Shown: positions 1-63,106 of the stretch, piece after piece
How the letters are laid out: each line of letters starts with the position of its first letter
Position numbering within the stretch: the stretch's first letter is position 1
Source of the DNA: an archaeon GW2011_AR19
GTDB taxonomy: Archaea; Nanobdellota; Nanobdellia; Pacearchaeales; GW2011-AR1
DNA length: 63,106 bases
Assembly: GCA_000806015.1 (NCBI GenBank)
Contig: JWKY01000007.1
Coordinates: 1-63,106 of the forward strand
Direction: 5' to 3'
Notes under the pieces: model-generated
The model's database searches: none
The model's input: only the letters and a program-made list of their open reading frames with translations
What the model was told of the DNA's origin: nothing
Program-made: the position numbers and the translations under genes

Positions 1-777
1 AATAATTTTTTTCATAATAAAGAGCAGGATATTAATAATCTAAAAATTGAAATCGCCAGAGTCAATGCAGAAATTGAGAATCTTGAAACAGAATTTTTAG
101 AATTTAAAGACGCTGAAATAATAAATGTCAATAAAGAAACTCTTGTTGAGAGGCTCTCCAAAACACAGGAAATTATTTCAGGAATCGGCTCTGTAAATTT
201 AAGGTCTCTGGAAGTTTATGATTCAATAAAAAAAGAATATGATTTAATTAAAGAAAAAGCAGATGTTATAGAAAAAGAAAAAGAAGGTGTTTTAAAAATC
301 ATTCATGAAATTGATATTAAGAAAAAAAAGACTTTTTTAAAAACTCTCACAGAATTAAATGAAATTTTCTCTGAAAATTTTTCGCAGATTAGCCTTAAAG
401 GACAAGTTTATTTGGAATTAGAAAACAAGCAATCTCCATTTGAGGAGGGTTTTGGCGTCCAGATTGTTCTTAAAACAGGCCACGGAAAATATTTTGATGT
501 AAAATCGTTGTCAGGAGGAGAACAGACTCTTGTGGCGCTTTCTTTAATTTTTGCAATACAAGAATTAAATCCTTATTGTTTTTATATCCTTGATGAAATT
601 GACGCCGCCCTTGACAAAAGAAATTCAGAAAGATTGGCAGGTTTGCTGAAGAAATATATGCAAAAAGGCCAATATATTATTATAACGCACAACGACGAAG
701 TAATTTTAAGCGCGGATACTCTTTATGGAGTAAGTATGCATGATGGAATTAGTAAGATTATTTCAATGAAAGTATAA
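1..777 (+). CDS. smc: Chromosome segregation ATPase SMC, C-terminal part (5' end lies outside window)
   Basis: Frame 1 is open from base 1 with a K/E-rich coiled-coil-like stretch. It is followed by the ABC signature LSGGEQTLVALSLIFA, Walker B FYILDEIDAALD and ITHN. Confidence 0.85.
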   Translation, partial: NNFFHNKEQDINNLKIEIARVNAEIENLETEFLEFKDAEIINVNKETLVERLSKTQEIISGIGSVNLRSLEVYDSIKKEYDLIKEKADVIEKEKEGVLKIIHEIDIKKKKTFLKTLTELNEIFSENFSQISLKGQVYLELENKQSPFEEGFGVQIVLKTGHGKYFDVKSLSGGEQTLVALSLIFAIQELNPYCFYILDEIDAALDKRNSERLAGLLKKYMQKGQYIIITHNDEVILSADTLYGVSMHDGISKIISMKV

Positions 778-810
778 CATCATGCAACTCCGTCCAGGCG
801 TGGTCGTCGT

Positions 811-852
811 ATGCGCGACGGAGTAAGCAAGATAATTAGCATGAAGGTTTAG
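811..852 (+). pseudogene. Second, recoded copy of the smc C-terminal tail (MRDGVSKIISMKV*), in frame behind the smc stop
   Basis: Compare atg cgc gac gga gta agc aag ata att agc atg aag gtt tag with the smc end atg cat gat gga att agt aag att att tca atg aaa gta taa. Confidence 0.6.
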
Positions 853-886
853 AAAGATTTAAATAATATTTTTTATTATATAATAG

Positions 887-1090
887 ATGGATTTTAATTT
901 AATTATAGAAAAAGGAGAAGACGGCTATTTAATTGCAGAAGTAGTTGAGCTTCCAGGGTGTCATACTCAAGCTAAAAATATGGGCGAGTTGATAAATAGA
1001 ATAAAAGAAGCAATTTCTCTTTATTTAGAAGCTCAAGGAATTGTTAAAATAAAAAGCAATTTTATTGGAACTCAAAAAATAAAGGTTTAA
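887..1090 (+). CDS. hicB: HicB-family (UPF0150) antitoxin
   Basis: Contains GYLIAEVVELPGCHTQAKNMGELINRIKEAISLYLE, and its stop abuts the hicA start (taaATG). Confidence 0.7.
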   Translation: MDFNLIIEKGEDGYLIAEVVELPGCHTQAKNMGELINRIKEAISLYLEAQGIVKIKSNFIGTQKIKV

Positions 1091-1318
1091 ATGGCAAAAT
1101 TGCCTCAGATTACAGCAAATGAATTAATCCGTCTTCTTGAAAAAATTGGTTTTGAAATTATAAGACAATCTGGAAGCCATGTTTTTTTGAGGCGCAAAGA
1201 TGGAAGGACAACTGTTGTTCCAAACCATCCAGGTGAAAAACTTGATAGAGGATTGCTTAATAAAATTTTGAAGAAAGATGTTCAAATTTCAAGAGAAGAT
1301 TTTGAAAAATTAGCATGA
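1091..1318 (+). CDS. hicA: HicA-family mRNA interferase toxin
   Basis: Has the YcfA/HicA pattern ELIRLLEKIGFEIIRQSGSHVFL...VVPNHPGEKLDRGLLNKIL. Confidence 0.8.
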   Translation: MAKLPQITANELIRLLEKIGFEIIRQSGSHVFLRRKDGRTTVVPNHPGEKLDRGLLNKILKKDVQISREDFEKLA

Positions 1319-1322
1319 GTGT

Positions 1323-1736
1323 TTAATTTTCAATTTTAGCAGGATATAAATTAAAAGTTTTTGATTTATGCCCTTTATGCAAAATTTCCTGTTTTGTATT
1401 TTTATGCCCCTCCTTGGGGTATTCCTTAGGGTATTCCAAAGAGTTTTTTGTTGAATCCCGGATTATTTCAGATTTTTTTTTAGAAGTTTTTTCTGTCTTA
1501 TTGTCTTCACATCCAATATATTCTCCAATCAGTATTGCTATAAGATAATATTTTATAGGCGTTAAAGCCGTAAGAGCTAAAGGATAAGCTAAATATTTAA
1601 GACAACTTTTTAATTTTTTATCTTTATTATATCTGTTATATTCAATAAATTGTTTTGTTTTTTTTCTAACAAATTTCTTAGTTTTATCCCACCTATTTTC
1701 TTCAAACATTTTTTCTATATTTTTAAGATAAGCCAT
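1323..1736 (-). CDS. Hypothetical membrane protein
   Basis: ORF with a central hydrophobic segment (YPLALTALTPIKYYLIAILIG). No family was recognised. Confidence 0.35.
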   Translation of the reverse strand: MAYLKNIEKMFEENRWDKTKKFVRKKTKQFIEYNRYNKDKKLKSCLKYLAYPLALTALTPIKYYLIAILIGEYIGCEDNKTEKTSKKKSEIIRDSTKNSLEYPKEYPKEGHKNTKQEILHKGHKSKTFNLYPAKIEN

Positions 1737-1834
1737 TTTATTTTAATAAAAGGATTGTTTAAAAGATTAATTGAGGAGTTTATCAGCGCAATATCTAATT
1801 AATTTGCCAATACAAAAACCTACTCACTCTGTTC

Positions 1835-1900
1835 GCAGAATTGATTGACTTCGTGTTAGACATTAGTCATAACGCTGTGCTAAGAACAATTTATCGCCAC
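1835..1900. repeat. Direct repeat copy 1 (66 nt) of the pair flanking the RelE cassette
   Basis: The sequence gcagaattgattgacttcgtgttagacattagtcataacgctgtgctaagaacaatttatcgccac is near-identical to 2520..2587. Confidence 0.85.
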
Positions 1901-1996
1901 TAATTTTTATGAGTAAGTTTAATCAGTATAATTAATATTTAGAAAAACGGTTTAGGTAGAAAAATTAATAATTTTTATATTTCTCGTCGCGCATTT

Positions 1997-2245
1997 CTAT
2001 TGCTCATCTTTATGATAAAAATCTAAAAAGATCAATAAATCTTCTTTTTGATTATAGGAATAAGATAACCTAAAAGGATTCACATAAACTTCTCTTGTTT
2101 CTTTTCTGTTATGTCTCATTGGCTTGCCAATCTTCGGGTTTTGAATTATCTTTTCTATTTGTTTTTCAACTCTATCTAAATAGCTTTTGTCTAATTTTTT
2201 TAAACGATAAAGAAAATTTGGTGAACGAATTACCTCAAGAGCCAT
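1997..2245 (-). CDS. RelE/ParE-superfamily toxin
   Basis: 82 aa with the pattern ...KKLDKSYLDRVEKQIEKIIQNPKIGKPM...FRLSYSYNQKEDLLIFLDFYHKDE. It lies 1 nt downstream of a small partner ORF. Confidence 0.65.
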   Translation of the reverse strand: MALEVIRSPNFLYRLKKLDKSYLDRVEKQIEKIIQNPKIGKPMRHNRKETREVYVNPFRLSYSYNQKEDLLIFLDFYHKDEQ

Positions 2246-2246
2246 T

Positions 2247-2450
2247 TTATTTTAATGATCTTATTTCATTCATAAATTCATTTACTGACATTTTCTTTCC
2301 TTTTCCAGCATCAATCTCTTGCCACGCTAATTCTGTTCTTATAGCAAATTTTAAATCCTCTGCAATTGATTCTTCCATTTGTTCTATCTTCTTTTTCAAA
2401 GCAATTATTTCTTTGCTCATATTCTCAAGGCTTAATTGTTTTTGTTCCAT
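2247..2450 (-). CDS. Putative cognate antitoxin (small coiled-coil protein)
   Basis: 67 aa, immediately upstream of and co-directional with the RelE-like gene. Confidence 0.5.
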   Translation of the reverse strand: MEQKQLSLENMSKEIIALKKKIEQMEESIAEDLKFAIRTELAWQEIDAGKGKKMSVNEFMNEIRSLK

Positions 2451-2519
2451 ATTTATTTTAAATAAATGAAGTTTTTAACTTTTTTGGTTAGAAAGATTAA
2501 ATACCTGCTAATTTCATTG

Positions 2520-2587
2520 GCAGAATTGATTGACTTCGCGTTAGACATTTGTCATAACGCTACGCTAAGAAGAATTGTTATCCCCAC
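2520..2587. repeat. Direct repeat copy 2 (68 nt); it contains the stop codon and last codons of the 2565..3260 gene
   Basis: The sequence is gcagaattgattgacttcgcgttagacatttgtcataacgctacgctaagaagaattgttatccccac. Confidence 0.85.
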
Positions 2588-3260
2588 ATACTCCAAAAGC
2601 AAGACCCCGACTGTCGTCATCCCAGTCGTTGCCATCGACATACAATCTGTCGCCAAAGCCCCGGCTCCTGTACAGGGCAGACATTGGCACTTTTTCTTCA
2701 TCAACAGAATCAAAAGAAAAAATGTAAGGTTTATTTTTATATTTTGAAGCAACTTTTGCAATTTTTTCTGCCCCTTCTTTTCCATATCTTGCAATAATGT
2801 AAAGATTTTTTTCTAATTCTTGCCAAGTTTGTTCTCCTGTTTTAAATCCAAAGGGGACAAACTTTACATTAGAATCCTTTGACTGCAATCTTTTAATTAA
2901 AGAATTTTTATTCATAATCAATTTTCCATTTTTAATTTTTGGATTATGTTCAATAATAACTCCATTATTAATCTTTTCACCTGATTTTGGAAGATAAAGA
3001 TTTCCTATAAATTCCCAAAAATAATTATTGTTTATATTGTTTAGAATATCAATTATTTCTTTTGAATACTTATTATTTGGATTTTGAAAAGCATCATAAA
3101 CTAATGAAGCTGTTTCAGGAGAGTTTGGTCTTTTTAATCCTTCTTTATCAATTGCTTTTGCAACACTTCCATAAGTTCCTTCAAATGCAGGATACTGAAA
3201 GGTAAGCTCTCCCCCTGCGTGAGGAACTATTAAATATGATTTGCCGATTATTGTTTTCAT
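2565..3260 (-). CDS. Hypothetical protein (231 aa)
   Basis: Long ORF with protein-like composition and a locally GC-richer C-terminal part. No family was recognised. Confidence 0.5.
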   Translation of the reverse strand: MKTIIGKSYLIVPHAGGELTFQYPAFEGTYGSVAKAIDKEGLKRPNSPETASLVYDAFQNPNNKYSKEIIDILNNINNNYFWEFIGNLYLPKSGEKINNGVIIEHNPKIKNGKLIMNKNSLIKRLQSKDSNVKFVPFGFKTGEQTWQELEKNLYIIARYGKEGAEKIAKVASKYKNKPYIFSFDSVDEEKVPMSALYRSRGFGDRLYVDGNDWDDDSRGLAFGVCGDNNSS

Positions 3261-3328
3261 TTTTATTATCCATATAAATATTTACTATTAAGGTTTTTCT
3301 ACCATCGTAGTTTCTTTAATTTTATTTC

Positions 3329-3363
3329 CTGTGAAATTTGTTGAAAAACTTCCCGTTTTTTTC
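3329..3363. repeat. Copy of the dispersed 'gtttgttgaaaaacttcctgttttt' repeat family
   Basis: cctgtgaaatttgttgaaaaacttcccgtttttttc matches units at 39103, 39178, 39767 and 47890 (reverse). Confidence 0.6.
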
Positions 3364-3441
3364 AAAAAGAAACCCGTTTTTCTAAAAGAAGAAAAGGAAA
3401 AGCAAAATTGCAAACGAAAAAATAAAAAATAAAAAAAGCAA

Positions 3442-4659
3442 TTAGTAGTAGCTTTCCCCGAATTCTTCAGATTGTTCTGGTTTTTTCTTCATCAAAGCAA
3501 TTAAAGCGCCGAGCAATACTAGGAAAATAATCACTAGTATAATTGTTAAAGCAACAATTGAACCGCTGTTAGCTGATCTGCCTTCTGCTAAAACTCCAAG
3601 TTTAACGCTGTCAACAAGTTCCTCTCCAGCAAAGATACTTACATCAAATGTATAGTCTCCTTTTGAATGAGGTTTTGCTGTTACAGCAATTGTCTTAGTT
3701 TGTCCAGCAGGCACAGAAACTAATTGTGCGCTTGAGCCAGTTGTTAAATCGCCGTTAGATTCAGTTACGATTCTAAAAACTCTCAATTTGTCTGTTGGGT
3801 TAGCAATAACTAACTCAAATTCAGTTTCACTTCCAACTGAAGCAGATTTTTTAATGTCTGCTACAACAGCACTGCTTGAGAATTCATTCTTTACAGCAAT
3901 TTGTTTAGATTGGCTTACACTAAAGTCATTATTAGAAGCTTTTACTTCAAGAGTATATGCTCCTGCTTTAGCGTTCGATGGCAATTCAATTAAGAATCTT
4001 TTTGTTACAGTGTCATCATTGTTCTTGCTTTCAATCGCTACAAGATCTCCAAAATAAGAGGATCTTTCAAGACCTAATGCGCCAATTTTTACAGTTACAA
4101 AAACGTCATCAAGACGATTGTATCCTGTGTTTTTTAAAACAACGTCAACCGGTAAAACTTTTCCAGCTTCAACTGATTGCGCTGAATCTATTGACATTAT
4201 TGCTGCATTATATGAAGGTCTTTGTACATTCAAGCTTATTTTATTGTCTTCTGTTCTGAAGTCGCCGTTCCAGACTTTTATATCCAGAGTTAATTCATCA
4301 CTAACTTCGTCTTGAAGTTCGTAAGGAATTGTTAAAGTTAATGTTTTACTGTATTTCTTTTCTCTTTCAATAGTAAAAGGAGCAGTTACTGCTTCCTCAC
4401 TAACTTTTGCGCCTTCAAGCTCTAATTTAAGCTTGACATCTGAAGCGCTTTGTAAAGCTGTGAAAAATACTTTTACAGTAATTGTTTCACCAGCAACAAC
4501 AGCTACTTCATTTCCTGATGCAAAGACATCATCTATCTTAACATCATTAATTGTTACAAGTTCTGATGCACCAGCGCTAACAAAGTTGTTAGCAACTAAA
4601 AGAATGCTAGCCAATGCAAAGAAAAAAACCAATAGGTTTTTTGTATTCATTTTTATCAT
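3442..4659 (-). CDS. Secreted cell-surface (S-layer/CARDB-like) protein with C-terminal membrane anchor
   Basis: Has an N-terminal signal peptide (LLVFFFALASILLVANNFVSA), beta-rich repeated domains, and a C-terminal TM segment (IVALTIILVIIFLVLLGALIALM) followed by a charged tail. Confidence 0.6.
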   Translation of the reverse strand: MIKMNTKNLLVFFFALASILLVANNFVSAGASELVTINDVKIDDVFASGNEVAVVAGETITVKVFFTALQSASDVKLKLELEGAKVSEEAVTAPFTIEREKKYSKTLTLTIPYELQDEVSDELTLDIKVWNGDFRTEDNKISLNVQRPSYNAAIMSIDSAQSVEAGKVLPVDVVLKNTGYNRLDDVFVTVKIGALGLERSSYFGDLVAIESKNNDDTVTKRFLIELPSNAKAGAYTLEVKASNNDFSVSQSKQIAVKNEFSSSAVVADIKKSASVGSETEFELVIANPTDKLRVFRIVTESNGDLTTGSSAQLVSVPAGQTKTIAVTAKPHSKGDYTFDVSIFAGEELVDSVKLGVLAEGRSANSGSIVALTIILVIIFLVLLGALIALMKKKPEQSEEFGESYY

Positions 4660-4674
4660 TTTTTGTTTAGTTAT

Positions 4675-4693
4675 CTGAAAACATTGTTTTCAG
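4675..4693. promoter_or_regulatory. Perfect 8-bp-stem palindrome just upstream of the surface-protein start
   Basis: The sequence is ctgaaaac att gttttcag, about 16 nt upstream of the ATG at 4659 (minus strand). Confidence 0.4.
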
Positions 4694-4840
4694 AATAGAA
4701 TATATAGAAAAAAGTGATTTATAAACTTTGTGGTGACAACATAAAATATTAACTTTCAAGTTACTTGATGTTAAGGACACTTAGTGAGCATTTTTTTGAC
4801 TATAAATAAATACTGCTAAAAAATCAGGCGATTCTTAAAA

Positions 4841-6016
4841 TCAAAAGCTCAGAAGTTTAATTTTGTCGCTTGTAGCTGCAAAATTATTTGCTGCAATTAT
4901 CTGGCATCCTGCTTCTTCCGCATCTAAAAGAATATTTTTAGTGACAACTCCATCAACTATAATAATTTTTGGTTTTTCATTTATTTTTTTAAGAGTTGCT
5001 CCAAATCCTTTTATGGAAATTGATTTTATTTCATTTAATTCAGAATCTAAAAGGAGAGCCTTTCCAGTTCCATGATTTTCTTTTAAAAGTTCTTTGAGCT
5101 TTGATTTTTTTTCTTCATCTAACTTAACTTTTTCTCCCGGCTCTCCTAAAGATTCTTCAAGATTCTTGGGCGCAGATTCTTCCCTGTTTCGGGGGATATA
5201 ACCCATTCTTAGATATTCTTCAACTGAAATCCTTTTTCTTAAAAACATCAGAACTTCTTTCCCGGCAAGTTCTTCAACTTCTTTCCCATCCGGAGCTATT
5301 GCAATATATTTAACTTCTGCATTATCCAAAACATTTTGAATAATTAATTTTCCTCCGCGGTCTCCGTCAACAAATAAAGTTAATTGTTTTCTCTTTCCAA
5401 GTTCTTTTATTGAGTCCGGAAGTTTTGTGCCGTTCATACCAACAACATTATTAACACCGGCTTTTAGTAAATTTATAACATCTGCTCTTCCTTCAACTAC
5501 AATAATTTCTTCTCCGGTTAAATCTCCGCATGGAAGCACTTCTTCTCCATATGTTTGAATGTTTGCAATTTTTGTAGACTCTTTAACTTGTTTTGAAATT
5601 TCACGGGATTCTAAAGACCCGCCAATTGATTGCATAAGTTTTTTTGCTCTTTCTAAGATATAATCTCTTTTGCTTCCTCTTACATCTTCAATTCTTTCTA
5701 TTTCTATCTGGGAATCGCACGGACCCATACGTTCAATTGTTTCAATAGCAGCTGCAATTAAAGTTGTTTCAGACTGGTCTAAAGCGGTGGGAATTTGGAT
5801 TTTTCCAATTGTTCTTTTGCCTTGTTTTTCCAGGTCAACTTCAATTCTGCCGATTTTTCCTTCTTTTTGCAGTTCTCTCATTTCTAAATCCGCGCCAAGC
5901 AAACCTTCTGTCTGGCCAAATAAAGCTCCGATTACGTCGGGCTTTTCTAAAGCGCCCTCAGCTGTAAAACTCGCGTGTATCATATATTTTATTGATACTG
6001 GACTTATTTTTGCCAT
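4841..6016 (-). CDS. dnaG: Archaeal DnaG-type primase (TOPRIM)
   Basis: Starts with the archaeal DnaG N-terminus KYMIHASFTAEGALEKPDVIGALFGQTEGLLG. The TOPRIM region reads IIVVEGRADVINLL...LFVDGDRGG. Confidence 0.85.
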   Translation of the reverse strand: MAKISPVSIKYMIHASFTAEGALEKPDVIGALFGQTEGLLGADLEMRELQKEGKIGRIEVDLEKQGKRTIGKIQIPTALDQSETTLIAAAIETIERMGPCDSQIEIERIEDVRGSKRDYILERAKKLMQSIGGSLESREISKQVKESTKIANIQTYGEEVLPCGDLTGEEIIVVEGRADVINLLKAGVNNVVGMNGTKLPDSIKELGKRKQLTLFVDGDRGGKLIIQNVLDNAEVKYIAIAPDGKEVEELAGKEVLMFLRKRISVEEYLRMGYIPRNREESAPKNLEESLGEPGEKVKLDEEKKSKLKELLKENHGTGKALLLDSELNEIKSISIKGFGATLKKINEKPKIIIVDGVVTKNILLDAEEAGCQIIAANNFAATSDKIKLLSF

Positions 6017-6305
6017 TTTTATTTTATTTAATTTTGTTTAATTAATTTGAAATCTATGATTTCATTTAGAAAAATATTTTTAATTTTCTCAGCTGCTTCT
6101 TCTTTTAATAGCATTAATATGCTAAATTAAACAATGATTGTGATTGTGATATAATCTTACAATATCTTTCTAATGATTAAGAAAAAGAAAAGCAGTTTTT
6201 AAATGTTGCGGGGGATTTTTATTTTATAGAAGTTTATATATAATTTTCTATAACAGCATTTATAAATAAATAGTGGTTTTCAAATATAGTGTCAAGAGGT
6301 AAATA

Positions 6306-6536
6306 ATGAAATTAAGAAACATTGATTCAAAGAAGACAGTAAAAGCTTTTGAAAGAATGGGAATGAAAATTTTACATCAAGCAGGAACGCATGTAATTAT
6401 GAAAGGAATTTTAAATGGAAAACAAAAAACTCTGTCTATTCCAATACATCATAAAGAAATATCTGTCGGTACATTAACTGATTTATTAAATAATCAGGCA
6501 GAAATATCAAGAGAAGAATTTTTCAAATATTATTAA
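6306..6536 (+). CDS. hicA: HicA-family toxin
   Basis: Contains KAFERMGMKILHQAGTHVIMKG...IPIHHKEISVGTLTDLL. Confidence 0.7.
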   Translation: MKLRNIDSKKTVKAFERMGMKILHQAGTHVIMKGILNGKQKTLSIPIHHKEISVGTLTDLLNNQAEISREEFFKYY

Positions 6537-6775
6537 AGAAATAATCTGGTTGTGAAAAGTGGCTGCATTTTTTTTAAAGGTTCTGCTTTTGAAGAGTCAT
6601 ATTTTATCAATAAATTAAGAGAGGTTTTCAGATGTTTTAATGCTTCTTCTATGGTGTCCCCAAAATCACTTATCCCAAGTTCTTCGCATCTTGCTAAGTA
6701 AACTAATTTATCGTCTATCTTTTCAGTAATAATGCTGACATTACAAGATAATTGATTTTCCATTTCAATATTCAT
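6533..6775 (-). CDS. HicB-like (UPF0150) antitoxin, convergent with hicA
   Basis: Contains LVYLARCEELGISDFGDTIEEALKHLKTSLNLLIK. Its 3' end overlaps the hicA 3' end by 4 nt. Confidence 0.55.
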   Translation of the reverse strand: MNIEMENQLSCNVSIITEKIDDKLVYLARCEELGISDFGDTIEEALKHLKTSLNLLIKYDSSKAEPLKKMQPLFTTRLFL

Positions 6776-6878
6776 ATTATTTGTTATGCTTTATTATTTT
6801 TAAATGTTTTGTGGCGGGGTTCTGCGGAATTGGGCTCATCAAGTTAAAGAGAAAACTTTAAATAGTATTGGTTCATAA

Positions 6879-7448
6879 ATGATACATATGGTTCAAAATA
6901 AAAACAACTTGGAATTAAAAATAATCTTGGTTTTATTAAAAAACAAAACGCATTTAAGAGAGATAGCCAGAACTCTTAATGAATCCCACTCTACAATCTT
7001 AAGAAAAATTAATGAATTATTAAAAGAAAATGTTCTTGATTATAAGAAAGAAGGTAAAAATAAAATATTTTTTATTAAAAATAATCTAAAAGCCAAGAAC
7101 TATGTTTATTCTGCAGAAATTCATAAATTAAATATGCTTTTAAAAAAACATCTAGAATTATCCATAATATTTGAAGATATTAAGAAAAATTTTCCTAAAA
7201 AGATGATAATCCTGTTCGGGAGTTATGCAAAAGGAATCCCTAAACCCCGCAGCGATATTGATATTTATTTAGAAACAAATGATAATAAAATTAAAAACAA
7301 AATAAAAGAAATAAATTCTAGATTAAGCATAAAAATAGGAAAATTTGACGCCAAATCTTTATTAATAAAAGAAATTATAAAAAACCACATAATTATAAGG
7401 GGTTTGGAGAACTTTTATGAAAGAGTTGACTTTTTTAAAGAAACTTAA
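6879..7448 (+). CDS. wHTH-fused minimal nucleotidyltransferase (MNT-like)
   Basis: N-terminal HTH-like region (LREIARTLNESHSTILRKINELLKENVL) followed by the NTase motif LFGSYAKGIPKPRSDIDIYLE. Confidence 0.65.
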   Translation: MIHMVQNKNNLELKIILVLLKNKTHLREIARTLNESHSTILRKINELLKENVLDYKKEGKNKIFFIKNNLKAKNYVYSAEIHKLNMLLKKHLELSIIFEDIKKNFPKKMIILFGSYAKGIPKPRSDIDIYLETNDNKIKNKIKEINSRLSIKIGKFDAKSLLIKEIIKNHIIIRGLENFYERVDFFKET

Positions 7449-7598
7449 GAAAAGAGGATGAAAAAATTAATTCTGCGAGAACGGATTTTATTAGAATGTT
7501 AAGTTAAACTAAATAATTTAGTGTGGGGTTGGCAATATCTCTCTTTGTTTTAATTTTATTATATAAATCTTTAAAAGAAAGGCATCATTTCCGTAAAA

Positions 7599-8111
7599 AT
7601 GTTCTTTGAAATAGCAAACTTAATCCTCTCCGTTCTTACTTTTATTGTTCTAATAATCTATGCTTATTGTACATATCTTATAGCTAAAGATGTCTATGAA
7701 CCATTTGTATCTTTTTCTTTCAAACAAATTTCCATTTCTCCTACTTCTAAATCTCCCTCACATATAAGTTTTAATATGTTAAATAAAAGCAAGGTGGAAG
7801 TTGAAGTTTTTGGTAAATTATGGTCTAAGGTAGAGGACAAACTTTTTGAGGGTCAAGGAGGATTCTATGGTAATGGATATTCGTGGATTCTTCAGCCGTT
7901 CACCGAAGGTTTTGGACATTTTGAATTGAGAGGATTCAATAACAAAGAAGGAATTGAACTGGGCAAATTTGTTAAAACTAATAAAATTCCTTCAATAAAG
8001 TTTAATTTTCAAATAAAATATAGAAAGGTAGGAAGTAAAAAATGGAAAAAATCTTCTCCTCAAAAATATGCCTATAATTTTGATAAAGAACTTTTATGGT
8101 TGGATGTATAA
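7599..8111 (+). CDS. Hypothetical membrane-anchored protein
   Basis: ORF with an N-terminal TM segment (ANLILSVLTFIVLIIYAYCTYLIA). Confidence 0.4.
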   Translation: MFFEIANLILSVLTFIVLIIYAYCTYLIAKDVYEPFVSFSFKQISISPTSKSPSHISFNMLNKSKVEVEVFGKLWSKVEDKLFEGQGGFYGNGYSWILQPFTEGFGHFELRGFNNKEGIELGKFVKTNKIPSIKFNFQIKYRKVGSKKWKKSSPQKYAYNFDKELLWLDV

Positions 8112-8266
8112 AAAGGCTCTGTTGAAAAAATCCTCGGGTAAAGATTAATAATTCATTTTTCTTGAATGCTAATTTGTTCGCTCAAATATAGTTTAGTGTT
8201 ATAAACGACCTTTTTATCTATTAAGGGATTAATCTTCCTTTAAAATCCTTGAATGATTCCCGTTTC

Positions 8267-8671
8267 TTAATCTCTCTTCGGAATAATCTTTTGTATTTTT
8301 GTTATAATCTTTTTAGGATTATCTTTTAAATCATGCTCCCAAAATCTCAGAACTTTCCAACCCTGTTTTTTAAGATAGTTATTCACTTCTTTTGCTCTTT
8401 CAACATTGCGATTTATTTTTTGCGTCCAGTAAGAACTATTTGCAGAGGGTTTTCTAAAATGTTTTGGACATTTATGCCAAAAACAACTATCAATGAAAAT
8501 AGCTATTTTCAATTTCTTTGATGCAAAATCGGGTTTTCCAAACACTTTTGGTTGATATTCAAATTTTAATTTTTTTATCAGTTTTTTAAAATTAAGTTCA
8601 AGAGAAGTATTTTTGCTCTTTATCTTAGACATTATTTTGCTTCTCTCTTTTTTAGAAAAAGTGTCTGACAT
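8267..8671 (-). CDS. vsr: Very-short-patch repair endonuclease (Vsr)
   Basis: Contains RSKIMSKIKSKNTSLE...GKPDFASKKLKIAIFIDSCFWHKCPKH...SANSSYWTQKINRNVERAKEV...GWKVLRFWEHD. Confidence 0.85.
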   Translation of the reverse strand: MSDTFSKKERSKIMSKIKSKNTSLELNFKKLIKKLKFEYQPKVFGKPDFASKKLKIAIFIDSCFWHKCPKHFRKPSANSSYWTQKINRNVERAKEVNNYLKKQGWKVLRFWEHDLKDNPKKIITKIQKIIPKRD

Positions 8672-8672
8672 C

Positions 8673-9431
8673 TTAATTGTTTTTAAACAATAAGCAAGGA
8701 TTTATCTTAAACTGCAACATTTTTGCAGATTCCCTTCCCGCATCTCCGCCTTTTCTTTGCATCCCTATTTGTCCAATTTTTAAACTGCCTTCATTTGTAA
8801 CTCTTACATCCCCCTGTCCAAAAATATTCATAACCGTGTTAATGTCTTTTAAAACCCATTCATAGCTCTCTTCATTTTTCTTCAAAATAACAAGCATCCA
8901 ATCTGCCGAAAATTTACCTCTTCCTTTTAAAATATCCGATATAATTAAAATCTTATTTTTAGAAAAGAAATTAATAATTTTATCTCTTTCGCTTTCAGAA
9001 ATCTCTGTTAATAACATTCTTCTTGAATCTTTTAATTTTACTTTTTTTCTTGGTTGAATTTTTCCAGTGAATAATTTTAAGATTTCTTCAATCTCTTTTG
9101 AAATATTCCACATTTTAACATATTTGTCAATTTCTCTTTTATCAATTTGATTAAAACCTTGGGAATTGCTAACTAACTTTACTGACAAATTTTCGCAATC
9201 AATTGCGTCTTTTAATTTTATTGTAACTTGAACTTGAACATCTGTTTTATAGCCGCCAGATATTTTAATTGCTTTAACATATTCAATTTCTTCTAAAAAA
9301 TAACCCATAATTTTAAGCCACTCTTGAGCAACTTTATCCTTTTTCCAATTATTAAATCTCTTAATGACTTTTTCTTCATTTCTAAAACCGCCCTTTGCTG
9401 TTTCAGAACCTAATAATTTCTTTTCATTCAT
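8673..9431 (-). CDS. Putative type II restriction endonuclease
   Basis: Sits between the m5C methyltransferase and vsr with 1-nt spacers. The C-terminal ...SAKMLQFKINP recalls, from memory, the end of MspI-type enzymes. Specificity is not established. Confidence 0.5.
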   Translation of the reverse strand: MNEKKLLGSETAKGGFRNEEKVIKRFNNWKKDKVAQEWLKIMGYFLEEIEYVKAIKISGGYKTDVQVQVTIKLKDAIDCENLSVKLVSNSQGFNQIDKREIDKYVKMWNISKEIEEILKLFTGKIQPRKKVKLKDSRRMLLTEISESERDKIINFFSKNKILIISDILKGRGKFSADWMLVILKKNEESYEWVLKDINTVMNIFGQGDVRVTNEGSLKIGQIGMQRKGGDAGRESAKMLQFKINPCLLFKNN

Positions 9432-9432
9432 T

Positions 9433-10488
9433 TTAAGAATTTACTAACTCTGTTTTAATTGAATAACCATATTTCCTTTTAAAAACAGAAGAGACCATTA
9501 CTCTTTCTTTTATCTTTTCTTGATATAAATATTCTTTTATTTTCTTAAATATTGATTCCACAACGGGAACAGAAACACTATTGCCAAATTGTTTATATGC
9601 TTGATATTTATTTACTGGGATTTTAAAATCTTCAGGAAAACCTTGAACTCTTGCGCATTCTCTTGGAGTTAACCTTCTTATTTTTCCATTAATAAAATAT
9701 GCCCCTGTTTTTCCAGCAACCCCTCCCCCATAAGCAGACAAAGTAACTGCATGACCATTTATGCTATAAATTCTTTCTCCTTGCCCCCCATTATTAATTT
9801 GCCCTATTTGAATTAATTTTAATGAAGGAGTTTCATCTCTCTTCCAAAATTTTAAATCAGTTCTTTTTACAATGCAATCCTTAGCTTTTTCATCGTCTTC
9901 AAGAATATCTTTAACAAAAATTTTCTTATAGATTGGTTTTGGAAATTGAAAATCTGTTATTCCTAAATCATTCCTAAAACCCACAATATAAATTCTTTCT
10001 CTTTGTTGCGGAACTCCATAATGACTTGCCGTTAAAACTTGATAAAAAACATTATACTCTAAATCTTCTAAAGTTTTCAAAATAATTTTTAAGGTATTTC
10101 CATGAGAATGTTTTATTAAGTTTTTTACATTTTCTAAAAAAACTACTTTTGGTTTATGGTGTTTTACAATTCTTGCTATATCAAAAAATAATGTTCCTCT
10201 TGTATCTTTAAATCCTCTTTGTTTTCCAGAGATGCTGAATGCTTGACAAGGAAAACCTCCGCATAAAATATCATGTTCGGGGATTTCTCTTTCATTAATT
10301 TTAGTTATATCTCCCTTTGGAATCTCTCCAAAATTTTCTTTATAGGTTATTTGCGCATCTTTATCCCATTCAGAAGAGAATACGCATTCAGCATTTTCTC
10401 TTTCTAAAGCTATTCTAAAACCACCAATTCCCGCAAATAAATCAATAAACCTGATTTTGTTCACCATCTTATTTAGAATAACCAACAC
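9433..10488 (-). CDS. DNA (cytosine-5)-methyltransferase
   Basis: Carries m5C motifs FIDLFAGIGGF, GGFPCQAFS, ENVKNL, QRERIYIVG, TPRECARVQGFP and QFGNSVSVPVV. The likely true start is the internal MVNKIRF. Confidence 0.9.
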   Translation of the reverse strand: MLVILNKMVNKIRFIDLFAGIGGFRIALERENAECVFSSEWDKDAQITYKENFGEIPKGDITKINEREIPEHDILCGGFPCQAFSISGKQRGFKDTRGTLFFDIARIVKHHKPKVVFLENVKNLIKHSHGNTLKIILKTLEDLEYNVFYQVLTASHYGVPQQRERIYIVGFRNDLGITDFQFPKPIYKKIFVKDILEDDEKAKDCIVKRTDLKFWKRDETPSLKLIQIGQINNGGQGERIYSINGHAVTLSAYGGGVAGKTGAYFINGKIRRLTPRECARVQGFPEDFKIPVNKYQAYKQFGNSVSVPVVESIFKKIKEYLYQEKIKERVMVSSVFKRKYGYSIKTELVNS

Positions 10489-10525
10489 TAATTATTAAAC
10501 TTTGCGATTTTCATAATCCAGAAAA

Positions 10526-11161
10526 TCACTTATACAAAAATTCCAATCCTTCAATTTCTTCTTCTTTTTCAGGCTCTTTTTTTTGCGTGGTGAGTGTTCT
10601 GCCCTTGATTTTGTTATATTGAGGCATCATTCCGAGAGTTAAATATAATTTTAGCAGTTTTTCTTTTATTTCTGTTTTTTCCTGAATAGGAATTGAATTC
10701 ATTTCAAGCATTTTTTCATATACTTTTACGGTGCTGCTTCTTTTGTTTTCTTTAATGCCTCTTTCTGCTTCTTGTTTATAAAATTCTTTTAGAGATTTTA
10801 AAATTTCTGCTCTTTCTACAGAACTTGCTTCCTGCAAGCTTTTTTTAGCTGTCAAATCTGCTCTATCAAAATAGCCGGATTTTATATAATTATCAACTGA
10901 TTTAAGAAAATTTTTTGTTTTTTCCTGTCGTAAAACGCACAACTCTGCAACTTTTTCATAGCTTATTGCGGAATCAAAAAACATTCTCCTTTTTTCATAA
11001 ACTTCTCCAAGCTTTTGATTGATAAATCTTTTGACATCAATAGGAATGCCAGGATTTGTTTTTAAAAATCGCGTCAGATTATCAATCTGAACATACTCGC
11101 CCCATTGAGAAATCTCTTTTTCAATTTCAGATTTAGTCATCTCTTTTGTCAGTCTTTCCAT
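10526..11161 (-). CDS. Hypothetical helical protein
   Basis: 211-aa ORF. No family was recognised. Confidence 0.4.
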   Translation of the reverse strand: MERLTKEMTKSEIEKEISQWGEYVQIDNLTRFLKTNPGIPIDVKRFINQKLGEVYEKRRMFFDSAISYEKVAELCVLRQEKTKNFLKSVDNYIKSGYFDRADLTAKKSLQEASSVERAEILKSLKEFYKQEAERGIKENKRSSTVKVYEKMLEMNSIPIQEKTEIKEKLLKLYLTLGMMPQYNKIKGRTLTTQKKEPEKEEEIEGLEFLYK

Positions 11162-11395
11162 GGATTTTTAACTAAATTGATGTTTATAAGATTTATTGTT
11201 AAAAAGAAATAGTGTCCTAAAATTACTTTTGATGTTTTATAATTTTTCTATAATTTTCAATGCCTTTTTCTAAGGATAAAGCAGAGAGATATTCTGTTGT
11301 ATCTTTTAACCCGCATAAATTATACATTTTTATTTTATGATTTTTAAATATTTGTATTCTACTTATACGGATTTAATTTAGAGAAATATTCTAAT

Positions 11396-12679
11396 TTATT
11401 TCTTCTTAGTAATTTCCAAACAAACTCCAGCAGCAACTGTTGAACCAGCGTCGCGAACAGCAAATCTGCTCATATACGGATTTTCTTTTGAAGTTTCCAA
11501 AGCAAGTTTTCCCATTGGCTTTATTCTAACTTTCGCAACATCTCCGTTTTTTAAAAAATCGGGATGCTCTTTAAGAACTCCGCCGGTTTTTGGATCCATC
11601 TGCGCAATTAATTCAACGAACTGGCAAGGAACCTGAGCTGTGTGAATGTGGAATACCGGCGTGTATCCTTTAGCTAATACGGTCGGATGATTAATAACTG
11701 CAATCTGCGCAACAAATTCTTCTACAATTGAAATTGGCTTTGATGCGTCGCAAATAACATCTCCCCTTGCAATATCTTTTTTTCCAATTCCTCTAAGATT
11801 AATGCCGACATTATCTCCTGCAAGAGCTTCTGGATAAGTTTCATGGTGCATTTCAATAGTTTTAACTTCTCCTTGAATTCCTTCTCCTGTTCTGCCGGGA
11901 AGAACAATTATTTTTTGTCCGACTTTCATAATTCCTGTTTCAATTTTTCCAACAGGAACAGTTCCAACGCCGGTAATTTCATAAACATCCTGAACAGGCA
12001 TTCTCATTGGCAAATTAGTTGGTAATGCCGGAGCAGGGAAAATGTCAAACTGCTCTAAAATAGTCGGTCCTTTATACCATGACATTTTATCTGATTTCTT
12101 TGCAATATTATCTCCCTTTAAACCAGCGACGGCAAGAAAAGGAGTTGTGTCGGGATTGATGCCAACTTGTTTTAATAATTTAGAAACTTCTTCTTTAACT
12201 TTTTTAAAAGTGTCTTCTTTATACTCAACAGCGTCCATTTTATTTACAGCAATAGCAAGATTTTTCACGCCCATTGTTCTTAAAAGCCATAAGTGTTCTG
12301 TTGTCTGAGGCTGAACTCCGGCAGGAGCAGCGATAACTAAAAATGCAGCGTCTGCTTGTGAAGCGCCTGTAATCATATTTTTGACAAAATCTTTGTGCCC
12401 GGGAGCGTCAATAATTGTAATTTCAAATTTCTGAGTAACTATTTTTTTGTAAGCTAAATCAATTGTAACTCCTCTTTCCCTTTCCTCTTTAATTTTATCC
12501 ATGACATAAGCAAATTCAAAACCTGCTTTCCCGTATTTTGCAGCTTCTTCTTTTAACTTTTTCATTTCCTGTTCAGTAACAGCTCCAGTATCAAACATAA
12601 GTCTTCCTACACAAGTTGATTTTCCGGCATCAACGTGCCCTACAAAAACAACATTCATATTAGGTTTTGTTCGTGCCAT
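11396..12679 (-). CDS. tuf: Translation elongation factor EF-1alpha
   Basis: Contains GHVDAGKST, DAPGHKDF and NKMD, and has full aEF-1alpha length. Confidence 0.95.
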   Translation of the reverse strand: MARTKPNMNVVFVGHVDAGKSTCVGRLMFDTGAVTEQEMKKLKEEAAKYGKAGFEFAYVMDKIKEERERGVTIDLAYKKIVTQKFEITIIDAPGHKDFVKNMITGASQADAAFLVIAAPAGVQPQTTEHLWLLRTMGVKNLAIAVNKMDAVEYKEDTFKKVKEEVSKLLKQVGINPDTTPFLAVAGLKGDNIAKKSDKMSWYKGPTILEQFDIFPAPALPTNLPMRMPVQDVYEITGVGTVPVGKIETGIMKVGQKIIVLPGRTGEGIQGEVKTIEMHHETYPEALAGDNVGINLRGIGKKDIARGDVICDASKPISIVEEFVAQIAVINHPTVLAKGYTPVFHIHTAQVPCQFVELIAQMDPKTGGVLKEHPDFLKNGDVAKVRIKPMGKLALETSKENPYMSRFAVRDAGSTVAAGVCLEITKKK

Positions 12680-12824
12680 GAAGTAGTTTAAAAAAATTTA
12701 ATTTATAAACCTTTCTACATGATTTCTTAAAAAATAATTTAATCAAGACTGAAAAGAAAAATAGTAAATTTTTCATCTGTTTTCCGAATACGTCAAACTA
12801 AACAGAAAATTTTTGTCAGTTGAT

Positions 12825-13133
12825 TTAAGGAAACCAGGATATAATTTTAAGGTCTTTGCACTGGCTTAATTTTAATTTTATTTCACACCGGTCTTCCCTA
12901 ATTAATTTTATTTCTAAATCCTTTAATTTACTAATAGGATAATAATCAACAACTGTCCCGATGATTTTTTCATTTGAATTTTTATTATATGCTTTTGCAA
13001 TTACTCCTCTTTTATAAATTTTCGGTGTGTGGTGTATTCTTAATTTGTACCCTTTCAATAATTTGAATTCTACTAAATCATTTAATTCAAAATGATATTC
13101 CGGTCTTTTATATAAATCGTAAGTTGTGAGCAT
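12825..13133 (-). CDS. Hypothetical small protein
   Basis: 102-aa ORF. It is one of three co-directional unknown genes between EF-2 and EF-1alpha. Confidence 0.4.
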   Translation of the reverse strand: MLTTYDLYKRPEYHFELNDLVEFKLLKGYKLRIHHTPKIYKRGVIAKAYNKNSNEKIIGTVVDYYPISKLKDLEIKLIREDRCEIKLKLSQCKDLKIISWFP

Positions 13134-13150
13134 ATTTTTATCTTTTTGAT

Positions 13151-13474
13151 TTAATTAATTTTAATTTTCTTATAATTTCCAAAAGGTTTCCAAGCGTCTG
13201 TAAGATAAATGTTTTTGTCTTTGTCCTTCCAGATGCCTTCGTTCTTTTCAATTTCATGCAGTGGCTGAGGTAATTCAATTATCTTTTTTAATTTAAGTCC
13301 AGATTCTAAATCTTTTTTAGTAAAAGTTTTTCCCGCATCAAATTCCTTGTAGAATTCTGTTTTGTTTGTAATTTCTTTATCAAGAGTTGTAAAAAAAACT
13401 ATTCTCTTTAAAGGACTATTTTCTAAAACAGGTTCATTTACATAATGTGAAACATAAATTTTTTCTTTGTTCAT
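13151..13474 (-). CDS. Hypothetical small protein
   Basis: 107-aa ORF. Confidence 0.4.
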   Translation of the reverse strand: MNKEKIYVSHYVNEPVLENSPLKRIVFFTTLDKEITNKTEFYKEFDAGKTFTKKDLESGLKLKKIIELPQPLHEIEKNEGIWKDKDKNIYLTDAWKPFGNYKKIKIN

Positions 13475-13547
13475 GAAAAAATAATTAATAAGAAGTTTTT
13501 AAGAATTATTATTCTAAAAGATATTTATTGATTCTCACTTAAAACTT

Positions 13548-13913
13548 TTAATTAGTTGGTTTTGTCATGTCTTCTATACTCGTATTATTGAGGTGATAAA
13601 AAGTATATTCTCTTTTCCATAATTGTTCAGAAGGATCACTCATAAAATTTAATTTATCTTTTATATCTCTAAGTTCACTTTCATATTTTTCTTTCCACTT
13701 AGGAATTTCTTTGTCTAATGCTTTTTTTACATGAACTTTATTTAGATAGGTTGCACTTTCTTTATCTTTTTCAAATTCTTCAACTCTTTTTCTATAATGT
13801 TTCATTATCTCTCTTTCTTCATCAATATATCCAGAATGCATTGTTGAAGGATATTCAATTTCCCCTTCCAATCCAAAATAAATATCATTCCTATACCTTA
13901 TAATTGTAATCAT
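13548..13913 (-). CDS. Hypothetical small protein
   Basis: 121-aa ORF. Confidence 0.4.
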   Translation of the reverse strand: MITIIRYRNDIYFGLEGEIEYPSTMHSGYIDEEREIMKHYRKRVEEFEKDKESATYLNKVHVKKALDKEIPKWKEKYESELRDIKDKLNFMSDPSEQLWKREYTFYHLNNTSIEDMTKPTN

Positions 13914-13962
13914 AAATAAAAAATTAATTAATCCTTTTTAAGAATTATTATTATAGAGTATA

Positions 13963-14082
13963 TTTATTTTTTTCTCAGATTAATTTTAATAAATCATCCA
14001 GCTTCAAATCAGCTTGATTCATTATCGCTTTTAATGTTCCTTTAGCAAGTTCTTTACCCGACAATATTGGTAACTTTGCCAT
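13963..14082 (-). pseudogene. Internally deleted mini-HicA (39 codons)
   Basis: Hand translation gives MAKLPILSGKELAKGTLKAIMNQADLKLDDLLKLNLRKK*. The HicA N-terminus (MAKLP..) and C-terminus (GTLKAI..) are retained but the GSH core is missing. The ORF overlaps the hicB 3' end. Confidence 0.5.
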
Positions 14083-14329
14083 CTCTCTTTACCTCAATAA
14101 TAGAAAAAGTCGGCATTTCGCTTCTTGTAAATTCAAGCTCTTCATAAGCTTCAGGCATTTCTTCAAGATAAAGTTCAACAGCTTCTTTTATATTTTTAAT
14201 CGCTTCTTCAACACTTTCTCCCTGGCTGGCAACATCAAGACTTGGGCATAAAGCTACAAAAATATCTTTTCCATCACTTAATTTTTCTTTATTAATTACA
14301 ATATCTAAAAAATAATTTTTGTTTTCCAT
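14054..14329 (-). CDS. hicB: HicB-family antitoxin
   Basis: Contains FVALCPSLDVASQGESVEEAIKNIKEAVELYLEE. Confidence 0.65.
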   Translation of the reverse strand: MENKNYFLDIVINKEKLSDGKDIFVALCPSLDVASQGESVEEAIKNIKEAVELYLEEMPEAYEELEFTRSEMPTFSIIEVKRDGKVTNIVG

Positions 14330-14359
14330 TTATTAAATAATTAGATAGAATATTTAAAA

Positions 14360-16549
14360 CTATTGATTTTCAGCAAGTCCTTTCCTATTTCTTATTTTCT
14401 TAATAACATCTTCCTGCAGCGACGCAGGAATTTTTTCAAATAATTGGTCAACCAGCGACGAAACTCCTCTTCCTTCTGTCGCGCTTCTTAAATCTGAACT
14501 CCATCCAAGCATTTCTGCAACCGGAATTTTTGCTTTTATTTCCACGCTCCCTAATTCCTGGTTCATATCAAGCATCTGTCCTCTTTTGCTTCCAACTAAT
14601 TTTGTACCAGCCCCCATAAAACTTTCAGGAACTTCAATTAAATGAATTTGCAAAGGCTCCAATAATGTTGCGCCTGCGTTTTTCATTGCTTCTGTAATTG
14701 CTTCTCTTACAGCAGGATAAACTTGCGCCGGGCCTCTGTGAATGGCATCTTCATGAAGTTTAATATCTGTTAAACTTACTTTCATTTTCATGCACGGCTC
14801 TCTTGCCAAAGGTCCCCTGTCCATCACCATCTCAAAAGCATCCATTACCATTTCAATAACTTCTCCAATATAAACTTCCCCTCTCGTCTCATCCATTAAA
14901 ATATTTCCTTTGTAAACATCTCTTACATCTCTAATTTCATCGCTTCTCCATCCAAGACCTGTAAAGAATTTTGTAACTTCATCCGCTCTTTTTTTAACTC
15001 TAATTTCAGGAAGCTCTCCTTTCATAATGCCGTCGTAAATTTGATCGGTAATTGGTTCAACTTTAATAAAAAAACTATTGTGTTTATTTGGACTTCTTCC
15101 TTCAAATGGCTTGGAAGCTTTTGATACTGTCTCCCTATAAACGACAATCGGCGCAGAAGTTTTAACTTCTAGTTTTTTTTCTGTTTTAATTCTGTTTTCA
15201 ACAATTTCTAAATGAAGCTCCCCCATTCCCGAAATTAAACTTTCTCCTGTTTCTTCATTAATTTCAATTTTTATAGACGGATCTTCTTTTGAAATCTTTC
15301 TTAATATTTCAATTAATTTTGGAAGATCTGCAGTTCTTACTACCTCAATTGATTTAGTAATAACTGGCTGGAATAAATGTTTTATTTCTTCAAAAGGCAT
15401 TTGTTCTTTTACGGTTATTGTTTCACCAACATCAATATCCAAACCGCTTATAGCCAAGACATTTCCGGCGGGAACGCTTTCCATTTGTTCCGGTTTAATG
15501 CCGTTGTAAATTAAAACTTGCTGGATTCTTCCTTTTTTCTTTGCTTGATTTGCCCAAATTTCCATGCCGTTGGTAATTGTGCCGGAATACAATCTTCCTG
15601 CGCAAATTTCTTTTCCTGATCTCGGGTCAATTACAATTCTTGTAACAACAAATCCTACTTCTCCTTTTGGATCACAATTAAGAAGACTTTTTCCAAAATC
15701 AGATTCTAAATCTCCTTTCCATATTTTTGGAATTCTATATTTTTGCGCTTCTAAAGGATTTGGCAGGTGCTTTACTGCCATATCAAGAATAACTTCATTC
15801 AACGGCGCATTTTTCCAAACCCATTTATCTCTTTCTTCTTTTTCAAGTTCATAAATTTTATAAATATCTTTAAAACTTATATTTTTCTTTTTCATAAAGG
15901 GAATAGACAAAGCCCAGTTTTCTCTCGCTGAACCAAATGCAACACTGCCGTCCGCTACATTAACCTGCCATTTCTTTGCAAACTCTTTTTCAGCAATTTG
16001 ACTCAAGAGCAAATTAAACTCCTCAATAATTTTTGTAAACTTTTGCTGCATTTGTTCCGGAGTATATTTTAATTCAGTGATTAATCTGTCAACTTTATTT
16101 ATAAATAAAACAGGTTTTACTCTTTCTCTTAATGCTTGCTTTAAAACAGTTTCAGTCTGCGGCATTATCCCTTCGCTGGCGCATACAAGAACAAAAGTTC
16201 CATCAATAGCTCTCATGGCTCTTGTAACATTTCCGCCGAAGTCAACGTGCCCCGGAGTGTCAATTAAATTAATTAAATATTCCTGCCCCTGATATTCGTG
16301 AGCCATAGAAACATTTGCAGCGTCGACAGTCATTAATCTTTCCTGTTCATCTACATGCTGCCAGGTTGCCATTCCTGCCTCTAAATCTCCTGCGCTTTTC
16401 TCAGACATTGCTCCGGCAGCAGCAAGAAGATTATCGGTGAATGCTGTTTTGCCGTGGTGAATATGCGCGCTTGTAGCGACATTTCTAATATTTACCTGAC
16501 TAGATACAATTCTTTTTATCTTTTCAATATTTGATTCTTTTTGCGCCAT
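14360..16549 (-). CDS. fusA: Translation elongation factor EF-2
   Basis: Contains AHIHHGKT, DTPGHVDF, NKVDR and the diphthamide-region HEDAIHRGPAQV. Confidence 0.95.
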   Translation of the reverse strand: MAQKESNIEKIKRIVSSQVNIRNVATSAHIHHGKTAFTDNLLAAAGAMSEKSAGDLEAGMATWQHVDEQERLMTVDAANVSMAHEYQGQEYLINLIDTPGHVDFGGNVTRAMRAIDGTFVLVCASEGIMPQTETVLKQALRERVKPVLFINKVDRLITELKYTPEQMQQKFTKIIEEFNLLLSQIAEKEFAKKWQVNVADGSVAFGSARENWALSIPFMKKKNISFKDIYKIYELEKEERDKWVWKNAPLNEVILDMAVKHLPNPLEAQKYRIPKIWKGDLESDFGKSLLNCDPKGEVGFVVTRIVIDPRSGKEICAGRLYSGTITNGMEIWANQAKKKGRIQQVLIYNGIKPEQMESVPAGNVLAISGLDIDVGETITVKEQMPFEEIKHLFQPVITKSIEVVRTADLPKLIEILRKISKEDPSIKIEINEETGESLISGMGELHLEIVENRIKTEKKLEVKTSAPIVVYRETVSKASKPFEGRSPNKHNSFFIKVEPITDQIYDGIMKGELPEIRVKKRADEVTKFFTGLGWRSDEIRDVRDVYKGNILMDETRGEVYIGEVIEMVMDAFEMVMDRGPLAREPCMKMKVSLTDIKLHEDAIHRGPAQVYPAVREAITEAMKNAGATLLEPLQIHLIEVPESFMGAGTKLVGSKRGQMLDMNQELGSVEIKAKIPVAEMLGWSSDLRSATEGRGVSSLVDQLFEKIPASLQEDVIKKIRNRKGLAENQ

Positions 16550-16680
16550 TTTATTTTACAAAGCAAAATGAAAATTTCTTATTTTCTTTTGATGCCATTT
16601 TTTATAAGAATAAATTGAAGAATTAGTTTTTAAAGTTTTGTGATAAACTTTGTTGTATGATTTAATTTGTATTAAAAAAA

Positions 16681-16917
16681 TTAATCTTTGACTTTATGAA
16701 GAATATAAATTATTGTTCCAAGCACCCATAAGAATACAAAAAGTGATGCTAAGAAATTATCGGCATGAGTAATATTCTGAATTAATTGATATAATTTATA
16801 ACTATCTGGATATTGGACAATACTTTTTTGGATAGTATCATCTATTATCAAACCCACAATCCAAGAGAAAAGCAATAATAGTCCTTCAATAATAACAGGA
16901 TTTTTTATTTTTTCCAT
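16681..16917 (-). CDS. Hypothetical small membrane protein
   Basis: 78 aa with two hydrophobic segments. Confidence 0.35.
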   Translation of the reverse strand: MEKIKNPVIIEGLLLLFSWIVGLIIDDTIQKSIVQYPDSYKLYQLIQNITHADNFLASLFVFLWVLGTIIYILHKVKD

Positions 16918-16982
16918 ATTTAATTTAGAAGTTTAATATTTATGCTTCCTTTTAAATTTAACAGGAAAGATTATTATAAAAT

Positions 16983-17228
16983 ATGTATCATAAAATATTT
17001 AAATGTTTGTTTCCATCAATGAGAATGATAAAAATTAGTCGTTTTCTTATTCTTGGAGGCATTATGGTTGGAGTTGGTTACTTATTAATGACTATCTATC
17101 CAGACGAATCCATTTTTAGTAATTCTGGAATATATAGTTTAATATTATTATTTGGAGGATTAGGCGTTATTGGTGCAGGTATTCTCATAAAAATTCGTGA
17201 ATGGCTTATTGGTACTAATTATAATTAA
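16983..17228 (+). CDS. Hypothetical small membrane protein
   Basis: 81 aa with two hydrophobic segments. Confidence 0.35.
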   Translation: MYHKIFKCLFPSMRMIKISRFLILGGIMVGVGYLLMTIYPDESIFSNSGIYSLILLFGGLGVIGAGILIKIREWLIGTNYN

Positions 17229-17254
17229 GATTTTATCTCGCACTATCTTCTTAT

Positions 17255-17503
17255 TTAATATTCATGTCCAAAAACTATTTTCTCAGGATAAAGTTCTTTT
17301 AAATTTAAATCATAAGAAAAGATCACTCTTAGTTTTCCTATTCTTATCCTGCAACTTCCTTTTAAGTCATAATGAAGATGTTTGTATCTTTCAGGATTCT
17401 CAGAAACTTCTTCAATTTTCTTTTTAATTCTTTTTTGCTCAAAAGCATCTAATTTTTTAAAATCTTTCTCAAATTCTTTTGTAGGAAGAATCTTATAGCT
17501 CAT
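17255..17503 (-). CDS. RelE/ParE-superfamily toxin
   Basis: Contains KEFEKDFKKLDAFEQKRIKKKIEEVSENPERYKHL...CRIRIGKLRVIFSYD. Confidence 0.7.
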   Translation of the reverse strand: MSYKILPTKEFEKDFKKLDAFEQKRIKKKIEEVSENPERYKHLHYDLKGSCRIRIGKLRVIFSYDLNLKELYPEKIVFGHEY

Positions 17504-17669
17504 TCCAATCGGAAAACTCTCTATTTTTTATTTGCTTTTTAGATCTTATTAAAGATTCCATGAATTTTTTATCATTCATTAATTCAATTGATTCTACGAC
17601 AGAATCAAACTCTTCTTTTAATCTAACTAAATCCACTAAAGCGTTTTTATTAATAGATATTTTTTCCAT
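17493..17669 (-). CDS. Putative antitoxin (58 aa, below the ORF-track cutoff)
   Basis: Hand translation gives MEKISINKNALVDLVRLKEEFDSVVESIELMNDKKFMESLIRSKKQIKNREFSDWNEL*. It overlaps the RelE start by 11 nt. Confidence 0.5.
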   Translation of the reverse strand: MEKISINKNALVDLVRLKEEFDSVVESIELMNDKKFMESLIRSKKQIKNREFSDWNEL

Positions 17670-17703
17670 ATTTAGCTTAGAGGTTTAATATTTATATAAC
17701 TTT

Positions 17704-18255
17704 CTAACGAGCAGAATCAGCCTGAGACTCAGATTCCTTTTTTTTTCTGATAGCAAAACTTTCTCCATTATTTTCAAAAGCTAAAAGAATTTCTGCAGCC
17801 AAACTTTCAGCAAAAGTTTTCTTTTTATTAAATGATTTATCAGATGCTCCGTGCGTTAAATGTTTTAAAGCAAGATTAACTCTTCTGATTGGAGAAACAT
17901 CGACGGCCTGCGGATATCTTGCCCCGCCATATTCAATAGCGGTTACCTCGTCTCTCGGCGCTGAATTTTCAATGGCCTTTGCTAAAACTTCAACAGGATT
18001 TTTTCCTGTTTTTTTTTCAATCATTTCAAAAGCTTCTAAAATTATATTCATATTTCTGGTATATTTTCCGGTTGATTTTTTCTGAATTTTGTGCTTTTTT
18101 CCCCTATGTCCGGCAGTTGCAAGTTTGTTCATTAATCTTTCAACAACATTTACTTTTGTCTGCCCGAATTTTTGGACATTTCTTCCATAACTTTTTAAAA
18201 CTAATTTTGGCTCAAACAATAATTCCCTGCCATAATCTGTGCAAAGGCTGGTCAT
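17704..18255 (-). CDS. rps7: Ribosomal protein S7 (uS7)
   Basis: Contains VVERLMNKL...GKKHK...[38 protein letters not shown]. The listed start overlaps S12 by 44 nt, so a later TTG start is possible. Confidence 0.9.
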
Positions 18256-18622
18256 TTACTTTAATTACCTGATATCTAACTCCCGGAATGTCTCCTTTTG
18301 AACGTCCTTGTTTTCCGCCAATTCTTTCAATCATAACTTCATCATGCTCGTCAATAAATTTCTGGGCAAGATTCCCCGGAATAAATGCAGTAACGCTTCT
18401 TCCGTTTTTGGTCAATTGAACTTTGCAGCATTTTCTCATCGCTGAGTTTGGCTGTTTAGCTTCTTTCTGGACTTTTTGAAGAACAATTCCCTTTGCCTGA
18501 TTAGCTCCCTCAAGAGGATCGAATTTAGCATAAAGATTTAAAATTCTTACTTTATATTTGCGGTCTTTCCATCTGAATTTCTTTCTGTCTTTTATTTTTT
18601 TATTTGCGCTTTTTAATCCCAT
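18212..18622 (-). CDS. rps12: Ribosomal protein S12 (uS12)
   Basis: Contains [14 protein letters not shown]...[25 protein letters not shown]...[14 protein letters not shown]. Confidence 0.9.
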
Positions 18623-18661
18623 ATATTAACAATTGAGAAAATGGTTTATAAAGTTTTTTGA

Positions 18662-18919
18662 CTAATGTTTATTGAAGAAATATGCGAGTATCACAGAACT
18701 TACCCCAAGAAGAGCAACAACATTTGAGATTATTATTGGATAATTAGAAATAGAGAGACCATAAATTAACCAAATAATAACTCCAACTGCGAAAAAAAGA
18801 TAAGTCATTAGCGAAATATCTTTTGCGCTTTTTCTTTTGAAAATTTTATATGTCTGCGGAAGATACGCAAAACCCATTAATGTTCCAAAAATTGTTGTTA
18901 TTATAGGAAGTATATCCAT
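18662..18919 (-). CDS. SemiSWEET / PQ-loop family transporter (3 TM)
   Basis: 85 aa with three TM segments and the PQ motif FAYLPQTYKIFKRKSAKDIS. Confidence 0.6.
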   Translation of the reverse strand: MDILPIITTIFGTLMGFAYLPQTYKIFKRKSAKDISLMTYLFFAVGVIIWLIYGLSISNYPIIISNVVALLGVSSVILAYFFNKH

Positions 18920-18949
18920 AAATAGATTATGAAAATTGATTATTTAAAT

Positions 18950-19366
18950 TTAAACAATCCTAAAATCTCTCTTAAAAAAAGATTGAACAATTTTTTTCAT
19001 TTCATTTAAGCGCCTTTTTTCTCTTCCAATTAACATTGCTTTATTCATCTTTCCGGCGTTGACAATAATTTCCTCCGGAGTAATTTCAATTCCATTGAAT
19101 GTAATTGGACTTATAATCCTTCTAATAAATTCTCTGGCATCTTCTATGCCTTCCGGCTGAGCAACCACCCTTATTCTTTTTCCTATTATACTACTCATTT
19201 TTTTTAAATTCTCCGCATTTTGTCCAAGAGCTTTTTTAATTAACCTTCTTGGAACGCAAAAAACCAGCATATTGTTATATTCAAAAAAATATCTTGTATC
19301 TACTCTTGTTATTTGCGCAAACAAATTAAGATATCTTAAATCCTGCATATCGAGGATGTTTGTCAT
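18950..19366 (-). CDS. nusA: Archaeal NusA homolog (KH domains)
   Basis: Sits in the conserved position upstream of S12 with KH-like segments (..IGKRIRVV.., ..MLIGREKRRL..). The start is set at the first ATG (MTNILDMQ); the ORF track begins at an upstream TTG. Confidence 0.7.
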   Translation of the reverse strand: MTNILDMQDLRYLNLFAQITRVDTRYFFEYNNMLVFCVPRRLIKKALGQNAENLKKMSSIIGKRIRVVAQPEGIEDAREFIRRIISPITFNGIEITPEEIIVNAGKMNKAMLIGREKRRLNEMKKIVQSFFKRDFRIV

Positions 19367-19480
19367 TAAAAAGATTAACAAGAGTTGTTTATAAATCTTT
19401 TTGCCGTCGGATTATTTGTTAAAAAGGTTAAAACCAAAATAAGAATAAAATTTCTATCTTTTATTCAGAATTAAATTTAT

Positions 19481-19515
19481 TTATTAACACTTTCAACAAT
19501 TTCTTTTTTAGCTAA
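19481..19515. repeat. Third, decayed copy of the rpoA 3' tail (encodes AKKEIVESVNK* on the minus strand)
   Basis: tttattaacactttcaacaatttcttttttagc is compared with the copies at 20716..20763 and 20889..20936. Confidence 0.6.
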
Positions 19516-19617
19516 TTTTTTCTAAAAAAAGAAGATAACCAAAATCTTTTTAAAGTTCAAAGAGGTAATATAATCAATAACTGTCCCGCATGGTTCGCCA
19601 TATTGGGACTTCTTTTT

Positions 19618-19794
19618 TTACATTAAAGTTTTCTTTAAGTTTATTGAACCATTACAACAATTTCTTAAAAGATAAGAAGAACTTTTTGGGAAAAAAACAT
19701 TAATAACTTTTTTATTGTTCTTTTGAACAAGCTTTATTGCAGGAACAAAATCTCCATCTCCAGAAATAATTATTGCGACATCATATAAATTTTT
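19618..19794 (-). pseudogene. NYN/LabA-like domain gene fragment (C-terminal part only, no start codon)
   Basis: Hand translation gives ..YDVAIIISGDGDFVPAIKLVQKNNKKVINVFFPKSSSYLLRNCCNGSINLKKTLM*. This parallels ILISGDADFIPAMQIIKDAGYEVII in the intact NYN gene at 48721. Confidence 0.55.
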
Positions 19795-19854
19795 TTACTA
19801 TATCTATAACTTTTTTAAAATAGGTATATAAACTTTAATTTTTTATAGATTTTT

Positions 19855-20211
19855 ATGACAAACGAAAAAGAAGTTAAAACAATAACAGATAAACAAGAAA
19901 TAAGCAAAATAATTCAAGAAAAAATTAAAGGCAAAAAACTAATTTTTACAAACTATTATTATTTTGGCATTGATAAAAGAGGGATTGCTCATGAGAGAGT
20001 TACTGATATTTTTCCGCAATTTGAAAAAGTAATTGCTATAGAAATAGAAACTTTGAAATTTGGAGATTTAGGTTACGAATTCTTTTACGAAATGGGCAAG
20101 AATATTACTTTTTCTATTGCTACTTGTCTAAAAGACAATAAAATTTTAATAATTCATGCAGTAGAATATAAAAGAAATCTGGAAAAAAGAATCAAAAAAT
20201 TTAAGCGATAA
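19855..20211 (+). CDS. Hypothetical, DUF4258-like putative toxin
   Basis: 118 aa with weak resemblance to the 50394..50723 protein. It is convergent with a DUF2283-like gene. Confidence 0.35.
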   Translation: MTNEKEVKTITDKQEISKIIQEKIKGKKLIFTNYYYFGIDKRGIAHERVTDIFPQFEKVIAIEIETLKFGDLGYEFFYEMGKNITFSIATCLKDNKILIIHAVEYKRNLEKRIKKFKR

Positions 20212-20539
20212 TCAAGGATTGTTTCATTGGGACATTAAAAGGGATTCTTTCTATATTTCCATGTTTTGGTTTTAAGATAAAATAAAGAATATAGCCATCT
20301 TTATATTTTTTAAATATTAATTGAGCGTCTTCTAAATCAGTTAAAGCTATTGAATTTAATCCAAGAGAGGATAAATATTCGGAGATATTTCTAATCTCAA
20401 CATTTACAATTTTGCCATTATTCGCAAAATCAAGAGTTACATTTAAAACTCTCACGCTTCCAACTATTTTTTCATTAATTTTCTTGCATGAAATCATAAA
20501 CCTATCTGAAAATTCATCATAAAAATAATTCTTTTCCAT
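20201..20539 (-). CDS. DUF2283-like protein
   Basis: Has the pattern YFYDEFSDRFMISCK...GKIVNVEIRNISEYL, as in the proteins at 50026 and 56464. Confidence 0.4.
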   Translation of the reverse strand: MEKNYFYDEFSDRFMISCKKINEKIVGSVRVLNVTLDFANNGKIVNVEIRNISEYLSSLGLNSIALTDLEDAQLIFKKYKDGYILYFILKPKHGNIERIPFNVPMKQSLIIA

Positions 20540-20715
20540 TTTTTTGTCTTAATATGTTTAATTTTTAATCTTATTTAAACTTTTTGGAAGAACAATTTTT
20601 GAAAAGATACGCTTTTTCAAAAAGCACAAAAAGAATTTGACAATTATTTGCAGCAGATTAAAGAAATTAAAACCGCTCAAGGATTAGAAAATTTAAAATA
20701 AATTTTTCATTTTAT

Positions 20716-20763
20716 TTATTAACCATCTCAACAATTTCTTTTTTTGCAGTCTTTTTGTCTTTA
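20716..20763. repeat. Second copy of the rpoA 3' tail (encodes KDKKTAKKEIVEMVNK* on the minus strand)
   Basis: tttattaaccatctcaacaatttctttttttgcagtctttttgtcttt includes a 29-nt run identical to 20889..20936. Confidence 0.8.
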
Positions 20764-20781
20764 AACTCAAATTTCCTATTT

Positions 20782-20869
20782 GAGTTCCGCAGGATTTAAA
20801 CTCCCGACCCCGCACGGCTTATTTATTTTTCTTTTTAGTTACTGCCTACCACGAAGTCGCTCGCCGAGG
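20782..20869. repeat. GC-richer mosaic repeat (tRNA T-arm-like fragment plus the GACTTCGTGGTAG motif)
   Basis: ctcccgaccccgcacg and ctaccacgaagtcgctcgcc recur at 29105-29125 and 29215-29240. They also recur in reverse orientation at 39296 and 52085-52140. Confidence 0.65.
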
Positions 20870-20885
20870 ACATGAAAAAAGACTG

Positions 20886-23800
20886 CTACTTATTAACAGC
20901 TTCAACAATTTCTTTTTTTGCAGTCTTTTTGTCTTCTTCTCTTTTTACTAAAGGACCTATAACTTTAACAAGCAACCCTGGAAATCCTGTTCCAACAGGA
21001 ACCGGCTGATTTAAAATTATATTTTCAATAACGCTTTTTAATTTTTCTTTGCTTCCTTTAACTGTAGCATTTACAAATTGTTTTATTGGAGTTTCAAAAG
21101 TTGCCCTCGCAAGAATCGAAGACTTCTGCGCGATTATTCCCATTCTTGTAACTCCTTTAATCTGCCCGGTATTTGTTATAGCATCTGACGCCAGTTTAAG
21201 ATGATGGTCATCAATATCTAATCCCTGAGTATTAAGAACATATTTTATTTCATTAATAATTAATTGTCTTGCAGCTTCAATTCCAAAAACTTCCGCAATT
21301 TCATAAAAATCATTTGAAATAATTTTATCTTTATTTACTTCTTTCATTTTTATTATTTCTTCAATATTTGTTCCGAGAGTTATAATAACAAAATTATTCT
21401 CTTTTTTTAAAATTAAAATTTGTTTAATGCCCTTTACCCCTGAAATTATCGTATTCTTAAATTTCTCTTTTAACAGATAGATTTCTTTGAAAGAAAGAGC
21501 GTCAGAATTCAATACAATCATCTCGTCTTTTTCTTTTGCTTTAAAATTTAACTCATTTAATCTTTCAACTATCTTTTTTATAGTCACATGAGTTTTTTTT
21601 AAAGCTTCTTTGTCAATTTTTATTTCAATTATTTTTTTGCTGAAATTTATTGCAATTTCTGAAGAAACTTCTTTTAATGTCACTTCTTTTATTTTTTCAG
21701 CAAAGATTTCCGCATCTTTTTCATTATTGTATTCTTTATTTAAATAAATCTCCATTTTTGGAGAGGAAGGTTTTTTTCTCGCATCAAATATTTCTATCAG
21801 CCTTGGCAATCCCATAGTTACCTGCATCTCTGCAACACCTGCAAAATGGAATACATTTAATGCCATTTGTGTTGAAGGCTCTCCAAATGACTGGGCAGTT
21901 ACCAGTCCTAAAGCTTCACCCGGAACAATATTTCCGCCGGTATGCAATTCTGAAACATCTTTATTATCGTCGCCATATTTAAATTCTATTATTCTATTAT
22001 TGCTGTCTCTTACTGTTCCGTCATATTCTGCTCTTAAATCCTGGAAAGCGTTTGCAAGTCTTCTATATAAATAACCAGATTTTGGAGTTCTTAATGCAGT
22101 ATCCATTAAACTATCCCGTCCTGTAATAGAGCCAAAGAAAAATTCATCTGGCCTCAATCCTTTGATAAATGAATTTTTGATAAACCCTCTTGCTTTAGGA
22201 GATAAATCATTTTTCTTAAAAAAAGGAAGAGTTCTCTGAGTAAAACCAATATCAATTCTTTTACCCCACAATGCTTGTTGTCCGACACAGCAAGCCATTT
22301 GAGTAATATTTAAAATATTCCCGCCGCCTCCGGCTTTAATCATGCTATTTACCGGATTTTCTTTCGGGAATTTTTCTTTTACAATAGAACCAATTTTTGT
22401 TCTTACTTCATTTAAAACCTGAAGAATTTTTATTTCTCTGGATTCTTCTGAAGTCTTGCCGGGAATAATTTCAAGACTTTTATTTTCATAAGATTCAATA
22501 ATTTCTTTTGTTCTTTTTTCAGATTTTTTGATAATTTCTTCTGTTTCTTCAATAACACTTTCTTTTAAATCAAAATCTTCAACGCATGCAGTTATTCCAT
22601 GTTGAGTCAAATATGTTTTTCCAAGATTAAATGCTTTGGTAAGCGCATCAAAAGCTTCTTCTCTCCCAAAATCTTTGTCAATTTTTTTAATCAGCGCGCC
22701 ATCTTCAACGCCAAAAGTTGTTTTATCAATAACTCCTTTAATAATTTCTCCGTCTTTTATTTTAATTGAATCATTAGAAAAATCAATTTTTGGAAGAATC
22801 ATTGAAAATAGTTCAGTTCCTGAAATCTTTTTCTTTACAGGCTCAAAATCCAAGCCAGATTGATATAATAATTGGTTTGCATCTTCTTTTGAGAATTCAT
22901 TTAATCCTAAAAGATAATTTCCCGTTATAGAATCCTGCACACATCCGATTAAATTAGTATTATTTTTTGGAGACATCAAATTTTTTTTAACATCAAGCAA
23001 AATTTTTGCTTCTGCGCGCGCTTCTTCTGTTTGCGGACTGTGAATGTTCATTTCATCGCCGTCAAAATCAGCGTTATAAGGAGTGCAGACAGCAGGATGC
23101 ATTCTAAATGTTTTGCCCGGAAGAACTTTTACAAAATGGGCCATTAAACTTCCTCTATGCAGGCTCGGATGTCTGTTGAATAAAACAATATCTCCATCCT
23201 GTAAATGCCTTTCTACAATATATCCCTGAGAAATTTCAGCAATTATTTCTTCTTTTAATTCCTGAGAAATTTTTTTTCTTTTTCCATCCGGCCTCATAAT
23301 ATAATTAGCGCCGGGATAATCTTCTCCTTTTTCAATAAGTTTTATTAATTTTTTTATGTTAAGATCATTAACAGTCTCGGCAACAGTAATAATTTTTGCA
23401 ATTTCATAAGGAATGCCGACTTCATTAATTTTAAGAAAAGGATCAGGAGAAATAACTGTTCTGCCTGCATAATTTACTCTCTTACCGGCGATATTTTTTC
23501 TAATTCTTCCTTCCTTGCCTTTGATTCTTTCTGTAATCGTTTTTAATGGCTGACCGCTTCGGTGTCTTGCTGGAGGAATTTTTGAAACAGTATTATCAAA
23601 AAAAGTTGTGACATGAAACTGCAGCAAATCCCATAAATCTTCAATAATAACCTCGGGAGCGCCCGCATTTAAATTTTCCCACAACCTCTGATTAGCTCTT
23701 ATAATATCTGATAATTTATGCGTTAAATCATCTTCTGAACGTTCGCCGTTTTCTAAAATGATGCTTGGCCTTACAGTTACTGGCGGAACTAATAAAGAAG

Positions 23801-24371
23801 TTAGAATAGCCCATTCAGGTCTGAATGTCCCGCAATTAATTTCAATTTTTTCAAGTTCTTCATCCGGAACATTAACAAGAGTTTCTCTTATTTCTGTCGG
23901 GAAAAGTCTTTTTTTGCCTTTATAAAAAGTTGTTGGTTTGTCTAATTTAACTTTTTCCTGAAGACTCAAGCAGTAAGGGCATTTTTTCTTGTCCCTCGCT
24001 CTTTTTGCTCTTTTACTTGGAGAATATTTTTCCAATTCTTTTTCTTCAAGCATCAACTTGCCGCAACTTTGACAAAAAGCTCTTAAAACTAATTCAACTA
24101 AAGGAATATATTTCAAATGCATTATTGATCTGGCTAAATCAATACTTCCGGAATGTCCAAGACATTCTTTAAGTCTGTCTCCGCAGGTTCTGCATCTTAC
24201 TCCGGGATCAATTGCTCCAAGCCTTAAATCCATTAATCCGCCGTCAACAGGATATCCATCTATATCATAAAGTTCCGGCGTCACAATTTTTGCAACTGAA
24301 AGTTTTTTTATCTCTTCCGGACTAAGTAAAGAAAAACTTATTTCTCCTATTTTTTTTCTTATTGGTTTCAT
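20886..24371 (-). CDS. rpoA: RNA polymerase subunit A, unsplit (A' and A'' parts in one 1161-aa ORF)
   Basis: The N-terminal zinc region reads RCRTCGDRLKECLGHSG and the catalytic site reads NADFDGDEMN. It also has the bridge-helix region ITQMACCVGQQ and the A''-type trigger loop AQSFGEPSTQMALNVFHFAGVAE..GLPRLIEIFDARK. No stop codon occurs between these parts. Confidence 0.9.
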   Translation of the reverse strand: MKPIRKKIGEISFSLLSPEEIKKLSVAKIVTPELYDIDGYPVDGGLMDLRLGAIDPGVRCRTCGDRLKECLGHSGSIDLARSIMHLKYIPLVELVLRAFCQSCGKLMLEEKELEKYSPSKRAKRARDKKKCPYCLSLQEKVKLDKPTTFYKGKKRLFPTEIRETLVNVPDEELEKIEINCGTFRPEWAILTSLLVPPVTVRPSIILENGERSEDDLTHKLSDIIRANQRLWENLNAGAPEVIIEDLWDLLQFHVTTFFDNTVSKIPPARHRSGQPLKTITERIKGKEGRIRKNIAGKRVNYAGRTVISPDPFLKINEVGIPYEIAKIITVAETVNDLNIKKLIKLIEKGEDYPGANYIMRPDGKRKKISQELKEEIIAEISQGYIVERHLQDGDIVLFNRHPSLHRGSLMAHFVKVLPGKTFRMHPAVCTPYNADFDGDEMNIHSPQTEEARAEAKILLDVKKNLMSPKNNTNLIGCVQDSITGNYLLGLNEFSKEDANQLLYQSGLDFEPVKKKISGTELFSMILPKIDFSNDSIKIKDGEIIKGVIDKTTFGVEDGALIKKIDKDFGREEAFDALTKAFNLGKTYLTQHGITACVEDFDLKESVIEETEEIIKKSEKRTKEIIESYENKSLEIIPGKTSEESREIKILQVLNEVRTKIGSIVKEKFPKENPVNSMIKAGGGGNILNITQMACCVGQQALWGKRIDIGFTQRTLPFFKKNDLSPKARGFIKNSFIKGLRPDEFFFGSITGRDSLMDTALRTPKSGYLYRRLANAFQDLRAEYDGTVRDSNNRIIEFKYGDDNKDVSELHTGGNIVPGEALGLVTAQSFGEPSTQMALNVFHFAGVAEMQVTMGLPRLIEIFDARKKPSSPKMEIYLNKEYNNEKDAEIFAEKIKEVTLKEVSSEIAINFSKKIIEIKIDKEALKKTHVTIKKIVERLNELNFKAKEKDEMIVLNSDALSFKEIYLLKEKFKNTIISGVKGIKQILILKKENNFVIITLGTNIEEIIKMKEVNKDKIISNDFYEIAEVFGIEAARQLIINEIKYVLNTQGLDIDDHHLKLASDAITNTGQIKGVTRMGIIAQKSSILARATFETPIKQFVNATVKGSKEKLKSVIENIILNQPVPVGTGFPGLLVKVIGPLVKREEDKKTAKKEIVEAVNK

Positions 24372-24386
24372 GGGTATTTTTTAAAT

Positions 24387-24638
24387 TTATTTTATTGCCT
24401 CTTTCAATCTTTTTTCTAAAAAATTAATAGTTCCTTTATTATATCCGCCAATGTAAATACATCTACTTTTTGGACTTGATTTAATTATCGCTCCAGAAAA
24501 TTTATATTGAGAAAGACCACGAGAGGTAGTTTGATAAGTTGATGTTCCTGCGAATAACCATGCATCTGCTCTATTAAATAATTCTTCTGATTTTAATTTA
24601 ATTCTGTAATAAATTCTTTTTTCTATATTTTTTGTCAT
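24387..24638 (-). CDS. Small unknown protein (83 aa), second gene of a two-gene cassette between rpoB and rpoA
   Basis: ORF lying 2 nt after the upstream partner. Its C-terminal YIGGYNKGTINFLEKRLKEAIK is paralogous to the partner's KIEGYSKENMEFIQKTLESLV. Confidence 0.5.
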   Translation of the reverse strand: MTKNIEKRIYYRIKLKSEELFNRADAWLFAGTSTYQTTSRGLSQYKFSGAIIKSSPKSRCIYIGGYNKGTINFLEKRLKEAIK

Positions 24639-24640
24639 TT

Positions 24641-24922
24641 TTATTCTATGTCTCCTTCGCTTAAAATAATTGCACGTCTTTTTTCTGAATTTACAAGCGA
24701 TTCAAGAGTTTTTTGGATAAATTCCATATTCTCTTTGCTGTATCCTTCAATCTTAAATTTTTTTAAATCACTATAAGCAGTAATTTTTTCACTATATATC
24801 TTAAAAGTTAAATTTCCACCTACATTTTTTTCTTTTCCGTTTGTTTCTTTAACATAAGTTCCTAACCAATGAAGTCCATCATCATATTGCCTATCTGTTT
24901 TAGCTCTAATTGTTTCCATCAT
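24641..24922 (-). CDS. Small unknown protein (93 aa), first gene of the cassette between rpoB and rpoA
   Basis: ORF co-directional with the RNAP genes. Confidence 0.5.
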   Translation of the reverse strand: MMETIRAKTDRQYDDGLHWLGTYVKETNGKEKNVGGNLTFKIYSEKITAYSDLKKFKIEGYSKENMEFIQKTLESLVNSEKRRAIILSEGDIE

Positions 24923-24974
24923 TTTATTTTTTATCTTAGTTTTTTGTTCCTTTTTTTTCTAAAAAAGAAACCCA

Positions 24975-27900
24975 TTATTCATATTTATTTTTTAATTTAA
25001 AAGTTGTGTTTATGTGCATTCCCTTTAATTCTTCGACGAGAAGTTTAAAAGCATATGAAATTTCAATAATTTCAACATCTTCACTTTCACATTTTGGACA
25101 CATTATTTTTCCTCTTATCTTATCGTCTATTGCTGTTGAACCGCATCTAACGCAAATTGGAAGAATTATTTTATCTGAATCATATCTTTCTTTTAATAAT
25201 AATGAAGACCCATGAGCAATCAATGCCTGTTGTTCCATTTCACCAAGTCTTAATGCGCCGCCGCGAGACCTTCCTTCAATTGGCTGTCTTGTTAATAATG
25301 CAATTTTACCCAAAGCTCTTCCGTGCATTTTATTGCTAACCATATATTTTAATTTTAAATAATATAAATTTCCTAAAAATATTTTTGACACCATTTTTTT
25401 CCCGGTAATTCCATTGTACATTGTTTCTTTCCCATCAAATCTAAATCCTAATTCTTCTAATTGATCTTCTAATTCTTTTTTGTCTGACCCAAAAAAAGAA
25501 GTCCCGTCTATAATTTTTCCTTTTAATGAACCAACTTTGCCGGCCAATAATTCAAGTAAATATCCTACAGTCATACGGCTTGGTAATCCATGAGGGTTAA
25601 AAATTATATCCGGCTTATTTCCTTTTGAAGTAAAAGGCATATCTTCTTCAGGAACAATTAATCCAATAACTCCTTTTTGTCCATGCGATGTTGCAAATTT
25701 GTCGCCTAATTCAGGAATACGCTGGTCGCGGGTTTTAACCTGAATAACTTTATTTCCTTCATTATCTTTTGTTATAAAAACAGCGTCAACAATTCCTTTT
25801 TCTTCCTGCCTCATTGTTACGCTGGATTCTTTTTTTGTTCTTATTGAAATATCTCTTGCTTCTGATAAAAATTTAGGAGGAGAAACTTTTCCAATCAAAA
25901 TTTCTCCTTCATTTATTTCTGCTTCAGGATAAACAAGACCATCGCTTTCCAAATAACGATATAATTTTTCCATTCTATATCCTGAAGTATCTTTTTCAGG
26001 AATGGCAATTTCATCTTTTAGCCCGCCGGCATAATTCATTTCAATAGCAGAATATGGTCTGAAGTAAAAGCTTCGTCCAACTCCTCTGTCCACTCCGCCT
26101 TTATTCAGCACAAGAGCGTCTTCCATATTATACCCTTCATAAGTCATAATACCGACGATTAAATTTTGTCCTGCAGGATAAATGTCAAGAGCATCATAAA
26201 CAAAACTCCTGACAATTGGTTTTTGAGGATATTGTAAAATTGAAACATCTGTATCTAATCTGCATAAATAATTAGCAGAATACAAACCTAAAGCCTGTTT
26301 TTGCGTCTTGCTCCCGCGATTTAAACGAGAGCTTTGATTATGATTTCCGTATGGAACTAAACTTGTAATTGCGCCAAATAAAGAAATAGGGTCAATTTCA
26401 AGATGAGTATGTTCTGGAGTTAATTCTTCTTCAAATAATGAAACAAGCGCATTTTCTTCTTCAGACGCGTCAATATATTCAATTAATCCTTTTTCAATTA
26501 AATCTTCCCAATTCAAATTTCCTTGCTGTATTTGAATTAAGTGATTGTTGTTTATTCTTGGAATTCCATTATCAACGATAATTAAAGGTCTTAATACTCT
26601 TCCGGCTTCACTTGAAAATCTAATTGTTTCAAATCCATGATCATTTCTTATACTAATTTGCTCCGGCAATCCTCCTTCACGTCTTTTTTCTCTTAATCTT
26701 TTTGCAAATTCGTCGTTATCTTTTACAGTTCCAATAAACCTTCCATTTAAAACAACGTCTTTTCCTTCAATTGCTTCTTTATCTAATCCTTCTTCTTCTA
26801 AAACTTTAATTATTTCTTCTTCATTCATTTTTGTTCTTGTAGAAACTTTGCTTAATATTGCCAAATTTTTTCTTAAACCAATTTCAGTTCCTTCAGGAGT
26901 TTCAATTGGACAGAATCTTCCATAATGCGTCGGGTGAAGTGTTCTTGCTTTGAAATTTTCCTGATCAGACGGAAGCATACTTGAAATTCTCTGCAACTGA
27001 GAAATTGTTGCTAAATAATTTGTTTTATCCATGTTTTGTGTTATTCCGGATCTCTCGCCAGTCCATGCCCCCGTTGCAATAGCAGATTCAACTCTATGAG
27101 AAAACAGCGTCGATTTTGCTAAAACTTTTATTGAAAAATAATTTTTCCTTTTTACTGATTTTTGAAGAGAATATTTAATATCTCTTATTAAAATTCCTAA
27201 ATTTACTTTGAATAAAGTTGCTAAAAGATCTCCTGAAAGTCTGACTCGCTTGTTTGCATAATGGTCTTTGTCTGTTTTTAATTCCGGGTTGTCTTTTGCA
27301 ATTAAATAATGTTTTATTAATTTGCATAAAGTAATTGCTTTTTTTGTTCTATCTTCTTTTTTCTGCCCGATATGCGGAAAAAGATATGAATCAATTCTTG
27401 ATTTTACTCTTTCAACAATTTCTTTTTTTGTTCCCTGTAAATTTGTCTTTTCAGCAATATACATTATCGCATCTTCTTTTGTAACAATATTGACAAATTC
27501 ATAAAGATTGACAATAACGCTGTCATTTTCTTTTCCAATATATTTTGCAATATCTGATTCTTTTGTTAATCCAAGAGATTTTAATAAAACAATTGCAGGT
27601 AAATCTTTGAATCTGCTGAATGAAAGATTAAACAATCCATCTTTTCCCTCGTTGAGAGTTATTGGAATTCTGTAAGTTCCTCTCAAAGAAAACATTTTCA
27701 GGACTAATACCCCGTTTTTTCCGTACTCTATAAAAAATTGGTTTTCAGCCAAGTCTTCTGCCATAATCATGACTCTTTCATTTCCTTTAATTATAAAATA
27801 CCCGCCGGGATCTTTGGGATCATTATAATTTGCTATTAATTCTTCACGGGACATTCCATGAGTATTGCATGCTTTGCTTTTTACCATAATCGGAATTTTT

Positions 27901-28232
27901 CCAATTTCTACAATTTCAGAATCAGTTTGCCCATCTTTTTTAATAGTTAATTCAATATTAATTGGGGCAGCATAAGTCAAGTCTCTTAATCTTGCTTCAC
28001 TTGGAGTGATAAAAGAAGAACTTCCGTCTGCTTCAATAATTTTTGGTTTTCCAACTTCTATTTTTCCAAGAATTATTTCAAAATCTTCATTGTCCATTGA
28101 ATCATTTATTTCATTGACAATTTCCTGCATTCTATATTCAATAAAATCATTAAATGAAATAACATTTGATTCTACAAGAGAGTGAGTTTTTAGATAATTT
28201 TTAACAATGATGTGCTCGTTTTTTATTTCCAT
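24975..28232 (-). CDS. rpoB: RNA polymerase subunit B (unsplit)
   Basis: Full-length Rpo2 with ..HGQKGV.., GEMEQQALIAHG and a C-terminal zinc ribbon CVRCG...CPKC. The start is set at ATG 28232..28230 (MEIKNEHII), which is preceded by GGAGG; the ORF track extends 16 codons upstream into a duplicated leader. Confidence 0.93.
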   Translation of the reverse strand: MEIKNEHIIVKNYLKTHSLVESNVISFNDFIEYRMQEIVNEINDSMDNEDFEIILGKIEVGKPKIIEADGSSSFITPSEARLRDLTYAAPINIELTIKKDGQTDSEIVEIGKIPIMVKSKACNTHGMSREELIANYNDPKDPGGYFIIKGNERVMIMAEDLAENQFFIEYGKNGVLVLKMFSLRGTYRIPITLNEGKDGLFNLSFSRFKDLPAIVLLKSLGLTKESDIAKYIGKENDSVIVNLYEFVNIVTKEDAIMYIAEKTNLQGTKKEIVERVKSRIDSYLFPHIGQKKEDRTKKAITLCKLIKHYLIAKDNPELKTDKDHYANKRVRLSGDLLATLFKVNLGILIRDIKYSLQKSVKRKNYFSIKVLAKSTLFSHRVESAIATGAWTGERSGITQNMDKTNYLATISQLQRISSMLPSDQENFKARTLHPTHYGRFCPIETPEGTEIGLRKNLAILSKVSTRTKMNEEEIIKVLEEEGLDKEAIEGKDVVLNGRFIGTVKDNDEFAKRLREKRREGGLPEQISIRNDHGFETIRFSSEAGRVLRPLIIVDNGIPRINNNHLIQIQQGNLNWEDLIEKGLIEYIDASEEENALVSLFEEELTPEHTHLEIDPISLFGAITSLVPYGNHNQSSRLNRGSKTQKQALGLYSANYLCRLDTDVSILQYPQKPIVRSFVYDALDIYPAGQNLIVGIMTYEGYNMEDALVLNKGGVDRGVGRSFYFRPYSAIEMNYAGGLKDEIAIPEKDTSGYRMEKLYRYLESDGLVYPEAEINEGEILIGKVSPPKFLSEARDISIRTKKESSVTMRQEEKGIVDAVFITKDNEGNKVIQVKTRDQRIPELGDKFATSHGQKGVIGLIVPEEDMPFTSKGNKPDIIFNPHGLPSRMTVGYLLELLAGKVGSLKGKIIDGTSFFGSDKKELEDQLEELGFRFDGKETMYNGITGKKMVSKIFLGNLYYLKLKYMVSNKMHGRALGKIALLTRQPIEGRSRGGALRLGEMEQQALIAHGSSLLLKERYDSDKIILPICVRCGSTAIDDKIRGKIMCPKCESEDVEIIEISYAFKLLVEELKGMHINTTFKLKNKYE

Positions 28233-28303
28233 TATGCAAAACCTCCTGTTTTGTATTTGATATTTTTTATCATTATGCAAAACCTCCTGTTTTTTATTTC
28301 CAT
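28232..28303 (-). promoter_or_regulatory. Duplicated rpoB translation-initiation region forming a 23-codon uORF that ends in TAATG on the rpoB start
   Basis: The 23-nt cattatgcaaaacctcctgtttt occurs at 28230..28252 and 28271..28293. On the minus strand, ATGGAAATAAAAAAC occurs at both 28303 and 28232. The uORF encodes MEIKNRRFCIMIKNIKYKTGGFA*. Confidence 0.6.
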
Positions 28304-28304
28304 T

Positions 28305-28517
28305 TTATATTACAGCCCTAAAATAAATATTTACTTTATTATTTTCAGGTTCTTCTCTTTCTATCTTAATAATGTCCCCGATTTTACAACCGGAAGGTAA
28401 AGCAGGATCAGTTAAAAATATCTTTGGCAATTGAGCCTTTGAAACATTAAATTTAGTAAGAAGTTCATTTGCTTCTTTTTCATTCAGTTTTATGTGTTTT
28501 GGCTGTAGAATATACAT
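28305..28517 (-). CDS. rpoH: RNA polymerase subunit H (Rpb5-like)
   Basis: 70 aa with PKHIKLNEKEANELLTKFNVSKAQLPKI...DPA....KIGDIIKIER. It sits directly upstream of rpoB. Confidence 0.85.
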   Translation of the reverse strand: MYILQPKHIKLNEKEANELLTKFNVSKAQLPKIFLTDPALPSGCKIGDIIKIEREEPENNKVNIYFRAVI

Positions 28518-28813
28518 TTTTTTAGGGGTTTATGGAAGATAATTGCAAATGAGTTTAATGACTAATTAATAATAAAAAGAACTTAAAAATGGTTTTTAAA
28601 CCTTTCTGCTTATGAGTTTAAAAGGGAATTTGACGTTGTCAGAGTTCTTTTTAATAATTTTATCCAAATCTTCTCATTTTTATTAAATAAATATCAATTA
28701 AAATTTAGAGTATTCAGTAAGATACTTTTATAAATTAATTTCTTTTAAATTGTTTAATGGCTCCTCCGAAGCCATACTCTTGTGGTTCGGAGAGAAAAGA
28801 TAGTCAAGAGGAT

Positions 28814-28930
28814 GGCTCCGTAGCTCAGTTTGGTAGAGCACCGGACTTTTATGCGAAAACAAGTTTTCACGTGCTTCGTGAAAATCACAAAGCAATCCGG
28901 GTGTCGCGGGTTCAAATCCCGTCGGGGCCA
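28814..28930 (+). tRNA. tRNA-Lys (anticodon TTT) with a 43-nt intron at position 37/38 (about 28852..28894)
   Basis: The hand fold gives acceptor GGCTCCG/CGGGGCC, D arm GCTC-AGTTTGGTA-GAGC and anticodon stem CCGGA/TCCGG. The anticodon loop is CT-TTT-A[intron]A and the T arm is GCGGG-TTCAAAT-CCCGT. Confidence 0.85.
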
Positions 28931-28958
28931 TTTATCATATTGAAAATATGCTTGTCTC

Positions 28959-29011
28959 GGATTTGAAGAGCGACGTGTCGTGGGCGAGCGTTTTGACTTT
29001 GAGAAACTTTT
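28959..29011. repeat. Dispersed repeat with an inverted partner at 36794..36840
   Basis: A 30-nt stretch, gggcgagcgttttgactttgagaaactttt, is identical to the reverse complement of the partner. Confidence 0.8.
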
Positions 29012-29037
29012 GTTTTTATTTTTTTATTGATAACAAA

Positions 29038-29072
29038 GTCAGGACGGGAGTAAAATCCCGTCGGGGCCATTT
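29038..29072 (+). repeat. Duplicated tRNA-Lys 3' fragment (att-like direct repeat)
   Basis: aaatcccgtcggggccattt (29053..29072) is identical to 28914..28933 of the tRNA gene and its flank. Confidence 0.8.
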
Positions 29073-29074
29073 TA

Positions 29075-29250
29075 TATTTAATCGGGATTTGAACAATTCA
29101 AATCCTACTCCCGACCCCGCACGCGGGTTTTTTTAGAAAGGGATCACTACATTCACCCTCGTTCGTCTGTGAGCCAAACGAAAGAAACGCTACAAAATAA
29201 AAGAAAATTGCAATACCCGCTACCACGAAGTCGTTCGGTCGGGGCTATTT
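29075..29250. repeat. GC-richer mosaic repeat block
   Basis: It starts with the palindrome gggatttgaacaattcaaatcc, built from the tRNA T-loop sequence and its complement. It continues with ctcccgaccccgcacg and ends with ctaccacgaagtcgttcggtcgggg, as at 20782..20869. Confidence 0.65.
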
Positions 29251-30900
29251 TTATATTTTATTAGAATTTGAATTCTTGGATTTTTTCCGAATAAACTTAA
29301 ACCCCTCAAAAGCCACAAAAATTCCCAATACAAACATTCCAAGGGAGATTGTAGTTAAAGCAAAATTTCCTTGATTAAAATATCCGTTAGTTCTAAATGT
29401 TAAATAAATTAAAGCCGACAAAGTTGTTAATAAAACAAAAACTGCAGGAATTAAAATAAATTTAACATTTCTTTTTCTTGAGATAAAAAAACACGAAACT
29501 GCAATCAAAGAAATTGACGCAATCAGCTGATTTGAAGAGCCAAAAAGTTTCCATAAAGTTTCATAAGAATTTGTTACTGCCAAAAGCCAGGCAGGAATTA
29601 AAGTCAGTATTGTTGTCAAAAATCTGTTTTTAAATTTTGGAAAAAGATTTTCAGAAATCACCATCCTCCCCAATCTTGCAGAAGTGTCAACGGTTGTTAA
29701 AATAAATTGATTCACCATTATTGCTCCGAGAAGCACAGCAAAACTAATTGTTATTAAAGGAATACCAATACTCCCGACGATGTTTCCATAGCCGGAAGAA
29801 AATAAAGCAACCCATCCTTCTTTTAATGTTGCTTGAAAACCTCCGGAAATTTCACTTCCCCATTTTACTCCGGAGATAACTAAAACTGTGACTAAAATTG
29901 CAAGCGCCCCCTCTCCGAGCATTGAACCATAGCCGACCGCTTTTCCATGCGATTCTTTTGAAAGCTGTTTGCTTGTTAATCCCGACGAGACAAGTCCATG
30001 AAATCCAGAAACAGCGCCGCACGCAATAGTTATAAATAAAATTGGCCAGAGTGGAAAATTTCCTGAAATATAAATCGGCGCGCTGATTTTTGGATGCACC
30101 AAAATAATTCCTATAAATCCAAGAATCATAAGAATAAATAGCTGAATAGAACTCAAATAATCTCTTGGTCTTAAAAGAAGCCAGACAGGAGTTACCGACG
30201 CTATTCCGGCATAAAGAAGGATTATTGAAATCCAGATATTTCTCAGCAAAACAGGATTTTCAATTCCAAGATTAAGAGGATATTTATTTCCAATAAAAAT
30301 AAAAATAAAAACAAGAATAATTGCAATAATGCTTGAAATTTTATAATTCCATTTTAATTTTTCCACTCCAAATCCAAGAACCAGCGCAATTACTGAAATT
30401 GCAATCAGCGGAAGAACTAATTCTGATTTATAGATTATGCTTTCTGCCGTTGAAACAGAAAAAACAGTGATAATTAATACAAGCGCGACCCAAATCATTG
30501 CTCCAAAAACCCAGCCTGGTTTTGAACCTAAAAAATCTTTTGCAATATTTGAAACTCCTTTTGCTTTATTTCTTACTGAAGCCATTAAAGTTACATAATC
30601 ATGCATTGCGCCGATGAAAACTGCGCCGATTGAAATCCAAAGAACAACTGCAAGCCACCCAAAATAACTTACTGCTAAAATTGGTCCGATTATTGGTCCG
30701 GCTCCCGCAATTGATTCAAAATGATGCCCGATTAAAAATGGTTTTTTTGCAGGAGAAAAATCAATTTTATTTTTGCTGGTTAAAGCAGGAGTTTTATTTT
30801 TATCATTTGGCTTAATTTGTTTTTCAATAAATCTCCCGTAAATTTTATATCCAAGAAAAAACCACAACAAAATTATTATGATTAATAATGCAGAGTTCAT
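29251..30900 (-). CDS. cstA: Carbon starvation protein CstA-family transporter
   Basis: 549 aa and polytopic, with the CstA N-terminal signature GHHFESIAGAGPIIGPILAVSYFGW. Confidence 0.85.
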   Translation of the reverse strand: MNSALLIIIILLWFFLGYKIYGRFIEKQIKPNDKNKTPALTSKNKIDFSPAKKPFLIGHHFESIAGAGPIIGPILAVSYFGWLAVVLWISIGAVFIGAMHDYVTLMASVRNKAKGVSNIAKDFLGSKPGWVFGAMIWVALVLIITVFSVSTAESIIYKSELVLPLIAISVIALVLGFGVEKLKWNYKISSIIAIILVFIFIFIGNKYPLNLGIENPVLLRNIWISIILLYAGIASVTPVWLLLRPRDYLSSIQLFILMILGFIGIILVHPKISAPIYISGNFPLWPILFITIACGAVSGFHGLVSSGLTSKQLSKESHGKAVGYGSMLGEGALAILVTVLVISGVKWGSEISGGFQATLKEGWVALFSSGYGNIVGSIGIPLITISFAVLLGAIMVNQFILTTVDTSARLGRMVISENLFPKFKNRFLTTILTLIPAWLLAVTNSYETLWKLFGSSNQLIASISLIAVSCFFISRKRNVKFILIPAVFVLLTTLSALIYLTFRTNGYFNQGNFALTTISLGMFVLGIFVAFEGFKFIRKKSKNSNSNKI

Positions 30901-30977
30901 TTTTCACCTTTAAATATATAAGAAAAAACGATTTATAAATTTTGAGAAATTTAGAATGATTCCTTAAATTGTCCAAA

Positions 30978-31274
30978 TCAGTTAATCTGAAAAAATCCTT
31001 CTTTAAATTTTTCTTTAATTTCTTCTTTTGAAAAAGGATGTAAAACTTTTGCAAGATCTTTTTTCCATCTTCCAACTCTTGTTATGTTTTTCCCTTCAAT
31101 TAAATAAGCTGAATGGATTTCGTATTTTCTATCAAATCTGCTAAAATATGAAGTTGTAACATATTCAGCATCACCATTGGCAGGTTCTATTAAATAGATA
31201 GTTTCCACATATCCGAAATTATTTTTCGTTTTTTCACCTCGTCTTATTTTAGCCGGCCAAATCATTTCCGCCAT
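30978..31274 (-). CDS. Small unknown protein (98 aa), gene 9 of the small-gene operon
   Basis: ORF lying 1 nt after the upstream gene. Confidence 0.45.
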   Translation of the reverse strand: MAEMIWPAKIRRGEKTKNNFGYVETIYLIEPANGDAEYVTTSYFSRFDRKYEIHSAYLIEGKNITRVGRWKKDLAKVLHPFSKEEIKEKFKEGFFQIN

Positions 31275-31275
31275 T

Positions 31276-31524
31276 TTAATTATCCTTGCTCATTTCATTT
31301 AATCCTAAATGATGCCTTTTAGGAAAACGTATGTCTTCAAAACTTCTGTGTAAAAGCTTTAAATTTTTGTCGTTAAAATAAATATATGTTCTGTGTTCTG
31401 TCAGTTCATTTTGCATTTCTTTCTTTGCGTCAAAATAAGCAAATTCCGAAAAATTCCTCACATTATAAATAATTCCTTCAAATTCATTTCCCGTTTCTAT
31501 ATTGCCTAAATTTTCATTTGTCAT
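31276..31524 (-). CDS. Small unknown protein (82 aa), gene 8
   Basis: ORF that starts with aaaATGACAAA, as do several neighbours. Confidence 0.45.
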   Translation of the reverse strand: MTNENLGNIETGNEFEGIIYNVRNFSEFAYFDAKKEMQNELTEHRTYIYFNDKNLKLLHRSFEDIRFPKRHHLGLNEMSKDN

Positions 31525-31525
31525 T

Positions 31526-31750
31526 TTAATTTCCCCTTATTTTTTCAGCGTCAATAAAATCATAATCTGTCAATTCTTTGTTTATTACTTTATCTGTTTT
31601 ACGCTCGTATTTTATCAAATAATTTTCCTTATATGCAATCTTAACGCTATCTCCATCGTCAAACTTTTCCCATAATTTTTTATATTTATCTTCTTCTCCA
31701 ATAATAGGAAATTTGTTTCCGTGTTCGCATCTAAAAACAATTCCCCACAT
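31526..31750 (-). CDS. Small unknown protein (74 aa), gene 7; may be the C-terminal part of a frameshifted lipoprotein
   Basis: Protein-like ORF (MWGIVFRCEHGNKFPIIGEEDKYKKLWEKF..) that overlaps 31615..31884 by 136 nt in another frame. Confidence 0.45.
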   Translation of the reverse strand: MWGIVFRCEHGNKFPIIGEEDKYKKLWEKFDDGDSVKIAYKENYLIKYERKTDKVINKELTDYDFIDAEKIRGN

Positions 31751-31884
31751 TTCAGGGAAGGTTGTTGAATTAACTGAAATCGCAATATCTCCTCCTCATT
31801 TTTTGTATATTCTGAACATCCATTTAACATAATGCTTACTGCGGGAATCATTACAAGTTTTGTTAAATTTTTTAATGTTTTCAT
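31615..31884 (-). CDS. Putative lipoprotein precursor (lipobox LNGC); its 3' half is of doubtful coding quality
   Basis: The signal/lipobox reads MKTLKNLTKLVMIPAVSIMLNGCS. The start overlaps the upstream gene by ATGA. Confidence 0.4.
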   Translation of the reverse strand: MKTLKNLTKLVMIPAVSIMLNGCSEYTKNEEEILRFQLIQQPSLKCGELFLDANTETNFLLLEKKINIKNYGKSLTMEIALRLHIRKII

Positions 31885-32138
31885 TTTTTATTTTTATTAG
31901 TTTGATTATAAATTTCTTTTGCAGCCAAATATGCCCCAAAAGAAGAAACTTTAGATACAAATGGCAAGTTTTTGTAGATTTCCATTCTGTCTTTAGCGAT
32001 TTCATTTTTATATTCTTCTTTTAAATTTTTCAGAAAATTATTTTCTTGGCTATATGAAGAATAATTAAAAGCTCCAAAATATCCCCCGCATATTATAAGT
32101 CCCCCGATTATAACCTTTAAAAGATTTTTTTGATTCAT
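31881..32138 (-). CDS. Small membrane-anchored protein (85 aa), gene 5
   Basis: Has an N-terminal TM segment LLKVIIGGLIICGGYFGAF. Confidence 0.45.
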   Translation of the reverse strand: MNQKNLLKVIIGGLIICGGYFGAFNYSSYSQENNFLKNLKEEYKNEIAKDRMEIYKNLPFVSKVSSFGAYLAAKEIYNQTNKNKK

Positions 32139-32139
32139 C

Positions 32140-32394
32140 TTAATCCTCTGTCAAAATCTTTTCCAAGTTTTTTAAAGTTGAGCTTTTTCTTTCGCCAAGA
32201 GATTCTGAAACTGCTTTGTCAGTTAAGTAATTTTGGTAAGCTAAGGTAAGCTTATTATAAAGCTCCATTTTTTCTTGAATTTTTTTCTTTTTGTCATCGG
32301 TTAATTTATTAAATTCTTCCTGAGGCATTTTAGGGATTATTTCTCCAATATAAAGATCTTTTAGCTCTCCCTTGACTTTTTTGCTTCCGCCCAT
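32140..32394 (-). CDS. Small charged helical protein (84 aa), gene 4
   Basis: ORF. Confidence 0.45.
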   Translation of the reverse strand: MGGSKKVKGELKDLYIGEIIPKMPQEEFNKLTDDKKKKIQEKMELYNKLTLAYQNYLTDKAVSESLGERKSSTLKNLEKILTED

Positions 32395-32417
32395 TAATTC
32401 TGAGTATAAGTCGCTGA

Positions 32418-32666
32418 CTAATCTCTAAATAAATCATTTTCCTCGCCAGATTCTAAATCATAATTTTTCAAGCCCGAATTAAATGAAGGCAGATATTTAA
32501 ATTTCTCAACAGCAGAACCTCCTGCCTCGCCATAACCTCCGGACTCTTCAACTAAAAAAGCGCTTGCTAAATTCATTAAGTTCCCAGCTTTCAAATTCTT
32601 CAAAGCAATTTTTCTTATTCTTTCTTTTGCTTCTTCAATTTCTTGCGGTGTTGGTTGGTTTGTCAT
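32418..32666 (-). CDS. Small unknown protein (82 aa), gene 3
   Basis: ORF whose start overlaps the upstream gene by 4 nt. Confidence 0.45.
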   Translation of the reverse strand: MTNQPTPQEIEEAKERIRKIALKNLKAGNLMNLASAFLVEESGGYGEAGGSAVEKFKYLPSFNSGLKNYDLESGEENDLFRD

Positions 32667-33019
32667 TTTGTTTTTGAATTTATTTTATTTAAGTAATTAG
32701 TATATTTCTTTTGGTATCTCTTAATCTCTTTTTTATCTCCTTCAGATCTGGAATAAGCATGTGCTTCGTTTGCTTTACAAACCCCATTAATAGGACGGGA
32801 ATAAACATAAACACCATCTATAGAATCTTTATTATGATATGAACTATAAATAAAAACAGAATCGTTGGTTATTACTTTAAGCGGGTCTGCTAAAGAAAGA
32901 TTATATTTTACAATTTCTCCATCAAGATTATACTTTTTATAGCCATCAAACAAAATCACACTTCCAGCTAAAGATAAACCCAATCCAATTCCAAGTAGTT
33001 TACTAATTAAATTTGTCAT
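32663..33019 (-). CDS. Membrane-anchored unknown protein (118 aa), gene 2
   Basis: Has an N-terminal TM segment LLGIGLGLSLAGSVILF. Confidence 0.45.
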   Translation of the reverse strand: MTNLISKLLGIGLGLSLAGSVILFDGYKKYNLDGEIVKYNLSLADPLKVITNDSVFIYSSYHNKDSIDGVYVYSRPINGVCKANEAHAYSRSEGDKKEIKRYQKKYTNYLNKINSKTK

Positions 33020-33020
33020 T

Positions 33021-33524
33021 TTATTTCTGCTCTCCTTCTAATTTATCTTCCAAATTTCTTTTTTTAAAAGCGTTTTTAATTAATTTTGGAACATTCTTTA
33101 ATCCGTAAATCTGAATAAAAGGGAAATAATTATCCCCGAGTTCATTATATAATCCTGCCTGCAATACAAAAGCGTCTTTGTTTTCTTCTTTTATAATATT
33201 TGCAAGGGTCCCATATTGAAATAAAAAATCTTTAACACCTTTAGAATAATTAAAAACTCCTGCAATATTTGCTCCCTTTGAATCCCCGTCAATTTTATTT
33301 ACAAGTCCTGCAATATTTGTTCCCTTTGAATCTCCTTTAATTAAATTTACCCATGCAATATTTGCTCCCTTTGAATCCCCATCAATTTCATTTTCAAATA
33401 AGGTAATATTTGCTCCCTTTGAATCTCCTTCAACATTTTTATACAGCAAATTAAAATCAGCTCCGCTAAAAGTTTTATATTTTGACCAAATAAATGGAAT
33501 TTTTAGGTATTTTTGTTCTGTCAT
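33021..33524 (-). CDS. Repeat protein (167 aa) with four tandem 15-16-aa GDSKGANIA repeats, gene 1
   Basis: The repeats read EGDSKGANITLFENEID / GDSKGANIAWVNLIK / GDSKGTNIAGLVNKID / GDSKGANIAGVFNYSK. Confidence 0.5.
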   Translation of the reverse strand: MTEQKYLKIPFIWSKYKTFSGADFNLLYKNVEGDSKGANITLFENEIDGDSKGANIAWVNLIKGDSKGTNIAGLVNKIDGDSKGANIAGVFNYSKGVKDFLFQYGTLANIIKEENKDAFVLQAGLYNELGDNYFPFIQIYGLKNVPKLIKNAFKKRNLEDKLEGEQK

Positions 33525-33681
33525 TTTATTTTTATCTATTTAACTACTTAATAGTTAATATTTATAATTATTACAAGATATGGGGGTTTATAAATGTTTT
33601 GGTTATGTTGTAACTTGATAGAAATAACAATTTAAAAGAGAATAAATACAAAATCTTTAATAACTCTTTCCTTCTTTATAA

Positions 33682-34062
33682 TTGATGAAAAAAGATTACA
33701 ATGCAGAAATAAAAGAATTAACTGCGAAATTATCCAAGAATAGTTCAATTCTTGCGATTTATCTTTTTGGAAGTTATCCTGAAAATTTTCGCCCAATGTC
33801 GGATATAGATATTTGCGTTATTGGGCAATTAAATAAAATTCAAAAAAAGAAGATTTTAAGGGATTTTTCAGAGAAATTTGATATTTCGTTTTTTGATGAA
33901 CTGCCAATTACAATAAAAATCAAGGTTTTCAGCGAAGGAAAAGAACTTTTTTCCAAAGATAAAGAAAAATTGCATGAGCTTAAATGGAAAACTTTTTATC
34001 AATACAGAGAAATTGCTCCATTCATACAACAAAGAATAGATTCTATGCTTCAAAATGCTTAA
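33682..34062 (+). CDS. Minimal nucleotidyltransferase (MNT) antitoxin
   Basis: Contains LAIYLFGSYPENFRPMSDIDICVIG and overlaps the HEPN gene by 8 nt. Confidence 0.75.
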   Translation: MMKKDYNAEIKELTAKLSKNSSILAIYLFGSYPENFRPMSDIDICVIGQLNKIQKKKILRDFSEKFDISFFDELPITIKIKVFSEGKELFSKDKEKLHELKWKTFYQYREIAPFIQQRIDSMLQNA

Positions 34063-34468
34063 CAAAGAAAGATTAAATTTTATTGTTGAAGATGTAAACA
34101 TTTATTTTGAAAAGTTAAGAAAAATTTCTCCGACAAAAGAAAATTTGAATAATGATGAAAAATTTCTATCAACTTCTATGGCAATTTTTCAAATTCTAAA
34201 TAGAATGATTGATTTAGCAGACGAAATAGTTAAAATTGAGAAGATTGGCTATCCTCTTCAAATAAAAGATTTATTTACCTTTTTAAAAGAAAAAAACATT
34301 ATTGACAAAAAACTTGAAAGAAAGCTAAAAGATTTAGTAATTTCAAGAAATAAATTTTCTCACAGATACGGAAATATAAACAAAGAAGAAATTTTATTAA
34401 TATTAAAAGAATTAGATTCTGTAAAGAATTTTATTAAAGTTATTCTCGCGCATTTAAATAAAAAATAG
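34055..34468 (+). CDS. HEPN (DUF86-type) toxin
   Basis: Has the R-x4-H motif ISRNKFSHRYG. Confidence 0.7.
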   Translation: MLNKERLNFIVEDVNIYFEKLRKISPTKENLNNDEKFLSTSMAIFQILNRMIDLADEIVKIEKIGYPLQIKDLFTFLKEKNIIDKKLERKLKDLVISRNKFSHRYGNINKEEILLILKELDSVKNFIKVILAHLNKK

Positions 34469-34516
34469 TCTTAAGAAACTTCATAAATTTGTTAAATTTT
34501 TTCTCCGCAATCTGTT

Positions 34517-34765
34517 TTAATTATAAATATTCTTTCTATGTCCGATTCTAATTACAATAATTTTATTCATAGAAACAACGACATCTACAATAGCCCGATA
34601 GTCCATAATTCTTAATCTCCATAATTTCTCGCCTTGTAATCTTTTAAGATATCTGAATGGATTTTCTCTAACTGAATAAATTTTTTTTAAAATAATTTCA
34701 GCATCATCTTTTTGCAATTTTTTAAGAAAAGTTTTTGCTATTTCAGTAATCTCTATCTGAAACAT
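34517..34765 (-). CDS. RelE/ParE-superfamily toxin
   Basis: Contains ..RENPFRYLKRLQGEKLWRLRIMDYRAIVDV...IIVIRIGHRKNIY. Confidence 0.7.
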   Translation of the reverse strand: MFQIEITEIAKTFLKKLQKDDAEIILKKIYSVRENPFRYLKRLQGEKLWRLRIMDYRAIVDVVVSMNKIIVIRIGHRKNIYN

Positions 34766-34766
34766 T

Positions 34767-35003
34767 TTATTTTAAAGTTATCCCTAACTCTTTTGCAACT
34801 TGTTCAATAGGTTTTATTTTCCCCATTTTAACATCTTCTAAACCTTTTTTTATTTCTTCGATTTCATCATCGCTTAAATTCTCCTCTTCGCAATTATCTA
34901 TTATTGTATTCAGTACTTCATCATAAGATTGTCTTTCAAAATTTTTAAGAGCTTTTAGTCTATTTAATGTTTCAAGATTGATTTGTATTGTTGTTTTTTC
35001 CAT
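34767..35003 (-). CDS. Putative antitoxin
   Basis: 78 aa, lying 1 nt upstream of the RelE-like gene. Confidence 0.5.
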   Translation of the reverse strand: MEKTTIQINLETLNRLKALKNFERQSYDEVLNTIIDNCEEENLSDDEIEEIKKGLEDVKMGKIKPIEQVAKELGITLK

Positions 35004-35092
35004 GTTATATAGTAACTATAACAGGTATATAAACCTTTTTATTTTTAGATATGATGAGGGTGTTTAAGAAATCTATCCCAAAAATTCATAAG

Positions 35093-35216
35093 AATAAATT
35101 TTCATACTGAAAATTCATAATCACAAATCGTTGTTTGCTCAAATACCCTAAAACAAGGGCATAAATAAATTTTCATACAACTAATTCATAATCACAAATT
35201 GTTATTTGTTCAAATA
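35093..35216. repeat. Two diverged copies (about 35093..35145 and 35165..35216) of the 49-nt repeat, inverted relative to 37245..37342
   Basis: ttcatactgaaaattcataatcacaaatcgttgtttgctcaaata matches the reverse complement of tatttgaacaaacaacgatttgtgattatgaatttttagtat. Confidence 0.8.
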
Positions 35217-35221
35217 AATTT

Positions 35222-35752
35222 TTATGCTAAAAATTTATAATCAACTCTTGTCCTGCAAGGCAATTTTGGTTTAAGTTGTTTTATTATTTTTCTTGTAAAG
35301 ATTACTGCTTTTTCATTTGGAACAGCAATAAAAAAAATCCTGTCTCCGGGTTTAACAACCGCGGCTTTGCCAATAGACTTGCCAAAAGATAATTGCATTC
35401 CTGTCTGCATTCTATCTGCTCCAGCTCCTGTAATCATTTTATTTTCTCTCTGAATCTGGTGCGGATAAGGAATAATTTTAAAATAAAATTGACCGGGAAA
35501 TTTCTCCTCCAATTCTTTATGAAGATGCCGCCTGCAGGCTTCAATAGCATTATGTCTTATCTGAACTTTTTCGCAGGAAACCAGCGTTAAATGATGTTTT
35601 AATTTAGAAAGATTATTATTCCCCATCGTGAATTTTGTAATGCTCTGCGGCGGAATTGTTTTAATATATGCCTTATTTTTTATACTGCTATTTCTAGTGA
35701 AGGGAGTAACGTTCTTTTTTGAATACGAATTTGCTTTTCTTAAGGTCGCCAT
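35222..35752 (-). CDS. rpl10e: Ribosomal protein L10e (uL16)
   Basis: Contains ..IRHNAIEACRRHLHKELE......IPYPHQIQRENKMITGAGADRMQTGM...GK..G.AA.V.PG..I. Confidence 0.85.
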   Translation of the reverse strand: MATLRKANSYSKKNVTPFTRNSSIKNKAYIKTIPPQSITKFTMGNNNLSKLKHHLTLVSCEKVQIRHNAIEACRRHLHKELEEKFPGQFYFKIIPYPHQIQRENKMITGAGADRMQTGMQLSFGKSIGKAAVVKPGDRIFFIAVPNEKAVIFTRKIIKQLKPKLPCRTRVDYKFLA

Positions 35753-35815
35753 TTTTTCTCCTTGTTTGAATGGGGAACTTCAGACGAAATTTTAATTTCA
35801 GTCAAGGTCGCCATT

Positions 35816-36079
35816 TTATTCTGTTGCCATTTCCATTAATTTATTTTTTATTTCTTTGCTTATTGAGTTTGGAATAATCATTTTATCAATATAAACATTT
35901 TTTTGTGAAGAAGTAAAATATCCTCTTGCTGATTTAAGCGAAATTCCCGATGAATAATATTTTTTTACAACTCTTAAATTTCTTCCTTCTATTTGATGGG
36001 TGCCGTATAAACCAGATAAATAATTCTCAATGAAACTTAAATTTCCAGGTTCTACATTAATTAAAATTTTATTTTTCAT
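35816..36079 (-). CDS. Small unknown protein (87 aa), second gene of a two-gene cassette between L35Ae and L10e
   Basis: ORF lying 2 nt after its partner. Size, order and C-terminal helix pattern parallel 24387..24638. Confidence 0.5.
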   Translation of the reverse strand: MKNKILINVEPGNLSFIENYLSGLYGTHQIEGRNLRVVKKYYSSGISLKSARGYFTSSQKNVYIDKMIIPNSISKEIKNKLMEMATE

Positions 36080-36081
36080 TT

Positions 36082-36354
36082 TTAGTATATTTTTTTAGAA
36101 TTTTCTAAAAGACTTTGTTCTAGTTCTTTTAAAAAATTTTTATTTTTTTCTTTAACTTCAGACGAAGGGTATTTGAAAATTAACTTTCCAGATTCTAAAT
36201 CAACATAAACTTCCTTCTTGTCGCTGGAAGAGGCTTTATAGTTTTTTTCCCCGATACATTCTAACCCCGAATAATCATTCCCCATCAGCATTTTACTAAT
36301 TATTGCCAAATATCCGCTTCTCGGAGTAAAATTTAACAAAGCATGATTATTCAT
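36082..36354 (-). CDS. Small unknown protein (90 aa), first gene of the cassette
   Basis: ORF whose start overlaps the L35Ae stop by ATGA. Its C-terminal NKNFLKELEQSLLENS resembles NMEFIQKTLESLVNS of 24641..24922. Confidence 0.5.
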   Translation of the reverse strand: MNNHALLNFTPRSGYLAIISKMLMGNDYSGLECIGEKNYKASSSDKKEVYVDLESGKLIFKYPSSEVKEKNKNFLKELEQSLLENSKKIY

Positions 36355-36617
36355 TTTTCTTTCACCTCAACTTTTGTTGTAATTGCCTGTCCCGGCAAAC
36401 CTTTTTCAAATATCGCCCTTACAATTCCTTTATTTCCATGGGCGCCTGAAATTTTTCCAGTAATTTCTTTTCCAGCGGGAGATTTCCAGACAACTTTTTT
36501 CCCAACAAATTTTTCAGCCTGCTCCCGGTTTTCAGAATCCGGAATTTCAATTAAGAAATGCCTCTCGTGAATAACTCGCCTGCTCCGCCTAAATTGAATA
36601 ACTTTCCCAATTGTCAT
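36351..36617 (-). CDS. rpl35ae: Ribosomal protein L35Ae (eL33)
   Basis: Contains ..FRRSRR......LIEIPDSENREQAEKFVGKKVVWKSPAGKEITGKISGAHGNKGIVRAIFEKGLPGQA. Confidence 0.75.
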   Translation of the reverse strand: MTIGKVIQFRRSRRVIHERHFLIEIPDSENREQAEKFVGKKVVWKSPAGKEITGKISGAHGNKGIVRAIFEKGLPGQAITTKVEVKEK

Positions 36618-36793
36618 GGATATTATGAAGAAAATTGGTTTAAAAACTTTACTTGAAATTTTTTAGCTTCTATCTTTTAAATTTAAAATAGACAGATAGT
36701 CAAATCAAGATAAAATAGCTTCTTGCGAAAGAGGTAATTAGTGTTTAAATTCCCTACTCGCGCCCACAATTTGTATTAATTTATGTTAATATT

Positions 36794-36840
36794 AAAAGTT
36801 TCTCAAAGTCAAAACGCTCGCCCGCCAATGTTTCAAATCC
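36794..36840. repeat. Inverted copy of the repeat at 28959..29011
   Basis: The sequence is aaaagtttctcaaagtcaaaacgctcgcccgccaatgtttcaaatcc. Confidence 0.8.
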
Positions 36841-36926
36841 TTACGACAATCATTTTACCGAAGCTGAATAAAAAAAAGGCAATGAACTATGCAAACACTT
36901 TTATACCCTCAAACGTAGGATTATTT

Positions 36927-37043
36927 ATGGAAGAAGAAAATAAAACAGAAGAATCGACATCTGAAGAAACTTCAGATAGTCAAACAGAAGAAGAGCCTAA
37001 AGAAGAAAAAAAGGAAGAGCCTTCTTCTGAGCAACAAAACTAA
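36927..37043 (+). CDS. Possible tiny acidic protein (38 aa)
   Basis: This is the internal-ATG part of ORF 36783..37043 (MEEENKTEESTSEE...). The upstream part of that ORF runs through a repeat, so it is not trusted. Confidence 0.2.
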   Translation: MEEENKTEESTSEETSDSQTEEEPKEEKKEEPSSEQQN

Positions 37044-37244
37044 ACTGATATGTTTTGTTGAAATTTTTAATTTTTTATCAGGGTGAATGGAGGGTGGGCT
37101 TTTTTATTTTAAGAGTTGTTTTTTTAAGATAATTAAATCTTAATATTTTCTGTCAGGCGGAAAATCTTTCAGCAACAACATTTTAAAACAAGAAATAAAT
37201 AGTTTAATAATAAAAGAGATAAAAAGATTCGAAAAATAACTTGC

Positions 37245-37342
37245 ATTATGAATTTTTAGTATAAAAATTTATTTGAACAAACAACGATTTGTGATTATGA
37301 ATTTTTAGTATAAAAATTTATTTGAACAAACAACGATTTGTG
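37245..37342. repeat. Perfect tandem duplication (2 x 49 nt) upstream of recQ
   Basis: The unit attatgaatttttagtataaaaatttatttgaacaaacaacgatttgtg occurs twice and contains a TATA-like gtataaaaattt. Confidence 0.9.
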
Positions 37343-37386
37343 AGTGATTAAACAAAATATGCAAATATTAAGGAATTATAAAAAAG

Positions 37387-39126
37387 ATGGAAAATTTATT
37401 AAAACAATATTTTGGCTATGATGAATTCAGACCAATGCAGTCAGATATTATAAAAAATACTCTGGAAAAAAAAGATTCTCTTGTGATTATGCCGACTGGC
37501 GGGGGAAAATCTATCTGTTATCAGCTTCCCACATTAAAATTTGAAGGACTTACTTTAGTTATATCACCGCTTATATCTCTGATGAAAGATCAAGTAGATG
37601 GATTAAAAGCAAATGGCATTAATGCGGAGTATATCAATTCCTCACTTTCACAGGAAGAAATTATGGACATTCAAAAAAGAATTCAGGGAAAAAAAGTAAA
37701 ATTGCTTTACATTGCTCCGGAGAGATTAGCATCAGAGGATTTTATAATATTTTTAAGCATGTTAGAGATAAGCTTGATTGCGATTGACGAAGCGCATTGC
37801 ATTTCTGAGTGGGGGCATGATTTTCGGCCTGAATACAGAAATCTCAAATCACTAAGAATAATATTTCCGGAATCTCCGATTATAGCATTAACTGCAACAG
37901 CAACGGAAAAAGTAAGAACAGATATATTAAAACAATTATCATTAAGAGATCCTGAAATATTTATTTCAAGTTTTAACAGGAAAAATTTAAATTTAAGAGT
38001 TGTAGAAAAAAAGAAATCCATGGAGAGAATTGTAAAAATATTAAAAGAGTACAAAGACAAATCAGCAATTATTTATTGCTTCTCCCGTAAAGATTCAGAA
38101 AATATTGCGGAAAAATTAAGATACAACGGATTTAATGCTCTTCCTTATCATGCGGGACTTAATAATGAAATAAAAAAACACAATCAGGAATTATTTATTA
38201 AAGATAAAGTAAATATTATTGTAGCAACAATTGCTTTTGGAATGGGAATTAATAAACCAGATGTTAGATTAATTATTCATCACACTTTTCCAAAAACACT
38301 TGAAGGATATTATCAGGAAATAGGCAGAGCTGGCAGGGACGGGCTTCCAAGTGATTGCATTCTTTTTTATTCAAGAGGAGATAAAAGAAAGCACGAATTT
38401 TTTATTGACAAGATAGAAAGTCAGCCAACTCAAAATAATGCAAGAGCTAAATTGCTTCAAGTTATGAATTATTGTGAAAATAATTCCTGCAGAAGAAAGC
38501 AGACACTTAAATATTTTGGAGAGGATTTTTTGGAAGATAATTGCGGAGCCTGCGATTCTTGTTTGAAATTATTAGAACCCATAAGAATAAATCAAAAAAA
38601 ATTAATTCCAAAAGAATTAAAAAAACAAATGGAATATAATCCGGAACTATTTGAGGAATTAAGGATTCTAAGAAAGCAAATTGCTGTTCAAAAGAATGTC
38701 CCTCCATTTATAATCTTCGGAGATGTTTCTTTAAGGGAAATGGCTGGCTCTTTTCCAAAAGATAATGAAGAATTTTTAAATATTAAAGGAGTTGGACAGC
38801 AAAAGTTAGAAGATTTTGGAGAATTGTTTTTAAAAGTGATAAATAATTATGCTGACGAAAAGAGAAATAATAATACTAATCTTTTAAACTCTAATAAAGA
38901 AAATAACTTAAAAGAAAACTATCATAACCGATTAGAAGAAATTAAACAAAATTTTCCAAATGCTTATGAGTCTTGGAAAGAAGAAGACGATATAAAATTA
39001 AAAACATTAAATTCTGAAAATAAAACTATTTCTGAAATTGCGCAAATTTTAAAACGCCAGCCAGGAGCAATTAGATCAAGATTAATGAAGTTTAGATTGG
39101 TGTTTAACTCAACCACGCTTGGGTGA
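37387..39126 (+). CDS. recQ: RecQ-family DNA helicase with Zn-binding/RQC region, HRDC domain and C-terminal HTH-like tail
   Basis: Contains MPTGGGKSICYQLP, IDEAHCISEWGHDFRP, TATAT and YYQEIGRAGRDG. It also has the Zn cluster CRR..L.YFGE....CGACDSC and the HRDC-like segment LFEELRILRKQIAVQKNVPPFIIF. The last codons run into a repeat. Confidence 0.85.
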   Translation: MENLLKQYFGYDEFRPMQSDIIKNTLEKKDSLVIMPTGGGKSICYQLPTLKFEGLTLVISPLISLMKDQVDGLKANGINAEYINSSLSQEEIMDIQKRIQGKKVKLLYIAPERLASEDFIIFLSMLEISLIAIDEAHCISEWGHDFRPEYRNLKSLRIIFPESPIIALTATATEKVRTDILKQLSLRDPEIFISSFNRKNLNLRVVEKKKSMERIVKILKEYKDKSAIIYCFSRKDSENIAEKLRYNGFNALPYHAGLNNEIKKHNQELFIKDKVNIIVATIAFGMGINKPDVRLIIHHTFPKTLEGYYQEIGRAGRDGLPSDCILFYSRGDKRKHEFFIDKIESQPTQNNARAKLLQVMNYCENNSCRRKQTLKYFGEDFLEDNCGACDSCLKLLEPIRINQKKLIPKELKKQMEYNPELFEELRILRKQIAVQKNVPPFIIFGDVSLREMAGSFPKDNEEFLNIKGVGQQKLEDFGELFLKVINNYADEKRNNNTNLLNSNKENNLKENYHNRLEEIKQNFPNAYESWKEEDDIKLKTLNSENKTISEIAQILKRQPGAIRSRLMKFRLVFNSTTLG

Positions 39127-39330
39127 GTTTGTTGAAAAACTTCCTGTTTTTCATTCCCCATTTAAGTGTAAGCCTCCTTTAACTCGACAACGCTTTGGCG
39201 AGTTTGTCAAAAAATTTCCTATTTTTTGTTCGTTTTTAACTCAACCACGCTTGGGCGAGCGATTTCGCGAGACAAACTCCTCCCCATTATTCCGAGCGAG
39301 GTCGGGAGTAGAGTTTGTTCATACATCATT
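39103..39330. repeat. Tandem GC-richer repeat block (units at about 39103, 39178 and 39234) plus a tRNA T-arm-like fragment
   Basis: The three units read tttaactcaaccacgcttgggtgagtttgttgaaaaacttcctgtttttc, tttaactcgacaacgctttggcgagtttgtcaaaaaatttcctatttttt and tttaactcaaccacgcttgggcgagcgatttcgcgag. The block ends with gagcgaggtcgggagt. Confidence 0.8.
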
Positions 39331-39337
39331 AAAAGCA

Positions 39338-39736
39338 TTATAATGCAAACTCATTAATAAAAATCAGTAAATTAATTAAAGCAGAAATCAGGCAGTAAAA
39401 ACAATATTCCTTAATTATTTTTGCCTGAATAAATACAAGAAATAAAGAGAATAATAAAGATGCCCCGCTGATAATTTTAGTCAAAAACAGCAATTTTTCT
39501 GACACAAAAAATAAATACAAGGCCAAAAATAAAATCAAAATATAATAAAACAATCCGAGAATATCATTTTTTATAAAAAAGACTGCATTCCATTTACTTT
39601 TCAAAACTTCATCGCATCCGCCGTCAATCGGACAGACTACCGGTTTTTTCTTTAGCCTGTTTTTTATAAGAAAACCGGGAATAAAAATTCCAAGTAGTGC
39701 AAGAACAATTAATGAAACTATAAATTCTGATTGCAT
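39338..39736 (-). CDS. Vitamin K epoxide reductase (VKOR)-family membrane protein
   Basis: Four TM segments, a loop cysteine pair (CPIDGGC) and a CxxC in the last TM segment (EYCFYCLISA). Confidence 0.65.
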   Translation of the reverse strand: MQSEFIVSLIVLALLGIFIPGFLIKNRLKKKPVVCPIDGGCDEVLKSKWNAVFFIKNDILGLFYYILILFLALYLFFVSEKLLFLTKIISGASLLFSLFLVFIQAKIIKEYCFYCLISALINLLIFINEFAL

Positions 39737-39740
39737 TTTA

Positions 39741-40163
39741 TTATTTCTCCTCTTTAATTTGATTTCCTGTTAAATTTGTCAAAAATTTCCTGTTTTTGTT
39801 CCCCTTCTTTTTGTATGATAAAGCTATAAGAGCCAATGCCATGAACAAGATTGCAATATCTCTGAATAGGATTTCTAAATTCATAATATTTCCAAATAAA
39901 ATTAAAAACAAAGTTATAGAAGATAAAATTGAAAGCGTAAAAGTTTTATAATCAAATAATAATCCAATTCCCAAAAGAATTTCAAAAATAGAAAAAACCA
40001 TTAAAAATATTTCTTTTGATATTATAACTCCAAGAAAGTTAGGAACAAATCCAATCCAATTTGTCGGATTTAAGAAAGAAGAAATGCCGGCATAAAAAAA
40101 CGCAATTGCCAGACCTGACCTCAATAAAAAAGAAATTAAAATGTTTTTATTTTGTTCTTTCAT
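39741..40163 (-). CDS. DoxX-family membrane protein
   Basis: Four TM segments with the N-terminal LLRSGLAIAFFYAGISSFLNP. The last 13 or so codons (GNKNRKFLTNLTG) are encoded by a copy of the dispersed repeat at about 39767..39810. Confidence 0.55.
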   Translation of the reverse strand: MKEQNKNILISFLLRSGLAIAFFYAGISSFLNPTNWIGFVPNFLGVIISKEIFLMVFSIFEILLGIGLLFDYKTFTLSILSSITLFLILFGNIMNLEILFRDIAILFMALALIALSYKKKGNKNRKFLTNLTGNQIKEEK

Positions 40164-40239
40164 TTGTCTTATAGATTAATGAGACCAAGAAGAACGAAAA
40201 TTCTTGAGTCTTCCTCTTTTAAATTTTTTCATCTTAAAA

Positions 40240-40572
40240 TTATTTTACTTTCCAAATTTCTCCGTCGCAGTCATATTTTGAACAGCTTAAAAGCACAGGA
40301 GAATATTGCACAAAGGGTTCGCAGGAAATCTTATTTAACTCTCCTGTAAAACATTTTTCACTGACCTTTTGACAAAGTCTTTTTTCATCCATTAATTCAT
40401 ATCCTTCGGAACAAATTATTTTTTCTCTTTCAACACACTCGCAGTTGTTTTCAAGAGCTATTTCTTTTTTGCTTCCTTCTTTTACAACATTTCCTGTAAA
40501 ATTCTTAACTATAAAAAAACCAGAAACTAATAATGCCAATACTAAAATTGCGGCTAAAATTTTTCTTGACAT
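40240..40572 (-). CDS. Membrane-anchored cysteine-rich protein (110 aa)
   Basis: Uses the internal ATG at 40572 (MSRKILAAILVLALLVSGFF). It has 10 cysteines, including CEC, and is separated from the upstream remnant's shifted-frame stop by 1 nt. Confidence 0.5.
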   Translation of the reverse strand: MSRKILAAILVLALLVSGFFIVKNFTGNVVKEGSKKEIALENNCECVEREKIICSEGYELMDEKRLCQKVSEKCFTGELNKISCEPFVQYSPVLLSCSKYDCDGEIWKVK

Positions 40573-40573
40573 T

Positions 40574-40959
40574 TTAAGAAACAATAATTTTTCCGTCTTT
40601 ACTTGGCTGCAAATGATTATGATAAGCCCAACTGCCGACGTGTGTGTTGGATGAAAAGCACTGGCAGGCCAAACTTCAGTAATTAACTTATTTATCCAAG
40701 TTACTTTATCGCCTTTTTTTATTTCTAAATTTTTTGAGACAAATCCCTCATTCGTAATTTCTACAAAGTGTTCTGTTAGTTCAGGAGTTTCTGAAATTAT
40801 ATCTTCCTGAGGAGGTCCTAAATTTTCTTCAGAAGTTTCATCCTGAGTGTTTTTTTTAGAAAGCAAATTGATTCCCAAAATTATTAGAACAATTACTGCA
40901 ATAATTACTATGCTTATAACAACTCCACTGCCACTGGTTTTTTTAGCTTTTTTTGCCAT
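40574..40959 (-). pseudogene. Cupredoxin-like domain gene disrupted by an internal deletion and frameshift
   Basis: The TM anchor is followed by ..LEIKKGDKVTWINK...WPASAFHPTHT. The expected C-terminal module GSWAYHNHLQPSKDGKIIVS* is present only in the adjacent frame (stop at 40574..40576). Confidence 0.5.
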
Positions 40960-40998
40960 ATTTAATATAAAACTTTTAGATTTATAAATATTGGGTAT

Positions 40999-41955
40999 TT
41001 AACAAGGAATAATTTTATTCTTACTTATATATTCATAAGCGCTGTAAGCAGCAGTGCATCCGTCGGCAACTCCGGTAATTAACTGCTTAAATGGTTTGTC
41101 TGTAACGTCACCGGCTGCAAAAACTCCCTTAACATTTGTTTCAGAAGTTTTATGATTAAGAATTATTTCTCCTTTTTTATCTGTTTTTACTCCTATTTTT
41201 TTTGCAAGGTCTGAAAGAGCGATATGTCCAATTGCAACAAAAACAGCATCAACTTTTAATTTTCTATTTCCTTTGTATGAATTGTCTAAAATTATTTCCT
41301 GCACAAATTTATTTCCTTTTATTTCTGTGATATTTGTGTTATTTATTATTTCAATTTTTTTATTTTTTTTAATTCTTTCCATATTTACCGGCTCTGGATG
41401 AATTTGTTCTCCTCTATAAATTATAAAAACTTTTTTTGCAGATTCAGCTAATACAAGAGCATCTTTTGCTGCTGAATCACTTCCACCGACTAAAGAAACA
41501 ATTTTGTTTTTGAACAAAGGCCCGTCGCACAAAGCGCAGTAATTTACACCCTTATTTTCAAATTCTTTAGAACCGGGAACATCTAATTTTTTCCATTTAG
41601 TTCCTGTTGCAAAAATTATTGCCAGAGTTTTATATTCTGATTTATTTGTTTTAACTGCAAAACAATTTTTTTCTCTTTTTATATCGCTGACTTTTTCTTC
41701 TGTTATTGTTGTTAATTTGTAGCTTTTAGCATGCTCTTCTAATTTTTTTGCAATCTCCTGCCCAGTTAATCTGATAAAACCAGGATAATTTTCAACAATA
41801 GTTGTGGTGGTAATTACTCCACCTACTGGCAATTCAGAGCCGTGGCTTGCTCCAAGAACCAAAGTTTTTAATCCAAGTCTTGCAGAGTACATTGCAGCAG
41901 CCAAGCCAACTCCTCCTGCTCCGACGATAATTACATCAAAATTCTTTTTTACCAT
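40999..41955 (-). CDS. trxB: Thioredoxin reductase
   Basis: Contains DVIIVGAGGVGLAAAMY, the redox CxxC NYCALCDG, the second Rossmann segment VSLVGGSDSA and AAGDV. Confidence 0.85.
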   Translation of the reverse strand: MVKKNFDVIIVGAGGVGLAAAMYSARLGLKTLVLGASHGSELPVGGVITTTTIVENYPGFIRLTGQEIAKKLEEHAKSYKLTTITEEKVSDIKREKNCFAVKTNKSEYKTLAIIFATGTKWKKLDVPGSKEFENKGVNYCALCDGPLFKNKIVSLVGGSDSAAKDALVLAESAKKVFIIYRGEQIHPEPVNMERIKKNKKIEIINNTNITEIKGNKFVQEIILDNSYKGNRKLKVDAVFVAIGHIALSDLAKKIGVKTDKKGEIILNHKTSETNVKGVFAAGDVTDKPFKQLITGVADGCTAAYSAYEYISKNKIIPC

Positions 41956-41965
41956 TTTAATATTC

Positions 41966-43114
41966 TTAATTTATTTTTTTCCCATTTTCATAAATATACA
42001 TTTTTCTTTTTGCAAGTTCTTTAAAAAAATGCTTGCAGGGAACAACTGCTTCAGGAGCATAAACCCCTTTTTCTTTTATAAGATTATCTTTTAACATTTG
42101 TGAAATTACTGAAATTGTTCTACCAGTATCAACATTGCTTCCTGCATCTTCCCATCCCGGCAGACTTTTTACAATACAATTCATTTCTATTTTAATATCT
42201 TTGTTGTTTTTCTTTCCGCAAATTTCCACCCATAAGTTTTCCACTTCCATATAATTTTTAGGCCATTTAATTTTTTTTAGGACTTCAGTTGTAAAATTAA
42301 TTGGTTTTATTTCTTTTTCATTAATTTTAATTGGCTCTTCTGAATTAAATCCTAAATCAATTAATGTTTGAATTGCCTTCATTGAATGCTCGGGAAATCC
42401 TGCCATATAGTGAATATTTTTTAATCCCTTATTTTTAAAATATTTGGAAAAACTATATACTTCTGAATGAACAATACAATAAACTGTTTGCTTACCTACT
42501 TCTTTAAAATTCTTTGTTCCTTTGCAGGTCATTCTTTTTTCTTTTACAAATTTTCCGTCATGATAAGTTATTGGATTTTCTGTGAATTCATCAAAAATAC
42601 TTTGAATTGAATACGGGACAACAAATTTTTTTATATTTGAATCCCAGACAAACCCTAAATAAATTGTCTTCACAGAATCAAGTTTTTCAAGGACATGAGC
42701 AGTCATTACATTTACAATTCCGGGAGTTGAACCACAGCCGGTTATATTTATAATTCCTGTTTTTTTAAAAGAATCATGCAATTTGAATTGTTCTAAAGTT
42801 ATTTTCTGCAATCCTCCAAGATCAGTCAACGATTTTTTTGTTTTTAAGCAGGCTTTCATTATTGCAACATTAAAAATTAGCTCAGCGCAATTAACAACTA
42901 CTTCGGCATTTGAGCTTTTTATTGCTTTTGCAATTTCTTCTTCATTTCTTAAATCAACTTCTATAAATCCGGTTTTTTTATTTTTGAGCAAATTTTTTAT
43001 TCTTGTTTTGTCTCTTCCAACGAGAAGAACAGAATATCCGGATTCAATTAAATCACGCGCGCAAATGCCTCCTTGCTGTCCGGTTCCGCCAAAAATTATA
43101 AAATCGTATTTCAT
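41966..43114 (-). CDS. Saccharopine dehydrogenase-like NAD(P)-binding oxidoreductase
   Basis: Has an N-terminal Rossmann segment FIIFGGTGQQG and the length and pattern typical of the family. Confidence 0.5.
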   Translation of the reverse strand: MKYDFIIFGGTGQQGGICARDLIESGYSVLLVGRDKTRIKNLLKNKKTGFIEVDLRNEEEIAKAIKSSNAEVVVNCAELIFNVAIMKACLKTKKSLTDLGGLQKITLEQFKLHDSFKKTGIINITGCGSTPGIVNVMTAHVLEKLDSVKTIYLGFVWDSNIKKFVVPYSIQSIFDEFTENPITYHDGKFVKEKRMTCKGTKNFKEVGKQTVYCIVHSEVYSFSKYFKNKGLKNIHYMAGFPEHSMKAIQTLIDLGFNSEEPIKINEKEIKPINFTTEVLKKIKWPKNYMEVENLWVEICGKKNNKDIKIEMNCIVKSLPGWEDAGSNVDTGRTISVISQMLKDNLIKEKGVYAPEAVVPCKHFFKELAKRKMYIYENGKKIN

Positions 43115-43344
43115 TTCAACTTCAAAGCTTTTTTTAATTTTTCTTCATCAAAACCAACAATTAATTGCTTGTCAATTTCAATAACCGGAACTCCCATTTG
43201 CCCGGATTTTTCAATCATTTCTTTTGCTGCTTTTTTATCTGATGTAGCATTAATCTCTTTAAACTTAATTTTATTTTCTTTGAAGAATTCTTTTGTTTTT
43301 TTACACCAAGGGCATGTTGGAGTTGTATAAATTTTTATCACCAT
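43111..43344 (-). CDS. Glutaredoxin-like small redox protein
   Basis: 77 aa with CPWC, GVPVI and a thioredoxin-fold pattern. It overlaps the downstream gene by 4 nt. Confidence 0.75.
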   Translation of the reverse strand: MVIKIYTTPTCPWCKKTKEFFKENKIKFKEINATSDKKAAKEMIEKSGQMGVPVIEIDKQLIVGFDEEKLKKALKLK

Positions 43345-43402
43345 TTTTATTCCCCCTAATAATAAGAAAAATTAAGTATTTATTAATCTTACTGCAAAAG
43401 AT

Positions 43403-44356
43403 TTAATCTAATTTATTTTTAGAAATAACTCCGCCTGAAATATTGAAGAAATATTTCAGAGATTCATTGTCATCTTTATCCCACACATAAAAAGAATACT
43501 TCCCGTCTTTAAACTTTATGTGGGAATAACTAAAAATCCCCTGATTGTCAACTTTTTTTAAAGGAGTTTGCCTTCCTTCTTCATCAGCAACAAAAGCCTG
43601 CATGCCTTCGGGAGAATCATCTTTGAAAACCACATATTTCTCTCCCATTTTCTTAAGTCTTGGTCTCTTTGATTCAAAAAGAGTTTCAAGAAAACTTTTA
43701 TTGTTTTTTACTTTCAAAGAAAATTCTTCTTCAGTATTGCTTTTTACGTTATAGGAATTCATATTTTCCCTGACTGCTTCTTCCAAATTTCTTTCATCAG
43801 ATAATTTATCGTAAGATTCTTTTAATTTAGCATATTTTCCTTTCCATTCAGAATCTCCGCTTTTTAGACTAAGAGCATAATCTTTTTCCAATTCTGAGTA
43901 TTTTTTTTCTAAATTATTAGTTTCCAGAATTTTTTTCGCAATTTCTTTTTCTACAAAAGCATATACTTTAAAAAGTGAATCATATTTTTCCAGAAGCCAA
44001 ACTTTATCTGTGTTGTCCGCGATTTTGTATTTTTCTAATTCACCTGAAATTTTTTTCTTTGCTCCTTTAATACTGCCTAATTCTTGATTTAGTTTTTTAA
44101 TTTCTGAATTGGTTTTTGAATACAAATTTAAAACTCTTTCAAGGGAATCAGAATAAAAATTTGTTTTATTCTTTGAATCAATATAACTATTTTTAAGATT
44201 ATTATTATTAAAAGCTAAATTCAAGCTATCATCTCTTAAAGAATTAATTTCTGTTTTTTGTTTATCAAGAGTGTTGTTTTGTTTGTAGTTGCACCAGCCA
44301 AGAGATAATAATCCAATCAAACTAATTCCTAAAAGAGTATTTTCTAGTTTTCCCAT
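43403..44356 (-). CDS. Membrane-anchored coiled-coil protein
   Basis: N-terminal TM segment followed by long heptad-like K/E/L/N-rich sequence. Confidence 0.4.
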   Translation of the reverse strand: MGKLENTLLGISLIGLLSLGWCNYKQNNTLDKQKTEINSLRDDSLNLAFNNNNLKNSYIDSKNKTNFYSDSLERVLNLYSKTNSEIKKLNQELGSIKGAKKKISGELEKYKIADNTDKVWLLEKYDSLFKVYAFVEKEIAKKILETNNLEKKYSELEKDYALSLKSGDSEWKGKYAKLKESYDKLSDERNLEEAVRENMNSYNVKSNTEEEFSLKVKNNKSFLETLFESKRPRLKKMGEKYVVFKDDSPEGMQAFVADEEGRQTPLKKVDNQGIFSYSHIKFKDGKYSFYVWDKDDNESLKYFFNISGGVISKNKLD

Positions 44357-44434
44357 ATTTTTATAGAATTTTAAACTTTATAAATATTTCCTTATGTAAT
44401 AATTTTAAAATTACAACAATACCTAATTGACTTT

Positions 44435-46288
44435 TCACAAAACAATTTCAAATTCCCCTAATTCTTTTTTCAGCAGCTCAAAAACTTTTGGATTAACTTT
44501 GAATTCTCTTTTGCCTTTTTGTTTTTTAATTTCTTTTTCAACTTCATCCATCTCGCAATCTTCAATTTTATCTGTTATCTTTTTTGTTTTCATGTCCTTG
44601 AATAAAAAGCTTATTCCTTCAAAATTTAATAATTCAGAAGTTCTTTCAAGACCTTTTTCCTTGTATTTAATGAGCATTTTTCCTTTTTCTAAAGGAAGCA
44701 ATTCACATCTTTGAGAATATTCTATTAATATATTTATTAAAAAATTGGCATTTTTTCTGGCACTGTCAACTTTATGCGAATTCAGTTTTCCTTTTTTAAA
44801 ATCAGCTCTGGCTTTAACTATTTCATTTAATATTCTTAAATGCTGATTGGTAAACTTTCCCACTTTGACAAAATTTTTTTCAAAAGATTCAATAATTGCT
44901 GTTTGCGATTTTTGATTTGTTAATTGCCCCAATAATTCAAAAACATCTTTGTAAATTTGTTCAATGGTTTTCTCGCTTGTTCTTTTTTCAATTTGCTCTC
45001 TTAACTCTTTCATTCTTTTAATATAATCTTCCATATTTAATAGAAGCCTGTCAACTTCTTTTCCCGAAACTTTTTTAATTTTGCCGTGTTCATATCCTTT
45101 ATAATATTTTATAACAATTTCTTCAAGAATGTCTAAATATTTTTTTTCCAGCATTTTTTCCTTATCAACAAAAATATTTTTCATTTCAGAAACAACCTGT
45201 TTTGGCGTCGGTGGAGGTAATCCATAAAGCATAAGCAAAGCCTGGCTTGGAGTAATGACTCCCCAATAAATCTCTCCGATGACAATTTCTAATAATGTTC
45301 TTTCAGCTCTTTTGGTTGTATTATCTCCCATAGACATAAACATATCAATAGATTCCGGGGAGGGTTTAAGTCTGCCCATTTTTAATAAAGTTTTCCAGGG
45401 CATAAAAGTCCCTCGGTCATAAAGCGGAACTCCGTCGCGAATAAAAGTAAACATTACCGGATGAGCATCTTTTACACCTTCCCAAAAATCAGTTAAAAGA
45501 TAAATCTGCGGTTCAAGCTTGTTTTCAACGCCTGCAAGAGCAGAGGCTTCTGCAACATACTGATAAATAATTCCTCTTAACCTTTCTTTTAATTCCAGGC
45601 GGGGCATTCTTTTAACGTCGGTATCATTAATAATAACAAAAACATCAACATCTGAAGTTTTTATCGCTTCTCCCCTTACTAAACTCCCCGCAATAACATA
45701 TGACACAACATATTTCTCAAATTTTTGCAAAACTAATGACTTGTGAATTTCTGCAACTCTCAACGCTCCGAGAATCCCTTTATCATAAAGTGGAAAAGAC
45801 ATTGCTATTGCCCCATTTAATTCAAATTTTTGGTCAAGGCAGATTTCCCAAATATTAGACGGAGTCCTGATATGAAGCCAAATTTTTGGATGCTCCGCTT
45901 TTTCAAACTGTTTTAAAATTTCAGATTTTATTTTAGGAATTTCTTTTTCTTTTTCGTCCGGCACAATTAAATGCAGATGCGTGTGTTTTTCCGCGTCTTT
46001 AGGAACATCTTCCTCTTCAATAAAAAACCTGATTGCCTGCGGAGGCAAAATACTTATTGCTTTAATATATGGAAATTTTTTTATAATAAAATTTTTTAAT
46101 TTTTCAAGTTCTTTTTTGGTTTTTTCTATTTCTTTTTTAGCTTGTTCTGGATTAGGAAATTGTTGCGCAGATTCTTTAATAGATTCACCGACACGTTTTT
46201 TTTCTAAATTCATTTCCGGACTAGCTGATGTTTCAGCATACTTTTTGTTTAAATTCATCTCCGGAATTTCGTTTTTTTTATCGTCCAT
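44435..46288 (-). CDS. Large nucleotidyltransferase-domain protein (617 aa)
   Basis: Has the NTase motif VIAGSLVRGEAIKTSDVDVFVIIND and lies 18 nt downstream of the sigma-like gene. Confidence 0.55.
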   Translation of the reverse strand: MDDKKNEIPEMNLNKKYAETSASPEMNLEKKRVGESIKESAQQFPNPEQAKKEIEKTKKELEKLKNFIIKKFPYIKAISILPPQAIRFFIEEEDVPKDAEKHTHLHLIVPDEKEKEIPKIKSEILKQFEKAEHPKIWLHIRTPSNIWEICLDQKFELNGAIAMSFPLYDKGILGALRVAEIHKSLVLQKFEKYVVSYVIAGSLVRGEAIKTSDVDVFVIINDTDVKRMPRLELKERLRGIIYQYVAEASALAGVENKLEPQIYLLTDFWEGVKDAHPVMFTFIRDGVPLYDRGTFMPWKTLLKMGRLKPSPESIDMFMSMGDNTTKRAERTLLEIVIGEIYWGVITPSQALLMLYGLPPPTPKQVVSEMKNIFVDKEKMLEKKYLDILEEIVIKYYKGYEHGKIKKVSGKEVDRLLLNMEDYIKRMKELREQIEKRTSEKTIEQIYKDVFELLGQLTNQKSQTAIIESFEKNFVKVGKFTNQHLRILNEIVKARADFKKGKLNSHKVDSARKNANFLINILIEYSQRCELLPLEKGKMLIKYKEKGLERTSELLNFEGISFLFKDMKTKKITDKIEDCEMDEVEKEIKKQKGKREFKVNPKVFELLKKELGEFEIVL

Positions 46289-46306
46289 ATTTTAAATAAT
46301 TATTAT

Positions 46307-46861
46307 TTACTTATAAAGATTACTGATTGGAAAATCTCTGCTAAACTCTTCAGAGATCATCTTCCCCAAATTCTTTCTTCCTCTTAAATACGAGCTCCTA
46401 AGAGTAACCTCAGGTATATTTAATTCCCGACTTGCTTGTTTATAAGAAACTTTATTTTTTAAGAGACGTAATTTTATTATTTCTTTTTGAGATTGCGGGA
46501 GTTTTTCTATTGAATTATTTAAAAAATTTTGCACCAATTTTCTATCAAAATATTTGTCTTGGCTGATAAAGGTGTTTTGCTCCAGATAATTGAGAGAATC
46601 ATCACTTTCAGAAATTAATTTATTTTTCAAAGGATTTCTTTTTTCTTTTCGCGTATGGTCAATAGCTGTATTTTTAACTATTTCCTGAACCCATCCATAA
46701 AATGATTTTCCTTTTCTTTCATCATATTTTTCAAGATTACGAAAAACTTTAATTAGAGAGTCCTGAATCACATCTTCCCTATCTTCTTTGTTTGGAAGAT
46801 AATTATATATCTCGCTCAACAGAGAATTTCTCTTAATTGATTCAAATTTTTTTAATGCCAT
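46307..46861 (-). CDS. ECF-type sigma-70-family protein (regions 2 and 4)
   Basis: The region 2 pattern is EDVIQDSLIKVFRNLEKYDERKGKSFYGWVQEIVKNTAIDHTRKEKR. The region 4 HTH is LPQSQKEIIKLRLLKNKVSYKQASRELNIPEVTLRSSYLRGRKNL. Confidence 0.7.
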   Translation of the reverse strand: MALKKFESIKRNSLLSEIYNYLPNKEDREDVIQDSLIKVFRNLEKYDERKGKSFYGWVQEIVKNTAIDHTRKEKRNPLKNKLISESDDSLNYLEQNTFISQDKYFDRKLVQNFLNNSIEKLPQSQKEIIKLRLLKNKVSYKQASRELNIPEVTLRSSYLRGRKNLGKMISEEFSRDFPISNLYK

Positions 46862-46962
46862 GCTTTTAAGAATTTATTTACCTTTAAATATCTTTGTATT
46901 TTAATTACTTTAAAGTTATTACAAAAAGAAAGATTTAAATATATCCTATTATATCTTGTCTT

Positions 46963-47706
46963 ATGAGATACGAACAAAAACAAAAAAAAATTGAACAAAA
47001 AACTTATGATTTTATAGATGAAATAGCAAACGAATTTGATTTAAAGGTTCCATTTTATCCGGAGATTTATTGGGTTGGTCAGAAATTAAAATTCGAAAAA
47101 CTTGGAATTAAAAAACAATATAAAAAAGAATTTCAAGAGATAAAAGAAAAAAAAGGAGCAATTTATTTTTATGAACCTAAGATAATTTTAATTTCAGAAA
47201 ATGTTAATTCATCAATAGCAGAAGAAGCGGGTCATTTTGTTCATTATATTAATTCTAAAGTCAATCCAAATAAAATGACTATGAATAATTATGTTGATCA
47301 TGAATCCTGGAAAATTTTATCAGAAGCAATAGGTTATTTTTGTTCAAAATTAATCAATCCTGAAAGAAAGCCTCTTTATGGCGAATTTAAAAATTTTGAG
47401 AATTATGTAAAAGATTTTTGCAATAAAAAAGATGTAAAAATAGAAAATCTTGAAGAAATAGTTGAAGATAATCTTAAAGTTCTGCCAAGTTTTTTTGTTT
47501 ACAAACACGGCTATGATTTGGGAGAAGAATTGTACAATCATTACATTTCCGGAAACATAAATAAAAAACAAATTAAAAATTTAATAAAAAATCCATTTAA
47601 AGAAGAGTTTTCTGCAACAAAAAAATTTCTCTATTTGAGGGAAAAATACCTTAAAAATAATTCACGTTTCTTTAAAAAAAAGGCTAACCAAAACCTTAAA
47701 AATTAA
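46963..47706 (+). CDS. Hypothetical protein with a possible degenerate metallopeptidase-like motif
   Basis: 247-aa ORF with AEEAGHFVH, which is not a canonical HExxH. It is divergent from the sigma-like gene. Confidence 0.35.
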   Translation: MRYEQKQKKIEQKTYDFIDEIANEFDLKVPFYPEIYWVGQKLKFEKLGIKKQYKKEFQEIKEKKGAIYFYEPKIILISENVNSSIAEEAGHFVHYINSKVNPNKMTMNNYVDHESWKILSEAIGYFCSKLINPERKPLYGEFKNFENYVKDFCNKKDVKIENLEEIVEDNLKVLPSFFVYKHGYDLGEELYNHYISGNINKKQIKNLIKNPFKEEFSATKKFLYLREKYLKNNSRFFKKKANQNLKN

Positions 47707-47736
47707 TTTTATCTTATTATATTCTTATATTATTAA

Positions 47737-47807
47737 GGTCCGTTAGTCCAATGGCAGAACAGCTCGTTTACACCGAGCAAACACAAGTTCGATTCTTGTA
47801 CGGACCA
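47737..47807 (+). tRNA. tRNA-Val (anticodon TAC), no intron
   Basis: The hand fold gives acceptor GGTCCGT/ACGGACC, anticodon stem GCTCG/CGAGC with loop TT-TAC-AC, and T arm ACAAG-TTCGATT-CTTGT. The D stem is imperfect. Confidence 0.8.
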
Positions 47808-47863
47808 TTTTTTGAAATGTATTCTTAAATGAAAAGAAAAAGAATACATTTTCCATCAAGGAT

Positions 47864-48051
47864 GGCTAAATATTTTAAAGCGGAGCGAGAAACAAAAAAC
47901 AGGAAATTTTTTGATAAACCGCCCAAGCGTGGTCGGTTTAAAGGAAAGGTTTCGTGGGCAATTTCGCGAGCGAAATTAATTCACAACGGAAGTAGTCGTG
48001 AATTAAGGAAAACCTTGGTTTTCATTCGGTTCGATGAAGAAGGGACCATTT
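47864..48051. repeat. Mosaic repeat element ending in a decayed copy of the tRNA-Val 3' end
   Basis: Its ends (ggctaaatattttaaagcg ... aggaaaaccttggttttc..cggttcgatgaagaagggaccattt) match the element at 52176..52270. Its interior carries reverse copies of the 39103-family units. Confidence 0.7.
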
Positions 48052-48080
48052 ACCAAAAAGATTATATAGTTTATTTTTCT

Positions 48081-48290
48081 ATGAAGATTATGGAATCGGT
48101 AAATTTGACGGATATTTATAAGAAACTAAAAGAAATAGAAAGAAATATGGCAACAAAAAGAGAGTTAGCTCAAACTATGGAAACTTTTTGTATCCTATCT
48201 AATGAAGATACTTTGCATCAAATCGAATCCAGCGAAGAAGATATTAAAAGAGGAAAATTCAAACAAATAAGTTCTGTTGAAGATTTATAA
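48081..48290 (+). CDS. Putative antitoxin (69 aa)
   Basis: Uses the internal ATG of ORF 47829..48290 (MKIMESVNLTDIYKKLKEIERNM..). Its stop overlaps the RelE start (TAATG). Confidence 0.5.
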   Translation: MKIMESVNLTDIYKKLKEIERNMATKRELAQTMETFCILSNEDTLHQIESSEEDIKRGKFKQISSVEDL

Positions 48291-48571
48291 TGGAGTGGAA
48301 AGTTATATCAACTGAAACTTTTTCTAAACAATTCAAAAAACATAAAAAAGATGGAGAGTTTGTAAAAATCCTCAATAACAAAATCAAAAGATTAAAAGAA
48401 AATCCAGAAAATGTTGGAGGTTATTTATCTGGAAAATTGCATGGTTATAAATCCACCAGAATTTTAAGGAAATTAAGACTTGTTTTTAAAATATTAATGG
48501 AAAAACAAGAAGTTCATTTAATGGCTATTGACCATAGAAAGTTTGATTATGAGAGATTTGATTTTGATTAA
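48290..48571 (+). CDS. RelE/ParE-superfamily toxin
   Basis: Contains ..FSKQFKKHKKDGEFVKILNNKIKRLKENPENVGGYL...RKLRLVFKI..EKQEVHLMAIDHRK. Confidence 0.7.
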   Translation: MEWKVISTETFSKQFKKHKKDGEFVKILNNKIKRLKENPENVGGYLSGKLHGYKSTRILRKLRLVFKILMEKQEVHLMAIDHRKFDYERFDFD

Positions 48572-48592
48572 ATTCATACTAAAAAGATTAAA

Positions 48593-48658
48593 ATGTTCAT
48601 AGATATTCATTCTCACATTGAAATCTGCGAAGATATTGATGTCATTATTGAAAAATAG
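48593..48658 (+). pseudogene. Orphan duplicate of the tatD 5' end (MFIDIHSHIEICEDIDVIIEK*)
   Basis: The first 8 codons are identical to tatD at 49266 (atgttcatagatattcattctcac) and the sequence diverges after that. Confidence 0.8.
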
Positions 48659-48720
48659 AAAAGATTAAAAACTGCTGTAAATTATAATAATTATCAAATC
48701 CCCGGTATGGCCTTAGGGTA

Positions 48721-49275
48721 ATGCCGGGCTTATTTATTTTTATGGAAAAGAGAAGAGCCATTATTTTTATTGACGGAAGCAATTTTTATCATAATTCTAA
48801 ATCATTAATTAATAAACCTTCTAAGATAGATTTCAAGAGCCTATCAAAATTTATCTGTGATAACTTTAAATTAGAACTAAAAGAAATTAGATATTACAAT
48901 GCAGTCCCGGACATTTCTGACAATGAAACTATATATTATAAGCACATGGGATTTTTAGACAGATTAAAAAAACAAGGGATAATTGTTGAAGAAAGAAAAC
49001 TTAAGAAAATAAAAGAATTAAAAATAAAAATAGAAAAAGGAATTGATGTTATGATTGCTTCTGAAATGATTAGAAAAACATTAGTAGAAAAGAAATGTGA
49101 AGTTTGCATATTAATTTCAGGTGATGCTGATTTTATTCCAGCAATGCAGATAATCAAAGATGCAGGATATGAGGTTATTATTTGTTCTCCGCGATATGGA
49201 TTTTCTAATGAACTAAGACAGGGCAAATTTAGATATTTAGTTTTAAAGAAAGAGGATTTAGAGAAATGTTCATAG
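48721..49275 (+). CDS. NYN/LabA-like domain protein (predicted RNase)
   Basis: Contains AIIFIDGSNFYH and ILISGDADFIPAMQIIKDAGYEVII. An alternative start is MEKRR at 48742. The gene overlaps the tatD start by 10 nt. Confidence 0.7.
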   Translation: MPGLFIFMEKRRAIIFIDGSNFYHNSKSLINKPSKIDFKSLSKFICDNFKLELKEIRYYNAVPDISDNETIYYKHMGFLDRLKKQGIIVEERKLKKIKELKIKIEKGIDVMIASEMIRKTLVEKKCEVCILISGDADFIPAMQIIKDAGYEVIICSPRYGFSNELRQGKFRYLVLKKEDLEKCS

Positions 49276-50012
49276 ATATTCATTCTCACATAGATATTTG
49301 CAAAGATATTGACACCTTTATTAAGAACGCCAAAAAGAAAAATGTAAAAATCCTAACAGCCGGAACAAGTCCAAAATCAAACAGAGAAATTTTAAAACTA
49401 AAAATAAAATATCCTGAAATAAAGATTTGCTTGGGAATTTATCCAATAGACGCATTAAAAATCTCTGAAAAGGAAATTGATTCTGAAATTGAATTTATTA
49501 AAAAAAATAAAGAAAAAATTTCTGCAATAGGAGAAGTTGGAATTGACTTGAAACACGCAAAAGAAGATAGTTTAGAAACTCAAAAAGAAAATTTAAAAAA
49601 ATTTGGGAATTTAGCTAAAGAATTAGATATCCCTATTATAATACACTCAAGAAAAGCAGAAAAAGAGTGCATAGAGCTTTTGGAAAAATTAAATTATAAT
49701 AAAATAATTATGCACTGCTTTAGCGGGAATATGAAATTAGTAAGTAGAATTATTAATAATAACTGGAATCTTTCAATACCTGCAAATGTCAAACACTCAG
49801 AGCATTTTCAAAAAATAGTTGAGCAAACTCCAATTAAACAATTATTCTGTGAAACAGATTCTCCATTTCTGCATCCGGACAAACTTAGAGATAATGAACC
49901 TGCAAATGTAATTGAAAGTTATAAAAAAATATCGGAAATAAAAAAGATTTCTTTAACAGAAGTTGAAAAAAAGATAGAAGAGAATTATAAGAGATTATTT
50001 TCAAGAGATTAA
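49266..50012 (+). CDS. tatD: TatD-family metal-dependent hydrolase/DNase
   Basis: Contains FIDIHSH, GEVGID, IIHSR, IMHCFSG and ETDSPFL. Confidence 0.85.
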   Translation: MFIDIHSHIDICKDIDTFIKNAKKKNVKILTAGTSPKSNREILKLKIKYPEIKICLGIYPIDALKISEKEIDSEIEFIKKNKEKISAIGEVGIDLKHAKEDSLETQKENLKKFGNLAKELDIPIIIHSRKAEKECIELLEKLNYNKIIMHCFSGNMKLVSRIINNNWNLSIPANVKHSEHFQKIVEQTPIKQLFCETDSPFLHPDKLRDNEPANVIESYKKISEIKKISLTEVEKKIEENYKRLFSRD

Positions 50013-50025
50013 TGCAAATTTAAAA

Positions 50026-50415
50026 TTAAATCGTCTGCACAACTTGAGGCCTTAAACTCTCAGATTTGTTTTCCTGAATAATTATCGGATTCTTTTCAAA
50101 AATCATGTTTCTTATTTTTAACTGATAATCAAGTCGAATTTCTATAGTATTATTTTCCAGCTTCGCATTAAATCTCCAATTCGGAATTTCTCTTAGATTT
50201 ACTTTAGACATTCTTAAAAATTTAGAAGCATCAAAAATCTGTATTCCTACTATAAACTTTTCTTCATCAATATCTATAACCATATTCTGAAACTCTATTG
50301 AAAAGTCATATTCCCTGTCTTTTATTTTAAAAAATAGAATATCATTTACAAAATCGTAATTCATTTCTCCTTCTGCTTCCAAATGTCTTGATTTCATATC
50401 TTTGGGATCTGCCAT
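50026..50415 (-). CDS. DUF2283-like protein with C-terminal extension
   Basis: Contains MNYDFVNDILFFKIK...VIDIDEEKFIVGIQIFDASKFL. Confidence 0.5.
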   Translation of the reverse strand: MADPKDMKSRHLEAEGEMNYDFVNDILFFKIKDREYDFSIEFQNMVIDIDEEKFIVGIQIFDASKFLRMSKVNLREIPNWRFNAKLENNTIEIRLDYQLKIRNMIFEKNPIIIQENKSESLRPQVVQTI

Positions 50416-50723
50416 TCTTCTATAAAATAAAAAGTAACTATTTTAATCTTTCTATCATTAAAAGCAATTATCATTTTAAGGTTTTTGTTTTTATACTTGT
50501 AAAAAACAGCGCAATTTTTATTATACTGAAAACCAATCAAAAAAGGCGTTTCTTGAGTTAAAATCTTTCTCAATTCATCACAAGTGTATATTTTCCTTTG
50601 TTTTTCACTTAATCTAAAAAACGTGTGAGAGGCGCATTCTATTTGTTCAGGTTTATACTTTTTGATAAAACCGATAAATTCTGCAATTTCAACTTTCTTT
50701 TTAATTTTAGTTTCTTCAAACAT
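50394..50723 (-). CDS. DUF4258-like putative toxin
   Basis: Contains CASHTFFRLSEKQRKIYTCDELRKIL and overlaps the downstream DUF2283-like gene by 22 nt. Confidence 0.45.
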   Translation of the reverse strand: MFEETKIKKKVEIAEFIGFIKKYKPEQIECASHTFFRLSEKQRKIYTCDELRKILTQETPFLIGFQYNKNCAVFYKYKNKNLKMIIAFNDRKIKIVTFYFIEEWQIPKI

Positions 50724-50789
50724 GCTAATTTCAAGAGCAAAAGCATATAAAAATATTTTTATTTCCTTAATTTATGAAAATCTTAGAAA

Positions 50790-51770
50790 TTACATAAAAA
50801 AGATAAATAAAATAATATAAAATATTGGAACAATTCCAAACATAGTAAATTCAGTAAGCCTATGCAATTTTTGAACTAATTTGTCCTTTTTTCTTTCATA
50901 TAATTCCAGCAAAAACACATTAAATACAAAGCTAAGTAATATTATGAAATAAGTTAAAACCATAAATTTATCAATAAAGGTTAAATATCCGACGGGCGGA
51001 ATTTGGTTGCCTAAAGAAATATGGAACATTACTGATGCAACTAATGCAGAGCCCACCATTGCTAATCTTGTAGTTATTTTGTCCGGGTCAAGAATAAAAC
51101 TTGAGAGCATTACTAAAATAATAAAAATAATTGGAAGAAAAGTTTTGAAAATTGCATTAATTTTAATTCTTGAAATAGGGATTGTAAAAACATATTGCGA
51201 ATAATTTTCATCATATATTTCATATCTATGGATTTGCGTTTCTGCTTTCCAATCTTCAATATTCCAGCCAGTAAATGCTATTGAATCATCAATTCCGCTC
51301 GCTTCTAAATCCGGAAGATATTCTAATTCTTCAATTGTTTTTTTCTTGTCCTCAATTATAATTTGAATGTTTTGCCGGTCAAATGGAAATTTTTTCAAAT
51401 CAACTTGGCTGTTCAAATTTGCTTGTATTCTATAAAATTTTTCATAAGGCGCATCAATAATTTTATCAACTGAAGAAGCCCGACCATTCATAAATTCAAA
51501 ATCCTGCTTCGGACAAACACTCTCGCATTTTAATGATAAATAAAAATCTGCAGTGAATACGCCAGTTGAAATGTCAAATTTCCCAAGATTTAAAACATAA
51601 ACTCCAACTTTTATTTGGTTTTCTGAATTTAAATTTGTTGTTTGGTTTTCTGTTTCATTTGTTCCTGTTTCAGTTTTTGAAAGGATTATTATATTATTGG
51701 TTAAATTATCCGCTAATATTATAGGAGCAAGGATTAATATCATTAAAATAGTTAAAAATAATTTTTTCAT
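50790..51770 (-). CDS. Pentameric ligand-gated ion channel (Cys-loop receptor family) homolog
   Basis: A signal peptide is followed by a beta-rich extracellular domain with the family-typical FPFDRQ (KKFPFDRQNIQIII). Four TM segments follow, with an M2-like TRLAMVGSALVASVMFHISL and an M3-M4 loop. Confidence 0.6.
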   Translation of the reverse strand: MKKLFLTILMILILAPIILADNLTNNIIILSKTETGTNETENQTTNLNSENQIKVGVYVLNLGKFDISTGVFTADFYLSLKCESVCPKQDFEFMNGRASSVDKIIDAPYEKFYRIQANLNSQVDLKKFPFDRQNIQIIIEDKKKTIEELEYLPDLEASGIDDSIAFTGWNIEDWKAETQIHRYEIYDENYSQYVFTIPISRIKINAIFKTFLPIIFIILVMLSSFILDPDKITTRLAMVGSALVASVMFHISLGNQIPPVGYLTFIDKFMVLTYFIILLSFVFNVFLLELYERKKDKLVQKLHRLTEFTMFGIVPIFYIILFIFFM

Positions 51771-51881
51771 GCTTTTTTATCATACTCTTTATTTTTAAGT
51801 TTTATTATAATGTAAAATAATTGTTTTCCCATAAATAATAAATTTTTAAATAACATTTGTTTATTAATTAATAAATAATAT

Positions 51882-52009
51882 GCGTGAGTAGTTCAGCGGC
51901 AGAACGTCTCGTTGCCAATGTGGGAGAACCAATGTTCCTTGACAATCAACCTCCTTTAAGAGAGAAAAGCAAACACGAGATAACCCGAGTTCGAATCTCG
52001 GCTCGCGCA
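51882..52009 (+). tRNA. tRNA-Gly (anticodon GCC) with a 57-nt intron at 37/38 (about 51918..51974)
   Basis: The hand fold gives acceptor GCGTGAG/CTCGCGC, D arm GTTC-AGCGGCA-GAAC and anticodon stem TCTCG/CGAGA. The anticodon loop is TT-GCC-A[intron]A and the T arm is CCGAG-TTCGAAT-CTCGG. Confidence 0.8.
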
Positions 52010-52126
52010 TTCAAAAAATATATTTGTTAATTCAAAAACATAAATATATTTTGGAACGAGGTTTCTTATTAACTTCGAATCCGAGCGACTTCACGGAAGG
52101 TAAATTATTTTTATCAATCTCTGAGT

Positions 52127-52153
52127 GAGGTCGGGAGTTCGGCTCGCGCATTC
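52127..52153 (+). repeat. Decayed tRNA-Gly 3' fragment, copy 2
   Basis: In gaggtcgggagttcggctcgcgcattc, the segment ggctcgcgcattc is identical to the end of the tRNA gene plus its flank. Confidence 0.75.
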
Positions 52154-52175
52154 ATGGATTTGTAAAATCCATATT

Positions 52176-52270
52176 TAGTTGAGGTTGGCTAAATATTTTA
52201 AAGCGAAAAGGAAAGGTAGCGTTAGGAAAACCTTGGTTTTCCCACGGTTCGAAGAGAGGCTCGCGCATTT
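52176..52270 (+). repeat. Mosaic repeat element ending in tRNA-Gly 3' fragment copy 3
   Basis: The sequence is ggttggctaaatattttaaagcg...aggaaaaccttggttttcccacggttcgaagagaggctcgcgcattt. Confidence 0.75.
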
Positions 52271-52568
52271 TTTAAATTTTTATTCCTGTAGGGCTTTAGC
52301 CAAATCTATAAATTTTTTATTAAAAAATCCAATTAACTTCTTGTTAAGAATTGCAGTGCTATTAAAAAATAATTTGCTAAAAGTACAAAAATAAAAATTT
52401 AAATGGTTTGAGAAATTTTTTTAGCATTAAACTTAAAATAAGATAGATCTTTAAATCCCCGTTGGTAAAAATATTTAAACACTATTAAAAAATTACAGAA
52501 TAGTGTTTAAACTTGATAATAACAACATAAACAAAAGATTTATAAACCCCTTTTCCATAACATTTAAC

Positions 52569-54083
52569 ATGACAAAAAATAATCTTGTAAAAAAGATTTT
52601 GAATGCAGGAAAAAAAGTTGCGGGAAAAACTTTTTTATACGGAAGTTTAATCACAGCGCCTTTTTTATATTCTAGCAATGCTAATGCTCAAGTTTCTACA
52701 TTAAATGAAAAAGGAAGCGCATTAGGAACTAAAGTTTTGCAAAAAGATATGCTTAATGCTTATGACATTCCGGGATATGTTGTTATAGATAAATCTGATA
52801 AAGATAAAACTCCTATTGAAACAGTAAAAGTTTATCCAACTTTTTCAACTATGAGGGGAAATAATGAACTTATCCCTAGAGTAGTCTTTGGCACTGAGAA
52901 AGCTCAAATTGATGGAAAAGATGCTGATGTATTCAAATATACTTCAGATAATGATACTAAAAAAAATATTGAAGATCTTTTTGTAAAAAAAGGAGAAGGT
53001 GGAGGACTTATAACACTTAGTGCAACTGAAGCGCAAACAGCAGGATTCCATACAATTACAACAGACAATGGAACTTTTGTTTATTTCCCTCTTGATTCAA
53101 CTAATAATTTAGGTGATGAAATGAAAGAAAAAATCAAAAAAGGAAAAAATATTGGAGTTATTTTCCCTGCAGATAATATGGTTATTTATGAAGATATTAA
53201 TCCTAAAGATAGATCAATAGAATATTTAGTAGGAATGCCTAATAAATTATTTTTACTTAATTTAGATGAAAATGATATTGCTGATCAAGCTCTTCATCAA
53301 GAAGGAATAGATGCATTAGATTCTTTAGGAAGAAAATATTTATCTTCTGAAAAAGCCGAGTCTATTTATTTGGCTGGAAATTTAATTAATGGAAAAGCAA
53401 ATGATTTTAAGAATTTTGCCTTTTTAGATGGAGTCCAGCCTGATGAAGAAAAAACTCCTTCAAATTTAAATGGAAGAATAAAACTTGGAGTAGGATATAC
53501 CATTCCAGCAGGATTTGTCGGTGAAATTAATCCGCAGGTTCAACTTGGAAAAAAATCTTTTTTAGGTCCTTATGTTTCATTTTCAAATTCAACAAAATCT
53601 CTTGAAAATCTAACTCAAGAAGACGGATTCAGAGAAGTTGTTAGTGTTCCTGCAAAAATGTATTTTGTAAGCACAGGAACAGAAATAAAAGAAAATACTA
53701 AAACTACAAATAATCTTAGTTTAGGTTTAGCTCTTTCATATCTTGCTTCTCCAAATTTAGAAGCATTTGTTAAAGCAGGATTTATCGGACAAGAAACAAA
53801 AAAAACAATGACAAGTTCAGGCGAAGAATATATGGAAATTGACGGAGTTAAAGATCAATCATCTGTACAATCTTTTAATGAAACAAATAATTTCACAGAA
53901 AGAAAAATGTCTGGTTATGTTGGCGCTGGAGTAGAATATTCTCCTTTCGCTAAAAAAGATAATGCTTTAAAAAATATTTCGGGTTATGGTGAAGCAGGTT
54001 ATATAATTGGTTCAGGAGCAATGGGTTCATTAGGAGTAAAATATAATTTAAATAAATCAAATAAAGAAAAAAAATCAGAATAA
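52569..54083 (+). CDS. Secreted protein with a C-terminal region resembling a bacterial outer-membrane beta-barrel
   Basis: The start is set at MTKNNLVKK. The signal peptide is ..LITAPFLYSSNANA|QV. The last 200 or so aa show alternating-hydrophobic strands (GRIKLGVGYTIPAGF, LSLGLALSYLAS, YVGAGVEYSPF, GYGEAGYIIGSGAMGSLGVKYNL). Confidence 0.5.
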   Translation: MTKNNLVKKILNAGKKVAGKTFLYGSLITAPFLYSSNANAQVSTLNEKGSALGTKVLQKDMLNAYDIPGYVVIDKSDKDKTPIETVKVYPTFSTMRGNNELIPRVVFGTEKAQIDGKDADVFKYTSDNDTKKNIEDLFVKKGEGGGLITLSATEAQTAGFHTITTDNGTFVYFPLDSTNNLGDEMKEKIKKGKNIGVIFPADNMVIYEDINPKDRSIEYLVGMPNKLFLLNLDENDIADQALHQEGIDALDSLGRKYLSSEKAESIYLAGNLINGKANDFKNFAFLDGVQPDEEKTPSNLNGRIKLGVGYTIPAGFVGEINPQVQLGKKSFLGPYVSFSNSTKSLENLTQEDGFREVVSVPAKMYFVSTGTEIKENTKTTNNLSLGLALSYLASPNLEAFVKAGFIGQETKKTMTSSGEEYMEIDGVKDQSSVQSFNETNNFTERKMSGYVGAGVEYSPFAKKDNALKNISGYGEAGYIIGSGAMGSLGVKYNLNKSNKEKKSE

Positions 54084-54084
54084 A

Positions 54085-55461
54085 ATGAAAACAAAAAATA
54101 TTTTAAAATCAATTTTCGGAATAGTTTTCTTATTAGCTTTTGCTTCAATGGTTTCTGCAGGAATTTGGTTTGATTTTGAATCAGACCCAAGCGCAAGTTC
54201 AATGACAGTTTCTCAAGGAGCCCAGCTAAATTTAGTTTTAACAGCTTCTTCACATAATAATATAATTGTTTCTAATGAAAAACTTGAAGCAGTTGGAATA
54301 GGAACACTTAAATCATGGAATGAACCGGGTTCACAATTCGGCTCTACACATTTATGGACTAAAACACATACTTTAGATACTAATATTCTTGGCGCAGGAA
54401 CTTTCACACTTAGATTTTCAGCTCAGACAAGCGCAGGAACAGAATCTGCAGATTTAACTCTTGTAGTAAATCCCGTTGATACAACTGCTCCGGTAATTAC
54501 TATATTAGGAACCAATCCATTAACTATTGCTCTTGGAAGTGTTTATACTGACGCTGGCGCAACTGCCTTGGATAATCTTGACGGAGATTTAACTTCACAA
54601 ATTCAAATAACAAATAATGTTAACACAGCTGTTGCTGGAACTTATTCTGTTATTTATTCAGTTTCAGATTTAGCTGGAAATTTAGCAACTGCAACAAGAA
54701 CAGTAACTGTTTCTGCAAGTTTAGATATTAATGCTCCGGCAATTATAATCTCAAGCCCTGTAAATGCGCAAACTTACACAACTGCTGTAACTAATATTAC
54801 TTATATTCCAAATGATGCTGAAGGAAATTTAAACCAATGCTGGTACTCATTAAATGGCGGAGTTACAAATTCTACTGCAGTATCTTGCAGCAACGGAGTA
54901 TCAAATTTATTCTCAGGTTTAGTTCCGCAGCAAGGTTCAAACACCTGGACTGTTTGGGCAAATGATTTATCTGGAAATTTAGGAACTGCTTCAGTTACAT
55001 TTACTGTAAACGATTTAGTTGGTCCAGTGATTACTGCTGTCAGCCCAATAAATAATGAAACATTAGATGACACAGACGTTACATTAAAAGTTTCTGCAAA
55101 TGAAGACGCTGTTGTTAAATACAGCTTGAATGGTGCAGCAAATGTGACAATGACAAAAACATCAAACTTCGCATTTGAATCAGCTTTATTAGATCTTGAC
55201 GACGACGAGGAGTACACAGTTATTTACACTGCAACAGATTTAATGGGAAACTCAGCAAGCTTAACAATAAAATTTAATATTGATGAAGACGCTTCAAACA
55301 ATGCAGTCGACGATACTTTCTTCAGCGCAGAAGACGAAAATGACGGAATCACAATAGAGCCTGCAATTGATTTGACTGACGAAGAAGCTAAAAAGTTAAA
55401 CTGGTGGCAAAGATTCATCAACTGGTTAGCAAGATTATTTGGATTAGAAGAAGTTTACTAG
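54085..55461 (+). CDS. Secreted surface protein with Ig-like (DUF5011-type) domains
   Basis: A signal peptide is followed by DTTAPVITILGTNPLTIALGSVYTDAGATALDNLDGDLTSQI...AGTYSVIYSVSDLAGNLATATRTVTV and by further AP.I repeats. Confidence 0.65.
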   Translation: MKTKNILKSIFGIVFLLAFASMVSAGIWFDFESDPSASSMTVSQGAQLNLVLTASSHNNIIVSNEKLEAVGIGTLKSWNEPGSQFGSTHLWTKTHTLDTNILGAGTFTLRFSAQTSAGTESADLTLVVNPVDTTAPVITILGTNPLTIALGSVYTDAGATALDNLDGDLTSQIQITNNVNTAVAGTYSVIYSVSDLAGNLATATRTVTVSASLDINAPAIIISSPVNAQTYTTAVTNITYIPNDAEGNLNQCWYSLNGGVTNSTAVSCSNGVSNLFSGLVPQQGSNTWTVWANDLSGNLGTASVTFTVNDLVGPVITAVSPINNETLDDTDVTLKVSANEDAVVKYSLNGAANVTMTKTSNFAFESALLDLDDDEEYTVIYTATDLMGNSASLTIKFNIDEDASNNAVDDTFFSAEDENDGITIEPAIDLTDEEAKKLNWWQRFINWLARLFGLEEVY

Positions 55462-55473
55462 GGGTTTTCTAAA

Positions 55474-55881
55474 ATGAAAACTCTAATTTCAACTTTATTT
55501 CTTGGAGGGGCTTTGATTTTTAATTCTTATTCTCAAACAACTGAAAAAACAAAAGATGTCTTTAAGCAATACAATGAAAAAGGCCAATTAATAAGAGAGG
55601 TTTATGGAAATTTATTGATCGGCAGAGCGTTTAAAGATTTTAAATATGATGAAAAAGGAAATAAGATTGAAGAGAATTATAAAGAAGATAATAATGGGGA
55701 TGGAAAATTTGAATATCAGGTGATTTCTAAATATGATGAAAATGGAAATAAAATTGGAATGATTTCTAAATATGATAGTGATCTTGACGGGAAGTTTGAT
55801 CATTTAGTACGAGAGAAATATGATGAAAATGGAAATTTAATTGAAAGGATTCCTAAAAGAGGAAAGATTAAAGATGATTAA
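55474..55881 (+). CDS. Small secreted protein with YDENGN-type repeats
   Basis: A signal peptide is followed by the repeated motifs YDEKGNKIEE, KYDENGNKIG and KYDENGNLIE. Confidence 0.5.
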   Translation: MKTLISTLFLGGALIFNSYSQTTEKTKDVFKQYNEKGQLIREVYGNLLIGRAFKDFKYDEKGNKIEENYKEDNNGDGKFEYQVISKYDENGNKIGMISKYDSDLDGKFDHLVREKYDENGNLIERIPKRGKIKDD

Positions 55882-55949
55882 AATTGAAACAATTTTTAAA
55901 ATAGACAATGGATATGTGGTCTTTTGAATTAACAGGATGAATATTAAAA

Positions 55950-56417
55950 ATGAAAAACCTCATTTCAACTTTCTTTCTTGCTAGTGGTTTGGTTATTGGA
56001 GGATGCGGAGAAAATAAAGAAGCAAAAATAGAAGAAAAACCTAAATTAGAAAAATACAATGAAGTGAATAAACAACTTCACGAAGATTTCATAAATTTTT
56101 GCGGTGAACATCCGAATAAAAAAGAATATGCCGGTTCGGTATACAAAATTGATTTTCCCAATAAGAATTATTCTATAATTTTTGAAGAAAATAGATCTTT
56201 TTTAGAGATCAATGCAGACACAAATTTCAGGGATAGTAAAGGAGATGGATTAGATAATAAATCTTCAGATTTATATTCTTTTAGAAATAAAAATACCGGC
56301 GCGATAGAAGTCAGATATATTAAAAATATTCCCCCGGAAGAACAATTATCGGCTGGAAAACAATATACAGATAAATTAAAAGAAATAATGCACAACGAGA
56401 AATATAAGGAATATTAA
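55950..56417 (+). CDS. Putative lipoprotein
   Basis: The signal with lipobox-like sequence is LASGLVIGGCG. Confidence 0.5.
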   Translation: MKNLISTFFLASGLVIGGCGENKEAKIEEKPKLEKYNEVNKQLHEDFINFCGEHPNKKEYAGSVYKIDFPNKNYSIIFEENRSFLEINADTNFRDSKGDGLDNKSSDLYSFRNKNTGAIEVRYIKNIPPEEQLSAGKQYTDKLKEIMHNEKYKEY

Positions 56418-56463
56418 TTTAAAAAAGATAAGTTTATGAATATTCAATTATTCTTTTTGTAAA

Positions 56464-56661
56464 ATGAATAAAAAATATAATTATGATGCAGAATCTGACT
56501 CTCTTTTTATTTGCCTTAAAGAAGGAGAAGAAGAAAGTTTTGAGGAAGTAGCTCCTGGTATAAATATTGAGTTTGATAAAAATAAAGAAATTATTGGAGT
56601 AGAAGTTTTAAAAGCCTCTCGTTTTATTAAAACCATGGGAAAAGAAAAGTTGTCTGCTTAA
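56464..56661 (+). CDS. DUF2283 family protein (solo)
   Basis: Contains YNYDAESDSLFICLKEG...GINIEFDKNKEIIGVEVLKASRF. Confidence 0.65.
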   Translation: MNKKYNYDAESDSLFICLKEGEEESFEEVAPGINIEFDKNKEIIGVEVLKASRFIKTMGKEKLSA

Positions 56662-56882
56662 ACAGCATTGCATAACAATATGCAACGTTAAATATAAAAA
56701 TTATTAATTTTTCTTGAACATTAAAATTGCTCTACTCGCGCCTGCTCTCGTAATATTTCTTTTTATTAATTTTAATTTTCTAATTTTCTCTCGCGCAAAC
56801 GCTCACTTCTTAAATTTATTTGTTATATCATACAGCCGCTGCAAATAGAAATATTTAAATAGAAATTAATTCTTGGTTTTGG

Positions 56883-58262
56883 ATGAAAAAATATCTATTT
56901 TTTGGCGGATTCTTTTTGTTATTGTTCTTCTTGCCTTTAATTTTAGCAGTTAATTTGGAAGTTCAAAAAACCAGTTCAGATGAAGTTATGATTATTGATT
57001 TAAACGAGCCTGCTGTTTTTGAGCTGTCTATAAAAAATAACGGAGCAACGGATGAGTTTATGATTTACACTTTTTTTGGCTCTGGTTCTCTTCCGGAAGA
57101 AAAATCCACAATCAGCTCAGGGCAGACAAAGACAATTAAATTTATAGTTTCCCCGCCATACGATGTTACAAAAACAGGACCAGCAGTTTTTGATTATTTT
57201 ATCCGCGGTTCAGACAACTCAGAATATAAGGGCACATTAAATGCGAAAGTAATAAATTTAAATGAGGCATTTGAAATAGGCTCGGCGGACTTTGACCCAG
57301 AATCAAACTCTGTGGAAATTTATATTAAAAATAAAATAAACTTTAATTTTGAAAACTTGGATGCAGAATTCTCATCTAATTTTTTTACTCTTGATAAATC
57401 ATTTTCATTAGCTTCAAAAGAAACAAAAAACTTTGAAATAACTCTTGACAAAGAAAAATTTAAACAGCTCACAGCGGGATTTTACACTCTCACGGCAGAA
57501 ATAACAGCAGAAGATATAATTGCGGATATTGAAGGAGTTATGAAATTTGCAGAAAAAAAATCAATAATAACAGAAACTGAGAAACAGGGTTTTTTTGTAA
57601 GCACAACTACAATTACTAAATCTAATAATGGAAATCTTCCTGAAATTGTGCAGACAACTGTTCAGAAAAATATAATCTCCAGACTTTTTACTTCAGTAAA
57701 TCCATCGCCGGATAATGTTGAAAGAAACAACTCTAAAATATTTTATTCCTGGAACAGAGAATTAAAACCTGGAGAATCGCTGGCAGTTAAAATTAAGACA
57801 AACTGGTTTCTTCCTTTAATTTTTATTATTTTAATTATTGCAATTGTTATTTTTGTAAAAGAATATGCAAAGACCGACCTAAAAATAAAAAAAAGAGTAA
57901 CTTTCGTAAAATCAAAAGGCGGAGAATTTGCATTAAAAGTTTCTCTGCTTATTGATACAAGAAAACCGATAGAAAACTTGCTTATAGTTGAAAGAATTCC
58001 GCCGGTATTAAATTTATATAAAAAAGTTTTTGGAAGAGAAATTCCAACGAAAATTGACGAGAAAAGCAAAAAAATAGAATGGCAGTTTAAAAGATTAGAA
58101 GCTGGGGAAAAGAGGATGATTAATTATGTAATTTATTCAAAGTTAGGAATTTTAGGAAAATTTGCGCTGCCGAGAACTGCAGGATTTTATGAAAAAGACG
58201 GAAAACTTCATGAAGCTTCTTCAAACCAAGCTTTCTTTTTGACTGAGCAGAAGGGGAATTAA
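56883..58262 (+). CDS. Membrane protein with an extracellular beta-rich (CARDB/S-layer-like) domain, mid-protein TM segment and cytoplasmic domain
   Basis: Has a signal peptide and a TM segment WFLPLIFIILIIAIVIFV. The style is similar to 3442..4659. Confidence 0.45.
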   Translation: MKKYLFFGGFFLLLFFLPLILAVNLEVQKTSSDEVMIIDLNEPAVFELSIKNNGATDEFMIYTFFGSGSLPEEKSTISSGQTKTIKFIVSPPYDVTKTGPAVFDYFIRGSDNSEYKGTLNAKVINLNEAFEIGSADFDPESNSVEIYIKNKINFNFENLDAEFSSNFFTLDKSFSLASKETKNFEITLDKEKFKQLTAGFYTLTAEITAEDIIADIEGVMKFAEKKSIITETEKQGFFVSTTTITKSNNGNLPEIVQTTVQKNIISRLFTSVNPSPDNVERNNSKIFYSWNRELKPGESLAVKIKTNWFLPLIFIILIIAIVIFVKEYAKTDLKIKKRVTFVKSKGGEFALKVSLLIDTRKPIENLLIVERIPPVLNLYKKVFGREIPTKIDEKSKKIEWQFKRLEAGEKRMINYVIYSKLGILGKFALPRTAGFYEKDGKLHEASSNQAFFLTEQKGN

Positions 58263-58308
58263 TAATTTCTTAGAATATTTAGAATTTTGAGAATCATCCT
58301 GAAATATA

Positions 58309-58515
58309 TTATCTGCCTTTAGAAGTAATTTCATATTTTACATTTGGAGATTTTTCTTTTTGTAAGAGATATTCATTATTAATTAAAAATTCAATTTCTT
58401 TGCTAAAATTATCTTCAACGCAAAATGTCTTTGATTCTTCATTTTGATTTAACAGATTTTTTGCTCTTGTTTCTAAATCATCTACAATCAAAGGTCCCAT
58501 GGCTGCAAAAACCAT
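58309..58515 (-). CDS. Hypothetical small protein
   Basis: 68-aa ORF. Confidence 0.3.
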   Translation of the reverse strand: MVFAAMGPLIVDDLETRAKNLLNQNEESKTFCVEDNFSKEIEFLINNEYLLQKEKSPNVKYEITSKGR

Positions 58516-58779
58516 GTTAGATTAAAAGGAACTAATTATATAAATGTTTTTGTGATGATTTGGGAAATAAAAAAATCCCAAAAACGATTTTACTCTTAAA
58601 TATTTTGATAAATTTTAAATTAATGCAAGAGCAAAATCGTTTCCACCAAAATCAATCTTGGGATTTGAAATAAGAAATTTCAATAAATTCTCTTGAATTT
58701 AACCAAGATTCGATCTTGAGAATAAAAAAAATCCCCCCACCAAGAACAGAATAAAAGTGTTCAGGTTAAGAATTAATTT

Positions 58780-58962
58780 TTAAGATTTTCTAGAACTAAT
58801 CAAAATTAATCCACCAAGAATCATAAGTCCATGAATGGTTTGAGTATTAGTGTTTAAAGTATCCGCCATCATTCTTGAGAGAGTTCTACCCTTAGAAGTA
58901 TTTGGAAACATTTCTCTTGCTAAGTTTCTTGAAATATTAATGAAAACTTCCTCATTTTCCAT
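58780..58962 (-). CDS. Hypothetical small protein
   Basis: 60-aa ORF. Confidence 0.3.
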   Translation of the reverse strand: MENEEVFINISRNLAREMFPNTSKGRTLSRMMADTLNTNTQTIHGLMILGGLILISSRKS

Positions 58963-59128
58963 TATATAATCTAAATATCAAAGTTTATATAATTTTCTAT
59001 GTATATGGCTCTGTTGAAAATCTTAATTTGCCGTGAGGTTTAGATTGTGGCAAATCGCCTTTCCATAAATTTCTGCTTTGATTTTTATCCTCCACCAAGT
59101 TTTTACATTTGGTTATTTTTTAAAGGGA

Positions 59129-59386
59129 TTAAATAAAGTAACTCATTTTAATAAGTTCTTCAATTTTCTTTTCATAGTCATTTATTTCTTGTTTTCTATT
59201 CTTTATATTTTCAATTAAATCTTTTTCTATATCTATATATCCTTTTTTTACAGGTGGAAGATTTAATTGTTTAACTTCATCCAATTCTTCTTCAGAGTGT
59301 TTTAAAGTCATTTTATTTATTGCAATCATCTTTTGATAAAGTTCCATTAAAAAATGGAGATTTTGTTTATCATTCTCAATTTTCAT
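59129..59386 (-). CDS. Hypothetical coiled-coil protein
   Basis: 85-aa ORF. Confidence 0.35.
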   Translation of the reverse strand: MKIENDKQNLHFLMELYQKMIAINKMTLKHSEEELDEVKQLNLPPVKKGYIDIEKDLIENIKNRKQEINDYEKKIEELIKMSYFI

Positions 59387-59423
59387 AAATCATTTAAGAA
59401 ATCTTTCTTTTTTAAATTATTGG

Positions 59424-59699
59424 TTATTTAAATAATTGCTTTTTTATTAACTGCTTTATTTTCTTACCTTCTTTGGTTACCTTATAAAACCTATTTCTTT
59501 TTTCGTTCGGGCTTAAGCATTCTATCATTTTCCTTTCTTGCAATTCTATTAAAAGATTACTTACAAAACCGATATTAATTTTTAGTTCTTCTGATAAGTT
59601 TGTGGGAGTTTTAGGATTTTCTAAAGCCTCAAAAACAGCCCTTCTATTTTTATTTCTAACAATAAAGCTAATATTATCCCAGTCAGTCATCATAAACAA
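59424..59699 (-). CDS. Winged-HTH transcription regulator (ArsR/MarR-like)
   Basis: Contains RRAVFEALENPKTPTNLSEELKINIGFVSNLLIELQERKMIECL...RNRFYKVTKEG. Confidence 0.6.
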   Translation of the reverse strand: MFMMTDWDNISFIVRNKNRRAVFEALENPKTPTNLSEELKINIGFVSNLLIELQERKMIECLSPNEKRNRFYKVTKEGKKIKQLIKKQLFK

Positions 59700-59870
59700 A
59701 TGTTTATAAACTATTAAAAGTTTACACGAGTAGTATACGAGTAAAATGAATAGCGTATATAAAAATTGCTGAAGCTACTTGGCATAAGGCAATAAAATTA
59801 TTAAACTCAGATTGCCCAAATAAACCTTGTGAGTGGTGCGAGGGAAGATGAAAAATAAATTTAGATTAAA

Positions 59871-60119
59871 ATGAAATTAGACTGGTTTAATTTAATAATA
59901 GGAATTACTTGGATAGTTATGGGTATAATAGTTTACATCCGTCAGAAAGACATTATACTTTCTACTATCTTTTTTGTAATAGGAATAGTTTTTGCGGGTG
60001 TAAAAAGTTTAAAAAAAGTCGAGAAAAATAAAACACAAAAAATTATGGAAATAATTTCAACAATAATAATAGGTTTAGCTGTAATCTTTTTATTTCTTAG
60101 CGTATTCGGAGTAATTTAA
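59871..60119 (+). CDS. Small membrane protein
   Basis: 82 aa with three hydrophobic segments. Confidence 0.4.
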   Translation: MKLDWFNLIIGITWIVMGIIVYIRQKDIILSTIFFVIGIVFAGVKSLKKVEKNKTQKIMEIISTIIIGLAVIFLFLSVFGVI

Positions 60120-60120
60120 A

Positions 60121-60330
60121 ATGAAACCAACAAAATTACAAACAAAAAAACTTTATCTTATGATGCTAATTGTAGTAGTAATTGCCCCAACGTTCTACAT
60201 ATTAAATTCCTTAGGGCATACCTTCACAGGAAGTTATTTAATTCCACCTTTGGCTTGGGGTGTTTTTTTAATAATTGTAATTTATAAAGGTATTAAAACA
60301 GGGGAATTAAAAAAAGAATTTGAAAAATAA
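60121..60330 (+). CDS. Small membrane protein
   Basis: 69 aa with two hydrophobic segments, lying 1 nt after the previous gene. Confidence 0.4.
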   Translation: MKPTKLQTKKLYLMMLIVVVIAPTFYILNSLGHTFTGSYLIPPLAWGVFLIIVIYKGIKTGELKKEFEK

Positions 60331-60556
60331 AATGGACAAAGAGACTCAAAATTCAATAAGTGTTACTTTGATAATTATTGCAAATATTTTATTATGGGGG
60401 TCTTTATTCATAAAATGTTAAAACAAAGGATAATAAATTTGGTGCTTGTTGCTAGTATACTCCTTGCACTCAGTTATATTATTTGGAGATCATTAAGATG
60501 CTAAGTTTTAATATGAGAGAACAAAATCTTAAAAACTAAATAATTTTATTAATAAA

Positions 60557-60697
60557 ATGGCAGAGATATGTAATAAATGTGGGAAAACAATAAGATTGAA
60601 ATGTGAATTTGAAATGCCTTCTAATTTATTTGAAGGGGAATACTATTGTAATAAGTGTTATGACAAAGTTAGTCAAGAATTTTGTTTAAGTGATTAA
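60557..60697 (+). CDS. Zinc-ribbon mini-protein (46 aa, below the ORF-track cutoff)
   Basis: Hand translation gives MAEICNKCGKTIRLKCEFEMPSNLFEGEYYCNKCYDKVSQEFCLSD*, with two CxxC pairs. Confidence 0.4.
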   Translation: MAEICNKCGKTIRLKCEFEMPSNLFEGEYYCNKCYDKVSQEFCLSD

Positions 60698-60767
60698 TTT
60701 CTGTTAAAAGAATAATCACTTTTTAGAAGTTAGGAGATAATTTAAAGGAAAAGATTTATTAAAAAAT

Positions 60768-60935
60768 ATGAGAAGAAAAAATTTAAATTTATGTGATGAA
60801 TGTAAAGAAATAATTGGAGGGGTGTCCGCTAAAGCAATGAGAGACACTCCCAAAAGAATATTAAATTGTAAAGGTTCTTATTGCAGTAAATGTGAAAAGA
60901 AGAAAAAAGAAAATGACAAGGATAATAATTCCTGA
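60768..60935 (+). CDS. Zinc-ribbon mini-protein (55 aa)
   Basis: Hand translation gives MRRKNLNLCDECKEIIGG...LNCKGSYCSKCEKKKKENDKDNNS*. Confidence 0.4.
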   Translation: MRRKNLNLCDECKEIIGGVSAKAMRDTPKRILNCKGSYCSKCEKKKKENDKDNNS

Positions 60936-61065
60936 AAGCACGAAGATAGAGATGATAAATACCATAACAAATGTTTTGGTTGTGATATTTGTTTTAACTT
61001 CTTTATTTTTGTTATTCTTTCTGATTAAATATTATCTTGATAGAAGAAAAAGAAAATCTAAATAA
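60913..61065 (+). CDS. Tiny TM protein (50 aa)
   Basis: Hand translation gives MTRIIIPESTKIEMINTITNVLVVIFVLTSLFLLFFLIKYYLDRRKRKSK*. It overlaps the previous gene. Confidence 0.3.
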   Translation: MTRIIIPESTKIEMINTITNVLVVIFVLTSLFLLFFLIKYYLDRRKRKSK

Positions 61066-61249
61066 AAATCCTAAACTTAAAAATTTTTCTTTCAAGGTGG
61101 GGAGGAGGATGGTTACGATGACCATTTAATTAGAGAAATTGCCCACCCGCTTTTTGTTTCTTTTTTCTAAAAAGAAAATGGGGGAGTTCCTATTTTGCTT
61201 CTTTTTCTAAAAGAAGAATTTATTAAAACCCCAAAATATAGTTAATTGT

Positions 61250-61783
61250 ATGAAAACAGAATGGCAAAAATTTATTGACTTGCTGAATGAAATGTTTAAA
61301 GCTCCTGTTCAAAATTCTAGAGATATAATAATTTTATTAGGGCTTTATGGAGAATACATTGTTAACTATCTATTAGAAAAGAAATGTTCAACAGGATTAG
61401 AAAAAATTAATTCGCAAGATATTAAACTAAAAATTCTTTTTGAGCTAAAAGAAATTAGTGATTCAGAATACGATGTTTTATCAAAATTAAATATTATAAG
61501 AAATAAGTATGCCCATAAATTAGAATTATCTTCAAACGAAGTAAATTCTGTGATAAACACTATGAAAGATATAACAATTAATTGGGATGAAGCTAACGAA
61601 GAACCCAAAAGTTTAGAAAAGACAATGAGAGAAAAACCTTTTCTAAAATTTCAATTAGCTTGTGTAACTAAAATAGGATATTTTTTAACTAAAATTGGTA
61701 GAGAGAAAGGAGAAGAAATTAATCAAACAATTATTTTTGATATAAAAATTGATAATAAAATTGAGAAGTTTAAAATTATGTGA
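61250..61783 (+). CDS. Hypothetical protein with a HEPN-like R-x4-H motif
   Basis: All-helical, with LNIIRNKYAHKL. No partner gene is adjacent. Confidence 0.4.
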   Translation: MKTEWQKFIDLLNEMFKAPVQNSRDIIILLGLYGEYIVNYLLEKKCSTGLEKINSQDIKLKILFELKEISDSEYDVLSKLNIIRNKYAHKLELSSNEVNSVINTMKDITINWDEANEEPKSLEKTMREKPFLKFQLACVTKIGYFLTKIGREKGEEINQTIIFDIKIDNKIEKFKIM

Positions 61784-61935
61784 ATTAAATTTTAAAGGGC
61801 TGTTCAAAAAAGCTTTAATGCCTCGCACATTCCTTTCTATACGTTTTTTAGATTGTATATAAATTAAATAATTCTTAGACAATTATGGGAAAATTATTTA
61901 GTTAAATTTTTATAGTTGAAAATTCTTCTTTTTTA

Positions 61936-63030
61936 ATGAAAGACAGCAAAGTTGCATTGTTTATTTTTGTTGTAATTTTGTTAAGTAGTTTGGTTTCTGC
62001 AGTAGATGATTTTACAATTGGGGCTATAACTCCTTTGACTAAAGCGGAATATCAAGATGGAATAGCTAAGATGAAAGTGCTTATTACTTCAAATAATAAT
62101 ATTTGTGATCAAACTTGTGATTGGTCTACTAAAGACGATAATGGTCAATTTTCCTTACCTGATGAAAAAAATTATCAATTATCTTTTAATTCTCGTGCAA
62201 TTTTAAGTCAAGGAATAGTTACAGATACTTTAAGTATAACTTGTGATGAATCGGCACTTTTGTGTACGGGATCCCCAGAAACTAAAAGTCAAATTTTTTC
62301 TCATGACTATCCTTATCTTGGAGACAATCAATGTTTAACGAATAATAATAAAGAAGATTGCACAAAATCATTAAGTGATTGTCCTTGCACCTTGACGCCC
62401 GGTTCTAGTTGTATTAATGACAAAGGAGATCAAAATAGAATTTTAGATGTAAGAAAATGTGCGACGTGGTGTGGAAATGGAATAAAAGAGTTAACTTATG
62501 AAGCGTGCTCTAGCTGTCCCATTGATGTTGGTAAATGTGATTTAACGAGTTGTATTTTGGGAAGTGAATGTGAAGGGGGTTTTTGTGTACATGAAGTTTG
62601 TTGGAATAAACTTTATAGAGAGGGGGATAATTTTTGTGATATAAATCAAGAAAATTGTAAGAATTCTAATGATTGTGCCTGTAAAAATGATGAGTTATGT
62701 TCTAATACCGGCGTTTGTGAAAAACCAGAAACAAGCAAAGAAGAAATAACAGAAGCGGTTAAAAGTGGAGTTCAAGAAACATTAGAAGTTTCAAAAAGCA
62801 GACAAAAAAATGTCACAATTGGAGCCATTATATTAATTGTTTTGATTATTATTATTTACATGATCTATAAATTTATGAAAGGAAATAAAACTATATCAAA
62901 GAATGAAAATAAAAAAGAAAAATTTGATAAAAAAGCAAGAATTGCAGAATTAAAAAAAACAATAAAAGAACATAAAGCAAAAATTAAAGAACATAAAAAG
63001 AGATTAATTAAAGAAGGAAAAAAGAAATGA
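61936..63030 (+). CDS. Secreted cysteine-rich protein with C-terminal TM anchor and lysine-rich tail
   Basis: A signal peptide is followed by more than 30 cysteines in C-x-C, C-x3-C and similar patterns. It then has the TM segment IGAIILIVLIIIIYMIY and a K-rich tail. Confidence 0.55.
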   Translation: MKDSKVALFIFVVILLSSLVSAVDDFTIGAITPLTKAEYQDGIAKMKVLITSNNNICDQTCDWSTKDDNGQFSLPDEKNYQLSFNSRAILSQGIVTDTLSITCDESALLCTGSPETKSQIFSHDYPYLGDNQCLTNNNKEDCTKSLSDCPCTLTPGSSCINDKGDQNRILDVRKCATWCGNGIKELTYEACSSCPIDVGKCDLTSCILGSECEGGFCVHEVCWNKLYREGDNFCDINQENCKNSNDCACKNDELCSNTGVCEKPETSKEEITEAVKSGVQETLEVSKSRQKNVTIGAIILIVLIIIIYMIYKFMKGNKTISKNENKKEKFDKKARIAELKKTIKEHKAKIKEHKKRLIKEGKKK

Positions 63031-63106
63031 AATTCTCTGAGAAAGAGGTTGTTATTGGTATAATCTTTTTGGTAATTATTGGAGCTTTATTATTAAATTT
63101 ATTTTT
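63027..63106 (+). CDS. Start of a membrane protein gene (3' end lies outside window)
   Basis: The ATG overlaps the previous stop (ATGA), and translation gives MKFSEKEVVIGIIFLVIIGALLLNLF... Confidence 0.35.
   Translation, partial: MKFSEKEVVIGIIFLVIIGALLLNLF

Follow-up and report, generated by a model that had tools for sequence, protein, structure and literature searches.

Copies of the rpoA tail bound small integrase-free cassettes at a recurrent insertion site in a Pacearchaeota archaeon

In Escherichia coli, phage 21 and e14 integrate inside the 3′ end of icd, an essential or housekeeping gene, and carry an alternative icd 3′ end that differs mainly synonymously, with the original end being displaced downstream. 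More generally, an element that lies between the 3′ end of a gene and a copy of that end is the classical signature of att sites. Bacteria also harbor REP and BIME sequences, which are short, G+C-rich intergenic stem-loop repeats that are multicopy, mosaic, and located just 3′ of genes. For archaea, integration into protein-gene 3′ ends with reconstitution of the ORF is already documented, as 14 of the 68 integrated elements in Thaumarchaeota sit in such ends (Krupovic et al., 2019; PMC6563490). Here, we describe the rpoA locus of a groundwater Pacearchaeota (DPANN) archaeon, which follows this known integration logic in an unusual form, without an integrase and with cassettes bounded by copies of the rpoA tail. 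As with phage 21 and e14 at icd, the replacement 3′ end differs mainly at synonymous sites and the displaced original lies downstream, though at icd one prophage brings its integrase and replaces ~165 nt, whereas rpoA has ~45-nt sites, many small cassettes, and no integrase. Similar to the Thaumarchaeota elements, the end of a protein gene is targeted, direct repeats bound the insert, the element appears to give replacement codons plus a new stop, and the site is re-used in tandem arrays (PMC6563490). Each of those elements, however, is a provirus, an integrative plasmid, or a casposon and encodes its own integrase or casposase (PMC6563490), whereas the units here measure 0.1-1.4 kb and encode no recombinase; they target rpoA of a DPANN lineage, where single-gene cassettes are bounded by as many as six copies of the site.

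The window, meaning the whole 63,106-nt stretch of DNA that was analysed, holds three copies of the rpoA tail (T1, T2, and T3), all on the minus strand, which is that of rpoA (Table 1). The initial annotation had recognised these copies, and they proved real, though with a greater extent than first read. T1 and T2 share a 34-nt identical run (20902-20935 = 20728-20761), not one of 29 nt, within a 49-nt repeat of 90% identity and 174-nt period (E 3.6e-13). T3 is 14 rather than 11 codons long and aligns with T2 over 34 nt at 91% identity (E 5e-6) and with T1 over 29 nt at 93% (E 2e-5). Following the 34/34 identity between T1 and T2, there are five mismatches (A/G, G/A, C/T, T/G, and G/A) in the next 15 nt, which close both repeats; by simple arithmetic, the placing of all five in one terminal 15 of 49 nt has a P of ~0.003-0.005 under uniform decay. 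We observed that the left arm of T3 (GAAAAAATTAGCTAAA) is of a cassette type, 2 nt shorter than that of rpoA and out of frame, and that its right arm, ESVNK plus stop, is the genic tail of relatives. In fact, the genic tails of the six closest lineages (L005, L006, L085/L165, L086, L087, and L167) all read ESVNK, and among these and the window, EAVNK is the genic tail of the window only. The RpoA C-terminus is complete (..VE.VNK plus stop) in every strain.

Table 1. Features of the rpoA locus and of two tRNA sites, with positions in the window.
Feature	Position	Strand	Description	Evidence
rpoA	20886..24371	-	Fused A′+A″ RNA polymerase large subunit, 1161 aa; target gene	ORF; Rpb1 domains 1-5
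T1, genic tail ..EDKKTAKKEIVEAVNK-stop	20886-20936	-	Stop TAG at 20886-20888	
Insertion 1	20764..20885	-	122 nt, non-coding	
T2, displaced tail KDKKTAKKEIVEMVNK-stop	20712-20762	-		
112-aa ORF	20201..20539	-	Weakly DUF2283-like; cargo	
118-aa ORF	19855..20211	+	No family assigned; cargo	
NYN gene, 5′-truncated	19523..19793	-	Last 58 codons; stop 19618-19620	Full-length orthologue L085 8836-9351
T3, displaced tail KKLAKKEIVESVNK-stop	19477-19521	-		
nusA-like KH-domain gene	18950..19366	-	Downstream limit of hotspot in window strain	
Scars 3′ of tRNA 28814-28930	28931..29248	+	A-like/B-like pair; 20-nt tRNA 3′-end copy (29052-29071)	
A..B element	52083..52155	+	Then directly 16-nt copy (52140-52155) of tRNA 3′ end; tRNA 51882-52009	

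Chance similarity of A/T-rich low-complexity sequence, against which the initial annotation had cautioned, or an artefact of assembly, is refuted by the tests that we ran, and its probability is practically negligible. The 17-mer AAAAAAGAAATTGTTGA has six matches with up to 2 mismatches against 0.83 expected, a count reached in 0 of 100 shuffles. One exact match lies inside rpoB (27412), in a 20-nt exact match to the core (27409-27430) that confirms the earlier report of this sequence there, and the 17-20-nt core by itself is thus weak evidence. However, the rpoB site has neither the flanking ..GT.AA.AA.TA[AG] nor the in-frame stop seen at the tail copies. When 121,390 control peptides from upstream and from the opposite strand at 159 related loci were compared with the locus's own tail, none exceeded 5 of 14 residues, whereas downstream tail copies reach 9-13 of 14 residues in four of the 159 loci. 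Moreover, relatives have orthologous copies in the same position and orientation, and independent assemblies of different samples (at least eight assemblies) repeat the structure at 99-100% identity, which excludes an assembly artefact. Chance cannot account for the three tail copies, which are genuine.

The interval between T2 and T3 is composite, with the pair of 112- and 118-aa ORFs abutting the NYN gene truncated at 19793 and no tail copy at this junction. The insertions are serial, and not the nested ones first supposed. Both ORFs are convergent and overlap by 11 nt. Of their proposed family likenesses, DUF2283 persists for the 112-aa ORF as a weak match below the Pfam cut-off (E 2.3e-4), while DUF4258 gives no match to the 118-aa ORF even at E up to 10. 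Among the matches listed, the 112-aa protein lies 3′ of rpoA in all carrier assemblies. The annotated NYN 3′ fragment is confirmed by the 94% identity of window 19793-19473 to the full-length NYN gene of L085 plus its 3′ flank, and it retains the conserved 3′ hairpin (19583-19609) and trailer. A stretch at 19647-19666 was rejected as a fourth tail copy, as it is the native NYN C-terminus and present in L085 too. The gene rpl30e, correctly described as absent here, is lacking from the rpoA-nusA gap throughout the clade (159 related loci); its absence is the ancestral state of the whole clade and not peculiar to the window locus.

Most of the 159 related loci have an rpoA-nusA gap of 30-140 nt; among the 140 loci with nusA found downstream, 85 gaps are below 150 nt (2-147 nt) and 55 are larger (193-5818 nt). 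The shorter or empty intervals whose search had been proposed are found, as are sites filled with other cargo that tail copies bound in each case, and the interval varies among relatives. In the closest relatives (87-91% RpoA identity), variable arrays lie 3′ of rpoA. L165/L085 has six same-strand tail copies (at 7036, 7078, 8454, 8496, 9650, and 10626) bounding an AAA_14/DUF4143 ATPase, a block of small ORFs (161 and 57 aa), and an NYN gene; a Fic gene follows the last copy, and a 105-nt near-identical repeat flanks the ATPase on both sides. Three tail copies in L086 bound a three-ORF block and another NYN gene, and L167 has the NYN unit immediately 3′ of rpoA, its protein being 100% identical. 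This identical NYN unit occupies different array positions in different strains. L397 is 99.3% identical to the window as far as T3 and then has other downstream genes, and orthologues of T3 are present in L165 (10626), L167 (1019), L168 (848), and L397 (5034). Cassette order varies between strains, as compared for L165, L167, L086, L397, and the window, and in yet other strains, toxin-antitoxin-like genes are found in this gap. In the window archaeon and its close relatives, insertion has recurred within the last ~15 codons of rpoA.

Slippage, unequal crossing-over, or tandem duplication might instead have copied the rpoA 3′ end locally, with the copies then diverging and unrelated DNA accumulating between them. 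This would suit the two tail copies merely 42 nt apart in L165 and L005, as well as L012, where the repeat extends over the intergenic promoter and into the following ORF as far as codon 8. We find this quite improbable, however, as mismatches are limited to the right arm and synonymous sites rather than spread evenly, strains that are 99% identical elsewhere have wholly different content between the copies, and the odd one out is the window's genic tail, not the distal copies.

The coding signature was assessed in 12 non-genic copies (11 distinct haplotypes). These displaced copies keep E-x-V-N-K-stop, the stop being kept in 12/12, and their codon differences comprise 21 synonymous against 3 nonsynonymous ones, with variable sites at codon positions 3:1:2 numbering 8:1:1 (binomial p = 0.0034). 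The cassette-type left arm is frameshifted. The right arms vary at synonymous sites and travel together with the DNA downstream of them, and the stop-codon type likewise follows the downstream flank. In two flank groups, however, the ESVNK codons vary independently, which implies that the crossover is not at a single fixed point or that gene conversion also acts. That the silent copies diverge at synonymous sites only is the clean evolutionary mark of a replaced tail. The data support serial insertion, in which incoming DNA supplies a new tail and the old tail is displaced downstream; the ESVNK/EAVNK difference and the 21:3 synonymous ratio uphold this much of the originally proposed serial integration with replacement tails, though no integrase was found for it.

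Given the repeats, the empty and refilled sites, the NYN unit at varying array positions, the coding signature, and the recombinase-free cassettes that we observed, the best explanation, to which we assign a probability of about 0.65, is that the last ~45 nt of rpoA serve as an attachment-type recombination site (T) that stacks cassettes. T would consist of an invariant 14-nt core (AAAGAAATTGTTGA) plus the last five codons and stop. DNA carrying T would recombine with the genic T to give rpoA, then the chromosomal left arm, core, and incoming right arm, then the cargo, and after this the incoming left arm, core, and old right arm, followed by the old downstream DNA. Since the incoming right arm would complete the tail, RpoA would always retain its whole C-terminus, and the earlier tail would be displaced downstream as a silent copy. 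Repeated rounds would stack cassettes, and T-by-T recombination could reshuffle or delete them. At least two rounds seem visible in the window, namely an older block ending at T3, with the ORF pair and the truncated NYN unit probably joined by a separate illegitimate event, and a younger round in which the 122-nt stem-loop element (A..B) would have brought the current EAVNK tail. A circular intermediate and a conservative crossover are likely steps, and the enzyme could be a trans-acting site-specific recombinase or host recombination acting on short homology.

Insertion 1 contains the A..B stem-loop (A 20849-20862, B 20800-20809), with 9 predicted pairs (CGACUUCGU/GCGGGGUCG, G-U counted), and a second hairpin at 20764-20786. 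It is the native rpoA 3′ flank of L087, in which the stop-codon junction 'TAGcagtcttttttcatgt.ctcggcGAGCGACTTCG' is also present, and we infer that the last 5 codons and stop of T1 arrived with it. The A..B element is multicopy in the community. At two window tRNAs, it again lies between the 3′ end of a gene and a copy of that end (Table 1), and the scars at one of these also hold an inverted A..B element (29107-29236). In L006 and L087, rpoA is followed by A..B elements with no second tail copy in the available sequence. As regards the A..B element only, there is a resemblance to REP/BIME sequences, both being G+C-rich stem-loops, multicopy, mosaic, and 3′ of genes, but REPs are without flanking duplications of the upstream gene's end, and no RAYT-type gene is seen here.

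These small A..B elements with direct target repeats at three window sites could also suggest a target-site duplication, where a transposase or casposase-like integrase would cut the strands 30-50 nt apart and A..B would be the transposon. Cas1 duplicates the CRISPR repeat by analogous staggered cutting. Casposons, moreover, target tRNA and EF-2 3′ ends and form tandems (PMC6563490). Such duplications, however, would be identical at formation, whereas the right arms here differ in a codon-aware manner, the repeats vary from 16 to 105 nt, and these repeats also bound cassettes that are not A..B. With no terminal inverted repeats, Cas1, or PolB seen, a casposon or DNA transposon was rejected, and we regard target-site duplication as highly improbable.

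Homology-facilitated illegitimate recombination between diverged Pacearchaeota genomes is an alternative that we judge unlikely. A linear donor (the 3′ part of rpoA, its own tail, and downstream genes) would be anchored by homologous recombination in rpoA, and its far end would be joined just upstream of the recipient stop, the last 15-50 nt becoming the pseudo-tail; no att site, circle, or dedicated enzyme would be required. In keeping with this, right arms resemble real tails that exist in other lineages (EAVNK, EMVNK; P0105, L107), the cargo includes ordinary chromosomal genes such as NYN, the left extent of the distal copies varies from 14 to 49 nt, insertion 1 equals a native flank, no integrase was found, and the junction of the 112/118-aa pair with NYN shows that illegitimate joins occur at the locus. 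On the other hand, the ATPase and NYN, though unrelated as cargo, are both followed by the same cassette-type left arm, 2-nt deletion included, which indicates one unit and not an independent illegitimate joint. Moreover, the distal copies all hold <50 nt of rpoA with no long rpoA fragment, T1 and T2 do not differ in any of the 34 nt before the switch point, yet in the 15 nt beyond it the putative donor has 5 differences, and the same architecture is found at tRNA 3′ ends.

Returning to the attachment-type site, Pfam scans detected no integrase, transposase, or other recombinase in the gap ORFs or the 63-kb window ORFs. In the gaps of relatives, 78 ORFs matched 43 Pfam families, and the best 25 of these 43 include no integrase or transposase other than IS1595 in L127; a single XerA-type query found no homologue in 1.59 Mb of related loci. 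With no recombinase found, the units are cassettes or scars and not recognisable integrative elements. Also weighing against an attachment site, T-by-T excision or circle junctions were absent from Logan contigs of 12 runs, which would miss rare forms, and neither the tail nor the A..B pair was in IMG/VR viral or plasmid contigs. The same applies to NYN being an ordinary chromosomal gene without T in other Pacearchaeota, to the independently varying ESVNK codons, to the A..B elements of L006 and L087, and to most lineages with enlarged rpoA-nusA gaps, which have no tail duplicate. Features of integrative elements that we do find are direct repeats matching the target, element-derived reconstitution of the gene, and an empty site in relatives, but not an element-borne integrase gene.

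Like integrons, including archaeal ones (Ghaly et al., 2022; PMC9668308), the locus has ordered small, mostly single-gene, recombinase-less cassettes in strain-variable order, a similar recombination site ending each cassette, toxin-antitoxin or accessory cargo, and the same cassette at different array positions in different strains. Unlike integrons, there is no intI beside the array, insertion is in the coding end of a gene and not at attI, and the recombination site, which directly duplicates a coding tail, has no hairpin symmetry or R″/R′ GTTRRRY cores. By inspection, the T copies show no dyad symmetry or matching inverse core in their flanks, and with no convincing inverted repeats around them, an attC structure is lacking. 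An integron was thus rejected, the array starting inside rpoA with no tyrosine recombinase nearby. A diversity-generating retroelement was rejected too, as no reverse transcriptase domain occurs in the window ORFs tested and the T1/T2 mismatches are not confined to adenines. Tycheposons of Prochlorococcus share decayed remnants, partial target repeats, and integrase-less cargo modules with our locus, but have identifiable tyrosine recombinases and tRNA targets, whereas a protein-gene tail is targeted here and no recombinase was found. Like our locus, they form hypervariable islands by repeated integration at few conserved gene 3′ ends (Hackl et al., bioRxiv 10.1101/2020.12.28.424599).

Tentatively, and as a doubtful extension, this Pacearchaeota genus may run an integron-like cassette platform without a linked integrase on the coding 3′ ends of conserved genes. 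Its anchors would be rpoA, recQ, and tRNAs, at which a trans recombinase or short-homology recombination would insert, stack, and shuffle cassettes; the half-site on each cassette would be portable and would have to specify a functional C-terminus, and the A..B stem-loops would belong to this system as accessory or minimal mobile units. The genomes of DPANN archaea are tiny and contain few mobile elements that can be recognised, yet they vary widely between strains. The locus represents a concrete route to the gain of accessory and defence-type genes, with NYN, AAA ATPase, and Fic cassettes stacking at the end of an essential conserved gene; rpoA is never damaged by this stacking, and the displaced tails are a readable record of past insertions. 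If a trans recombinase or host recombination on ~14-35 nt of identity suffices, the same logic could explain the duplicated tRNA and recQ ends in the window and might also lie behind comparable short repeats that lack an explanation in other streamlined genomes, and duplicated gene tails would be a simple marker of integration hotspots in metagenome-assembled genomes. Independent lineages at ~75% RpoA identity have their own tail duplicates (L012, L100, and perhaps L160), and L100 repeats the T1/T2 pattern, in that 18 identical nt are followed by K/G and three synonymous changes, with TAA/TGA stops.

The window, at 29.8% G+C, carries a minus-strand archaeal operon (rpoH-rpoB-rpoA-nusA-S12-S7-...-EF2) in which rpoA encodes a fused RpoA of 1161 residues. 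Identical RpoA proteins occur on contigs of Rifle groundwater metagenomes, and the nearest named relatives are Pacearchaeota/Nanoarchaeota MAGs. Here, the initial annotation had recognized three copies of the rpoA tail (roughly the last 15 codons), namely the genic T1 and the displaced downstream T2 and T3, and we confirm these, all on the same strand, with small corrections to the coordinates and to two gene labels. Its warning about rpoB was likewise apt, as a 17-nt tail core is found once inside that gene, with the rest of the rpoA tail missing. Shuffled sequences never attained the observed number of matches, and none of 121,390 control peptides from 159 related loci exceeded 5 of 14 residues against the locus's own tail; downstream tail copies at 9-13 of 14 residues were found in four of the 159. 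Through these two tests, the reading of the copies as chance products of low complexity is ruled out. Moreover, assemblies made independently from separate samples contain the tail structure of the window at 99-100% identity. No rpoB-tail duplicates were found in the rpoB-rpoA gap. This gap holds a pair of small ORFs, of 93 and 83 aa and without a known family, at 24387-24922(-), which are missing from the related locus L165 (L-numbers designate the rpoA loci compared), where a 17-codon remnant at 3476-3576 has a start resembling that of the 83-aa ORF.

Coordinates of the rpoA tail copies and of the associated repeat and hairpin features
Feature	Sequence	Coordinates	Strand	Remarks
T1	window	20886-20936	rpoA strand	genic tail
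T2	window	20712-20762	rpoA strand	49 nt of T1 at 90% identity, with a 34-nt identical run; period 174 nt
T3	window	19477-19521	rpoA strand	91% identity to T2 over 34 nt; in-frame reading KKLAKKEIVESVNK*
NYN 3' hairpin	window	19583-19609	(-)	also after NYN in L165, L167, L169, L171 and L173
A..B element	window	20797-20866	(-)	
A..B element	window	29107-29236	(-)	
A..B element	window	39257-39309	(+)	
A..B element	window	52083-52138	(+)	
A..B element	L006	7073-7143		
A..B element	L087	5925-6044		
tRNA 3'-end copy	window	29052-29071		AAATCCCGTCGGGGCCATTT
tRNA 3'-end copy	window	52140-52155		TCGGCTCGCGCATTCA
tRNA 3'-end copy	window	52257-52268		GGCTCGCGCATT

Two collection scans with an alignment of the RpoA C-terminus gave 160 loci, across which the tail motif ..KKTAK.[EK][IV]VE.[VT]NK is conserved clade-wide. 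Where nusA lies downstream, the rpoA-nusA gap falls into a short class (2-147 nt, 85 loci) and a long one (193-5818 nt, 55 loci). In all of the closest relatives (87-91% identity over the RpoA C-terminus), variable DNA follows directly after rpoA. The absence of rpl30e noted there stands, but a meaning specific to this locus does not, since the short gaps leave no room for rpl30e and its absence is therefore ancestral to the clade.

One array among the close relatives is that of L165/L085, where six tail copies on the rpoA strand bound an AAA_14/DUF4143 ATPase (itself bracketed by a 105-nt near-identical repeat), a block of 161- and 57-aa ORFs, and a NYN gene, and where a Fic gene lies beyond the last copy, followed by the DedA and IleS genes. 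In L086, three tail copies surround a three-ORF block and another NYN gene, and L167 is laid out as rpoA-T-[65 aa + NYN]-T (T, tail copy), its NYN protein matching that of L165 at 100% identity although the two occupy different positions in their arrays. L397 matches the window at 99.3% identity from rpoA to T3, beyond which come, in place of nusA, the genes that follow the tail copy in L167. A degenerate second tail is found 42 nt past the stop codon in L005. At about 75% identity, more distant lineages have duplicates of their own tails in L012, L100 and possibly L160. In L012, a repeat of ~110 nt runs from the tail through the promoter into the following ORF, taking in its first 8 codons, and brackets one ORF and a G+C-rich piece; a 47-nt insert separates the two tails of L100, and one of 29 nt may be present in L160.

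In the window itself, T2 and T3 enclose a 112-aa ORF (weakly DUF2283-like), a convergent 118-aa ORF assigned to no family, and the last 58 codons of a NYN gene, followed by the 3' hairpin and trailer conserved in that gene. Together, this NYN fragment, its trailer and T3 show 94% identity to L085, where a full-length NYN gene is likewise followed by a tail copy. No tail copy marks the point at which the ORF pair meets the truncated NYN gene, so this joint is a separate illegitimate event. The 171-aa NYN family of Pacearchaeota is 75-100% identical across many contigs, always with the same long 3' hairpin (GTCCCAATATGGCGAACCATACGGGAC) whatever the genomic context.

Alignment of 19 tail copies of the window clade revealed an invariant 14-nt core, with four degenerate copies at no more than two mismatches. 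To its left lies the arm of rpoA itself or else an arm of cassette type (GAAAAAATTAGCTAAA), the latter 2 nt shorter and so out of frame; to its right, all aligned tails read E-x-V-N-K-stop. All 12 non-genic copies keep the stop codon, and compared with the consensus they show 21 synonymous and 3 nonsynonymous codon differences. Counted as minimum changes, third codon positions have 8 and the first and second positions 1 each (p = 0.0034), a pattern that would not have been kept unless the displaced tails had diverged while serving as real RpoA tails. The replacement end at E. coli icd, the site of phage 21, is likewise synonymous. The genic tail of every close relative is ESVNK, as in T3 of the window, and the window's EAVNK (genic T1) and EMVNK (T2) are both known as genic tails of other lineages. 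Moreover, the five mismatches between T1 and T2 all lie in the 15 nt beyond the core, with no difference up to it, and the L100 tails show the same pattern, as predicted if the crossover falls within the core or close to it.

Repeated Campbell-type insertion of DNA carrying a single tail copy would explain this most economically. Here, the genic copy would join the chromosomal left arm to the incoming right arm, the displaced copy would join the incoming left arm to the old right arm, and recombination between tail copies could shuffle or delete cassettes, the DNA lying between them. Alternatively, without a circle, homology-anchored recombination inside rpoA might be combined with an illegitimate far joint just before the recipient's stop codon; this is weakened by the finding that two unrelated cargos precede the same frameshifted left arm, and that a long rpoA fragment is never left behind. 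For the Campbell-type insertions, a trans-acting site-specific recombinase and host recombination on 14-35 nt of identity carry roughly equal weight. The stop-codon type goes with the downstream flank, but within two flank groups the codons for ESVNK show independent variation; either the crossover point is not fixed or gene conversion also acts. Integrase, transposase and Cas1 domains were found neither in the gap nor in 40 larger ORFs of the window, and in 78 gap ORFs from relatives (25 top-listed of 43 matched families) the one exception was an IS1595 transposase in L127. No XerA-type homologue was found within 1.59 Mb of loci, and no joints between tail copies in Logan contigs (rather than reads) of 12 runs.

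The integration logic envisaged at the rpoA tail is already known. In Thaumarchaeota, 14 of 68 integrated elements lie in the 3'-distal parts of protein genes; among them are elements that bring a new stop codon and others arranged in tandem (PMC6563490). Unlike such known archaeal elements, those described here target rpoA of a DPANN lineage, are very small and lack a recombinase, form integron-like arrays of up to six sites with reshuffled cassettes, and leave displaced copies that preserve a distinctive coding signature. Defining tests failed at the rpoA locus for an integron (no intI, no attC structure), for a casposon or transposon (target-site duplication), and for a diversity-generating retroelement.

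The T1-T2 spacer consists of 122 non-coding nt and contains two conserved 15-mers, A (GAGCGACTTCG..) and B (G.GCG.GGTCGGGAG), which can form a 9-bp helix closing a variable A/T-rich loop, with a second hairpin following. The A..B family of G+C-rich stem-loops (15-mers GAGCGACTTCGCGAG and GAGCGAGGTCGGGAG, with the same 9-bp pairing and variable loop) is REP-like and always positioned just past gene 3' ends. L087 has the window's element twice in tandem, with the same stop-codon junction sequence, and L006 has a single one 170 nt past the stop codon and no second tail. Unitigs from the source community show A/B and the tail core at 3-20 times the flank depth with several alternative continuations, and in Logan contigs (12 runs) they are multicopy branch points. 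Folded alone, the A..B region is not unusually stable (z = -1.4), and just the 9-bp helix is conserved; with a single compensatory pair, covariation is too slight for the element to be called an RNA gene. Rfam gave no family in the gap, either at gathering cut-offs (window) or at E up to 10 (19380-20960). ARAGORN found one tRNA in the window (47737-47807), to which Rfam added two intron-containing ones; with none in the gap, the G+C-rich spacer is not a tRNA or tRNA half according to these two tools. In IMG/VR, neither the tail pattern nor the A..B pair had any match, and single 15/16-mers matched only at 40% G+C or more, which, given the contrast with the 30% G+C genome, we read as chance.

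Similar repeats occur elsewhere in the window. The tRNA at 51882-52009 is followed by an A..B element and then by a 16-nt copy of its own 3' end, and after the tRNA at 28814-28930 come related scars that include a 20-nt copy. Both genes contain introns, and regions 28931-29248 and 52010-52270 have short inserts between 3'-end copies, as expected of decayed integrations. The recQ tail (..FNSTTLG*), with about 24 nt downstream, is repeated twice directly past the gene (39097-39259), with synonymous differences and the stop codon lost; these repeats abut an A..B element, and the tail appears once more, inverted, at 47891-47950, at the start of an ORF past tRNA-Val. Between S7 and EF-2, a 38-nt direct repeat (16906-16943 and 17658-17695, 92% identity) with a TATA box/promoter-like box and start codon (ATGGAAAAAATA) encloses a 752-nt block encoding a ParE-type toxin, a putative antitoxin and a small membrane ORF. 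Small inserts framed by short repeats derived from the target are thus a general feature of this genome. L004 was dropped as an empty site for the ParE block, being a recombinant or chimeric contig: at 7172-7789 it passes from 100% identity with the window (rpoA to S12) to an 88.6%-identical S7 and unrelated downstream genes.

At about 18217 (S12/S7 junction), the window has 97 nt fewer than the otherwise identical contig L002, at the expense of the final codons of S12 and of about 30 codons from the N-terminus of S7; this is either a genuine deletion at a short repeat (AATTATTG/AATTAATTTTG) or a fault of the assembly. About 2 kb including an L10e/L16 ribosomal protein gene is bracketed by 79-nt inverted repeats (35093-35265 and 37245-37343), which are 90% complementary and contain internal tandem copies. 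On this archaeal contig, an ORF at 46307-46861(-) has sigma-70 regions 2 and 4, as in ECF-type bacterial sigma factors, and at 8673-10488(-) an R.HinP1I-like restriction endonuclease and an adjoining C-5 cytosine methylase make up a complete type II restriction-modification pair.

Follow-up and report, generated by a model that had tools for sequence, protein, structure and literature searches.

Few gene orders are as well conserved in Archaea as rpoH-rpoB-rpoA, and Rpo8 and Rpo13, small lineage-specific subunits of RNA polymerase (RNAP) in Crenarchaeota, are stable in the purified enzyme. To our knowledge, transcription in DPANN archaea has never been studied biochemically. The order β-α-β4-α defines the TBP-like fold (SCOP), which is common to many domains that do not bind DNA, such as PGM domain 4, KA1 and Bet v 1. 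Single TBP domains also stand alone: the monopartite TBP-domain proteins of Thermococcales and the halobacterial TbpA are about 82–136 aa long and comprise one β-α-β4-α domain, which the Pfam TBP profile or, at >90% confidence, Phyre2 picks out (Brindefalk et al. 2013, PMC3597702). TbpA is non-essential where tested, and these proteins have been reported neither as tandem pairs nor within an RNAP operon (PMC3597702). In RNase H3, the N-terminal substrate-binding domain is one TBP-like domain, and it uses its sheet to bind nucleic acid (PMC4132731).

Here we describe two genes, A1 and A2, that lie between rpoB and rpoA of archaeon GW2011_AR19, at positions 24387 to 24922 of the 63,106-nt stretch of DNA that we analysed (the window), together with a second pair, B1 and B2, in a ribosomal protein operon. 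Like the monopartite TBP-domain proteins, the A proteins are predicted to be stand-alone single β-α-β4-α domains, and they are individually dispensable; unlike them, A1, A2, B1 and B2 give no TBP signal at E = 10, and A1 and A2 form a tandem pair inside the RNAP operon. They resemble TBP itself in the predicted order of elements per domain and in size, A1 plus A2 equalling one TBP, and differ from it in being two separate genes without sequence similarity to TBP, one of the halves being dispensable. As with Rpo8 and Rpo13, the A proteins are small, belong to one archaeal lineage and, judging from gene position, would be tied to RNAP; however, the folds differ and the A genes vary between strains. 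Their small size, tight spacing, common direction and basic downstream partner recall type II toxin-antitoxin (TA) cassettes, from which they are set apart by being paralogous, by each occurring alone elsewhere, by matching no TA family and by keeping a fixed chromosomal site. A literature search on DPANN, RNAP-operon and TBP-like small proteins returned no description of such genes. What is unusual is the position of the A locus and its turnover; single-domain TBP proteins as such are already known from Thermococcales and Halobacteria (PMC3597702).

Two small genes at the rpoB-rpoA junction

The two ORFs first noticed at this junction, 93 and 83 aa long, co-directional and 2 nt apart, proved correctly placed and lie on the minus strand. 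The features of the junction are:

28305..28517, minus strand: rpoH (Rpo5), a 70-aa ORF and the operon's first gene; the identical protein is assigned to Pfam RNA_pol_Rpb5_C in related contigs
24975..28232, minus strand: rpoB (Rpo2), unsplit, 1085 aa from ATG (TTG-extended version, 1101 aa)
24953..24966, no strand assigned: copy 1 of the 14-nt repeat TTTTTTCTAAAAAA, just 3′ of the rpoB stop
24923..24974, minus strand: spacer from rpoB stop to A1 start, 52 nt, A/T-rich, with one copy of the 14-nt repeat inside
24641..24922, minus strand: A1, 93 aa, pI 6.6 (near-neutral), orphan A family, A1 type
24410..24423, no strand assigned: copy 2 of the 14-nt repeat TTTTTTCTAAAAAA, within the A2 3′ end
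24387..24638, minus strand: A2, 83 aa, pI 10.1 (basic), orphan A family, A2 type
20886..24371, minus strand: rpoA (Rpo1), a single ORF of 1161 aa that joins A′ and A″

A1 starts 52 nt downstream of the end of rpoB, a 2-nt spacer (TAA-AA-ATG) separates it from A2, and rpoA starts 15 nt downstream of A2. In near-identical contigs rpoB is called as a 1085-aa gene with Rpb2 domains 1–7, and related rpoA gene calls contain Rpb1 domains 1–5. Neither subunit has an abnormal terminus, and each aligns with its relatives over its full length, which rules out the ORFs as split-off ends of RpoB or RpoA. A displaced L30e, a gene often found in the RNAP operon, is ruled out by the lack of a Pfam match. Over the first 850 aa of RpoA we saw no insertion peculiar to the clade at which a protein might dock, only a 5-column deletion. 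The 14-nt repeat occurs three times in the window, against 0.17 copies expected, and with one copy after the rpoB stop and another in the A2 3′ end it brackets A1-A2. The A genes have a G+C content of 25–27%, compared with 30–37% in their flanks and 29.8% in the whole window.

To place this arrangement among other archaea, we measured the rpoB-rpoA gap on 80 loci retrieved with the RpoB C-terminus. The junction is normally tight, as the initial annotation had held: the gap is ≤22 nt in 24 of 34 other archaeal junctions, 35–107 nt in seven and ≥126 nt in three (L014, L016 and L031), and small unrelated ORFs of 42–62 aa occupy the junction in L014 and L016. In typical relatives, rpoB runs straight into rpoA as TAA-A-ATG. 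The same stop-start join is found where members of the family have been inserted, from rpoB into the A gene, between junction genes, and from the last gene into rpoA. These shared joins point to co-transcription and translational coupling of the A genes with rpoB and rpoA. Sampled words were absent from three tiny SOLiD metatranscriptome runs.

A1 and A2 are real genes, since they have orthologues in other assemblies, dN/dS below 1 and a confident fold prediction. Orthologues at the same junction are found for A1 in L010, L097 and L098 and for A2 in L001, L006, L093 and L101. A2 also has close homologues that are 69–77% identical to it. The dN/dS of the A genes is 0.30–0.72, and none of the 20 pairwise comparisons reaches 1, even where dS is saturated; the value for the adjacent rpoB C-terminus is 0.08–0.13. 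By these ratios, the A genes are under purifying but relaxed selection.

The two proteins had been called paralogs by eye, and profile comparison supports this. Their pairwise similarity is weak (Smith-Waterman z = 3.9, 5 of 1000 shuffles) and was not detected by blastp. By hhalign, A1 and A2 matched at P = 0.0044 with smaller families and at P = 8.9e-5 with families of five and six members, over 66 columns that make up the whole domain. The HMM of each type also draws the other type among its first sub-threshold matches. Motifs common to both types are W-L, T-Y, G, I-N-F-L/I and L, and the best-conserved part runs from strand 5 into helix 2 (…IEGYSKENMEFIQKTLE / …IGGYNKGTINFLEKRLK), the aligned β5-α2 segment to which the motif seen by eye corresponds. 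No known family had been recognised, and none was found: Pfam, NCBIfam, PADLOC and PHROGs gave nothing significant for A1, A2, B1, B2 or for two further junction proteins introduced below, ‘C’ and a 77-aa ORF. The A and B alignments, run as profiles against PDB sequences, returned no match, and local HMM searches across all window ORFs yielded no additional A or B paralogs.

Distribution and turnover of the A family

Searched exhaustively with HMMER and an A1+A2 profile, a set of 1.84 billion representative proteins yielded seven genuine clusters, three of A2 type (P0004, P0009 and P0010) and four of A1 type (P0011, P0012, P0013 and P0016); two further matches were repeat-protein false positives. 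The closest genomes are MAGs labelled Nanoarchaeota, Woesearchaeota or Pacearchaeota, and the window sequence was seen again in groundwater and soil metagenomes. Genomes with an A gene at the junction have an RpoB C-terminus at least 81% identical to that of the window. Relatives at 65–73% identity over the same region have mostly tight junctions, with no A-family genes. The family sits at the rpoB-rpoA junction in eight of nine distinct contexts. Every junction that could be read in a member of the clade holds at least one A-family gene, and the content differs:

Window: A1 and A2
L001: A2
L006: A2 and a 17-codon remnant of a second A2
L093: A2, A2′ and a 113-aa helical protein, ‘C’
L010: A1 and ‘C’ (119 aa)
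L097: A1 (108 aa, with the C-terminal tail of ‘C’)
L098–100: one divergent A1 (80 aa)
L101: A2 and an unrelated 77-aa ORF

The ninth context (L094) belongs to P0011, an A1-type gene (L094–96) that lies outside the RNAP operon and adjoins a U32 peptidase gene, followed by a small membrane-protein gene. IMG/VR viral contigs contained no relatives of A or B, which argues against a viral or mobile origin of either.

Strains nearly identical to the window differ at this locus. L098, L099 and L100 are 97.5–99.5% identical to it through the rpoB stop and again from position 24425 through rpoA, and at the RpoB C-terminus their protein matches that of the window at 100% identity, with dS 0.02. Between these flanks, 550 nt of the window, comprising A1 and most of A2, correspond to about 240 nt that carry a single A1-type gene of ~66% DNA identity (dN 0.52, dS 1.4). 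The last ~34 nt of A2 are kept as an untranslated remnant. In L098, a 9-nt spacer stands in place of the 52-nt spacer between rpoB and A1, and homology with the window resumes at copy 2 of the 14-nt element, in the A2 3′ end. Individual metagenomic runs contain both alleles, at contig depths of about 7–8 versus 3–4, and among contigs with identical RpoH, six have the 93+83-aa form and one the 80-aa form.

Because A1-A2 is swapped for a divergent A1 in a near-identical strain, A2 is dispensable and the locus exchanges alleles. Confined to one clade and swapped or deleted between near-identical strains, A1 and A2 are accessory genes, not core parts of the polymerase. A core RNAP subunit was therefore rejected on grounds of dispensability and narrow distribution, the genes being absent at ≤73% RpoB identity and A2 being deleted in a strain whose flanks are 97.5–99.5% identical. 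The initial annotation had held that a selfish cassette would be favoured over a core function if close relatives lacked the ORFs in operons that are the same in all other respects; A2 is missing in this way, and its absence speaks against a core function without being, by itself, proof of selfishness.

A second cassette and the predicted fold

A second cassette of the same design, with genes for 90 and 87 aa and a 2-nt spacer, had been noted inside a ribosomal protein operon and is indeed present there:

36351..36617, minus strand: L35Ae, upstream of B1 with a 4-nt overlap; Pfam Ribosomal_L35Ae in near-identical contigs
36082..36354, minus strand: B1, the leading gene of cassette B, for an orphan protein of 90 aa
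35816..36079, minus strand: B2, 87-aa orphan protein, 2 nt after B1
35222..35752, minus strand: L10e/uL16, 63 nt downstream of B2; Pfam Ribosomal_L16

The order L35Ae-B1-B2-L10e is kept in the MAG that contains L010 (L091). Cassette B is stable between strains: of eight near-identical contigs, which include samples from the study holding the variant A allele, seven show no change, and in the eighth (L109) a 73-aa gene stands in the place of B2. Three homologues of B2 were found, at 55–95% identity, and a metagenome scan for B returned only the window's own sequence. B1 and B2 have a common N-terminal motif, M-x-N-x-x-L-x-N-x-x-P…G-x-L, and their overall similarity is marginal (z = 3.3, 8 of 1000 shuffles; hhalign 0.16). 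Sequence and profile comparison of the A and B families revealed no relation. What the two cassettes have in common is their architecture and the predicted topology of A2 and B2. The four proteins do not make up one demonstrated family: A1 and A2 are paralogs and A2 and B2 have the same predicted topology, whereas A and B lack sequence similarity and that of B1 to B2 is marginal.

We modelled A2 with AlphaFold2 on a 5-sequence alignment (pLDDT 86.3, pTM 0.72). The model has the order β1-α1-β2-β3-β4-β5-α2, with strands (E) and helices (H) at E9–14, H18–31, E34–37, E43–47, E50–55, E60–65 and H68–82, and A1, from its alignment to A2, probably adopts the same fold. The AlphaFold2 model of B2 (pLDDT 85.5) follows the same order, with E4–9, H14–25, E29–31, E37–41, E47–53, E62–70 and H75–86. 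Both models thus display the element order of the TBP-like fold in a domain of ~80–90 aa.

Foldseek against the PDB returned no match at E ≤ 0.001 for either model. Matches at the level of fold class, in the PDB and a viral library, had TMq values of 0.43–0.61 and a best E of 0.018, TM-scores of 0.5–0.6 being borderline. Domains with a TBP-like fold come up repeatedly, as weak hits, among the 50 PDB matches listed for A2, namely the phosphohexomutase C-terminal domain, the OGG1 N-domain, the RNase H3 N-domain and TBP. The best E (0.018) was to 1wqa, an archaeal phosphohexomutase C-terminal domain, and the highest TMq among those 50 (0.59, at E 0.65) was to Methanocaldococcus jannaschii TBP, 2z8u. 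Giant-virus TBP-like proteins recur for A2 in the viral library (BFVD), with TMq 0.57–0.61. For B2, the best match was 9ix8, a phosphopentomutase, at E 0.036, and TBP was not among the 50 PDB matches listed. The TBP profile of Pfam/NCBIfam (PF00352) had no match at E ≤ 10 to A1, A2, B1 or B2, and profile searches of PDB sequences did not find TBP chains. With weak fold matches and no sequence signal, a TBP-like topology is supported for the A2 and B2 models, and membership of the TBP family is not supported for the proteins.

Domain 4 of archaeal phosphogluco-, phosphomanno- and phosphopentomutases gives the best E for both models and likewise has a TBP-like fold. It is, however, a phosphate-binding lid within a 450-aa enzyme, the matches have 12–15% identity and TMq 0.43–0.51, and nothing suggests a common function. 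The RNase H3 N-domain (3vn5; TMq 0.55, rmsd 3.3 Å over 68 columns, E 0.42) has no sequence similarity to A2 and, unlike A2, is part of a longer protein with a catalytic domain. A β-β-β-α module, with a Pcc1-like topology as one option, had also been suggested, a reading that our results do not support. The models instead begin β-α, as part of β-α-β4-α, and Pcc1 (3enc_A) is one weak match among many for A2 (rank 17, E 0.31, TMq 0.51, rmsd 6.8 Å); it is absent from the 50 PDB matches listed for B2, and Pfam gave no Pcc1 match. We also rejected an RpoL/Rpb11- or Rpb7-like fold, there being no RNAP small-subunit chain among the 50 PDB matches listed for A2; the only polymerase chains among them are plastid-polymerase chains C and D, with TMq 0.31–0.38.

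Possible roles of the junction genes

The A genes make up a tiny, clade-restricted orphan family, sited almost only at the rpoB-rpoA junction and coupled to their neighbours there. The reading we favour, tentatively and at a probability of roughly 45%, is that its members are accessory, non-essential modulators that bind RNAP or nucleic acid. Single-domain proteins of ~80–95 aa would have arisen in one narrow groundwater clade of Nanoarchaeota (Woese-/Pacearchaeota-like DPANN), their genes slotted into rpoB-rpoA by the TAA-A-ATG join that connects the two genes in relatives. Lying within the stop-start chain of rpoB and rpoA, the genes would be expressed from the RNAP transcript, their products made more or less in parallel with the two large subunits, and we infer that these are accessory factors made with the polymerase. 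The locus turns over fast through tandem duplication, deletion and allele replacement, the last probably aided by extremely conserved flanks and short A/T-rich repeats, and its members are individually dispensable. The proteins may act as small homo- or heterodimers, here an acidic or neutral A1 with a basic A2, packed like the two TBP-like domains of TBP; such dimers would probably bind nucleic acid or RNAP. The idea of a lineage-specific RNAP factor, raised in the initial annotation, is favoured by the eight of nine contexts at the junction and by the stop-start coupling; as a core factor it does not hold, the genes being dispensable and variable in copy number and type.

The charges of the proteins bear on such pairing. 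A2-type proteins have pI 9.3–10.2, and those of A1 type have pI 4.6–6.6 when beside another junction gene and 8.9–9.4 when alone, a pattern that fits a need for one basic surface. L010, in which an acidic A1 has no basic A partner, counts against a pairing of charges.

The main rival is that the A genes are hitch-hikers in the operon whose function has nothing to do with transcription, for example in interaction with a virus or a host under diversifying selection. We regard this as rather unlikely, and give the same doubtful standing to its corollary that the site is kept for its strong expression and for ultra-conserved flanks that allow allele exchange by homologous recombination. The replacement and deletion of alleles between strains with 97.5–99.5% identical flanks, and the presence of both alleles in one sample, are what hitch-hikers would show. 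So are the variable content, which extends to unrelated ORFs (the 113–119-aa helical ‘C’ and the 77-aa ORF), a dN/dS of 0.3–0.7 against 0.08–0.13 for rpoB, the family member beside a membrane protein outside the RNAP operon, and a genome with abundant small orphan genes. Yet PADLOC, PHROGs and viral contigs all lack a match, other junctions in the window that are equally expressed have no A-family genes, and every sampled clade member with a junction insert has an A gene, which is more persistence than expected of a neutral passenger. That persistence also tells against the unlikely view that the ORFs are weakly selected or decaying, have no important function and stem from local duplications in an A/T-rich spacer. 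They would then be kept for a while only because they leave rpoB-rpoA coupling undisturbed, which we think unlikely too. Narrow distribution, high dN/dS, low G+C, deletions and remnants all agree with decay, as do the unrelated 42–62-aa ORFs that occupy the L014 and L016 junctions. On the other hand, dN/dS is below 1 in 20 of 20 comparisons, a confident fold was predicted from only five sequences, motifs are kept across both types, and every sampled clade member keeps one copy or more.

That A1 and A2, and perhaps B1 and B2, are extremely diverged half-genes of TBP, forming a TBP-like saddle on promoter DNA, is in our judgement improbable. Each protein would be one β-α-β4-α domain of about 85–90 aa, and each pair totals 176–177 aa, the size of archaeal TBP. 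TBP has the top TMq (0.59) among the 50 PDB matches listed for A2, viral TBP-like proteins recur, the genes lie inside the RNAP operon, and the basic A2 types suggest DNA binding. Single-domain TBP proteins moreover exist in Thermococcales and Halobacteria (PMC3597702). Against it stand a Foldseek E of 0.65 and the lack of any signal to Pfam TBP at E = 10 or to PDB TBP chains, the absence of TBP from the 50 matches listed for B2, the deletion of A2 in a near-identical strain, and the many non-DNA-binding domains that have this fold (PGM domain 4, KA1 and Bet v 1). Least probable of all is an addiction cassette of type II TA kind, with an acidic A1 antitoxin and a basic A2 toxin, which we hold to be very unlikely. 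It would account for small co-directional genes 2 nt apart, near-neutral upstream and basic downstream, in a window with many TA pairs, and PADLOC gave a weak AbiEi match for A2 (E 0.0013, 17 bits). The N-terminus of AbiEi is a winged helix, however, which is incompatible with the modelled A2 fold. The reading fails because the partners are paralogs, predicted to have one fold, because each occurs singly (A2 without A1 in L001, L006 and L101; A1 without A2 in L010, L097 and L098), and because Pfam, NCBIfam and PADLOC gave no significant toxin or antitoxin family match. The selfish TA-like cassette of the initial annotation is further disfavoured by the absence of any defence match, and by a family that stays at one chromosomal site, with almost no mobility and off viral contigs.

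A family found almost only in the rpoH-rpoB-rpoA operon, and joined stop-to-start to the genes of the two catalytic subunits, is an obvious candidate clade-specific polymerase accessory factor in DPANN. The locus also shows that a reduced genome's most conserved operon can harbour rapid gene turnover, by duplication, deletion and allele swapping among strains that are nearly identical. Should the fold be confirmed and the proteins dimerise, they would represent a new tandem-gene form of single-domain TBP-like proteins, with a bearing on the origin of two-repeat TBP. It is a long shot that both cassettes encode split TBP-like halves forming a saddle, the A pair made with RNAP and the B pair with ribosomal proteins; if so, the one-domain, dimerising stage that has been proposed in the origin of TBP would survive in them, with duplication and divergence going on today, and RNAP or promoter DNA would be the direct target of the A pair. 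Were the A genes to have no link to transcription, they would remain a clear case in nature of orphan genes carried along as hitch-hikers by an essential operon.

High dN/dS, low G+C and loss in a near-identical strain are also expected of weakly selected hitch-hikers. A 2-nt spacing is not special in the window, where 22 of 66 same-strand neighbour pairs lie ≤5 nt apart. Small orphan genes abound in the genome, and the window contains many genuine TA pairs, including HicAB, RelE/ParE and MNT/HEPN.

Inserts at the rpoB-rpoA junction

The paralogous small genes A1 and A2, which lie between rpoB and rpoA, are bracketed by two copies of the near-palindromic 14-mer TTTTTTCTAAAAAA. A third copy is intergenic, 5′ of a nusA-like gene, giving three in the window against 0.17 expected by chance. 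This repeat could be a promoter signal, or one for termination or recombination.

Copies of TTTTTTCTAAAAAA
19516-19529, 5′ of the nusA-like gene
24410-24423, bracketing A1-A2
24953-24966, bracketing A1-A2

Other genes occupy the same junction elsewhere. Two relatives encode a second orphan specific to this junction, a helical protein of 113-119 aa named 'C', directly 5′ of rpoA (L010:4185-4544 and L093:605-946), and in a further locus (L097:1113-1439) an A1-type protein is fused to the conserved C-terminal tail of 'C' (…TQYGNEMEDF…). The junction of an Aenigmatarchaeota MAG carries an insertion of 571 nt (L031:3924-4496), which is independent and has an unrelated 148-aa ORF. Short unrelated ORFs also occur at the junction, of 62 aa in L014 and 42 aa in L016. 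The rpoB-rpoA junction may be a place where insertions land repeatedly.

RNA-polymerase genes and their downstream neighbours

In the window rpoB is unsplit and rpoA is a fused, single gene; A′ and A″ are separate genes in many archaea. The L30e gene is often located 3′ of rpoA. It was not seen in the interval from rpoA to the nusA-like gene in the window, where a DUF2283-like ORF stands in its place, along with an ORF on the opposite strand. A PQ-loop/SemiSWEET-type gene, with the nusA-like gene on one side and the gene for ribosomal protein S12 on the other, is a further foreign small gene within this conserved information-processing cluster.

Features of the RNA-polymerase region
18662-18919, minus strand, PQ-loop/SemiSWEET-type membrane protein gene, 85 aa
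20201-20539, DUF2283-like ORF
20886-24371, minus strand, rpoA, 1161 aa
24975-28232, minus strand, rpoB

Small-gene modules, a sigma-like protein and tRNA genes

Along the window, toxin-antitoxin (TA)-like pairs occur at high density, interspersed with housekeeping genes, comprising HicB/HicA-like, several RelE/ParE-like and MNT/HEPN (HepT-like) types. A tightly packed array of eight orphan small ORFs (82-167 aa), one with an internal 'GDSKGANI' repeat (33021-33524), is bounded by a cstA-like gene and TA modules; the related MAG has a different gene set at this site.

TA-like pairs and orphan array
887-1318, TA-like pair
1997-2450, TA-like pair
17255-17503, TA-like pair
30978-33524, minus strand, orphan array
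33685-34468, TA-like pair
34517-35003, TA-like pair
48290-48571, TA-like pair

The contig that carries the archaeal RNA polymerase genes also encodes a bacterial-type sigma-70/ECF-like protein of 184 aa, with Pfam matches to Sigma70_r2 (E 1.5e-15) and Sigma70_r4_2 (E 5e-7). The sole match of the 617-aa ORF 3′ of it is a nucleotidyltransferase. Two tRNA genes found by Rfam, which ARAGORN did not detect, probably contain introns.

Sigma-like gene, its neighbour and tRNA genes
28814-28930, plus strand, tRNA gene, 117 nt
44435-46288, 617-aa ORF
46307-46861, minus strand, sigma-70/ECF-like gene
51882-52009, plus strand, tRNA gene, 128 nt

What the first reader, a model, noticed from the sequence alone, without database searches (positions are those of the whole stretch)
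30978..33524. Tightly packed operon of nine unrecognisable small genes (74-167 aa), several membrane-anchored or lipoprotein-like
Nine co-directional ORFs lie between the divergent MNT/HEPN pair and cstA. They are joined by 1-nt spacers or 4-nt overlaps, with a single 23-nt gap. Gene 1 carries four tandem GDSKGANIA repeats. Genes 2 and 5 have N-terminal TM anchors, and gene 6 has a lipobox (LNGC). The others are small, soluble, beta-rich or helical proteins. Four genes start with the same aaaATGACA(A/G)A context (MTN.., MTE..). I recognise no family for any of the nine. The packing implies co-translation and a shared function. Candidates include an envelope or host-contact complex, a toxin/immunity array, or a remnant of a virus- or plasmid-derived module.
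Basis: partly seen in the sequence, partly recalled or inferred. Interest (0 to 1): 0.65.

Follow-up and report, generated by a model that had tools for sequence, protein, structure and literature searches.

The report
Variable small-gene operon in a Pacearchaeote
The "nine genes" are really seven tightly coupled, lineage-restricted genes of an uncultured DPANN archaeon (two look split only because this assembly lacks 127 and 94 bases), and they sit in a chromosomal hot spot where related strains carry different sets of such small genes; their function is still unknown.

Summary
The ORFs exist at the stated coordinates, but the count is wrong. Eight other assemblies of the same sequence, and contigs from the best-matching public runs, are otherwise identical but carry 127 extra nt at window 32419|32420 and 94 extra nt at 31795|31796. 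With these segments, reader genes 3+4 form one 217-aa protein (G3) and genes 6+7 form one 150-aa lipoprotein (G5). The operon therefore has seven genes (167, 118, 217, 85, 150, 82, 98 aa), and every junction is a 1-nt spacer or a 4-nt overlap. G1, G3, G5 and G7 show purifying selection, and G2 and G6 have protein homologues. Pfam, PHROGs and PADLOC give no hit. G1 alone gives a marginal LA_2272-repeat hit. Confident AF2 models (G3 all-alpha, G1 beta-solenoid) have no significant PDB neighbour, nor G3 a BFVD one. The organism is a Pacearchaeote. In its relatives the rpl10e–cstA interval holds 4 to at least 23 different co-directional small genes. These genes are shuffled between two hot spots, lie next to TA modules and share a start context, TAAAATGACAAA (Met-Thr in 43/76 array genes versus 19/197 others). 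I found no integrase, flanking att sites or viral relatives. Best reading: a flexible-island cassette operon that is partly envelope-anchored; its function is inferred, not shown.

The parts
33021..33524 (-). G1 (reader gene 1), 167 aa. Predicted beta-solenoid built of about 16-aa GDSKGANIAG repeats, with a basic C-terminal helix. No signal peptide.
   Evidence: ORF. 8 homologues at 43-89% identity with variable repeat number. dN/dS 0.23-0.29. AF2 pLDDT 87, with only weak beta-helix neighbours in PDB. LA_2272_repeat 28.6 bits against a cut-off of 25; VC2662_fam 34.6 bits against a cut-off of 140.
32663..33019 (-). G2 (reader gene 2), 118 aa. N-terminal signal anchor followed by a small beta-rich domain.
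   Evidence: Hydrophobic segment at residues 8-18. An 81%-identical homologue sits in a different array (L037), and L018 carries a recombinant allele.
32420..32666 (-). G3 5' part (reader gene 3). It is cut short in the window by the missing 127 nt; the apparent stop codon is created by the junction.
   Evidence: The intact 217-aa ORF is L009:7757-8410.
32140..32419 (-). G3 3' part (it contains reader gene 4, 32140-32394). G3 is a 217-aa all-alpha protein and the most conserved member of the operon.
   Evidence: 29 homologues of 195-227 aa at 39-96% identity; the missing segment holds conserved residues. dN/dS 0.24-0.47. AF2 pLDDT 82.8 and pTM 0.79, with no PDB or BFVD neighbour. Lies directly downstream of rpl10e in L027-L029 and two small genes after it in L026.
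31881..32138 (-). G4 (reader gene 5), 85 aa. N-terminal membrane anchor followed by a short helical tail.
   Evidence: Hydrophobic segment at residues 6-16. The only relative found is 36% identical, lying two genes upstream of G3 in L023. Coding status is the least well supported of the seven.
31796..31884 (-). G5 5' part (start of reader gene 6): signal peptide and lipobox (MLNGC).
   Evidence: The Cys is invariant in 16/16 homologues.
31526..31795 (-). G5 3' part (it contains reader gene 7, 31526-31750). The intact G5 is a 150-aa lipoprotein.
   Evidence: The 94-nt segment is present in L009 and L013 and in Logan contigs. 16 full-length homologues at 58-98% identity. dN/dS 0.15-0.30.
31276..31524 (-). 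G6 (reader gene 8), 82 aa, soluble.
   Evidence: 46% identical homologue in L001 at the same position, and two paralogues (42-43%) in L033.
30978..31274 (-). G7 (reader gene 9), 98 aa, soluble and beta-rich. It is the last gene before cstA.
   Evidence: 74% identical homologue in L001; dN/dS 0.53. Only about 4 small homologues among 1.84 billion representative proteins.
33525..33681 (.). 157-bp divergent intergenic region between G1 and the MNT gene. It is the presumed operon promoter (TTTATAAA at about 33587-33594 on the minus strand).
   Evidence: Read from the sequence; this is inference only. The sigma-70 scan is not informative for an archaeon.
30901..30977 (.). 77-bp spacer between G7 and cstA. 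It holds a T6 run (presumed archaeal terminator) and a TATA-like box plus an AGGTGA Shine-Dalgarno-like motif for cstA.
   Evidence: Read from the sequence; inference.
33682..35003 (.). Flanking toxin-antitoxin genes: MNT (33682-34062, +), HEPN/HepT (34055-34468, +), ParE-like toxin (34517-34765, -) and a DUF7557 antitoxin-like gene (34767-35003, -).
   Evidence: Precomputed Pfam hits on the identical contigs L009-L011.

Best explanation
The locus is one operon of seven genes (G1-G7) in the chromosome of a Pacearchaeota (DPANN) archaeon. It is not nine genes.

Reader genes 3/4 and 6/7 are the halves of G3 (217 aa) and G5 (150 aa). They look split because 127 nt and 94 nt are missing from this assembly. 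This is most likely an assembly artefact and less likely a rare deletion variant.

The operon occupies a recombination hot spot between rpl10e and cstA. In that spot, related genomes carry different arrays of 4 to at least 23 co-directional small genes drawn from a shared pool of lineage-restricted families. The same families also populate a second hot spot, between FEN1/c24 and TYW2.

Inferred expression: one transcript starts in the 157-bp region upstream of G1. The genes are then translated by termination-reinitiation across 1-nt spacers or ATGA overlaps. An array-specific start context, TAAAATGACAAA (Met-Thr-Asn), is part of this.

Inferred function: G3, a cytoplasmic all-alpha protein anciently linked to rpl10e, is the resident core. 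G2 and G4 (signal-anchored) and G5 (lipoprotein) place part of the products on the cell envelope. G1 (beta-solenoid), G6 and G7 are small soluble partners. Swapping cassettes between strains varies envelope or cell-contact properties of an organism presumed to live on other cells.

Shown: gene structure, coding status, mosaicism, start motif, sequence-level localisation signals.
Inferred: single transcript, translational coupling, envelope or host-contact role.
For: Gene structure:
- Eight otherwise identical assemblies and the Logan contigs carry the 127-nt and 94-nt segments.
- Full-length homologue families exist for the fused proteins.
- A third window-only gap of 112 nt lies at 40639|40640, which points to an assembly problem.

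Coding:
- dN/dS is 0.15-0.53 for G1, G3, G5 and G7.
- G2 has an 81%-identical homologue and G6 has 42-46% homologues.

Organism and hot spot:
- CstA relatives are Pacearchaeota/Nanoarchaeota MAGs.
- The rpl10e-cstA interval differs in L001, L002, L030 and L033, while the flanking RpoB, RpoA, RecQ, L35Ae and CstA proteins are 88-94% identical.
- G3, G2, G5-like and G4-like genes recur in arrays at the FEN1-TYW2 locus.
- Strain-level breakpoints fall at cassette borders: L014 diverges at G2|G3, L017 diverges upstream of G1, and L018 has a G2 recombinant patch.
- Sequencing depth is uneven across the locus in other samples.

Start motif:
- 4 of the 5 window matches are in the cluster, against 0.68 expected.
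- The second residue is Thr in 43/76 array genes against 19/197 others, and positions -3 to +9 carry higher information content.

Envelope:
- N-terminal anchors and a lipobox are present, with the Cys invariant.
- A lipoprotein or membrane-anchored gene lies within four genes downstream of G3 in the six loci where further co-directional small genes follow it (L009, L019, L022, L023, L028, L030); in L026, L027 and L029 none does.
- Sister arrays include an anchored SLT lytic transglycosylase (50 bits) and signal-bearing proteins with HExxH and JAB-like motifs.

G3-rpl10e synteny holds at 31-47% identity.
Against: - No experimental or transcript data exist. RNA runs from the same study hold none of the sequence.
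- About three quarters of array proteins have no export signal, so 'envelope module' describes only part of the content.
- No complex prediction was possible.
- G3, the conserved core, has no recognisable fold or motif that ties it to the envelope.
- TA modules and a PADLOC candidate ATPase next to the arrays fit a conflict or defence island equally well.
- G4 has only one weak relative.
- G2 shows an excess of non-synonymous changes in one comparison (15 against 3), although this patch is a recombinant tract.
- Contigs cannot exclude that the deletions exist as a rare real variant.
Confidence: 0.55

Rival explanations
1. The array is a conflict-system island. The small genes would be toxin/immunity pairs, orphan immunity genes, or defence/anti-defence cassettes that accumulate beside TA modules. 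Exported members would act as effectors against neighbouring cells, and cytoplasmic members would act as immunity proteins.
For: - ParE/DUF7557, MNT/HEPN, PIN/RHH or Fic genes flank the arrays in most loci.
- A PADLOC PDC-S01 ATPase sits next to the L037 array.
- In L030, an exported 207-aa protein has an RHS repeat (31 bits, cut-off 22). It lies two genes after a 213-aa protein with a sub-threshold Imm70 hit (22 bits, cut-off 26.7).
- Paralogue expansions occur within arrays (c4 x4, c19 x2, G3 x2, G6 x2), and content turns over quickly.
- Most members are small cytoplasmic ORFans.
Against: - None of the seven window proteins has a toxin, nuclease, immunity or PADLOC hit.
- There is no large polymorphic toxin with a trafficking domain.
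- G3 is vertically conserved next to rpl10e down to 31% identity, which is unlike a selfish cassette.
- G1, G3 and G5 are under purifying rather than diversifying selection.
- An SLT enzyme in an archaeon would need no self-immunity.
Confidence: 0.25
2. The operon is a remnant of an integrated virus, plasmid or other mobile element.
For: - It is a dense run of short ORFans with tight coupling, which is typical of viral or plasmid accessory regions.
- Its presence varies between close relatives.
- A tRNA-Lys with repeated copies of its 3' end lies on the far side of cstA.
- One G1 homologue sits in a contig next to a Toprim protein.
Against: - There is no integrase, capsid, terminase or replication gene in or beside the cluster.
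- No direct repeats flank it, and the tRNA-end copies lie 28.9-29.25 kb, beyond cstA.
- GC content is 0.27-0.31, like the rest of the window.
- The G3 profile finds no relative in 2.9 million IMG/VR contigs.
- There is no BFVD fold match for G3 and no PHROG hit.
- The arrays sit at the same chromosomal position between core genes in several genomes.
Confidence: 0.07
3. There is no common function. The array would be a passive dump of unrelated, individually dispensable small genes. They would be co-transcribed only because the hot spot tolerates insertions, and the conserved start context would simply be what permits expression there.
For: - Content is mosaic, with few fixed neighbour pairs. 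Only G6-G7 and loose associations between G3 and a membrane protein recur.
- Families are narrow: G7 has about 4 small homologues among 1.84 billion representative proteins.
- The window assembly, if real, tolerates loss of G3 and G5.
Against: - Several members are under purifying selection.
- G3 recurs with lipoprotein or anchored genes and with G1 or G2 relatives in independent contexts.
- G3 shows deep synteny with rpl10e.
Confidence: 0.13

Closest known systems
Flexible (hypervariable) genomic islands at fixed chromosomal positions in streamlined environmental microbes, such as SAR11 HVR2 and the Prochlorococcus islands. This comparison is from my own knowledge; related papers were listed but not read.
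   Same: - Conserved flanking core genes (L35Ae/rpl10e on one side, cstA/rpoH/rpoB on the other).
- Strain-specific ORFan content.
- Uneven recruitment in metagenomes.
- Partial enrichment for envelope proteins.
   Different: - This locus is built almost entirely of very short genes (60-220 aa) in one orientation, joined by 1-nt spacers or 4-nt overlaps.
- The genes share a start context, TAAAATGACAAA.
- The same families shuttle between two hot spots.
- It contains no glycosyltransferase or other surface-polysaccharide genes.
Integron gene-cassette arrays
   Same: - Co-directional promoter-less cassettes expressed from one upstream promoter.
- Cassette content is shuffled between strains.
- TA genes lie inside or beside the array.
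   Different: - There is no IntI integrase.
- There are no attC sites, and 1-nt spacers leave no room for them.
- The only shared junction is about 12 nt around the start codon.
Polymorphic-toxin / orphan immunity gene arrays (Rhs, CDI, T6SS immunity islands)
   Same: - Arrays of small, fast-turning-over ORFs with paralogues.
- An RHS-repeat hit and an Imm70-like hit occur in a sister array.
- TA-rich neighbourhood.
   Different: - No large toxin gene, no recognisable toxin tip and no secretion-system genes.
- None of the seven window proteins matches an immunity or toxin family.
LA_2272-repeat / VC2662-family proteins (NCBIfam NF047436, NF047437). These are uncharacterised bacterial repeat proteins; VC2662 is called an uncharacterised hypothetical protein in PMC10865864.
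   Same: G1 has short Gly/Asn-rich repeats that reach the LA_2272_repeat domain cut-off. It aligns to positions 46-139 of the VC2662 model.
   Different: - Only 2-3 of the 9 G1-family members give these hits.
- The VC2662 score is far below its cut-off.
- G1 is archaeal, lacks a signal peptide and has its own conserved C-terminal half.

Membership tests
LA_2272 family surface repeat-containing protein (NCBIfam NF047436) - tested for G1 | Domain model score at or above the curated cut-off of 25 bits. | tested here: inconclusive
   G1 scores 28.6 bits, but only 2 of the 9 G1-family members match at E<=0.01.
LA_2272 family surface repeat-containing protein (NCBIfam NF047436) - tested for G1 | Exported or surface protein, meaning an N-terminal signal or lipoprotein signal as the family name implies. 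| tested here: not met
   G1 has no N-terminal hydrophobic segment; the best 11-residue Kyte-Doolittle window scores 0.44.
VC2662 family (NCBIfam NF047437) - tested for G1 | Equivalog model score at or above 140 bits. | tested here: not met
   G1 scores 34.6 bits and covers model positions 46-139 of 187.
Integron cassette array | A tyrosine-recombinase IntI gene next to the array, and an attC site after each cassette. | tested here: not met
   No recombinase appears among the neighbours (Pfam list). Junctions are 1-nt spacers or 4-nt overlaps. No repeated palindromic element was found.
Integrated virus / plasmid / genomic island of the integrase type | Integrase, flanking att direct repeats (often a tRNA 3' end), and hallmark viral or conjugation genes. 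| tested here: not met
   There is no integrase or hallmark gene. The tRNA-end repeats lie beyond cstA and do not flank the operon. There is no IMG/VR relative.
Polymorphic toxin / immunity array | A recognisable toxin domain or large multidomain toxin, and immunity-family proteins immediately downstream. | tested here: inconclusive
   The seven window proteins give no hit. The sister array L030 has RHS_repeat at 31.2 bits (above cut-off) and Imm70 at 22 bits (below the 26.7 cut-off).
Flexible genomic island (hot spot with conserved flanks) | Same flanking core genes but different gene content in closely related genomes. | tested here: met
   L001, L002, L030 and L033 compared with the window: flanking proteins are 88-94% identical, while the arrays share only some families.
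Lipoprotein (lipobox-dependent) - tested for G5 | A signal peptide ending in a lipobox with an invariant Cys at +1. | tested here: met
   G5 begins MKTLKNLTKLVMIPAVSIMLNGC. The Cys is invariant in 16/16 homologues, while the -2 residue is non-canonical (N/A/G/S). Lipidation itself cannot be tested with these tools.
Diversity-generating retroelement target (considered for the variable patches) | Adenine-specific substitutions relative to a template repeat, with a reverse transcriptase nearby. | tested here: not met
   The 18 changes in the L018 G2 patch are mostly G>A and C>T. They equal the allele in L037, so the patch is a recombination tract. No template repeat was found.

The most novel reading that the evidence does not exclude
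Pacearchaeota may carry a previously undescribed kind of cassette array that works without an integrase. In this reading, dozens of unrelated small genes share a roughly 12-25-nt junction (TAAAATGACAAAYTTAATYAAYAAA, encoding Met-Thr-Asn-Leu-Ile-Asn-Lys). That junction would serve both as a termination-reinitiation signal and as microhomology for swapping cassettes between two chromosomal hot spots. The arrays would be organised around a new-fold protein (G3) linked to rpl10e, and would diversify the cell-contact surface, or the conflict repertoire, of an episymbiotic archaeon.
Probability: 0.15. Interest if true: 0.75.

Novelty: new variant of a known kind. Interest (0 to 1): 0.45.

Why it matters
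DPANN archaea have tiny genomes, and how they attach to or compete with other cells is largely unknown. A chromosomal hot spot where strains exchange tightly coupled small genes, some of them envelope-anchored, is a concrete place to look for host-range or conflict determinants. G3 (217 aa) and G5 (150 aa) are well-conserved families. G3 has a confident predicted structure with no known structural neighbour, which makes it a good target for structural and interaction studies. The array-specific start context gives a testable handle on translational coupling in archaea.

There is also a practical lesson. This contig has at least three roughly 100-nt gaps that create false split or fused ORFs, so gene calls from it need checking against other assemblies.

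Tried and rejected
1. Known families. Pfam, PHROGs, NCBIfam and PADLOC were run on the nine fragments and on intact G3 and G5. Only the marginal G1 repeat hit came up. A sub-threshold DacZ_T hit to G3 residues 10-43 appears in 17/27 members, but they share almost the same N-terminus, so it is one observation. It scores 17-19 bits against a cut-off of 27, and I treat it only as a lead.

2. Solved structures by sequence, for the G1, G3 and G5 profiles: nothing at E<0.1.

3. Fold search. G3 against PDB gave a best E of 1.1; the top hits, syntaxin and IncA, have TM about 0.15, which is noise. G3 against BFVD gave a best E of 0.46. G1 against PDB gave a best E of 0.15, all generic beta-helices.

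4. Viral origin: the IMG/VR scan with the G3 profile was negative.

5. att sites and tRNA. No repeats flank the operon. The tRNA-Lys 3'-end copies lie beyond cstA.

6. DGR-type hypervariability: rejected. The substitutions are not A-specific, and the patch equals another allele.

7. Protein-coding introns as an explanation for the missing 127, 94 and 112 nt: rejected. The window is DNA, and every other DNA assembly contains the segments.

8. Transcript evidence: no RNA run holds the sequence.

9. The sigma-70 promoter scan is not meaningful for an archaeon and was not enriched.

10. The G7 hits to 834-1450-aa repeat proteins are short beta-hairpin repeat matches with no informative domain.

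11. G6 in GTDB genomes: no close relative was found by the pattern scan.


Full report
**What is in the window.** Nine minus-strand ORFs of 74-167 aa lie between the MNT/HEPN pair (33682-34468, +) and cstA (29251-30900, -). Four GDSKG(A/T)NI(A/T) repeats are present in ORF 1, and Tandem Repeats Finder reports them at 33261-33433 with period 48/93. AAAATGACARA occurs five times in the 63-kb window, four of them at gene starts in this cluster, against 0.68 expected from shuffles. GC content is 0.27-0.31, the same as the rest of the window.

**Nine ORFs are seven genes.** The exact 167-aa product of ORF 1 is encoded on 16 other public contigs.
- Eight of these (L009-L013, L015-L017) are 99-100% identical to the window across the operon (most of them 100%). 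They carry 127 extra nt between window 32420 and 32419, and L009 and L013 also carry 94 extra nt between 31796 and 31795.
- With these segments, ORFs 3+4 become one 217-aa ORF (G3, L009:7757-8410) and ORFs 6+7 become one 150-aa ORF (G5, L009:8666-9118).
- The stop codon of 'gene 3', the 23-nt gap and the 136-nt overlap are all scars of the missing segments. Both lengths are 1 modulo 3.
- In the intact form all six junctions are a 1-nt spacer or an ATGA overlap.
- Logan contigs of the two runs that hold most of the sequence show the 94-nt insert directly. They also run from both sides into the 127-nt insert, and no contig joins the window's junctions.
- G3 has 29 homologues, nearly all of 195-227 aa, at 39-96% identity. 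G5 has 16 full-length homologues at 58-98% identity. The missing segments contain invariant residues.
- A third window-only gap of 112 nt at 40639|40640 fuses two unrelated genes.
- Three gaps of about read length in roughly 18 kb of comparable sequence point to an assembly artefact. Contigs cannot exclude a rare real variant.

**Are they genes?** Approximate Nei-Gojobori estimates, made on blastn alignments to homologues in other loci, are as follows:

| Gene | dN/dS |
|---|---|
| G1 | 0.23-0.29 |
| G3 | 0.24-0.47 |
| G5 | 0.15-0.30 |
| G7 | 0.53 |

- G6 has 42-46% protein homologues in L001 and L033.
- G2 has an 81% homologue in L037.
- G4 has only one 36% relative and is the weakest case.

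**What the proteins look like.**
- Pfam, PHROGs and PADLOC give nothing significant for the fragments or for intact G3 and G5.
- G1 reaches the NCBIfam LA_2272_repeat domain cut-off (28.6 bits against 25). It partly aligns to the VC2662 family model (34.6 bits against 140).
- Only 2-3 of the 9 G1 relatives give these hits. VC2662 itself is an uncharacterised protein (PMC10865864).
- The AF2 model of G1 (pLDDT 87) is a beta-solenoid with a C-terminal helix. Its PDB neighbours are weak (E>=0.15), mostly generic left-handed beta-helix proteins.
- Repeat number in G1 varies between strains.
- The AF2 model of G3 (pLDDT 82.8, pTM 0.79) is all-alpha. It has no neighbour in PDB (best E 1.1) or BFVD (best E 0.46), and the profile search of PDB sequences was empty.
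- G2 and G4 have N-terminal hydrophobic anchors.
- G5 has a signal peptide ending in LNGC, with the Cys invariant in all 16 homologues.
- G1, G3, G6 and G7 have no export signal.

**Organism and neighbourhood.** CstA relatives identify the organism as a Pacearchaeota/Nanoarchaeota (DPANN) archaeon from groundwater. The operon is embedded among core genes:
- L35Ae, two small ORFs and rpl10e;
- then a DUF7557/ParE pair and the MNT/HEPN pair;
- then G1-G7;
- then cstA, an intron-bearing tRNA-Lys, rpoH and rpoB.

There is no integrase, no flanking direct repeat and no viral relative.

**A hot spot with mosaic content.** Relatives whose RpoB, RpoA, RecQ, L35Ae and CstA are 88-94% identical to the window carry different co-directional small-gene arrays in the same rpl10e-cstA interval:

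| Locus | Content between rpl10e and cstA |
|---|---|
| L001 | six small genes, of which only G6 (46%) and G7 (74%) are shared with the window |
| L002 | four small genes, none shared |
| L033 | twelve small genes, including G5, two G6 paralogues and G7 |
| L030 | at least 23 small genes, including two G3 copies, G1, G5, G7 and several paralogue families |

Further observations:
- rpl10e and its two small upstream neighbours are themselves unusually divergent (63-74%), so the exchanged tract includes them.
- G3, G2, G4-like and G5-like genes also occur in arrays at a second locus between FEN1/c24 and TYW2. There they sit with an anchored SLT lytic transglycosylase (50 bits), signal-bearing proteins with HExxH and JAB-like motifs, and again a DUF7557/ParE pair.
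- In more distant genomes (31-47% identity), G3 follows L35Ae-rpl10e, directly in L027-L029 and after two small genes in L026. I therefore take it to be the old resident of this position.
- At strain level, L014 diverges exactly at the G2|G3 junction and L017 diverges upstream of G1. L018 carries a G2 whose 3' patch equals the L037 allele, which is a recombination tract and not DGR-type mutagenesis.
- Sequencing depth across the locus is very uneven in other samples, with peaks on conserved parts of G3.

**A shared start context.** Across eight arrays, 43 of 76 genes start Met-Thr, against 19 of 197 other genes in the same loci. Positions -3 to +9 (AAA ATG ACA AAC) carry much more information than at other genes. 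Eight otherwise unrelated array genes begin M(T/K)(N/T)L(I/K)(N/S)K, against one gene elsewhere. Combined with 1-nt spacers and ATGA overlaps, this fits translation by termination-reinitiation, which is my inference. It could also provide microhomology for cassette exchange, which is speculative.

**Interpretation.** The firm part: this is a seven-gene operon of lineage-restricted proteins sitting in a flexible genomic island of a Pacearchaeote. The functional part is inference.
- Three of the seven products are envelope-anchored.
- G3 recurs with lipoprotein or anchored genes, and sister arrays carry exported hydrolases. I therefore favour a role in envelope or cell-contact variation.
- A conflict-system (toxin/immunity or defence) reading remains a serious rival. 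The supporting points are the TA genes, a PDC-S01 ATPase neighbour, an RHS-repeat protein with an Imm70-like neighbour in L030, and paralogue expansions.
- A virus or plasmid remnant is unlikely.
- Spurious ORFs are excluded for at least five, and probably six, of the seven.

**Limits.** There is no transcript evidence, no complex prediction and no raw-read check of the three gaps. The dN/dS values are approximate. Gene calling in the comparison loci used a simple longest-ORF rule.

Noticed in passing
window 40639|40640 (ORF 40240..40959, -): This is a third segment missing only from the window. It is 112 nt, present in L010:2827-2938. Its absence fuses a 165-aa membrane-anchored protein and a 110-aa Cys-rich protein into a false 239-aa ORF.
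   Followed up: partly
window 37245-37343 and 35093-35265: A 49-nt unit is tandemly repeated 2.0 times upstream of recQ, and its copy number differs in L009 and L010. Three related copies lie in the opposite orientation between rpl10e and the DUF7557 gene. Together the copies bracket the L35Ae-orf90-orf87-rpl10e block. They contain TATA-like boxes.
   Followed up: partly
window 28814-28930 (+), 29050-29072, 29231-29250: Rfam finds a tRNA with a 44-nt intron (anticodon loop CUUUUA, so probably Lys-UUU) that ARAGORN missed. A 17-20-nt copy of its 3' end lies 139 nt downstream, and a degenerate third copy abuts the cstA stop. These are att-like scars on the far side of cstA and do not flank the operon.
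   Followed up: partly
window 51882-52009 (+): Rfam detects a second intron-containing tRNA (52.9 bits) that ARAGORN did not report.
   Followed up: no
window 35222-36354 compared with L001 and L002: rpl10e (72-74% aa) and the two small ORFs upstream of it (63-74%) are far more divergent than RpoB, RpoA, RecQ, L35Ae and CstA (90-94%) between the same genomes. The exchanged or hypervariable tract therefore seems to include a ribosomal protein gene.
   Followed up: partly
L030:1-9100: This is a run of at least 23 co-directional, tightly packed small genes without firm Pfam hits, lying upstream of cstA-rpoH-rpoB. It contains two G3 copies, G1, G5, G7, an RHS-repeat protein, an Imm70-like protein, and paralogue families c4 x4, c19 x2 and c17 x2.
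   Followed up: partly
L029 (JAHYJW010000002.1): The contig is labelled 'Patescibacteria group bacterium' but carries archaeal L35Ae and L10e followed by a G3 relative. It is probably mis-binned or mislabelled.
   Followed up: no
L019/L020/L021:2294-3166 (-): A 290-aa protein with Pfam Sigma70 regions 1.2, 2 and 3 lies next to a family-B DNA polymerase on contigs that otherwise look like Pacearchaeota. A bacterial-type sigma factor would be unexpected in an archaeon.
   Followed up: no
L037:1235-2509: A 424-aa AAA ATPase matches the PADLOC candidate defence family PDC-S01 (359 bits). It sits directly upstream of a sister array made of G2, c39 and a G5-like lipoprotein.
   Followed up: no
window 24631-24641 (-): This is the only AAAATGACAAA match outside the operon. 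It lies between the 93-aa ORF 24641-24922 and the large rpoA-like ORF 20886-24371. I did not examine it further.
   Followed up: no
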